From: Candidatus Latescibacterota bacterium
GTDB lineage: Bacteria > Latescibacterota > UBA2968
Direction of reading: 5' to 3'
Assembly (NCBI GenBank): GCA_038279365.1
Contig: JAYODI010000014.1
Coordinates: 38,508 to 67,129, forward strand
Length of the DNA: 28,622 nt
Position 1 is the stretch's first letter. The number at the start of each line of letters is the position of its first letter. The notes below the pieces were generated by a model, which was given only the letters and a program-made list of their open reading frames with translations, was not told the DNA's origin and made no database searches. Position numbers and translations under genes: made by a program. Shown here piece by piece: positions 1 to 28,622 of the stretch.

Positions 1-2556
1 AAGGCATCGTTTCGGTATGGTAATCAAAGGTTAGCGATTCAAGATTTAACAGTTTTTGTGCCCAAATTTAAAACTGAAATATCTGGTCAGGGAGATGTTT
101 TTTTAGACGGACCATATCCCGTGGTTGCGACCCAACTACAGGGTGTAATAGCCCTAACAAAGATGCTTGGTGAAACGACCTATGGTGATCGGTTTGGTTT
201 TAACAGTATGGTTCAAATGGAAGTCGGTGAGACGGTTTCTGGCCATGTTTTGGTTTTGGGAGCTCTGTCAAATTTTCAAGGTGGGTTGGATAGCTTAAAG
301 ATGGAAAGCGCATTTGATGGGATAGAAAGTGTGTCTTTGTTGGCGGATATTTGGGGCACATCTGGTCGGGTGGACATCGATGGCAATGTGATAAATCGCG
401 AGGTATTGGATTTTAATATCCAAGGCCGTTTAGACAGCTTAAATGGATTAAGTTCCCTTAGTGGATATGCAATAACAAGTGACTCTCTGAAATTTTCTGG
501 GCAGGTGGGAGGAACAATTGCGAAACCTAAAGTGCAATTTGATATCGCACCAACAGATGGTGTGTTCGAGACCATTCCCATCCAAAATGTGACAGTTTCT
601 GGATCATGGGCATATCCCAATTCAGGTTCGGTTTCTGTGCGTGTTGAGACGTTGTCTTGGGGAGAACGCACCTTAGACCACTTGTTTTTAGATGCGACTC
701 ATCAGGGCATGAAAACAGAGTTTTTGTTTGGTAGCAATGCAAATTTAGAAGATAAGGTTTATTTGTGGGGGCAAATAGAAAACGAAAAAAACACGATTCG
801 CATGGTTGTCGATTCTTTGCACGTGCAGGCCTCGCAAGTGGCCTTGTCTAATCGTGGTCCACTCAAAGGGGCATATGATCCTTCACGGGGTTTTCATATT
901 GACCAGTTTGAGCTAACAGGCCCAGCAGGAAGGCTCATGGCACGAGACCATCCCGATTTGCAATCTGCCATTGAAGTTGTTCTTGAAGATATCGATTTGC
1001 GGCCGTGGGCATTTATGTTTGGCCAACCCAAAGTGGGCGGTGTGTTGAACGCCGAATTGGCTTTTTCGGGTGAATTGTCCGATCCTTTAATTTTTGCAGA
1101 AGGCGTGATCAAGCAAGTGGATGTTTATGGATTGCAAATTCCATCCATTACATCCAATGTTTCTTATGGTGACAAACGGTTTTTGGTTGATGTGGTCGTA
1201 ACGCCCCCACACGGTTCACCCATTTCGCTATCTGGTTCTGTGCCTGTTTATTCTGCAGAACCCCTGCAACTCAATTTAAAATCGAACGGTTTCGCATTGG
1301 CCTTGCTTGATACCTTTGTGACTGATCTCAATGATTTGTCTGGTGATTTGTCTGTAGCTCTTCACGTGGGAGGTACTGTAGATGATCCGACTTATCAGGG
1401 GACATTGAAGTTGGCAAATGGGAAAATGTATCATCCAAGTATTGGCCGCGTGTATGAACCTATTGCAGCAGGGATACAGATTAACCAAGGTCGTGTGATC
1501 TTGGATTCATTGGTGATTGGGAAGGTTGGGCAATTTTTGGCCATGTCGGGATATGCCAATATTAAGGATGGCGATTTAGGCGAATTTGACGTGCGAATGG
1601 ATTTTGCACATTTTCAACCCATCAAATGGCCAGAGGTGAAGGCCGAGATAAGTGGGCAAATGCATTTGCTTGGCCCAATGACTCGGCCAAGGTTATCGGG
1701 TGATTTGCTTGTGCAGCAGGCAGATATCCGATTGGGTGACTTGATGAATACGCCCAGTTCGGGATGGGAAACATGGCCAATGGTTCAATCATTGCAAATG
1801 AACATGAGCATACGGGCTGATCAACAGGTGTGGGTGAGAGATCAAACATTTAATATCGAAATGACCGGTGATTTGGATGTGGTTAAGGATGCAGATGGTT
1901 TTAAGGTTTTTGGCGACATGCAAAGTCGGCGCGGAAATTATATTTTTCAAAATAGACGGTTAAATATTGCGCGTGGAGAGATTCAATTTCAAGGCAAGTC
2001 AACGATTGATCCCAATTTGGATATTGAGGCACAAACACGTGTTCGGGCACGTTTGGCACAAGCGGATGTGACTGGCGATCGTACCTCCGAACAAGTGGTT
2101 GTCATTGTGTCTGTGGGGGGAACTCTTTCTCATCCCGATATTAAGTTGTCGAGTGAACCACAAGTGGGCGATGGCAAATTTGAAGAGGTATTGTCCGTTT
2201 TGTTGGTGGGAGCCGTACCCAGTGTGGTAGATGTTACGCAAGCGGGAGACTTTGTGTTGAGTACTTTGGCCAATCGATTTGGGCAACGATTGGGAGAAGA
2301 TTTGAAACTGGATTTGGTAGAAGTGGATGTGGCAGAGTCAAATATTTCGCGGGTCCGTGTAGGCAAATATCTCACGCCCAGATTGTTTGTGAGCTATGCT
2401 CAAGATATGGGCAGTACGGGACGAGAGGTGGCTGTGGAATTTAAACTCTTGCCCAACTTGACCCTAGAAGCCAAACAAATAGATGCTGGCAATGAAGATC
2501 AGATCACATCGCAAAGACGCGAAACCATTGGGATGGTATGGCAGAAAGAGTGGTAA
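1..2556 (+). CDS. tamB: Translocation and assembly module TamB (DUF490/AsmA-like), 5'-truncated by window edge
   Basis: Frame 1 is open from base 1 (KASFRYGNQRLAIQDLTVFVP...), so the true start lies upstream. Repeated beta-strand motifs (GTLSHP, GTVDDP, GELSDP) and a typical TamB C-terminus (FQGKSTIDPNLDIEA...VGKYLTPRLFVSY...VWQKEW). Confidence 0.85.
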   Translation, partial: KASFRYGNQRLAIQDLTVFVPKFKTEISGQGDVFLDGPYPVVATQLQGVIALTKMLGETTYGDRFGFNSMVQMEVGETVSGHVLVLGALSNFQGGLDSLKMESAFDGIESVSLLADIWGTSGRVDIDGNVINREVLDFNIQGRLDSLNGLSSLSGYAITSDSLKFSGQVGGTIAKPKVQFDIAPTDGVFETIPIQNVTVSGSWAYPNSGSVSVRVETLSWGERTLDHLFLDATHQGMKTEFLFGSNANLEDKVYLWGQIENEKNTIRMVVDSLHVQASQVALSNRGPLKGAYDPSRGFHIDQFELTGPAGRLMARDHPDLQSAIEVVLEDIDLRPWAFMFGQPKVGGVLNAELAFSGELSDPLIFAEGVIKQVDVYGLQIPSITSNVSYGDKRFLVDVVVTPPHGSPISLSGSVPVYSAEPLQLNLKSNGFALALLDTFVTDLNDLSGDLSVALHVGGTVDDPTYQGTLKLANGKMYHPSIGRVYEPIAAGIQINQGRVILDSLVIGKVGQFLAMSGYANIKDGDLGEFDVRMDFAHFQPIKWPEVKAEISGQMHLLGPMTRPRLSGDLLVQQADIRLGDLMNTPSSGWETWPMVQSLQMNMSIRADQQVWVRDQTFNIEMTGDLDVVKDADGFKVFGDMQSRRGNYIFQNRRLNIARGEIQFQGKSTIDPNLDIEAQTRVRARLAQADVTGDRTSEQVVVIVSVGGTLSHPDIKLSSEPQVGDGKFEEVLSVLLVGAVPSVVDVTQAGDFVLSTLANRFGQRLGEDLKLDLVEVDVAESNISRVRVGKYLTPRLFVSYAQDMGSTGREVAVEFKLLPNLTLEAKQIDAGNEDQITSQRRETIGMVWQKEW

Positions 2557-2624
2557 ATTTTGATCACGTAGTCAGCGATTTGTTTGGGTCTTTTGCCAGC
2601 ATAAGGTCTATAACATCACAACCG

Positions 2625-4394
2625 CTATGATGTTTTGTCATTTATAAATGCGCGTATTTCAGTCTCTGTGCGGTATTCTTTGTCAAACACTTGCCGCAGA
2701 TAAAGCTCGAGGGTGAGATAGCGACATATCATTTCGCTGTGGTCTTGTCCTGCAAGATGTTCTGACCATTTATGTTCAAATATTTCAGGCGATGTAAAAT
2801 TGGCAACACGTGCTGTGCGGGTATGGACCCATGTGTTTATCACTTTTTGAAAAGCCGTGTCGCGTAGCCAATTTGGATAATCGGTCATTGAGGTCGTGGT
2901 GGTTTTTTTTTGTAGCTTTTGAAAGAATTTGGCTGAACGAATGGCCCATTTGGACCAGGTAATGGGTTTGCCTGTTTTGGCCCAGGGGATATCTTGGAAA
3001 TAGACGGGATAGGTTTTGATGAGCATTTGGCGGTAAAGAGAGTTGTTGTTTTTGATTTCAAGAGGCAGACCAAATAAAAACTCCTGCAATTGATTGTCTA
3101 GAAAAGGCAAGCGGTAATCCACGCCCTTGAAAAGCCCCATTCGGGGGCCCATTATTGAAAAACCACGCATACGCCAGTCGATGTAAAACGCATGGGCAGA
3201 TCGGGCATTTTGGAAGGCTTTTTCGATGTGGTGTCGTATTGTTGGGGTATTGTCTAAGTGCATGTGTAAGTTTTGGGAGAGGTAGTGGTTGAGTTTGTGC
3301 GATTCAAACAAGTGACCGCCACCAGCAAGACCATCTCCGCCAGCGCCATTAAAACATACATTTATTTCTTGGACAATTTGTGTAAGGTGTTCTGCGCCAT
3401 GCATATGCATGAGGTTGAGTGCGCCGTCTGTCCACCACGTGGCTTCCATACGAGGGGAGAGCCAGTTGTCTTGGGAAAGTGGAAATACGGTATGGGGTGA
3501 CATTTTTACTGCGGCCACATCTGTGGCAATGCGTACGTCATTGCTGTTGGGTAGTCCAAATGTAAATGTGTGTGGGGACCCTGGTAGGGCGGCAAAAACA
3601 GCTCGTGAGTCCAATCCGCCACTGAGCAATAACCCAGGTTTGTCTACTTGTGATTGTTGGGCAACTGCTGCCTGAAAAAGGTGTCCAAATTCTTGGATGA
3701 GATCATCCTTGTTGTGGCAATCTAATCTTAAAGAAAGCTGATCCCACCACCAATATCGCTCTTTGGTAAGGTTGCCGTTGGTTGTGTTGTAGATGATGTG
3801 GCTGGCAGGTGGTACTTGTGTGACCCCCTCAAACCAGGTGTGGTTGGGGGGCAGTTGACCTGTTTCTAAAAAAAAGGTTGCCGTTTCGGCTGTGATTTTT
3901 GGGGAAAAATGGGGAAGATTTAAAAAAGCTTTGGGTTCAGATGCCCAAAACAAACCGTTTGGATTCTGGTGCCAATATAAAGGGCGCAACCCATAACGGT
4001 CTGTGAAGATGTGGAGTTGGTTTTGGTTTGTGTCCAGTACAACGGCAGAAAATAAACCATCTATGTTTTTGAGTATGTTTTTATAATCTGGGTTAATGGC
4101 TATGGCGACCAACAATTCGAGGTCGGTGTGTTGAGGCAAATTGCGTTGCTTGCACAAATTTGTGCCGTTAAATAAGTTGCCTTCTAACCAAGCGATAATG
4201 CCCGTTTTGTTTTGGTATGTTTTGGTGTGCGGTTGCGTGCCGATAAACGTGCCTGCCGTTTGAGGACCAAATAAAATATTGTGCTCTTTCGCGCCAGGCG
4301 GAGCAATGAGGTTGCACTTGATTGCTTGTAATTGGGTGTCTAATTGTTTGGGCGACAAAGGTATTAAAGATGTAAAACCGGCAAGCCCTGGCAT
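2625..4394 (-). CDS. Asparagine synthetase (glutamine-hydrolysing)-related protein / ATP-dependent amide ligase
   Basis: Ntn-like N-domain (DGLFSAVV, TDRYGLRPLY, WASEPKA), PP-loop LLSGGLDSR, NGAGGD and RLPFLD motifs. N-terminus is MPG rather than MCG. Confidence 0.8.
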   Translation of the reverse strand: MPGLAGFTSLIPLSPKQLDTQLQAIKCNLIAPPGAKEHNILFGPQTAGTFIGTQPHTKTYQNKTGIIAWLEGNLFNGTNLCKQRNLPQHTDLELLVAIAINPDYKNILKNIDGLFSAVVLDTNQNQLHIFTDRYGLRPLYWHQNPNGLFWASEPKAFLNLPHFSPKITAETATFFLETGQLPPNHTWFEGVTQVPPASHIIYNTTNGNLTKERYWWWDQLSLRLDCHNKDDLIQEFGHLFQAAVAQQSQVDKPGLLLSGGLDSRAVFAALPGSPHTFTFGLPNSNDVRIATDVAAVKMSPHTVFPLSQDNWLSPRMEATWWTDGALNLMHMHGAEHLTQIVQEINVCFNGAGGDGLAGGGHLFESHKLNHYLSQNLHMHLDNTPTIRHHIEKAFQNARSAHAFYIDWRMRGFSIMGPRMGLFKGVDYRLPFLDNQLQEFLFGLPLEIKNNNSLYRQMLIKTYPVYFQDIPWAKTGKPITWSKWAIRSAKFFQKLQKKTTTTSMTDYPNWLRDTAFQKVINTWVHTRTARVANFTSPEIFEHKWSEHLAGQDHSEMICRYLTLELYLRQVFDKEYRTETEIRAFINDKTS

Positions 4395-4443
4395 GGTTTG
4401 TTCTCTTCGGGGATAAATTGTGGCATAATGGGGAGATTTAAAA

Positions 4444-4471
4444 ATGGTAACAATAAGATTTTAATAAGCAA
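4444..4471 (-). promoter_or_regulatory. Possible sigma70 promoter for the asparagine-synthetase-like gene
   Basis: Minus strand reads TTGCTT-N16-TACCAT with an extended -10 TG, about 50 nt upstream of the ATG. Confidence 0.3.
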
Positions 4472-4523
4472 GAACGCCTTAAAAGGGAAGTCGATGAGAG
4501 GATATTGACTTTTTTAATCGGGG

Positions 4524-4552
4524 TTGACAAGATTGGCATTCACGACTAAACT
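4524..4552 (+). promoter_or_regulatory. Sigma70-type promoter for the DUF362 gene
   Basis: TTGACA (4524-4529), 17 nt spacer, TAAACT (4547-4552), about 60 nt upstream of ATG 4612. Confidence 0.6.
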
Positions 4553-4611
4553 TTCAAGATGTCAAGTGTATGATGAAGGTTTGAATTTGTATATGACTGT
4601 TTTTTAAAGGG

Positions 4612-5832
4612 ATGAATATGGATCAGGCAAATTTTAAGGTTCGGGCAGCACACTGTGATTTTCGTGCATCACAAGAAGAAATTTATCAAACATTGCGTCG
4701 GGTAACCGATCCATTGGATAGGTCGTGGGAAAAGCTCGAAAAAGCAGATCGCATTGTTATCAAATTTAATATGATGAAATTGCATGCCCGATTGGAATAT
4801 TATTTTGGTCGACGTCGTGAATTGGTTGACGACATGGTTGCTGAAGCGGTATTGCGATTGTTGAAAGAACGCACCACGGCTAAAATCGTTGCAACTGACA
4901 CCAATCCTTATGTCAAAGACCACTTGATGGGAAACAATTTTAATTATCTCAATATTCTCAAAAAATATGATGTGGGCTTTGTAGACTCAAACGCTCCTCC
5001 TTTTAAGACTTATGATGTGCCAGGGGGCGGATTGATGTTTGACCGCTACGATTTAAGTGCCTGCTTTGAGGGGGCAGAAGTGGTTTCTGTAGCCAAAATG
5101 AAGAACCATTTGTTTATGGGGGTCACTTTGTGCATGAAAAACTTGTTTGGTTTGCCCCCTATTACCCCACCAGTGGGACGGGTTCGCAGTTATTACCATC
5201 ATTTTATTCGTTTGTCTTATGTATTGCCCGATTTGGGAATGATTACAAATCCTGCACTAAATATTGTTGATGCACTCACAGGGCAATGGGGGCGTGAGTG
5301 GGGCGGGCAGGGGCGTATTTGCAATGCATTGATCGCGGGTGATCAAGTAACAGCAACAGATGCCTGTGGTGCTTATTTAATGGGCCACGATCCTGCTTCC
5401 GATTGGCCAACGCCGCCCTTTAAAAGAGATCGCAATCATTTGCTTATTGCGGCCAATCATGGATTTGGCACTGTGAATTTGGATGAAATTGACTTTGAGT
5501 CCGAAGTGAAGTCGCCTTTGGCCGATTTTGATGCTGAAGCCACAGATTCAGCCGAAATGGTTGAAAGTTGGAGGCGTACCACATGTGAGCAAGCATTGAT
5601 CTACCAAGATAAAAAGAAGGGTTTGGTAGACCAATATCGCAATGAATTTATCTTTTTACAAGATGGAGATGTGGTTTGGCATGGTGATAACCCTGCAAAC
5701 TTAGGCAGTCGTCGCGAATTGAGTGGCAAAAAGAAGGACCAAGGTATGTGGCTCAAATTGGTTGACCCAGAAGAAGTTGAGGGCGAACGGTTTGAAGCCT
5801 ATGAAGAATGTTTAACGGCTTTGCGTGCATAG
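4612..5832 (+). CDS. DUF362 domain-containing protein with C-terminal extension
   Basis: Motifs IVIKFN, VAKMKNHLFMGVTLCMKNLFG, LNIVDAL and DQVTATDAC are characteristic of DUF362. Confidence 0.75.
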   Translation: MNMDQANFKVRAAHCDFRASQEEIYQTLRRVTDPLDRSWEKLEKADRIVIKFNMMKLHARLEYYFGRRRELVDDMVAEAVLRLLKERTTAKIVATDTNPYVKDHLMGNNFNYLNILKKYDVGFVDSNAPPFKTYDVPGGGLMFDRYDLSACFEGAEVVSVAKMKNHLFMGVTLCMKNLFGLPPITPPVGRVRSYYHHFIRLSYVLPDLGMITNPALNIVDALTGQWGREWGGQGRICNALIAGDQVTATDACGAYLMGHDPASDWPTPPFKRDRNHLLIAANHGFGTVNLDEIDFESEVKSPLADFDAEATDSAEMVESWRRTTCEQALIYQDKKKGLVDQYRNEFIFLQDGDVVWHGDNPANLGSRRELSGKKKDQGMWLKLVDPEEVEGERFEAYEECLTALRA

Positions 5833-5867
5833 GCAAATGGCCTGCCCTTGGTAGGCCATTTGTTTTT
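5833..5867 (+). terminator. Intrinsic terminator after DUF362 gene
   Basis: Stem GCAAATGGCCTGCC / GGTAGGCCATTTGT with a 3-nt loop and trailing T run, directly after the TAG stop. Confidence 0.6.
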
Positions 5868-5925
5868 GATATCCAATCATGTTTGCAGGAGCATTTGGGT
5901 GGGTTTATTGCCTCATCTATTAAAG

Positions 5926-6642
5926 ATGCAACACGACTTGACCATAGAAAAAGGCAGCCTCTATGTTTGGTCGGGTTTGACAAATGTGGAATCTCAAATC
6001 TTGGACGCATATGTTTCGGTGTTGTCTGTAGATGAAATCGGTCGAGCTGATCGTTTCCGTTTTGAAAAAGATCGCTCACATTTTGTGGTTACACGAGGTG
6101 TTTTGCGGTATTTGTTGAGCGCATACACAGGGTTACCTGCTCAGGAAATTGCTTTTGAATATGGCCCCAAAGGAAAACCTGAATTGGCCCACAATGCATC
6201 AAAAATAAATTTTAATGTGTCCCATTCACATGGCATGGGGGTGTGGGCGATTGCTTTTAATGGTGTGGTGGGTGTCGATGTGGAATATGTTAAAAGATCT
6301 GTAGATATAGATGCTGTTGGGAAGCGTTTTTTTTCGGATAACGAATGGCGTCATCTGCGTGATTTGCCAGAAGATGAACGCCGGCAGAGTTTTTTTAGGT
6401 GTTGGACGCGAAAAGAAGCATTTGTCAAAGCATTGGGTGATGGTTTGACTTTTTCACTTAAGGCGTTTGATGTAACGGTGGGAAATGTTGCACAATTAAA
6501 ACGCGTTGAGGGCATGACTGATCATCAAAAATGGACATTGCAAACCTTTGAACCAGCGCCTGATTTTGTGGGTGCTTTGGCATTTGAAGGACAACAGAAA
6601 GTATGTTACAAAACTTTAACCACGAATGATTCTCCCGTTTGA
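5926..6642 (+). CDS. 4'-phosphopantetheinyl transferase, Sfp/HetI type
   Basis: Motifs YGPKGKP, FNVSHS, VGVDVE and FFRCWTRKEAFVKALGDGL. ATG 5926 is preferred over TTG 5848, which lies inside the upstream terminator hairpin. Confidence 0.9.
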   Translation: MQHDLTIEKGSLYVWSGLTNVESQILDAYVSVLSVDEIGRADRFRFEKDRSHFVVTRGVLRYLLSAYTGLPAQEIAFEYGPKGKPELAHNASKINFNVSHSHGMGVWAIAFNGVVGVDVEYVKRSVDIDAVGKRFFSDNEWRHLRDLPEDERRQSFFRCWTRKEAFVKALGDGLTFSLKAFDVTVGNVAQLKRVEGMTDHQKWTLQTFEPAPDFVGALAFEGQQKVCYKTLTTNDSPV

Positions 6643-6729
6643 AACAAGCAGGTGTTTGTCTTTGTCTTATAAGAGTGATATTGAGACTTTAGGTTTCCAA
6701 TTTAAACACCATAACCTTAGATTTGAGCT

Positions 6730-8964
6730 ATGAACAAACTGATAGATAAACCTGTTAATGGATTGGTGCAGCGCATTTCTGCAGTGCTTTCTTCAGATGA
6801 ACAAGAGTTAATTCGCGTAGAATCAGACCTTGGAGCGGATGGTCGATTTGGCACGCAGTGGGTGGTGGTGACGCCAAAGCGCGTATTGGTCTATCAAAAC
6901 GGCGAAGATGGCAATGTGATCGATATTCCGATAGATGAGATTTCCATTGCCCGAACAGAGGGGTTGATTGGTGGGGCACGGTTGGAAATTCATCGCAAAA
7001 ATGCGCCATCTGTTTATGTACCTTTTTCCAAAACGCTTGCTCAAAAGTTTTCAGAAACCACGCGGGGGATTGAGCAACTGCGAAAAGGACAAGAATTTTT
7101 TGTCAACGCAGACCTTGATCGAACTCGCTGTGAGAAGTGTGCGCGTTTGTTGCCAGAAAAAAATGGCATTTGCCCTGCTTGTATCAATCGATTTGCAACA
7201 CTTGGGCGTATTGCCGCCTATTTGAAACCCTATAAAGGCCGTGCCATTTTGTTGGCGGTTGCTTCGGTAATGACCACGGTTACCGAGTTGTTGCCTCCCA
7301 TTGTGACCAAGCACATTTTTGATGATGTTTTGATTTTGCCAGAAGGCACGGATGTGCTCATGGGTGACCGGTTGGGGTTGTTGGGATGGTTGGTTATGGC
7401 ATTGGTGGGTATTCGGCTTATCACATGGTCTGGCGAATGGATACATGGTTGGACCATTACTTGGCTTTCTGCACGTGTGACAGCCGACATTCGCAGTCAG
7501 CTTTAAAAGCGAATGGAATTGATTTCTTTGCATTTTTATGACAAACGACAAGTGGGCGCAGTGATGTCGCGTGTGACCAGTGACAGTGGTCGTTTGCAAG
7601 ATTTTTTGGTAGATGGTTTGCCTTATATGCTCATCAATACCTTGATGTTGTTAGGCATTCTGATTGCGTTGTTTTCCATGAGTTGGCAACTGACGCTTTT
7701 GGTGCTTATTCCCATTCCTGCCATTGTGGCTTGGGGGATTTTCTTCTGGAACCGCATGCGTCGCTTTTTTACCCAGTGGATGCAGGCTTGGGGCGATGCC
7801 ATGTCACGGGTGAATGAAGCTTTAACGGGCATCCGGGTGGTGAAGGCGTTTGCACAAGAAATGAATGAAATTTCAGTTTTTAAAACACGCAATGATAAGC
7901 TGACCCGAATCGGGATTGTCACAGAGGTCAATCGAGGGATTTTTTTTAAAACGATGACCTTGTTGACTGCCTCTGGTGTGATGATTGTGTGGTATTATGG
8001 CGGCTTAGAGGTGGTAGACAACACGCTCACACCTGGCACATTGATGGCATTTTACAGTTACATGATGTTGCTATATGGACCCTTGGAGTGGTTTGGGATG
8101 GTCAACTCTTGGATGACCCGTGCTTTTGCGGGTGCAGAACGGATTTTTGAAATCATAGACACACCGCCTGAAGCCTACCAAGACCCCAACGCTGTGCCGA
8201 TGCCCAATATAAATGGGCGGGTTACGTTTAAAGATGTGACTTTTGGTTATGACAAGAGCAAACCAGTTTTGCACGAAATCGACTTAGATGTGCAACCTGG
8301 CGAAATGATTGGTTTGGTGGGCAAATCTGGGGTGGGTAAAACCACCACTGTAAATCTTATTTGTCGGTTTTATGATGTGGATCGTGGGGCCATTGAAATT
8401 GATGGGGTGGACGTCAAAAAAATCCGCTTAGAAGACGTGCGCAGTCAAATAGGCATTGTGTTACAAGAGCCTTTTTTGTTTTCGGGAACCATTGCTGAAA
8501 ATATTGGTTATGGCCGTCCTGGTGCCACATTTGAAGACATTGTCAATGCGGCCAAAGCTGCTGCTGCGCACGACTTTATTGTATCTAAACCCGATGGATA
8601 TGATACCCTTGTGGGAGAACGAGGCGACTCGCTTTCGGGCGGTGAACGCCAACGGATATCCATTGCAAGAGCTGTCTTACATGATCCCAAAATTCTCATT
8701 TTAGATGAAGCGACTTCATCGGTTGATGTGCAAACCGAAAAGCGCATTCAAGAAGCCATTACACGGCTGGTGGCAGGGCGCACAACATTTGCCATTGCAC
8801 ATCGTTTGTCAACACTTCGCAATGCTGGGCGATTGTTGGTGATGGATGCTGGGCGCATTGTTGAAATGGGTACGCATGAAGAGTTGTTAGAGAAAAAAGG
8901 TGTCTTTTATAATTTGGTGCAATTACAAGAAGAGATTTCGCAAATTATTGCGATCAAGGAATAG
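6730..8964 (+). pseudogene. ABC exporter (fused TMD+NBD, N-terminal extra domain and zinc ribbon) interrupted by one in-frame TAA at 7504-7506
   Basis: ORFs 6730-7506 and 7513-8964 are in the same frame. The joined sequence IRSQL*KRMELISLHFYDKRQVG aligns with paralog LREDLYRAFQLLPVRFYDKRKVG, so the stop sits at a Tyr position. Walker A GKSGVGKT, signature LSGGERQ, Walker B ILILDEATS and AHRLS are intact. May be a sequencing error rather than a true pseudogene. Confidence 0.75.
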
Positions 8965-8996
8965 CCCTTAATTGAAATTGACGGAATAGGTAAATC

Positions 8997-11276
8997 ATGA
9001 ATGCGTTACAAGAAAAACCCCTGTTTGAAATGATGCCCGAGGGCATTCGTCGGAAATTGGGCAATTTGAATGGTGATCAGGTTCACATTCAGGTGGCCAC
9101 CGATCTCAATGCCGACTTACAATATGGTTCGCAATGGGTGGTGGTGACCGATAAACGGGTATGCGTGGTGCCTGAAATGGGCAACAATGGCACCATAACA
9201 ATACCTATCGATGATGTGAAATCTGTAAAGGTTGAAGAGTGCGTTGGCTCTGGCACACTAGAAATAGAAAGAAAAGATGGGCCAACGGTTTTGGTGCCTT
9301 ACTCACGCACCATGATGGAAAAATTTGCAGAAGTTTCTGATGCGATTCGGCAATTGTCGGAAAATGAAGCTTTGGCATTGCCAACGCAGTTGGAAGAAAC
9401 ACATTGTCAATCGTGTGGCAAGCGTTTGCCTGAAAAAGATGGGGTTTGTGCTTCGTGTGTCAAAAAGTGGGAAACGTTTCGGCGCATTGTCAGTTATATG
9501 GCGGCCTATCCTGTCAAAATGGTGATCACTGTTATTTTGACCTTGGTGAGCGCACTGATCAGCCTATTGCCTCCCAAAGTAACCCAATATGTCATTGATG
9601 GTGTTTTGTTACCCAATTATGCCTCGATATCCATTCCTTTTATTGAGACGACAGATCGGGTGGCCCGTTTGGGGTTGTTGATTTTTGGGCTTGCGTTGGT
9701 CAGATTGAGCATTTGGGCCATCGAAATTGCCACGCAGTGGTTGGGGCGGGCCGTGGGGCTGCGCGCAATTGGTGATTTGCGGGAAGATCTTTATCGCGCA
9801 TTTCAACTGCTTCCGGTGCGGTTTTATGACAAGCGCAAAGTTGGTGCATTGACCTCTCGTATGACCAATGACACCGATCGTATGGAAGGCTTAATGGTTT
9901 ACGATTTCTATTTCATTTTTTCCAATGTAATGATGTTTGTGGGCATTTTGGGGTTGTTGTTTTGGACCAGTTGGGAACTCACATTGTGGGTGTTGGCGCC
10001 TATTCCTGTGATTGTTTTGGCGGGTGCTAAAATTTGGTATCGCATTATGGGGTTTTGGACGCGATGGTCGGGCAAATGGTCGCGGTTATATGCACAACTC
10101 AATGAATCTATAAATGGGATTCGGGTGGTCAAAGCATTTGCGCAAGAACAACGTGAAGGGGAGCGGTTTGACTTGCACAATGAAGCCCTTATGCGGGTGA
10201 GCATTGGTGGTGAGCGGTTGTGGTTTTCCTTTTTTACGGTCACCAATTTTATCATGAGTTTTGGTGCATTTTTTGTGTGGTATTTTGGCGGTCGCCAAGT
10301 TTTGGAAGGTGATTTAACGCCTGGTGCTCTGATGGCTTTTTTGAGCTATTTGTGGATGTTGTACCAACCCATGCGCTGGTTTGGCGATTTTTATAGTTTT
10401 GTTTTGCGTGCTTTTGCCAGTGCTCAGCGGGTTTTTGAAGTGGTGGATGGCGATTTGGAACCTTTTGATCGCCCCAATGCCATTCGCAAACCCCACATTG
10501 ATGGTCACTTGAAATTTGAGCATGTTTATTTTGGATACGACCCAGGAAAACCCGTGTTGAAGGGGGTTGATTTGGAAGTGACTGCGGGGGAAATGATTGG
10601 TTTGGTGGGCAAATCGGGGGCTGGGAAATCGACGTTAATAAATATGATTTGTCGATTTTATGACCCCGACAGAGGGCGGGTTTTGGTAGATGGTGTGCCG
10701 ATGAATGATTTGGATTTGCGTGACTTGCGTTCTCAAATTGGCATGGTGCATCAACAACCGTTTTTGTTTGACGGAACGATTGCCGATAACATTGCCTATG
10801 GAAAGCCCGATGCCACCTTTGACGATGTGGTACGTGCGGCAATGGCAGCTGAAGCCCATGAGTTTATTGTGCGTAAACCCGATGGATATGATATGAATGT
10901 GGGAGAGCGTGGCAACCGTTTGTCTGGCGGGGAGAAACAACGCATATCTATTGCGCGCGCCATTTTGCATGATCCGCGGATTTTGATTTTGGATGAGGCC
11001 ACCTCTTCTTTGGATACGCCAACCGAAAAGAAAATCCAGGCGGCCATTGCACGCTTAATTGAAGGGCGAACAACCTTTGCCATTGCCCATCGCTTGTCTA
11101 CCTTGCGCAGTGCAGATCGGTTGGTGGTGATTGATGAAGGTAAAGTGGCAGAAGTAGGTACCCATGAAGAACTCATGGACCGGCAAGGGATTTTTTATCG
11201 TTTGGTCAAAACCCAACAAGAATCCACGGCTGTGGTGGGGGTGGGAGCTATCGAGGGCGATGCCTCCGAAGAATGA
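8997..11276 (+). CDS. ABC exporter, fused permease/ATP-binding, with N-terminal extra domain and Cys4 zinc ribbon (DUF1854-associated type)
   Basis: GKSGAGKS, LSGGEKQ, ILILDEATS, AHRLS; about six hydrophobic segments; CQSC...CASC precedes TM1; collinear paralog of the upstream gene. Confidence 0.9.
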   Translation: MNALQEKPLFEMMPEGIRRKLGNLNGDQVHIQVATDLNADLQYGSQWVVVTDKRVCVVPEMGNNGTITIPIDDVKSVKVEECVGSGTLEIERKDGPTVLVPYSRTMMEKFAEVSDAIRQLSENEALALPTQLEETHCQSCGKRLPEKDGVCASCVKKWETFRRIVSYMAAYPVKMVITVILTLVSALISLLPPKVTQYVIDGVLLPNYASISIPFIETTDRVARLGLLIFGLALVRLSIWAIEIATQWLGRAVGLRAIGDLREDLYRAFQLLPVRFYDKRKVGALTSRMTNDTDRMEGLMVYDFYFIFSNVMMFVGILGLLFWTSWELTLWVLAPIPVIVLAGAKIWYRIMGFWTRWSGKWSRLYAQLNESINGIRVVKAFAQEQREGERFDLHNEALMRVSIGGERLWFSFFTVTNFIMSFGAFFVWYFGGRQVLEGDLTPGALMAFLSYLWMLYQPMRWFGDFYSFVLRAFASAQRVFEVVDGDLEPFDRPNAIRKPHIDGHLKFEHVYFGYDPGKPVLKGVDLEVTAGEMIGLVGKSGAGKSTLINMICRFYDPDRGRVLVDGVPMNDLDLRDLRSQIGMVHQQPFLFDGTIADNIAYGKPDATFDDVVRAAMAAEAHEFIVRKPDGYDMNVGERGNRLSGGEKQRISIARAILHDPRILILDEATSSLDTPTEKKIQAAIARLIEGRTTFAIAHRLSTLRSADRLVVIDEGKVAEVGTHEELMDRQGIFYRLVKTQQESTAVVGVGAIEGDASEE

Positions 11277-11352
11277 TGGGTTGGCACATTTTTATAAAAG
11301 TATTATTGTTGATAAAACATTTTGATGATTGGCCTTTGATTTGGAGTGACTG

Positions 11353-11919
11353 ATGACAACTGAAATATTGTCTGTTGAAAAGTTAGAAAAAAAGAAAGAA
11401 GACGCGTGGAAACCCACGCCCATAGAAACGATTCACCCCAAGGGCGTAGATCCCGCCACCATTCGTTTGTTTAAACAACCAGAGTGGATTTTACGGCTGA
11501 CTATAGAAGGTGATCGGTCCTATTTGCGCGTTAAGGTGGTGCGTGCAGCGCCCTTAACACAACCCGATCGTTATTTTTGCATTTTGGATATGAAAGACGA
11601 AGCGATTTGCATGATTGAAGACTTGGCACAATTGGAAGAGGCCAGTCATCCATTTGTGTTTGAAGAATTGGACAGACGGTATTTAACGGCAGAAATAAAG
11701 CGAATCGTGTCTTTGCAAAATGAATATGGTGTGTCGTATTGGGAAGTGGAGACGGATCGGGGAAACCGTGAGTTTGTTGCCAAGTCGGTGGCTGAAAATG
11801 CCCAATGGTTGGGTGAATCGCGCCTGATGATTTTTGATGTGGATGGCAATCGTTTTGAAGTGGTTGATAAGAACAAGTTGGACAAACGCAGCCAAGCGTT
11901 TTTGGATTCGGTTTTATAA
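11353..11919 (+). CDS. DUF1854 domain-containing protein
   Basis: Motifs VVRAAPLTQPDRY, EELDRRY, WEVETDRGNREF and DVDGNRF match my recollection of DUF1854. It lies directly after ABC exporters, as is typical. RBS GGAG upstream. Confidence 0.75.
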   Translation: MTTEILSVEKLEKKKEDAWKPTPIETIHPKGVDPATIRLFKQPEWILRLTIEGDRSYLRVKVVRAAPLTQPDRYFCILDMKDEAICMIEDLAQLEEASHPFVFEELDRRYLTAEIKRIVSLQNEYGVSYWEVETDRGNREFVAKSVAENAQWLGESRLMIFDVDGNRFEVVDKNKLDKRSQAFLDSVL

Positions 11920-11950
11920 CATTAGGTTGAGATGATGGGCAGGTTTGTTC

Positions 11951-11983
11951 GCACGGAGATCATTGGGGTCTCCGTGCTTTTTT
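11951..11983 (+). terminator. Intrinsic terminator after ABC/DUF1854 operon
   Basis: GCACGGAGATC / GGTCTCCGTGC hairpin followed by TTTTTT. Confidence 0.8.
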
Positions 11984-12074
11984 GTTGGAGGCGTTGAACA
12001 CTATGCCTACCTTTGAAACGATTTAGATGAATAAAAGGTCTTATTAGCAAAATGTTTTGTTATGGGAGGTATGT

Positions 12075-13838
12075 ATGAGAAAAAGAATTGGCAAGATTTT
12101 GGCGTGGATAGGTGGCATTGTGGTTGTTGCTGGAGGCACGGTTGCTATTTTTGCAATGATTGCGGCCCTCAAAGATGATGATTCTGTGCCGGATCAAGTG
12201 ATTTTGACAGTCAATTTTGAAAAACAGGTCGTTGAATATGTACCCGATAACCCCATTGCCAAACTGATGAATGAAGATGTGCAATCGCTTCGTGGCATGA
12301 TTGGCGCATTAGACAAAGCCCGTACAGACGAACGCGTGGTGGGTTTGTTGGCTCGTGTCGGTGATGCGCCTATGGGATTTGCCCAAATTCAAGAAATTCG
12401 CGATGCTGTTTTGGCTTTTCGCAAAAGTGGCAAACCTGCTATCGCTTATGCCGAAACTTTTGGCGAAGTGGGGGCGGGCAATGGCGGGTATTATTTGGCA
12501 TCGGCATTTGAAACGATCTATTTACAGCCTTCGGGAGATGTGGGCCTCACGGGTTTTAGAGCTGAGCATCCCTTTGTGAAAGGATTGCTCGATTCATTGG
12601 ACATTGTGCCGCGTATGGCGCATCGTTATGAATATAAAAATGCAATGAATTTGTTTACGGAAGATCATTTTACCGATGCGCACCGGGAAGCGACAGAAGC
12701 GGTGCTTGGATCTATGTTTGAACAAGTGGTAAACGATTTGTCTGTCTCACTGGGTAAAACACCTGATGAAGTAAAAAAGATGATTGATCAAGGCCCCATT
12801 TTGGGTACCGATGCTGTGGCTTTGGGGTTGGTGAGCGATTTGGCATATCGGGATGAGGTGTATGAACGCGTGGAAGCGCGGTTTGGAACCGATCCCAAAT
12901 ATTTGACATTGGAAAAGTATGGCAAACGAGCAGGGTCTACTTTTGACAAAGGTACTGAAGTGGCATTGGTATATGGTGTGGGGCAAGTTACGCGGGGTAA
13001 AAGCGATTACAACCCCACGTCTGGCTCGGGTAATATGGGCTCAGACACGGTTGCAAAGGCCATTCGAGATGCTGTAAAAGACAAAGATATTAAGGCCATC
13101 GTGTTTCGCATTGACAGCCCTGGTGGCTCTTATGTGGCATCCGATGCCATTTGGCGCGAAGTTGAAAAGGCCAAAAAGGCGGGTAAACCCGTGATTGCCA
13201 CCATGGGAAATGTGGCAGGTTCCGGTGGGTATTTTGTGGCAATGGGTGCCGATAAAATTGTGGCCCAACCTGGCACCATTACGGGATCGATAGGGGTTTT
13301 GGCGGGCAAGATGTTGACCGAAGGGTTTTGGAAAAAATTGGGTGTGACCTGGGATTATGCCCACGTGGGTGAAAATGCGATGTTTTGGAGCACTGGACAA
13401 GATTTCACGCCTGGGCAATGGGCACAGTTTGAGGCGTGGTTGGATCGTGTCTATGTAGACTTTACGCAAAAAGCAGCCGATGGACGTGGGATGTCGCGTG
13501 AAGACATACATGCCGTGGCAAAAGGACGTATTTGGACGGGGGTAGACGCCAAAGCACGCGGGTTGGTGGATGAGTTGGGTGGTTTTCAAGTGGCTCTAAA
13601 TTTGACCCGTCAGGCTTTGAATTTGGAAGAAGATGCGCCGATTCATTTGCGCGTTTTTCCAAAGGAGAAAACATTGGTTGAACTCATTCTTGAAAAAGGT
13701 GTGATTCGCACGTTTGGGCAGGCCGATGTGCTGGCCAGCTTGATGCAGGATTTGCGGCCTATTTTTCAATTTGCGAAAACTGTGGGCGTCACCCAAAAAC
13801 CGGGCGTGGTGGAAATGCCAAGTATGATGATAGAATAA
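12075..13838 (+). CDS. sppA: Signal peptide peptidase SppA (protease IV, long two-domain S49 type)
   Basis: N-terminal TM anchor; YKNA (catalytic Lys region), RIDSPGGS, GSGGYFVA (catalytic Ser region), TITGSIGV, GRIWTG, GLVDELGG. RBS GGAGG supports ATG 12075. Confidence 0.92.
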   Translation: MRKRIGKILAWIGGIVVVAGGTVAIFAMIAALKDDDSVPDQVILTVNFEKQVVEYVPDNPIAKLMNEDVQSLRGMIGALDKARTDERVVGLLARVGDAPMGFAQIQEIRDAVLAFRKSGKPAIAYAETFGEVGAGNGGYYLASAFETIYLQPSGDVGLTGFRAEHPFVKGLLDSLDIVPRMAHRYEYKNAMNLFTEDHFTDAHREATEAVLGSMFEQVVNDLSVSLGKTPDEVKKMIDQGPILGTDAVALGLVSDLAYRDEVYERVEARFGTDPKYLTLEKYGKRAGSTFDKGTEVALVYGVGQVTRGKSDYNPTSGSGNMGSDTVAKAIRDAVKDKDIKAIVFRIDSPGGSYVASDAIWREVEKAKKAGKPVIATMGNVAGSGGYFVAMGADKIVAQPGTITGSIGVLAGKMLTEGFWKKLGVTWDYAHVGENAMFWSTGQDFTPGQWAQFEAWLDRVYVDFTQKAADGRGMSREDIHAVAKGRIWTGVDAKARGLVDELGGFQVALNLTRQALNLEEDAPIHLRVFPKEKTLVELILEKGVIRTFGQADVLASLMQDLRPIFQFAKTVGVTQKPGVVEMPSMMIE

Positions 13839-13897
13839 CTTTCAAAAATAGGTGGGGTTTCGGTTTTACAGTTGCCCAAAAAGGAATGTGGAACCAT

Positions 13898-13942
13898 AAA
13901 AACGGCCGAAAGTCCTAATACACTGGACTTTCGGCTGTTTTT
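13898..13942. terminator. Intrinsic terminator (potentially bidirectional) after sppA
   Basis: AAAAACGGCCGAAAGTCC, 9-nt loop, GGACTTTCGGCTGTTTTT. Confidence 0.75.
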
Positions 13943-13952
13943 GGTTTAATTT

Positions 13953-13979
13953 TTAGCACTCTCCTTGGTACACTGCTAA
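13953..13979. promoter_or_regulatory. CIRCE-like inverted repeat (putative HrcA operator)
   Basis: TTAGCACTC-tccttggta-CACTGCTAA versus consensus TTAGCACTC-N9-GAGTGCTAA: left arm 9/9, right arm 7/9, exact 9-nt spacer, intergenic. Confidence 0.75.
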
Positions 13980-14075
13980 AAAATGCTTGTCAAGAGTGTA
14001 TAAACTTGTTTAATTAATAGGCCTTAGGGTGTATTTTTAGAAACCATTTTAACCCATAAAGGAGGTTTGATCCGT

Positions 14076-15020
14076 ATGATCCGGGTAGAAAATCTGGTGA
14101 AATACTACGGCGACTTCCAAGCCCTCAAAGGGATCGATTTGCAGATCCAGGATGGCGAGATTGTGGGATTTCTCGGTGCCAATGGCGCGGGAAAATCGAC
14201 CACACTCAAGATCATGACGGGCTTTTTGGCGCCAACATCGGGCAGTGTGTTTTTGGATGATATGAATATCCAAGAACACTCGCTTGAAATAAGGAAACAA
14301 ATCGGGTATTTGCCCGAATTGAATCCGCTTTATGGAGAAATGAAGGTATTTGATTATTTGGAATTCATATCCCAAATACGAGAAATGGATGCCAATTCGT
14401 TTACGCGATCTTTGGGGCGTGTGGTTGAGCAATGTGGTTTGGGAAGTGTGATTCATCGGCCCATTTCGGAATGTTCTAAGGGTTATAAACAGCGTGTTGG
14501 GTTGGCCGCAGCGATTTTGCACGACCCCAAGGTGCTTGTTTTGGATGAACCCGTTTCGGGCTTGGACCCCAATCAAATTGTGGACATTCGCAACTTGATC
14601 AAAGAACTGGGCAAAGAAAAAATGGTGATTATGTCGAGCCATATATTGCAAGAAATTGCGGCAACGGTGGATCGCATTGTAATTATCAATCGGGGCCAAA
14701 TTGTGGCCAATGGCACCAGTCAAGAATTGATGTCGAGTTTGCGTGGGCAAACCCAATTGACTTTGGAAGTGAAAAACGCAACAGATGAGATCGTGGCCAA
14801 TATTGCCAATCAAGTAGGGGGCATCGAATTGGTCAATACAGACGCCACGGATGGTTTGCATGTTCTGTCGATTGCGTATGAACGGGGTACCGACCCGCGC
14901 GAAGAAATTTTCAATTATGCCAAAAACAGTGGGTGGACCATTTTGGAAATGAGTCAAACGCGTGTGCAGTTGGAAGATGTGTTCCGCACGCTGACAGCGG
15001 AAGGAGGCGGTCGTGCATAA
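14076..15020 (+). CDS. ABC transporter ATP-binding protein, GldA-like
   Basis: GANGAGKST, GYLPE, signature variant CSKGYKQRVGLA, LDEPVSGLDPNQ, SSHILQE. RBS AAGGAGG 10 nt before ATG 14076. Confidence 0.88.
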   Translation: MIRVENLVKYYGDFQALKGIDLQIQDGEIVGFLGANGAGKSTTLKIMTGFLAPTSGSVFLDDMNIQEHSLEIRKQIGYLPELNPLYGEMKVFDYLEFISQIREMDANSFTRSLGRVVEQCGLGSVIHRPISECSKGYKQRVGLAAAILHDPKVLVLDEPVSGLDPNQIVDIRNLIKELGKEKMVIMSSHILQEIAATVDRIVIINRGQIVANGTSQELMSSLRGQTQLTLEVKNATDEIVANIANQVGGIELVNTDATDGLHVLSIAYERGTDPREEIFNYAKNSGWTILEMSQTRVQLEDVFRTLTAEGGGRA

Positions 15021-15726
15021 TATTCTCGCTATTTTTCGCAAAGAAGTCAGCGCCTCGTTTAAAAGCCCAATGGCCTATGTGTTTTTGGTCTTTTTTGCAT
15101 TGTTTAATGGTTACTTTTTTACCAATACTTTTTTCTTATTTAACCAGTCGGATATGCGCGCGTTGTTTAATATTGTTCCGATGGTCTATTTGTTTTTTGT
15201 GCCTGTGGTAACTATGAGTTTGATTGCGCGTGAAAACAATTTGGGCACATCAGAAGTATTGGCCACGTTGCCCATTCAAGATTATGAGCTGGTGGTGGGC
15301 AAATACTTGTCTGCATTGGTGCTTGTTTTTGCGGGTTTGGCTTTTACTTTGGTACATGTCTTAACCTTGCTTTCTGTGGGTACCAATATTGATTATGGCA
15401 CGGTCATTTGTGGGTATATTGGCCTTGCTTTGGTGGGTGGGTTTTATGCGGCTTTGGGCACATTTTCGAGCAGTTTGACTGATAATCAGGTGGTGGCCTT
15501 TATTATTGCGGCCGTTTTTGTGTTGGTGTTTTATTTGTTAGACAAATTGCTTCTTTTTATGCCCACATCGCTAACTGGGGCCATTCAGTTTATGGCCGTT
15601 GATTATCACCTGTCGAATATGCGGCGTGGCGTGATTGATTCGCGTAATTTGGTGTATTTTGGTTCCCTCATTTGGTTGTTTTTGGCAATGACCGTTCGTG
15701 TTGTTGAAATGCGGAAGTGGAGGTAA
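15013..15726 (+). CDS. ABC-2 type permease, GldF-like
   Basis: AIFRKE...FKSPMAY, ARENNLGTSEVLATLP, VVGKY, SSLTDNQVVAFI, RGVIDSRNLVYF. GTG start overlaps the upstream stop and has an AAGGAGG RBS. Confidence 0.85.
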   Translation: MHNILAIFRKEVSASFKSPMAYVFLVFFALFNGYFFTNTFFLFNQSDMRALFNIVPMVYLFFVPVVTMSLIARENNLGTSEVLATLPIQDYELVVGKYLSALVLVFAGLAFTLVHVLTLLSVGTNIDYGTVICGYIGLALVGGFYAALGTFSSSLTDNQVVAFIIAAVFVLVFYLLDKLLLFMPTSLTGAIQFMAVDYHLSNMRRGVIDSRNLVYFGSLIWLFLAMTVRVVEMRKWR

Positions 15727-15729
15727 ACA

Positions 15730-17238
15730 ATGGCAGCGATTAATAGCAAAAAGTCTTTTTTGACTTATATCGTGGCGGCCATTGTGTTGGTGGTGTTGGC
15801 CAACGTGGTGTCACGAAACTTTTTCTTTCGGTTGGATTTAACCGAAAACAAGATCTATTCGCTTTCCCCTTCAAGCAAAGGGGTGATTGCAAAAATTGAT
15901 GATCTGTTAACGGCCAAGGTGTATTTCTCCGAAAATTTGCCAGGGCAATATGGCAATACCCAACGGTATTTGCAGGATATTTTGGAAGAATATGCGGCTT
16001 ATTCGGGGGGTAACTTCCGATTTGAGTTTTATCAACCCGATGATGACGAACAGTTGGCCCTTGAGGCTCAAAAGTCGGGCATTCAACCTGTGCAGTTGCA
16101 GGTGATTGAAAACGACAAAATGGAAGTCAAACGCGTGTATATGGGGTTGGTGTTGTTGTATGGTGACACACGCGAAGTGTTGCCCGTGATTCAGACCACC
16201 ACGGGGTTGGAATATGAGATTACGACCAAGGTGAAGAAATTGGTCGATAGCAACCGACCTGTGGTGGGGTTGGTAGCTTTGTCGGGGCAAAACCCGAAGA
16301 TCGAGCGCTTGAGTGGGCAACTGCGTGAGGCCTATGATGTGCGCGAAGTGGTTTTGGGGGGTGGTGTGCCTGATGAGGTGAACTTGCTGGTTATAACAGG
16401 TGTTGAAGACAGCCTCTCAGGCCCAGAAATGGCATCGTTGAATGGATTTATCAACCGTGGTGGCAATTTGTTTGTGACCCAAGGACGCATTCGTGGCGAT
16501 TTGCAATCTCAAATGGGCCAGCCCATCAAAACCAATATTTTTGAGGTGTTGGATCGCTATGGTGTGACGGTGGCCGAAAATTTGGTGATGGATCAAAAAA
16601 GCGGCACCATTACGGTGTCGCAGCAGCGTGGTTTTTTGCGGTTTAACTCGCAAGTACAATATCCATTCTTCCCGCAAATTCAGTCGTTTCCAGACCACGA
16701 TATTGTGAGTGGTTTGGAGCAGGTGCATTTGTTGTTTTCGAGTGAAATCACATTTGATACGGCCGATTCGACAGCCCATGTCACGCCTTTGTTGGTGACA
16801 TCGGATCATTCGGCAACCATGTCGGGTTATATCAATTTGAACCCGATTCAAAACAAATCTTTTGAAGGGCTGAATGAACCGGGCAAAGTGGTGGGTGTCT
16901 ATGCCACGACAGAGTCAGACAGCTTGCCTGGTACGATCAGTCAGATGGTGTTTGTTGCAAACAGTGAGTTTTTGGTGGATGATGGCGGTGGGCAAATTGC
17001 AGAAAACAGCATTTTTGTGCTCAATGCTGTAGATGTGTTGATTGGCGACAAAGATTTGGTGGGGTTGCGCTCGCGTGAAATTACAGCGCGTCCGTTGTTG
17101 CCAGTAGAAGAGGCCAGCAAAACCACGTGGAAAACCCTCAATATTTTGTTGCCAGCCTTACTCGTTATTCTTTTGGGGGTGATTCAGTGGCGTTTAGAAG
17201 TGGCACGCACCAAACGATTGGAGGAACTTTATGGGTAA
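15730..17238 (+). CDS. GldG-like ABC transporter auxiliary component
   Basis: N-terminal TM, RLDLTENKIYSLS, DILEEY, LEYEIT, FINRGGNL, NSIFVLNAVDVL, and a C-terminal TM. Confidence 0.85.
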   Translation: MAAINSKKSFLTYIVAAIVLVVLANVVSRNFFFRLDLTENKIYSLSPSSKGVIAKIDDLLTAKVYFSENLPGQYGNTQRYLQDILEEYAAYSGGNFRFEFYQPDDDEQLALEAQKSGIQPVQLQVIENDKMEVKRVYMGLVLLYGDTREVLPVIQTTTGLEYEITTKVKKLVDSNRPVVGLVALSGQNPKIERLSGQLREAYDVREVVLGGGVPDEVNLLVITGVEDSLSGPEMASLNGFINRGGNLFVTQGRIRGDLQSQMGQPIKTNIFEVLDRYGVTVAENLVMDQKSGTITVSQQRGFLRFNSQVQYPFFPQIQSFPDHDIVSGLEQVHLLFSSEITFDTADSTAHVTPLLVTSDHSATMSGYINLNPIQNKSFEGLNEPGKVVGVYATTESDSLPGTISQMVFVANSEFLVDDGGGQIAENSIFVLNAVDVLIGDKDLVGLRSREITARPLLPVEEASKTTWKTLNILLPALLVILLGVIQWRLEVARTKRLEELYG

Positions 17239-17797
17239 TTTAAAGTGGCTCATGATCGGAGTGTTGGTGTTGTTGGGGGCGTATTTTTTAATGCAATCTC
17301 AGCAAAGTGGATACACCACCCAAACAGACCGTGTGTTTCCCGATAAGGTTGATGGTGTTTCAAAATTGGTGTTTGAAAAAAATGGCGAAACCTTGACGCT
17401 CATCAAACAAGACACCACATGGTCTATTGTGGGGAACGATACCTTGGTGGTCAAGGCTGACCGAATCAAATCATTTTTTGATCAAGCCTTTGGTGTGGAA
17501 CGCGAAACGTTGATGACCCAAAAGGCCGATAATTGGTCTAAATATTCGGTGGATGATGCTTTGGGGGCGCACGTAAAGGTGTATGGGGCTTCGGATAAAT
17601 TGTTGACCCACGCCGTTTTTGGCCAATCTACATCTGATTGGTCGCGCAATTATGTGCGTGTGGGTGATGGCCCCGAAGTGTTTTTGACCAACATAAGCGT
17701 GCTTCATCAGTTAAACACATTGCCCACTTATTGGGGGCAGAAACCACCTCCACCCACACCTGTCGTTCTGGATTCGATAGGTGTGGAAGGGGAATAG
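17231..17797 (+). CDS. DUF4340-like membrane-anchored protein
   Basis: N-terminal anchor, LIKQDTTWSI and NYVRVGDGPEVFL motifs; overlaps the GldG-like gene, the usual position of DUF4340 in such operons. Confidence 0.6.
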   Translation: MGNLKWLMIGVLVLLGAYFLMQSQQSGYTTQTDRVFPDKVDGVSKLVFEKNGETLTLIKQDTTWSIVGNDTLVVKADRIKSFFDQAFGVERETLMTQKADNWSKYSVDDALGAHVKVYGASDKLLTHAVFGQSTSDWSRNYVRVGDGPEVFLTNISVLHQLNTLPTYWGQKPPPPTPVVLDSIGVEGE

Positions 17798-17825
17798 GTT
17801 GAAAATCGGTTTGTGAAACATGTAT

Positions 17826-17862
17826 ACCCCCCGCAAGGTTGTAACTTGCGGGGGGTTTTTTT
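17826..17862 (+). terminator. Intrinsic terminator after the Gld-like operon
   Basis: ACCCCCCGCAAG / CTTGCGGGGGGT hairpin followed by a T run. Confidence 0.85.
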
Positions 17863-18007
17863 ATCAATGGATGCGTGTTGAATAATGGCGTATTTTTCTA
17901 TTTGCGTTAAGAATGGTTGCTCATTTGCGCCATTTGGGGCAGAATGCCTGGGATTAATAAAAAAAATATCTGAGATATAATTGAAATAGTTGGTTTTGGT
18001 TTTTTTG

Positions 18008-18020
18008 TAAGATATTGTTT
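18008..18020. promoter_or_regulatory. Possible IHF binding site
   Basis: TAAGATATTGTTT; reverse complement AAACAATATCTTA matches WATCAANNNNTTR with one mismatch; AT-rich DNA about 45 nt upstream of the sigma54-like motif. Confidence 0.35.
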
Positions 18021-18061
18021 ATAAAGTGTTTGTGTTGGAATTTTGAAAGTTTTAAAGGGTG

Positions 18062-18078
18062 CTGGCATTCCAGTTGCA
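18062..18078 (+). promoter_or_regulatory. Sigma54 (RpoN) -24/-12 promoter candidate for the giant gene
   Basis: CTGGCATTCCAGTTGCA versus YTGGCACGNNNNTTGCW, with exact GG-N10-GC spacing. Confidence 0.6.
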
Positions 18079-18259
18079 TAATAATTAATTATTTTTTGTG
18101 TTTGCCGTCACATGTCTTTTGCAGTTCTGTGTGTATAATAATATATTGTAGTATTCGGTTTTAACCTTCCGATTCCCTCCCCTAATGTTTTCCCAATACA
18201 AGGGTGCGTGATGGTAGCGCATTTCGTTTTTACATTCACAGTCATTTCGGGGTTCTGTG

Positions 18260-21200
18260 ATGTTTCGACTCGATCACTTTAGCCATAACAGTTTTATAAA
18301 TCATTCGAATTCTGTAAGAAGGCGTTTGTCAAAAAGCAAGGGACTGGCATTGTTGCTGACCCTTGTGTTTTGTTTGATAGACAGTTATGGGACTGTTTGT
18401 CAGGCTCAGACCTATACCGATGTTGCCAGCAGTGCTGGAGTGGTAACTGCATTGGCGGGTCGTGGATTAAACGCTGCTGATTACGATGGTGACGGCGATT
18501 TGGATTTTTATTTGAATGGGGTCAGTGTCGCCAATGTTTTATACCGCAACAATGGCGATGGCACGTTCACCAATGTGGCCAGTACGGCACTTGTAAACGA
18601 TGCTGGCGCTTCTCACGGTGCCTCGTGGGCAGATTTTGATAATGATGGGGATTTGGATGTTTTTGTGGCAAATATTGGGGGTGCAAACCGCTTATATCGC
18701 AACAATGGCGATGGCACGTTTACAGATATCGGCAGCAGTGCGGGCATTCAAGATGCCGCCACCCAAAGCAACTCCTCGCCCTGGGGTGACTTTGATGGCG
18801 ATGGTGATCTGGATATCTATGTAGCGAACAATGGCACCGATGTGAGTCGATTGTATCGCAATAACGGGGACAACACCTTCACCGATATTGCTTCAAGCGC
18901 GGGGGTCAGTGGCAGTGGCATCAACAACAAAGCAGGTTCTTCGTGGTCAGATTATGATGGCGATGGTGATCTGGATATTTATGTCTCAAGTGCCAGCACG
19001 ACCAATCTTTTGTTTCGCAATGACGGCGGGAATACATTCACGGAAGTAGGCAGTGCCGCTGGTGTTGGGAACTCGGGGGCTTCTCAAACTCATGTTTGGG
19101 GCGATTTTGATAACGATAGTGATTTCGATCTTTATGTCACATATCAAGATTCCAGTACGCCGAATTCGTTGTATCGCAATAACGGGGATGGAACGTTTAC
19201 AGATATATCAGGCACCGCAGGCGTAGGGGCTACCGTTATTGGACGTGGCACAATCATGGCGGATTACGATCTGGACGGAGATTTGGACATTTACGTTTCG
19301 AATCAGGGCTCTGCAAACTTGCTCTATCGCAACAATGGGGACAATACATTTACAGATATCGCCAGCTCCGAAGGCGTTGCAAATGGAACCAATAACAGTG
19401 GTGGTGCCGTGTGGGCTGATTTTGACAATGATAATGATTTGGATCTTTTTTTACGTAATGATACCCAATCCAATGCCTTGTTTCAAAATGCTGGCAATGC
19501 CAACAACTGGCTCCACGTAAAATTGGATGATGTGGTAGGACCACCAAGTGGTGTAGGTGCTCGTATCATTGCTGTGAGCACGGGGTTGCGGCAAGTGCGA
19601 GAACCCGATGGTGGCTCAGGCTACCTTGCACAAAATGCCCTTCCGATTGAATTCGGATTTGGCGGAACAACAACAATCGATTCTTTGATTGTGCATTGGC
19701 CCTCTGGTATCACATTTGACACCACCAATGTGGCAACGAATCAGGCTCTGACGATTGAAGAAAATTTGACGACGTTTACGGAGATGGCGACCTCCGCAGG
19801 GGTTGATGATTCTGGTGATGATGAGGGTGTTGCTGTAGGCGACTTTGATGGGGATGGTGATCTCGATATTTTTGTAGCAGTCAGTAGTGCTGCCAATTTT
19901 TTGTATCAAAATAATGGATCAAACTCTTTTGCAAATATTGCAAATGCAGCAGGTGTCGACGATGCCACAGATACCCGCAGCGCTGCCTGGGGTGATTATG
20001 ATGGTGACGGAGATTTAGATATTTATGCCACTGTTGTGGGGGGTAACAATTCATTGTATCGAAATAATGGGAACAGCACATTTACTGATCAGGGTGGCCC
20101 TACTGGCACCAATGATTCAGGCAATGGGCTTGCTGTGAGTTGGGTGGATTTTGATAATGATGGGGATCTGGATATTTCTGTGGGTACATCTCAGGTCGCG
20201 AATCGGCTTTACCAGAATGATGGTGGTGGCACGTTTACTGATATTGGAGGCATGGGTGGTGGCACAAACCTAATCCACTATGCAATTGGTTGGGCAGATT
20301 TTGATGATGATGGTGACCAAGACGCTTATATGAAAGATGGTGACTCTGGCGGTGGGTTTGCCGTTGGACAACTGTTTCGAAATGATGGTGGGGGGAGCTT
20401 TACTGATATTGGGGTTTCTGCCGGTGTTCAAGGTACCAGTGGCGTAACTTTGGGTGTGTCCTGGGGTGATTACGACAATGACGGAGATTTGGACCTTTAC
20501 CTCGCCAATACAAATGTGGCCAATGACCTCTTTTTAAACAATGGCAACAACACATTTACCAATGTCGCTACAACATTAGGGGTTGATGATACGGGAGAAA
20601 GTTATGGGGGACTTTGGGCAGACTACAACAGTGATGGCGATCTGGATTTGTATGTGCCTCTTGTTGGAACTGCAGACTTATTTTTTGACAACGATGGCAA
20701 TACATTTGTAGAAATCGGTACTCCAATAGGCATTGTTGACAATACTGGCAATTCTCGGGGCGCTACAGTTGCTGATTTCGATGGTGATGGTGACCTCGAT
20801 ATTTTTAAGGCCAAGAATGGATCAGCCAATAAATATTGGCGCAATGATGGGCCAATTGGTCGATATCTCAACATTAAGCTTACGGGCACTGTTAGTAACA
20901 ATTTAGGAATTGGTGCTGTTGTGCGTGCCTGGAATGGAGGCAATGTTCAACGCCGTGATTTGGATGGAGGGGCAGGTTATCCCACGCGACCAACTTCTCA
21001 GATACAATTTGGTTTTGATGGCAACACGACCACCATTGACTCACTGACTGTCGATTGGCCATCTGGTACGCATCAAAAACTTACCACTGAGCCAACCAAT
21101 CAAGTTTTGTCACTGACGGAACCTAGTCCACCAGAAGGCAACTTTGCTTATGGATTAGATTTTGATGGCACGGATGATGCGGTAACCGTTCCAGATGCAT

Positions 21201-24200
21201 CATCATTGGATTTAACAACAGCTTTGTCCTTGGAAGCTTGGGTCAAGGTTCCTACTTTGCCTGGTGCAACGCAAGCCATTGTTTCTAAGGCACGGAATGC
21301 TTCGGGTGCTGGTTATGCTTTGCTGGTGCACACCAGTGGTATTATCATATTCAACCTGAATGACAATACGACCAACATTGAAGCTGTTTCACCAACAAAT
21401 ACGTTGGTCGCGAACCAGTGGATGCACATTGCGGGGACATGGGACGGAACAACCGCCAAATTGTATGTTGATGGAATCCTCGTTGCGACTCAGGCGGCTT
21501 CGATTACCTTGCAAAACAGCACCGAAGATCTTCGTATCGGCCAATTTGCCTCTGGGTTAGCTTGGACATTGTTAGGTGCCGTTGACGAAGTGCGTGTGTG
21601 GAATGATGAGCGCACCCGATCTGAAATTACAACTTACATGAATACCGTGGTGGCGAGCAACGAAGCTGGGTTGGTCGCCTATTGGCGTTTGGATGACGGG
21701 ATGGGTACGACGGTGGAAGACTTAACGGCCAATAGCAATGACGGCACCATGGTCAATATGAGTTCTTCAACCGATTGGGTGGGGGCAATTCACGATCATC
21801 AGATAGTTGTGAATGCGCCGTCCGTTTATACGGGCGTTTTACCCGCAACCGATCCGGATGGTGATCCCCTTACGTTTAGTATTCAGGTGGATGGAAATAA
21901 AGGGGCGGCGGTTGTCACCAACGCATCGACAGGTGCTTTTACTTATACACCAATCGATGGTAGTGGTGGTGCAGATAGCTTCACCTATCGCATAACGGAT
22001 GGCACGTATAATGTCGATAAAGTTGTGAAGGTGTTGAATATCTCCGCCACATTTACAGAAGTAGCCAATTCACTTGGTTTGGACCATTCTGGAAACGCAA
22101 AAGGGTCTTGGGTTGACTTTGATGGCGACAGTGATTTGGATCTGTTCTTAGCCACAGACGGTGGTGCAAATGTGCTTTATCGCAACGATGCGGGAACTTG
22201 GAATGATGTGACGTCGGCAGCGGGTGTGGTTGACGCCAACAGTGCAACAGATATTGCTTGGGGTGATTTGGATAATGATGGTGATTTGGATGCTTATTTA
22301 CCGCTACAGGGAATTGCGAATAAACTGTATCGGAATAACAACGATGGTACTTTTACGGAAGTCGGTGGAACCGCAGGAGTAGGTAATGGCAGTACACAGG
22401 GCTTTACAACGGCATTTGCAGACTACGATCGAGATGGTGATCTGGATATCCATTTGGGAAACAATGCGACAGCCAATGTGTTGTTCCGAAATGATGGCGG
22501 TTTAACCTTTACTGCGACCTCTGAGATGACGGATGCGGGTAATGCACGGTCTGGGTCTTGGGGTGATTATAATAATGATGGCTATCCAGATTTATATCTC
22601 TCCAATTTCTCACAGGCAAATGTTCTGTATCAAAACAATGCAGATGGCACATTTACGGATGTTGCGTCTGGACAGAGCATGAATGATGTGTCGAATGGCA
22701 GTGGTTCAAGTTGGGGCGACTTTGACAATGATGGTGATTTAGATCTTGCCGTAGTCATGACGAGTACGGCCAAGCATCTGTGGCGCAACGATGGCGGAGG
22801 GACATTTACAGACATTGGTGTCGCGTCAGGGGTCGCTGATGCATCTGATGATGATTACTCGTCTTCTTGGGCAGATTTTGACGCTGATGGAGACTTGGAT
22901 TTATACGTCACCACAGCAAAATTAAACCAACTCTTTTTAAATAACGGAGATAACACCTTTATAAATGTCGCCACGATAACAGGCACCACGGGAAATAACA
23001 CTGTCGATCAAGCAGGTGTTTGGGGTGATTATGATGGCGATGGCGATCTCGATCTTTATGTGTCAGTAAACGGCGCAAGTAATCTGTTGTTTCGCAATGA
23101 TGGCAACAGCAATCGTTGGCTTTCTGTGAATTTGCAAGGTAGCAATCACATTGATGGTATCGGGGCAAAAGTCATTACTGTTATCTCTGGGTTGCGCCAG
23201 TTACGGGAAGTCAACAATGGTGATGGACTTTACGGACAAAGTTCGATCTCACAAGCGTTTGGGTTTGGATCAACAACAACCGTCGATTCACTCATTATCA
23301 AATGGCCTTCTGGCAAAACCTTTGATACGACCAATGTTGCAACCAACCAAGTGTTGACGTTGGCTGAGCCTGAGGTTGTATCTTTTATTGAAATTGCGGG
23401 TACTGCTGGGGTGAACAGTGCATCCAATGAAATGGGTGCGGTGTTGGGTGACTTTGATGGAGATGGGGATCAAGATATTTTTGTTCCTGCAAGTTCAACC
23501 GCAAACAGGTTGTATCGCAACGATGGTGCGCTGTCCTTTACTGATATTGCTTCCAGTGCGGGTGTGGCAACAACAACCGATGAACGGGGCGCATCTTGGG
23601 GTGACTACGACAATGATGGCGACTTGGACCTCTACGTTACCCAAGTGAGTGGTGCCAACTTCTTATATCAAAATAACGGGGATAACACATTTACAGATGT
23701 GGCGTCTGCTGCGGGCGTAGCCAACACCAACAACGGACAAAGTGTTTCTTGGGTAGACTTTGACCGCGATGGCGACGTGGATATTCATGTGACCGTCACC
23801 AGTGGTGTTGCCTCTGTCCTGTATCAAAATGATGGAACGGGGAACTTTACAGATGTGGCGTCAGCGGCGGGAGTTAACACTGCAACAAATGACGTTTCCG
23901 TTACGTGGGTTGACTTTGATCAAGATGGCGATATCGACTTTTATCAAGCCATCAATACAGGCGCCGTCAACAATCTGTTTAGCAACAATGGTGATGGTAC
24001 GTTTACAGATGTAGCATCTGGTGCAGGGGTTACGGGTGCTGCTGGAGACAACACCGAAGGGGCTGCTTTTGCAGACTTTAACAACGATGGATATCCAGAC
24101 CTTTATGTGGGGAATTCTTCTGTAGCAAACAAACTCTTTAAGAACAATGGGAATGGCACCTTTACAGATGTTGCGACAACGGCAAATGTAAACACACCTT

Positions 24201-27200
24201 CAGGTTATGGCATAGCTTGGGGAGATGCCGATAATGATGGGTATTTAGACCTTTTTGTCACACGACCCAGTGGTGCGGAAAAGTTTTATCTCAACAACAC
24301 CGATGAGACATTTCTCGATTGGACTGGCATTGGAAATCTGACAGGTTCGGGTGCAGGAAGGGGAGCCGCTTTTGGTGACTTAGATGCCGATGGTGACCTT
24401 GATTTGTATGTGTCGTATTATGGGGCGGCAAACCGTTTGTATCAAAACAATGGGAATACCAATAGATATTTGCATGTGGTTCTCAATGGGTCGATAAGCA
24501 ATGCCAATGGTTTGGGTGCTCAAATTACAGCTGTTACGGGTGGTCTGCGTCAAACGCACTACGTAGATGGGGGTTCGGGTCAATTTTCACAACCATCTAT
24601 ACCTGTAGAGTTTGGATTTGGTACGATAACAACAGTGGACTCGCTGATAGTTGATTGGCCTTCGGGTAAACAGTTTGATACGACCAATGTCGCGACAAAC
24701 CAGGTTTTGACCATTGTTGAACCCCCACCAACTTTTACCGATGTTGCGGCAACTGCAGGTGTTGATGTTGCAGGCAATACTGCGGGTGCGGCTTGGGGGG
24801 ATTATGATGCAGATGGCGATCTTGATTTATTTGTTTCTGATGGCGGGTCTGCAAACCTTATGTATGAGAACGCTGCCGGTGTCTTTACGGATGTGGCAAC
24901 CGCCAAAGGGTTAGACGATGCAGGTCAAAGTGAGGGGGTTGTTTGGGTTGACTATGACAATGATGGTGATCTTGACCTTTATCTTGCACAGGGCAGTACT
25001 TCGACAAGTCGGTTGTATCAAAACAGTGGCAGTGCAACATTCACTGAGGTCGGTTCTGCGGCAGGTGTAGCAACGTCAAGCTCTGACTTGACTGTTTCTT
25101 GGGCAGACTACGACAATGACGGTGATGCAGACTTTTACTTAGGTGTTCATGCAGGGGCAGACTATTTATTCAAAAACAACGGGAATGGTACGTTTACCAA
25201 TGTTGCAGGAACCGACATTCCTACAAACAGTACAAATGCACGAGGGGTGGCCTGGGCCGATTACGACGGAGATGGTGACCCTGACCTTTTTGTAACGAAC
25301 TTATCAACCGACCCGAATTTGCTTTTCTCCAATGATGGAGATGGCACGTTTACAGAAGTTGGTGCCACTGCAGGTGTCAATGATACGGGTGAAAGTTATG
25401 GCGCTGCATGGGGTGACTTTGATAACGATGGTGACTTTGACCTTTATATGTCAAATGGGGTTGTGGGAACTAACCGGTTGTATCAAAACAATGGAAATGC
25501 AACCTTCACGGACATCGGTAGCAGTGCAGGTGTGGATAACACGGCCAACAGCAGAGGGCCAGCCTGGGTAGATATTGATAATGATGGTGACCTCGATCTT
25601 TATGATGTGGCCGACGGCGCCAACATTCTCTATGAAAACCAAGGCAACAATACATTTTTGAATCGGACGGTTGCCACCGGACTTGGGGGATTGTCATCTG
25701 CAGACACTTACGGAAGTGCATGGGCGGATTATGATAATGATGGTGATTTAGATGCCTATGTGGTGAATGTAGCTGGTGGTGTCAATTTGCTTTATCGCAA
25801 CAATGGGAATACCAACAATTGGTTGCAAGTTGCTTTATCCGCAAATGCAAGCAATGCGTCGGCAATGAATGCTGTGGTTAAAACGGTTGCTGGAGGTTTG
25901 GTTCAATATCGTCAAATTGATGGCGGAAGTGGTCTGTATACTCAAGGTTCATTGGCTCTCGAATTTGGTTTGGGGGGGGCAAGCACTGCCGACTCCATCA
26001 TCGTTTTTTGGCCTTCTGGTAAAATCTTTGATACCACCAATGTTGCAGTGAATCAGAGCCTGACTATTGAAGAGAATTTGACGGCGTTTACTGCGGTCAC
26101 TGGGTCGCCAATTAATATCAACCAAACGGGCGCGTTTGCGGTTTCCTGGGTGGATTATGATGTTGATGGCGACTTTGATCTTTACGCTGGGTATAACAAC
26201 ACGGTTAATAGGTTGATTCGCAACGATGGTGGTGGCACGTTTGTAGACGTTTCAGCGGCGCCAGTAAATAATGGTGGGGCTACATTTGGAGCGGCTTGGG
26301 GAGACTACGACAGCGATGGCGACCCAGATCTGTATATGGTCAATTCTGGAACGGCCAACTTCCTGTTCCGCAACGATGGTGGGGGCACATTTACCGATCA
26401 AACTTCTGGCCCACTTGGAGACACGGGCATTGGACGAGGTGTTGGTTGGTTTGACTATGACAACGATGGTGATCTGGATCTTTATCTTTCAAATTATACG
26501 TCGAGCAATCGTCTATTTCGCAACGATGGCGGTGGAACGTTTGTTGATGTGGGGGGAACCACAGCCAATACGGGGGCAAATACTGGGATGGGGTTGGGGG
26601 ATTATGACGACGATGGCGATGTAGATATTTATGTCACATCCATTGCAAGTGAAGCCAATGCTTTGTACCGTAATAATGGAGATGGCACATTTACAACACA
26701 AACGGGTGTGATGGATGACACGGTAAACGGTCAATCACCTGTGTGGGGAGATTATGATAATGATGGGGATTTGGATCTCTACATTGGTAACCTTGGCTCA
26801 GCGGATAAGTTGTATCGCAACAATGGAGACAATACCTTTACAGATATTTCAACAAGCTCCAATGTTCTAAACCCTAATAGCGGAACCTCTGTTGCAGTAG
26901 CAGACTACGACAACGATGGTGATTTGGATGTCTATGTATCGATCTCCCCAAGTGCAAACAATATTCTCTATTTGAACAGTGGCAATGGTGTATTTGGTGA
27001 TGTGGCAAACGGTTTGGGAGTGGTTGGTTCTTCGAATAGCCAAGGTGCAAGTTGGGGCGATTATGATGGGGATGGGGACCTTGACCTTTACGTTATGGAA
27101 GAGGCATCCCCAAATCATCTTTATCGAAATGATGGCAATTCCAATGGGTATTTGGGGGTCGATTTAAGCGGAACGATTAGCAACATAGATGGTGTTGGAG

Positions 27201-28622
27201 CCACTGTTCGGGCTTATGTGGGGGCATCGACACAGCGCAGGGATGTAGGGGGGGGATACGGTTCTTATGGTCAGCAACCTCTTCGGTCTGCATTTGGATT
27301 TGGAGCGACAGCAGCAACCATTGACTCTCTGGTGGTCAATTGGCCTTCTGGTGTCCATCAAACGTTGACCTCTGTGACCCTCAACGATACGATGACGGTT
27401 ATTGAACCCTCACTGCCAGAAGGCAATTTTATATATGGGTTGAATTTTGATGGTACGGATGATGTGATCATTGTACCCGATGCGGCTTCGCTTGATCTGA
27501 CCACATCTTTGACACTTGAGGCTTGGGTTAAAGTATCGTCGTTACCAGGTTCACCTGCGGCTGTTGTTAGCAAGCCTCGGAATTCGACAGGTGCGGGTTA
27601 TTTGTTGCATTTGGATGCCTCTGGCGTTGTAAAGTTTAATTTGAACGACAACACCACCAATGTGGTGTTGTCATCGGGCAACAATACTTTTGTTACAAAC
27701 AAATGGTTCCACATAGCGGGTGCCTGGGATGGTACGTCGGCAAAGCTATATGTTGATGGGATATTGGTGGGAGAAACGGCTGCCGCGATAACCCTTCAAA
27801 ACAGCGCGGAAGATTTGCGCATAGGTCAATTGGCGAGTGGATTGGCCTATCAATTTGCTGGGCAAATTGACGAAGTGCGCGTGTGGGGGGATGCCCGTAC
27901 ACAAAGTGAAATTTCACACAAGATGAATACGGTATTGGCGAGCAACGAAGCTGGGTTGGTTGCCTATTGGCGTTTCGACGATGGGGTGGGTTCGACACTT
28001 AACGATGAAACATCAAATGCCAACCATGGTAGCCTCACCAATATGCAAGGAATAAGTGATTGGGTAGACGCAGAGCACCTCCATCAAATCGTTGTCGATT
28101 TGCCTTCTGCTTACACGGGTGTTTTGCCTGGTATTGATTTAGGGGGTGATCCGTTAACCTTTAGTATTCAAGTAAATGGCACCCGAGGCAATGCTGTTAT
28201 AGACAATGCCAGCACGGGCGCATTTACATACACACCATCCAACGGCAATGGCACTGTTGACAGTTTGGTATATCGCATCAGTGATGGTGTCTCTTTTGAC
28301 GATGAAGCCATCAAAATTGTGTTGCTGTCATCTTCGTTTACCAATGTGGCAGCATCGGCAAATGTGAATGATTCTGGGAATGCAAGGGGCACTGCTTGGG
28401 CAGATTATGACGGGGATGGTTTGCTTGATTTGTACGTGGCTAAAAATGGCGCCAATGTGCTGTATCGCAATGGCGGTGGTGGCACATTTACCAATGAATC
28501 AACGGCGGCGGGTGTAGGTAGTGGGGGAGATGATTGGGGCGTTGCTTGGGCAGATTATGATGGGGATGGGGATTTGGATCTTTGGGTGGGGTCTGGAACG
28601 GATGTGTTGTTTGAAAACAATG
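18260..28622 (+). CDS. Giant secreted FG-GAP/ASPIC-UnbV (CRTAC1-like) repeat protein with LamG and Ig/cadherin-like domains, 3'-truncated by window edge (>=3454 aa)
   Basis: Frame 2 begins ATG TTT CGA (MFRLDHF...VRRRLSKSKGLALLLTLVFCLIDSYGTVCQA|QTYTDVASSAGV) after an in-frame TAG at 18215. The motifs read in frame 2 at the start, throughout and at the window end, and the ORF track shows no terminated frame-2 ORF here, consistent with no stop. 44 DxDxDGDxD-type loops counted. Confidence 0.92.
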   Translation, partial: MFRLDHFSHNSFINHSNSVRRRLSKSKGLALLLTLVFCLIDSYGTVCQAQTYTDVASSAGVVTALAGRGLNAADYDGDGDLDFYLNGVSVANVLYRNNGDGTFTNVASTALVNDAGASHGASWADFDNDGDLDVFVANIGGANRLYRNNGDGTFTDIGSSAGIQDAATQSNSSPWGDFDGDGDLDIYVANNGTDVSRLYRNNGDNTFTDIASSAGVSGSGINNKAGSSWSDYDGDGDLDIYVSSASTTNLLFRNDGGNTFTEVGSAAGVGNSGASQTHVWGDFDNDSDFDLYVTYQDSSTPNSLYRNNGDGTFTDISGTAGVGATVIGRGTIMADYDLDGDLDIYVSNQGSANLLYRNNGDNTFTDIASSEGVANGTNNSGGAVWADFDNDNDLDLFLRNDTQSNALFQNAGNANNWLHVKLDDVVGPPSGVGARIIAVSTGLRQVREPDGGSGYLAQNALPIEFGFGGTTTIDSLIVHWPSGITFDTTNVATNQALTIEENLTTFTEMATSAGVDDSGDDEGVAVGDFDGDGDLDIFVAVSSAANFLYQNNGSNSFANIANAAGVDDATDTRSAAWGDYDGDGDLDIYATVVGGNNSLYRNNGNSTFTDQGGPTGTNDSGNGLAVSWVDFDNDGDLDISVGTSQVANRLYQNDGGGTFTDIGGMGGGTNLIHYAIGWADFDDDGDQDAYMKDGDSGGGFAVGQLFRNDGGGSFTDIGVSAGVQGTSGVTLGVSWGDYDNDGDLDLYLANTNVANDLFLNNGNNTFTNVATTLGVDDTGESYGGLWADYNSDGDLDLYVPLVGTADLFFDNDGNTFVEIGTPIGIVDNTGNSRGATVADFDGDGDLDIFKAKNGSANKYWRNDGPIGRYLNIKLTGTVSNNLGIGAVVRAWNGGNVQRRDLDGGAGYPTRPTSQIQFGFDGNTTTIDSLTVDWPSGTHQKLTTEPTNQVLSLTEPSPPEGNFAYGLDFDGTDDAVTVPDASSLDLTTALSLEAWVKVPTLPGATQAIVSKARNASGAGYALLVHTSGIIIFNLNDNTTNIEAVSPTNTLVANQWMHIAGTWDGTTAKLYVDGILVATQAASITLQNSTEDLRIGQFASGLAWTLLGAVDEVRVWNDERTRSEITTYMNTVVASNEAGLVAYWRLDDGMGTTVEDLTANSNDGTMVNMSSSTDWVGAIHDHQIVVNAPSVYTGVLPATDPDGDPLTFSIQVDGNKGAAVVTNASTGAFTYTPIDGSGGADSFTYRITDGTYNVDKVVKVLNISATFTEVANSLGLDHSGNAKGSWVDFDGDSDLDLFLATDGGANVLYRNDAGTWNDVTSAAGVVDANSATDIAWGDLDNDGDLDAYLPLQGIANKLYRNNNDGTFTEVGGTAGVGNGSTQGFTTAFADYDRDGDLDIHLGNNATANVLFRNDGGLTFTATSEMTDAGNARSGSWGDYNNDGYPDLYLSNFSQANVLYQNNADGTFTDVASGQSMNDVSNGSGSSWGDFDNDGDLDLAVVMTSTAKHLWRNDGGGTFTDIGVASGVADASDDDYSSSWADFDADGDLDLYVTTAKLNQLFLNNGDNTFINVATITGTTGNNTVDQAGVWGDYDGDGDLDLYVSVNGASNLLFRNDGNSNRWLSVNLQGSNHIDGIGAKVITVISGLRQLREVNNGDGLYGQSSISQAFGFGSTTTVDSLIIKWPSGKTFDTTNVATNQVLTLAEPEVVSFIEIAGTAGVNSASNEMGAVLGDFDGDGDQDIFVPASSTANRLYRNDGALSFTDIASSAGVATTTDERGASWGDYDNDGDLDLYVTQVSGANFLYQNNGDNTFTDVASAAGVANTNNGQSVSWVDFDRDGDVDIHVTVTSGVASVLYQNDGTGNFTDVASAAGVNTATNDVSVTWVDFDQDGDIDFYQAINTGAVNNLFSNNGDGTFTDVASGAGVTGAAGDNTEGAAFADFNNDGYPDLYVGNSSVANKLFKNNGNGTFTDVATTANVNTPSGYGIAWGDADNDGYLDLFVTRPSGAEKFYLNNTDETFLDWTGIGNLTGSGAGRGAAFGDLDADGDLDLYVSYYGAANRLYQNNGNTNRYLHVVLNGSISNANGLGAQITAVTGGLRQTHYVDGGSGQFSQPSIPVEFGFGTITTVDSLIVDWPSGKQFDTTNVATNQVLTIVEPPPTFTDVAATAGVDVAGNTAGAAWGDYDADGDLDLFVSDGGSANLMYENAAGVFTDVATAKGLDDAGQSEGVVWVDYDNDGDLDLYLAQGSTSTSRLYQNSGSATFTEVGSAAGVATSSSDLTVSWADYDNDGDADFYLGVHAGADYLFKNNGNGTFTNVAGTDIPTNSTNARGVAWADYDGDGDPDLFVTNLSTDPNLLFSNDGDGTFTEVGATAGVNDTGESYGAAWGDFDNDGDFDLYMSNGVVGTNRLYQNNGNATFTDIGSSAGVDNTANSRGPAWVDIDNDGDLDLYDVADGANILYENQGNNTFLNRTVATGLGGLSSADTYGSAWADYDNDGDLDAYVVNVAGGVNLLYRNNGNTNNWLQVALSANASNASAMNAVVKTVAGGLVQYRQIDGGSGLYTQGSLALEFGLGGASTADSIIVFWPSGKIFDTTNVAVNQSLTIEENLTAFTAVTGSPININQTGAFAVSWVDYDVDGDFDLYAGYNNTVNRLIRNDGGGTFVDVSAAPVNNGGATFGAAWGDYDSDGDPDLYMVNSGTANFLFRNDGGGTFTDQTSGPLGDTGIGRGVGWFDYDNDGDLDLYLSNYTSSNRLFRNDGGGTFVDVGGTTANTGANTGMGLGDYDDDGDVDIYVTSIASEANALYRNNGDGTFTTQTGVMDDTVNGQSPVWGDYDNDGDLDLYIGNLGSADKLYRNNGDNTFTDISTSSNVLNPNSGTSVAVADYDNDGDLDVYVSISPSANNILYLNSGNGVFGDVANGLGVVGSSNSQGASWGDYDGDGDLDLYVMEEASPNHLYRNDGNSNGYLGVDLSGTISNIDGVGATVRAYVGASTQRRDVGGGYGSYGQQPLRSAFGFGATAATIDSLVVNWPSGVHQTLTSVTLNDTMTVIEPSLPEGNFIYGLNFDGTDDVIIVPDAASLDLTTSLTLEAWVKVSSLPGSPAAVVSKPRNSTGAGYLLHLDASGVVKFNLNDNTTNVVLSSGNNTFVTNKWFHIAGAWDGTSAKLYVDGILVGETAAAITLQNSAEDLRIGQLASGLAYQFAGQIDEVRVWGDARTQSEISHKMNTVLASNEAGLVAYWRFDDGVGSTLNDETSNANHGSLTNMQGISDWVDAEHLHQIVVDLPSAYTGVLPGIDLGGDPLTFSIQVNGTRGNAVIDNASTGAFTYTPSNGNGTVDSLVYRISDGVSFDDEAIKIVLLSSSFTNVAASANVNDSGNARGTAWADYDGDGLLDLYVAKNGANVLYRNGGGGTFTNESTAAGVGSGGDDWGVAWADYDGDGDLDLWVGSGTDVLFENN
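18407..27415 (+). repeat. Six complete ~1.35 kb modules, each seven FG-GAP repeats plus one ASPIC/UnbV domain
   Basis: Approximate modules: 18407-19770, 19771-21130, 22045-23375, 23380-24725, 24730-26080, 26085-27415. Each has seven ~50 aa repeats (W[GAV]D[YF]DxDGDLDxY...LYxNxG..TFTD) and ends FG[FL]...DS...WPSG. A seventh module starts near 28330. Confidence 0.88.
21140..22040 (+). repeat. LamG-like jellyroll + Ig/cadherin-like domain, copy 1
   Basis: LDFDGTDDAV...SLEAWVK...QWMHIAGTWDGTTAKLYVDG...GAVDEVRVW...GLVAYWRLDDG, then ATDPDGDPLTF...GAFTYTP...DSFTYRITDG. Confidence 0.8.
27425..28325 (+). repeat. LamG-like jellyroll + Ig/cadherin-like domain, copy 2
   Basis: LNFDGTDDVI...TLEAWVK...KWFHIAGAWDGTSAKLYVDG...GQIDEVRVW...GLVAYWRFDDG, then GDPLTFSIQ...GAFTYTP...DSLVYRISDG. 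Offset from copy 1 is 6285 nt. Confidence 0.8.

Follow-up and report, generated by a model that had tools for sequence, protein, structure and literature searches.

A giant Latescibacterota gene for a predicted type IX-secreted protein with eleven CRTAC1-like propeller units

Our analysis identifies, in the genome of a Candidatus Latescibacterota bacterium, a gene of about 27.6 kb that by translation would encode a single protein of 9,214 residues, with a mass of about 957 kDa and a pI of about 4. We consider it probable that this product of about 9,214 residues is a multivalent, calcium-stabilised adhesin that is exported through type IX secretion (T9SS) and held at the cell surface on a stalk. 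The open frame, the order of its domains, the CRTAC1-like fold of its repeated unit, its sorting domain and a translocon gene in the same genome form the established part of this account.

The window, that is, the whole stretch of DNA that was analysed (28,622 nucleotides), holds about 37% of the gene. An ORF listing with open ends and direct translation both gave 3,455 codons without a stop on the forward strand, from 18257 or 18260 to 28621, with an open 3' end. The frame had been absent from the original ORF list because it runs past the window end, and such ORFs are listed only with open ends. The open frame of more than 10.3 kb from 18260 that a preliminary description of this DNA had reported was therefore borne out, and in-frame stops in frame 2, looked for by translation, are absent from the window part. 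The features of this region are as follows.

17826..17856, + strand: terminator-like hairpin and T run that close the upstream ABC / GldG-like / DUF4340 operon
17857..18256, + strand: AT-rich spacer of 400 nt with promoter-like hexamers at 17954-17981 and 18118-18147
18257..28621, + strand: window part of the giant gene, 3,455 of about 9,214 codons, with GTG at 18257 and ATG at 18260
18260..18406, + strand: N-terminus resembling a signal peptide, with a basic stretch, a hydrophobic core and CQA/Q
18398..19771, + strand: CRTAC1-like unit 1, 7 FG-GAP blades and UnbV/ASPIC (Pfam, unit alignment, blade HMM, AF2 model)
19772..21127, + strand: CRTAC1-like unit 2 (unit alignment, blade HMM)
21128..21751, + strand: Laminin_G_3 (concanavalin A-like) domain 1 (Pfam)
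21773..22051, + strand: Big_9 / cadherin-like Ig domain 1 (Pfam, self-built HMM)
22031..23377, + strand: CRTAC1-like unit 3 (unit alignment, blade HMM)
23378..24727, + strand: CRTAC1-like unit 4 (unit alignment, blade HMM)
24728..26080, + strand: CRTAC1-like unit 5 (unit alignment, blade HMM)
26081..27412, + strand: CRTAC1-like unit 6 (unit alignment, blade HMM)
27413..28036, + strand: Laminin_G_3 domain 2 (Pfam, best stretch aa 3065-3220)
28058..28336, + strand: Big_9 Ig domain 2 (Pfam, self-built HMM)
28316..28621, + strand: CRTAC1-like unit 7, initial two blades; the window end and a 10-N gap interrupt the unit, and its other five blades lie beyond

Upstream of the gene, the hairpin has 12 pairs, 9 of them G-C (consensus scan only). 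The spacer that follows is presumed to carry the gene's own promoter, its three promoter-like sites being no better than chance, as 2.3 are expected in shuffled sequences. The flanking ABC / GldG-like clusters were also considered as a recent inverted duplication, which was rejected, the ATPases being 39% identical and the GldG-like proteins barely alignable.

The repeated unit consists of a seven-bladed FG-GAP propeller (P) followed by a UnbV/ASPIC domain (A). In the window part, Pfam matched each of the families that the preliminary description had named, namely FG-GAP_3 (40 stretches, E 2.7e-266), UnbV_ASPIC (6), Laminin_G_3 (2) and Big_9 (2), and the order P-A, P-A, LamG, Ig, four times P-A, LamG, Ig, P was reproduced by motif positions, unit alignment and a blade HMM derived from the protein's own sequence. 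This HMM found 7 blades in each of the six complete window units and in unit 7, matching the exactly seven repeats per propeller described before, and 11 units of 7 blades each in the whole protein, where seven or more had been proposed. PF07593 matched 6 stretches in the window part, 4 in L009:1-8400 and 2 in L009:8101-16449, a tile overlapping the former; these correspond to 11 distinct ASPIC sites, in agreement with the 11 WPSG/FPSG motif sites, whose excised and aligned sequences served to build an ASPIC HMM. The protein has 65 strict DxDxDG motifs, and aligning 10 of the 11 units (unit 7, which contains the N gap, was omitted) shows invariant Asp columns; judging by these letters, calcium may occupy the propeller loops.

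An AF2 model of a P-A unit (pLDDT 85, pTM 0.88) has as its top Foldseek match in the PDB the chain 9etn_A (TMq 0.87, E 5e-30, rmsd 2.9, 514 columns), and 9etn is also the sole PDB sequence match when the 10 aligned units are used as a profile (E 5e-44). This predicted structure, which the preliminary description had suggested obtaining, identifies the P-A unit as a CRTAC1-like module.

The continuity of the frame was followed beyond the window. Directly 3' of it lies a 10-N scaffold gap, another 10-N gap being located before the window, and past the gap no stop interrupts the frame before the contig end, giving 8,942 aa when 4 X are counted at the gap. Contig C104 ends in the same 55 nt with which contig C1 begins, and in C1 a further 272 aa follow this overlap before a stop. 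We regard it as very improbable that the giant frame arose artificially, two or three separate genes from one family having been linked by the scaffolder at the 10-N gap or by our own joining at the 55-nt overlap. Such an origin would be compatible with the two gaps, with the one-in-three chance of an in-frame match across an arbitrary 10-N gap, with a contig end that falls inside the gene, with the estimated contamination of 7.4% in this 199-contig assembly, and with public contigs that are short (depth about 3-8) and leave the gap unspanned. It is opposed by unit 7, a single propeller with parts on both sides of the gap and, by the blade HMM, exactly 7 blades; neither side of the gap shows a stop, a start or a signal peptide, and the homologues P0002 and P0252 align across it as single colinear HSPs. 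At the second join, the 55-mer is unique in the genome, the junction splits a two-part dockerin-like repeat, and P0227, P0304, P0251, P0252 and P0179 give single HSPs that run from the Fn3 array over the C104/C1 junction to both C-termini. The window part by itself, moreover, is stop-free over 3,455 aa.

The preliminary description had raised the concatenation of separate genes as something to be checked in reads. Parts of the stretch are present in 20 public runs from 13 studies; among the short Logan contigs from 4 runs none spans the N gap (L001 positions 2524-2533), which provides neither an independent bridge nor evidence against one. The check thus yielded no bridging public contig, whereas the colinear homologues and the seven-blade propeller lend indirect support to continuity. 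Repeat collapse is unlikely because the CRTAC1-like units are only 36-49% identical in pairwise comparison, and recent amplification or collapse of repeats was rejected on the same grounds.

Beyond the CRTAC1-like units, the single continuous protein that we favour carries an NHL propeller of six blades and an FG-GAP propeller that lacks ASPIC. A beta-sandwich without annotation (X domain) occurs in two copies, which flank this pair, and the propellers number thirteen in total, 12 of them of FG-GAP type. The NHL blades are six matches at aa 3987-4279 in agreement with the Pfam NHL tiles; the self-built NHL HMM drifted onto FG-GAP blades, and only these six matches were used. The X beta-sandwich resembles the N-terminal domain of Bacteroidetes sialidases (TMq 0.60-0.65), and the two Laminin_G_3 modules are 65% identical to each other. 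Tandem stalk-type domains follow, with 7 Big_9 domains at aa 6686-7327 and 13 Fn3-like domains at aa 7532-8821 (self-built HMMs, Pfam tiles). Just before the C-terminal sorting domain lie a pair of domains and a single domain that we call only dockerin-like and cohesin-like, respectively, since their matches are below the Pfam cut-offs (Dockerin_1, 15.9 bits against 22.9; Cohesin, 15.1 against 24.1); a predicted complex between the two scored 0.02, which counts neither for nor against their pairing.

With respect to export, the N-terminus shows by reading a basic stretch, a hydrophobic core of 13 residues and CQA/Q, which look like a signal peptide, as described earlier, and it is 59% identical to that of P0002. 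A search past the window for a stop and a C-terminal signal, also suggested earlier, located the stop and a type A T9SS sorting domain (CTD) 5,759 residues beyond the window end, on C1 and reached via the 55-nt overlap, where TIGR04183 scores 28.4 bits (cut-off 23), FlgD_ig 30 (cut-off 27) and PF18962 18.2 (cut-off 27). The genome encodes SprA (702.6 bits, cut-off 200) and 22 frames with an over-cut-off T9SS CTD. It also contains a PorU-like frame (258 bits against a curated cut-off of 420), a PorV-like frame (151 against 250) and a weak and unspecific GldK-like match (106 against 350). The GldM model found no match in the genome, a result that is uninformative since it matched nothing in the controls either.

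A type A CTD usually means surface anchoring, and in Bacteroidota covalent anchoring follows CTD removal. By analogy, the CTD of the giant protein would be cut off after export, and its C-terminal end would tie it to the cell surface, as in the type A cargo of Porphyromonas. The C-terminal third, with its 7 Big_9/cadherin-like and 13 Fn3-like domains, may then act as a stalk, oriented such that it holds out the N-terminal two thirds, in which 11 CRTAC1-like modules, two LamG domains, the NHL propeller, the FG-GAP propeller and the two small CBM-like beta-sandwiches would be displayed. This array, stabilised by calcium, could bind polymers, particles or other cells multivalently. LamG, NHL, FG-GAP and the CBM-like X domain may all be binding folds by analogy, and, again by analogy, LamG, the fungal FG-GAP lectins among the distant Foldseek matches of the unit (TM about 0.4) and the sialidase-like X beta-sandwich suggest adhesion or glycan capture, with glycans as our best guess for the ligand.

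Distant fold matches of the unit also include aldos-2-ulose dehydratase (4a7z, 4a7k) and alkaline phytase (3amr), and seven-bladed propellers include enzymes. The propellers might accordingly be catalytic, so that the protein would be a giant enzyme, processive or multi-site, that acts on polysaccharides or other polymers instead of binding them; the relative P0082 is named 'enediyne biosynthesis protein E4' by JGI, and other relatives carry fusions of P-A with peptidases of family S8 (PF00082 in P0010 and P0017-P0025) or M10 (PF00413 in P0246). We find this quite unlikely, as the whole 9,214 aa contain no catalytic Pfam or NCBIfam family, CRTAC1, the nearest solved structure, was not deposited as an enzyme, and eleven diverged copies on an Ig/Fn3 stalk suit an architecture for display.

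Another reading keeps the proposed export and differs in the fate of the protein, which would be released, or would form a coat or biofilm-matrix scaffold like Bap1/RbmC, matrix proteins of Vibrio that contain propellers, perhaps networking via the dockerin-like and cohesin-like segments. The unit's distant fold matches include V. cholerae Bap1 (6mlt, rank 41), the dockerin-like pair and the cohesin-like domain adjoin the CTD, relatives of the X domain exist with over-threshold cohesin and dockerin (P0172), and PF00963 is listed for P0015, P0053 and P0105. We judge a scaffold of this kind unlikely, given that the giant protein's own dockerin and cohesin matches fall short of the cut-offs, that exopolysaccharide genes were not found adjoining the giant gene, and that type A CTDs usually indicate anchoring.

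The search for proteins with at least six UnbV_ASPIC domains that the preliminary description had called for returned P0246 (6,885 aa, 56 blades, 8 ASPIC, CTD-like tail) and P0247 (6,459 aa, 63 blades, 9-10 ASPIC matches), the latter named 'MAG: VCBS repeat-containing protein [Verrucomicrobia bacterium]' at NCBI; ASPIC-less relatives have about 90 FG-GAP blades and lengths up to 7,967 aa. Public sets thus already hold unnamed chains of 8 and of 9-10 P-A units, and the earlier phrase 'undescribed architecture' was overstated. Of the adhesin or filament interpretation to which that phrase belonged, one very large secreted protein made of CRTAC1-like modules is supported, and the C-terminal signal that was to be looked for is present. 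Our literature search found no paper describing multi-unit P-A chains or the ASPIC-less proteins of about 90 blades. The homologue search, made with a 5,483-aa reference, reached proteins of up to 9,596 aa, among which the longest homologue returned has 7,967 aa, and the giant protein exceeds all that were returned.

P0002, besides its similar N-terminus, is colinear with the giant protein over 2,465 columns, and P0003 is colinear over the Big_9/Fn3 region; both are fragments, 45-49% identical. P0004, P0005 and P0008 are complete homologues: each has a signal peptide and 4-6 P-A units, and they share the NYPNPFNP-type tail. Among the matches listed for the genus, family and order (40 genomes), the largest open frame has 1,716 aa, and for the phylum (168 genomes, its own included) 2,641 aa, so that such a chain occurs in 0 of the 167 other phylum genomes, and conservation lends no functional support. 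In species-representative genomes, 79 loci gave, among + strand frames of at least 1,500 aa, a longest frame of 2,385 aa and no more than 3 ASPIC domains. The giant protein is an unusually large example of a recurrent, uncharacterised kind of bacterial surface protein.

With about 9,200 residues, it is among the largest bacterial proteins and shows the extent to which the CRTAC1-like module can be multiplied in one chain. At nearly 1 MDa and with rigid propellers, it offers a useful test case for how the T9SS handles very long folded cargo, and its single units are small, well-predicted targets for finding the ligands of bacterial CRTAC1-like propellers. The gene also illustrates that giant genes can hide where windows end at scaffold gaps. 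A bolder proposal, which we hold to be a long shot, is that this is the largest T9SS substrate yet (about 957 kDa, thirteen propellers, about 55 domains) and the first sign of calcium-rigidified 'propeller ropes' of about 150-200 nm as a distinct capture appendage in some FCB-group bacteria of estuarine or marine sediments. If so, the chain would have to be threaded through the SprA pore bead by bead, self-association would be possible at the dockerin-like/cohesin-like end, and the gene's origin, by acquisition or assembly, would be confined to one lineage, given that its phylum relatives lack it.

The functions of vertebrate CRTAC1 are not transferable to the bacterial units. The likeness to CRTAC1/ASPIC (murine crystal structure, PDB 9etn) and to bacterial FG-GAP_3 + UnbV_ASPIC proteins lies in the seven DxDxDG FG-GAP blades followed by a UnbV/ASPIC beta-sandwich; however, unit identity to 9etn is only 23%, and the chain in the PDB entry has about 586 residues and one unit, whereas the giant protein has 11 units and other domains. 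The metagenomic proteins P0247, P0246 and P0002/P0003 are P-A chains too, but they are shorter or fragments, bear generic names and are uncharacterised, and none combines 11 units with NHL, X, LamG and stalk domains. RTX/T1SS giant adhesins of the SiiE and LapA type carry RTX nonapeptide repeats and a T1SS C-terminal signal; in contrast, Pfam and NCBIfam scans of the giant protein revealed no HemolysinCabind or RTX family, and its C-terminus is a T9SS CTD.

SprB of Flavobacterium johnsoniae, a giant T9SS surface adhesin of about 6,500 aa, has a type B CTD and a PorP/SprF partner. The giant protein is likewise very large, repetitive and, by prediction, exported to the cell surface by T9SS, and the source genome has an SprA gene, but the giant protein matches the type A model TIGR04183, its repeat type differs, and its gene has no PorP/SprF gene in its flanks. 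RCC1-type giants of Oscillospiraceae are likewise very long extracellular proteins with repeated seven-bladed propellers (West-Roberts et al. 2023, 10.1101/2023.11.21.568195), yet these belong to another propeller family, and in the text of that preprint FG-GAP, ASPIC, VCBS, T9SS and 'type IX' occur 0 times. Among the closest known systems are also the bacterial seven-bladed propellers of integrin type (Chouhan et al. 2011, PMC3192720) and the VCBS propeller superfamily (PMC8023676). Whereas the 2011 survey, in the part available, reports at most two tandem propellers and assumes a cytoplasmic role, the giant protein has 12 FG-GAP-type propellers together with predicted export signals.

Translation of the window bore out the open frame of more than 10.3 kb noted in the preliminary description: it occupies 18257..28621 (+), begins with GTG at 18257 followed by ATG at 18260, and encodes 3,455 residues, stop-free up to the window end. 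It is absent from the ORF track because it runs off that end, and is listed only when open ends are allowed. The window spans G000:C104:38508-67129 and lies between two scaffold gaps of 10 N. Beyond the downstream gap, a single frame remains open until contig C104 (83,590 nt) ends, bringing the total to 8,942 residues including 4 X. C104 overlaps the start of another contig, C1, by 55 identical nt, a 55-mer unique among the 199 contigs of the assembly. Contig extension, proposed earlier as a route to the stop and a C-terminal signal, led in phase through 272 further residues to a stop at C1:871, preceded by a T9SS sorting domain (CTD) over the TIGR04183 cut-off. The earlier observation was right, yet understated, the gene being far longer than the window. 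The complete product has 9,214 aa (~957 kDa, pI 4.05), with Gly, Asp, Asn, and Thr abundant in its composition.

The phase is kept across the downstream gap with the 10 N as written, for which the chance is one in three. The propeller interrupted there has seven blades according to an HMM built from the protein's own blades, and the blade spacing over the gap is 46 residues, compared with 46-57 elsewhere, which suggests a loss of no more than a few residues. Homologues P0002 and P0252 align colinearly over the gap, and P0227, P0304, P0251, P0252, and P0179 each give one HSP from the Fn3 array over the C104/C1 junction, which cuts through a two-part dockerin-like repeat, to both C-termini. Repeat collapse during assembly seems unlikely, because pairwise identity among the repeated units is just 36-49%. 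Counting against the joins is an estimated assembly contamination of 7.4%, and no gap-spanning contig was found among the public contigs of four runs, which are short.

Pfam searches with the 3,455 residues of the window matched FG-GAP_3 (E 2.7e-266) in 40 stretches, UnbV_ASPIC in 6, and Laminin_G_3 and Big_9 in 2 each. With P for FG-GAP propeller and A for UnbV/ASPIC, the proposed order P-A, P-A, LamG, Ig, four times P-A, LamG, Ig, P was reproduced by motif positions, unit alignment, and the blade HMM, which also recovered exactly seven blades in every P-A unit.

Domain order along the 9,214-aa chain (residues)
2-50: signal-like peptide
48-957: units 1-2 (unit alignment, blade HMM)
958-1265: first LamG + Big_9 pair (Pfam)
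1259-3052: units 3-6 (unit alignment, blade HMM)
3053-3360: second LamG + Big_9 pair, 65% identical to the first
3354-3795: unit 7, interrupted by the gap (blade HMM)
3796-3965: domain X, first copy
3987-4279: six NHL blades
about 4277-4372: Big_5
4373-4760: seven-blade FG-GAP propeller without ASPIC
4745-4887: domain X, second copy, 45% identical to the first
4888-6659: units 8-11 (unit alignment, blade HMM)
6686-7327: seven Big_9/cadherin-like domains
about 7328-7531: no Pfam match over cut-off
7532-8821: thirteen Fn3-like domains
next ~100 residues: no Pfam match
thereafter: dockerin-like pair + cohesin-like domain (15.9 and 15.1 bits, both sub-cut-off)
C-terminus: sorting domain (TIGR04183, 28.4 bits vs cut-off 23; FlgD_ig, 30 vs 27)

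In total, the chain holds 12 propellers with 84 FG-GAP-type blades, plus one NHL propeller, and 65 strict DxDxDG motifs. From ~7530, Pur_ac_phosph_N and fn3 matches lie under cut-off, and the sorting domain scores only 18.2 against Pfam Por_Secre_tail (cut-off 27).

Every unit is a CRTAC1-like module, since both profile and model comparisons lead to the same structure. A PDB search with a profile from 10 aligned units gave a single match, murine CRTAC1 (9etn, E 5e-44), and the AF2 model of unit 1 (pLDDT 85, pTM 0.88) matched 9etn with TMq 0.87 and E 5e-30; next came PVL/AAL2-type fungal GlcNAc lectins at TM ~0.4.

Domain X, a beta-sandwich of ~150 residues, is encoded at about 68,149-68,658 and 70,996-71,424 of C104 in assembly G000 (1009-1518 and 3856-4284 of L009, a stretch beyond the window) and matched no Pfam family. 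Just 76 representatives among 1.84 billion proteins are related at E <= 0.001, one of them an 88%-identical fragment from elsewhere. Its AF2 model is confident (pLDDT 94.5) and comes closest in fold to the beta-sandwich at the N-terminus of GH33 sialidases from Bacteroidetes (TMq 0.60-0.65, E ~1e-4), and relatives occur in other extracellular mosaics beside NHL, SBBP, FG-GAP, cohesin, and dockerin.

Gene neighbourhood (strand relative to the giant gene, or as signed)
upstream, same strand: TamB
upstream, opposite strand: asparagine-synthase-like gene
upstream, same strand: DUF362
upstream, same strand: phosphopantetheinyl transferase
upstream, same strand: two ABC exporters, DUF1854
upstream, same strand: S49 peptidase
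window 14067-17797 (+), upstream: ABC ATPase / ABC-2 permease / GldG-like / DUF4340 set
window 17826-17856: terminator-like hairpin after this set
between hairpin and giant gene: 400-nt AT-rich spacer
C1 1034-6784 (-), downstream: second four-gene set of the same types

The two GldA/F/G-like sets (ABC ATPase, ABC-2 permease, GldG-like ABC_transp_aux/DUF7088, DUF4340) flank the giant gene convergently and are distantly paralogous, their ATPases being 39% identical. Adjoining the downstream set, C1 6810-8366 (-) (stretch L010) encodes a 519-aa protein with Laminin_G_3 and a TerB-like C-terminal segment. No glycoside hydrolase or exopolysaccharide cluster was found adjacent to the giant gene; one frame downstream has a weak, sub-cut-off GH88-like match. 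A 258-aa ORF without Pfam match (window 6730-7503, +) lies between the phosphopantetheinyl transferase and the two ABC exporter genes, which DUF1854 follows. GC skew, (G-C)/(G+C), is strongly positive in each 1-kb bin of window 1-28000 (0.08-0.28, mostly ~0.2), and looks like strand rather than coding bias, because the region of the lone minus-strand gene (2625-4394) is no exception.

Export of the giant protein via T9SS is well supported. The genome encodes an SprA translocon (702.6 bits, cut-off 200) and 22 frames whose type A CTD exceeds the cut-off. A PorV-like frame scores 151 bits, below 250, the GldK match is weak and unspecific, and the GldM model is uninformative, with zero matches here and in every control. 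A PorU-like frame of 1,918 aa with its own CTD (G000:C130:5735-10702, -) scores 258 + 63 bits, under the PorU equivalog cut-off of 420, and is thus a candidate for a divergent T9SS sortase.

In Bacteroidota, T9SS cargo is anchored after CTD removal, and by analogy the giant protein may be anchored likewise. It would first be exported by Sec and fold with calcium in the periplasm; T9SS would then recognise the CTD and pass the chain through SprA. Once the CTD is cut off, the chain would be tethered by its C-terminal end, and the 20 Ig-like stalk domains beside the tether would push the 6,600-residue propeller array outward, to an extended length put at ~150-200 nm from the domain count. Multivalent binding of polymers or particles appears the most economical reading, given many diverged binding-type folds, a stalk, and no catalytic family found in the protein. 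The earlier proposal of a very large multivalent adhesin or glycan-capture filament is supported in part, for the great size and the secretion of the protein; glycans as putative ligand are only a best guess. Runs holding the sequence are labelled as estuary, marine, and salt-marsh metagenomes.

Database searches matched 679 of 2,312 scored proteins of 1,900-6,047 aa (E <= 0.001) and 267 of 1,064 of 3,015-9,596 aa, under generic names such as 'FG-GAP-like' or 'VCBS repeat-containing protein', from MAGs titled Eisenbacteria, Marinimicrobia, KSB1, Bacteroidota, Elusimicrobiota, Verrucomicrobia, and others.

ASPIC units in the 236 homologues listed, counted with the self-built ASPIC HMM
0 hits: 144 proteins
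1 hit: 4
2 hits: 19
3 hits: 47
4 hits: 11
5 hits: 4
6 hits: 5
8 hits: 1 (P0246, 6,885 aa, 56 blades, CTD-like tail)
10 hits: 1 (P0247, 6,459 aa, 63 blades, thus about 9 units)

The longest ASPIC-less protein among the matches listed is P0254 (7,967 aa, 94 blade hits). P0002 and P0003 are truncated fragments, colinear with and 45-49% identical to the giant protein; therefore, orthologous giants probably exist in other samples. No comparable gene was found in relatives. Frames containing a listed match reach at most 1,716 aa across 40 genomes from its genus, family, and order, and 2,641 aa across the phylum's 168 genomes, own genome included; in the best 79 loci of species-representative genomes, covering + strand frames of at least 1,500 aa, the maximum is 2,385 aa with <=3 ASPIC.

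Within the portions of the sources available, a 2011 survey of bacterial integrin-type propellers gives no more than two in tandem (PMC3192720), a VCBS-superfamily paper treats the blade type (PMC8023676), and a giant-gene preprint reports RCC1-propeller giants with zero occurrence of FG-GAP, ASPIC, VCBS, or T9SS (10.1101/2023.11.21.568195). No paper joining 'type IX secretion' with 'FG-GAP' was found, nor, in titles and abstracts, a description of such propeller chains. The suggestion of a possibly undescribed architecture is overstated, since unnamed multi-unit relatives (P0246, P0247) are already in databases. The size and unit number are unmatched among the proteins returned in these searches; the protein itself is of a known, uncharacterised kind, combining known domain types in a known way as a giant repetitive T9SS surface protein with CRTAC1-like modules.
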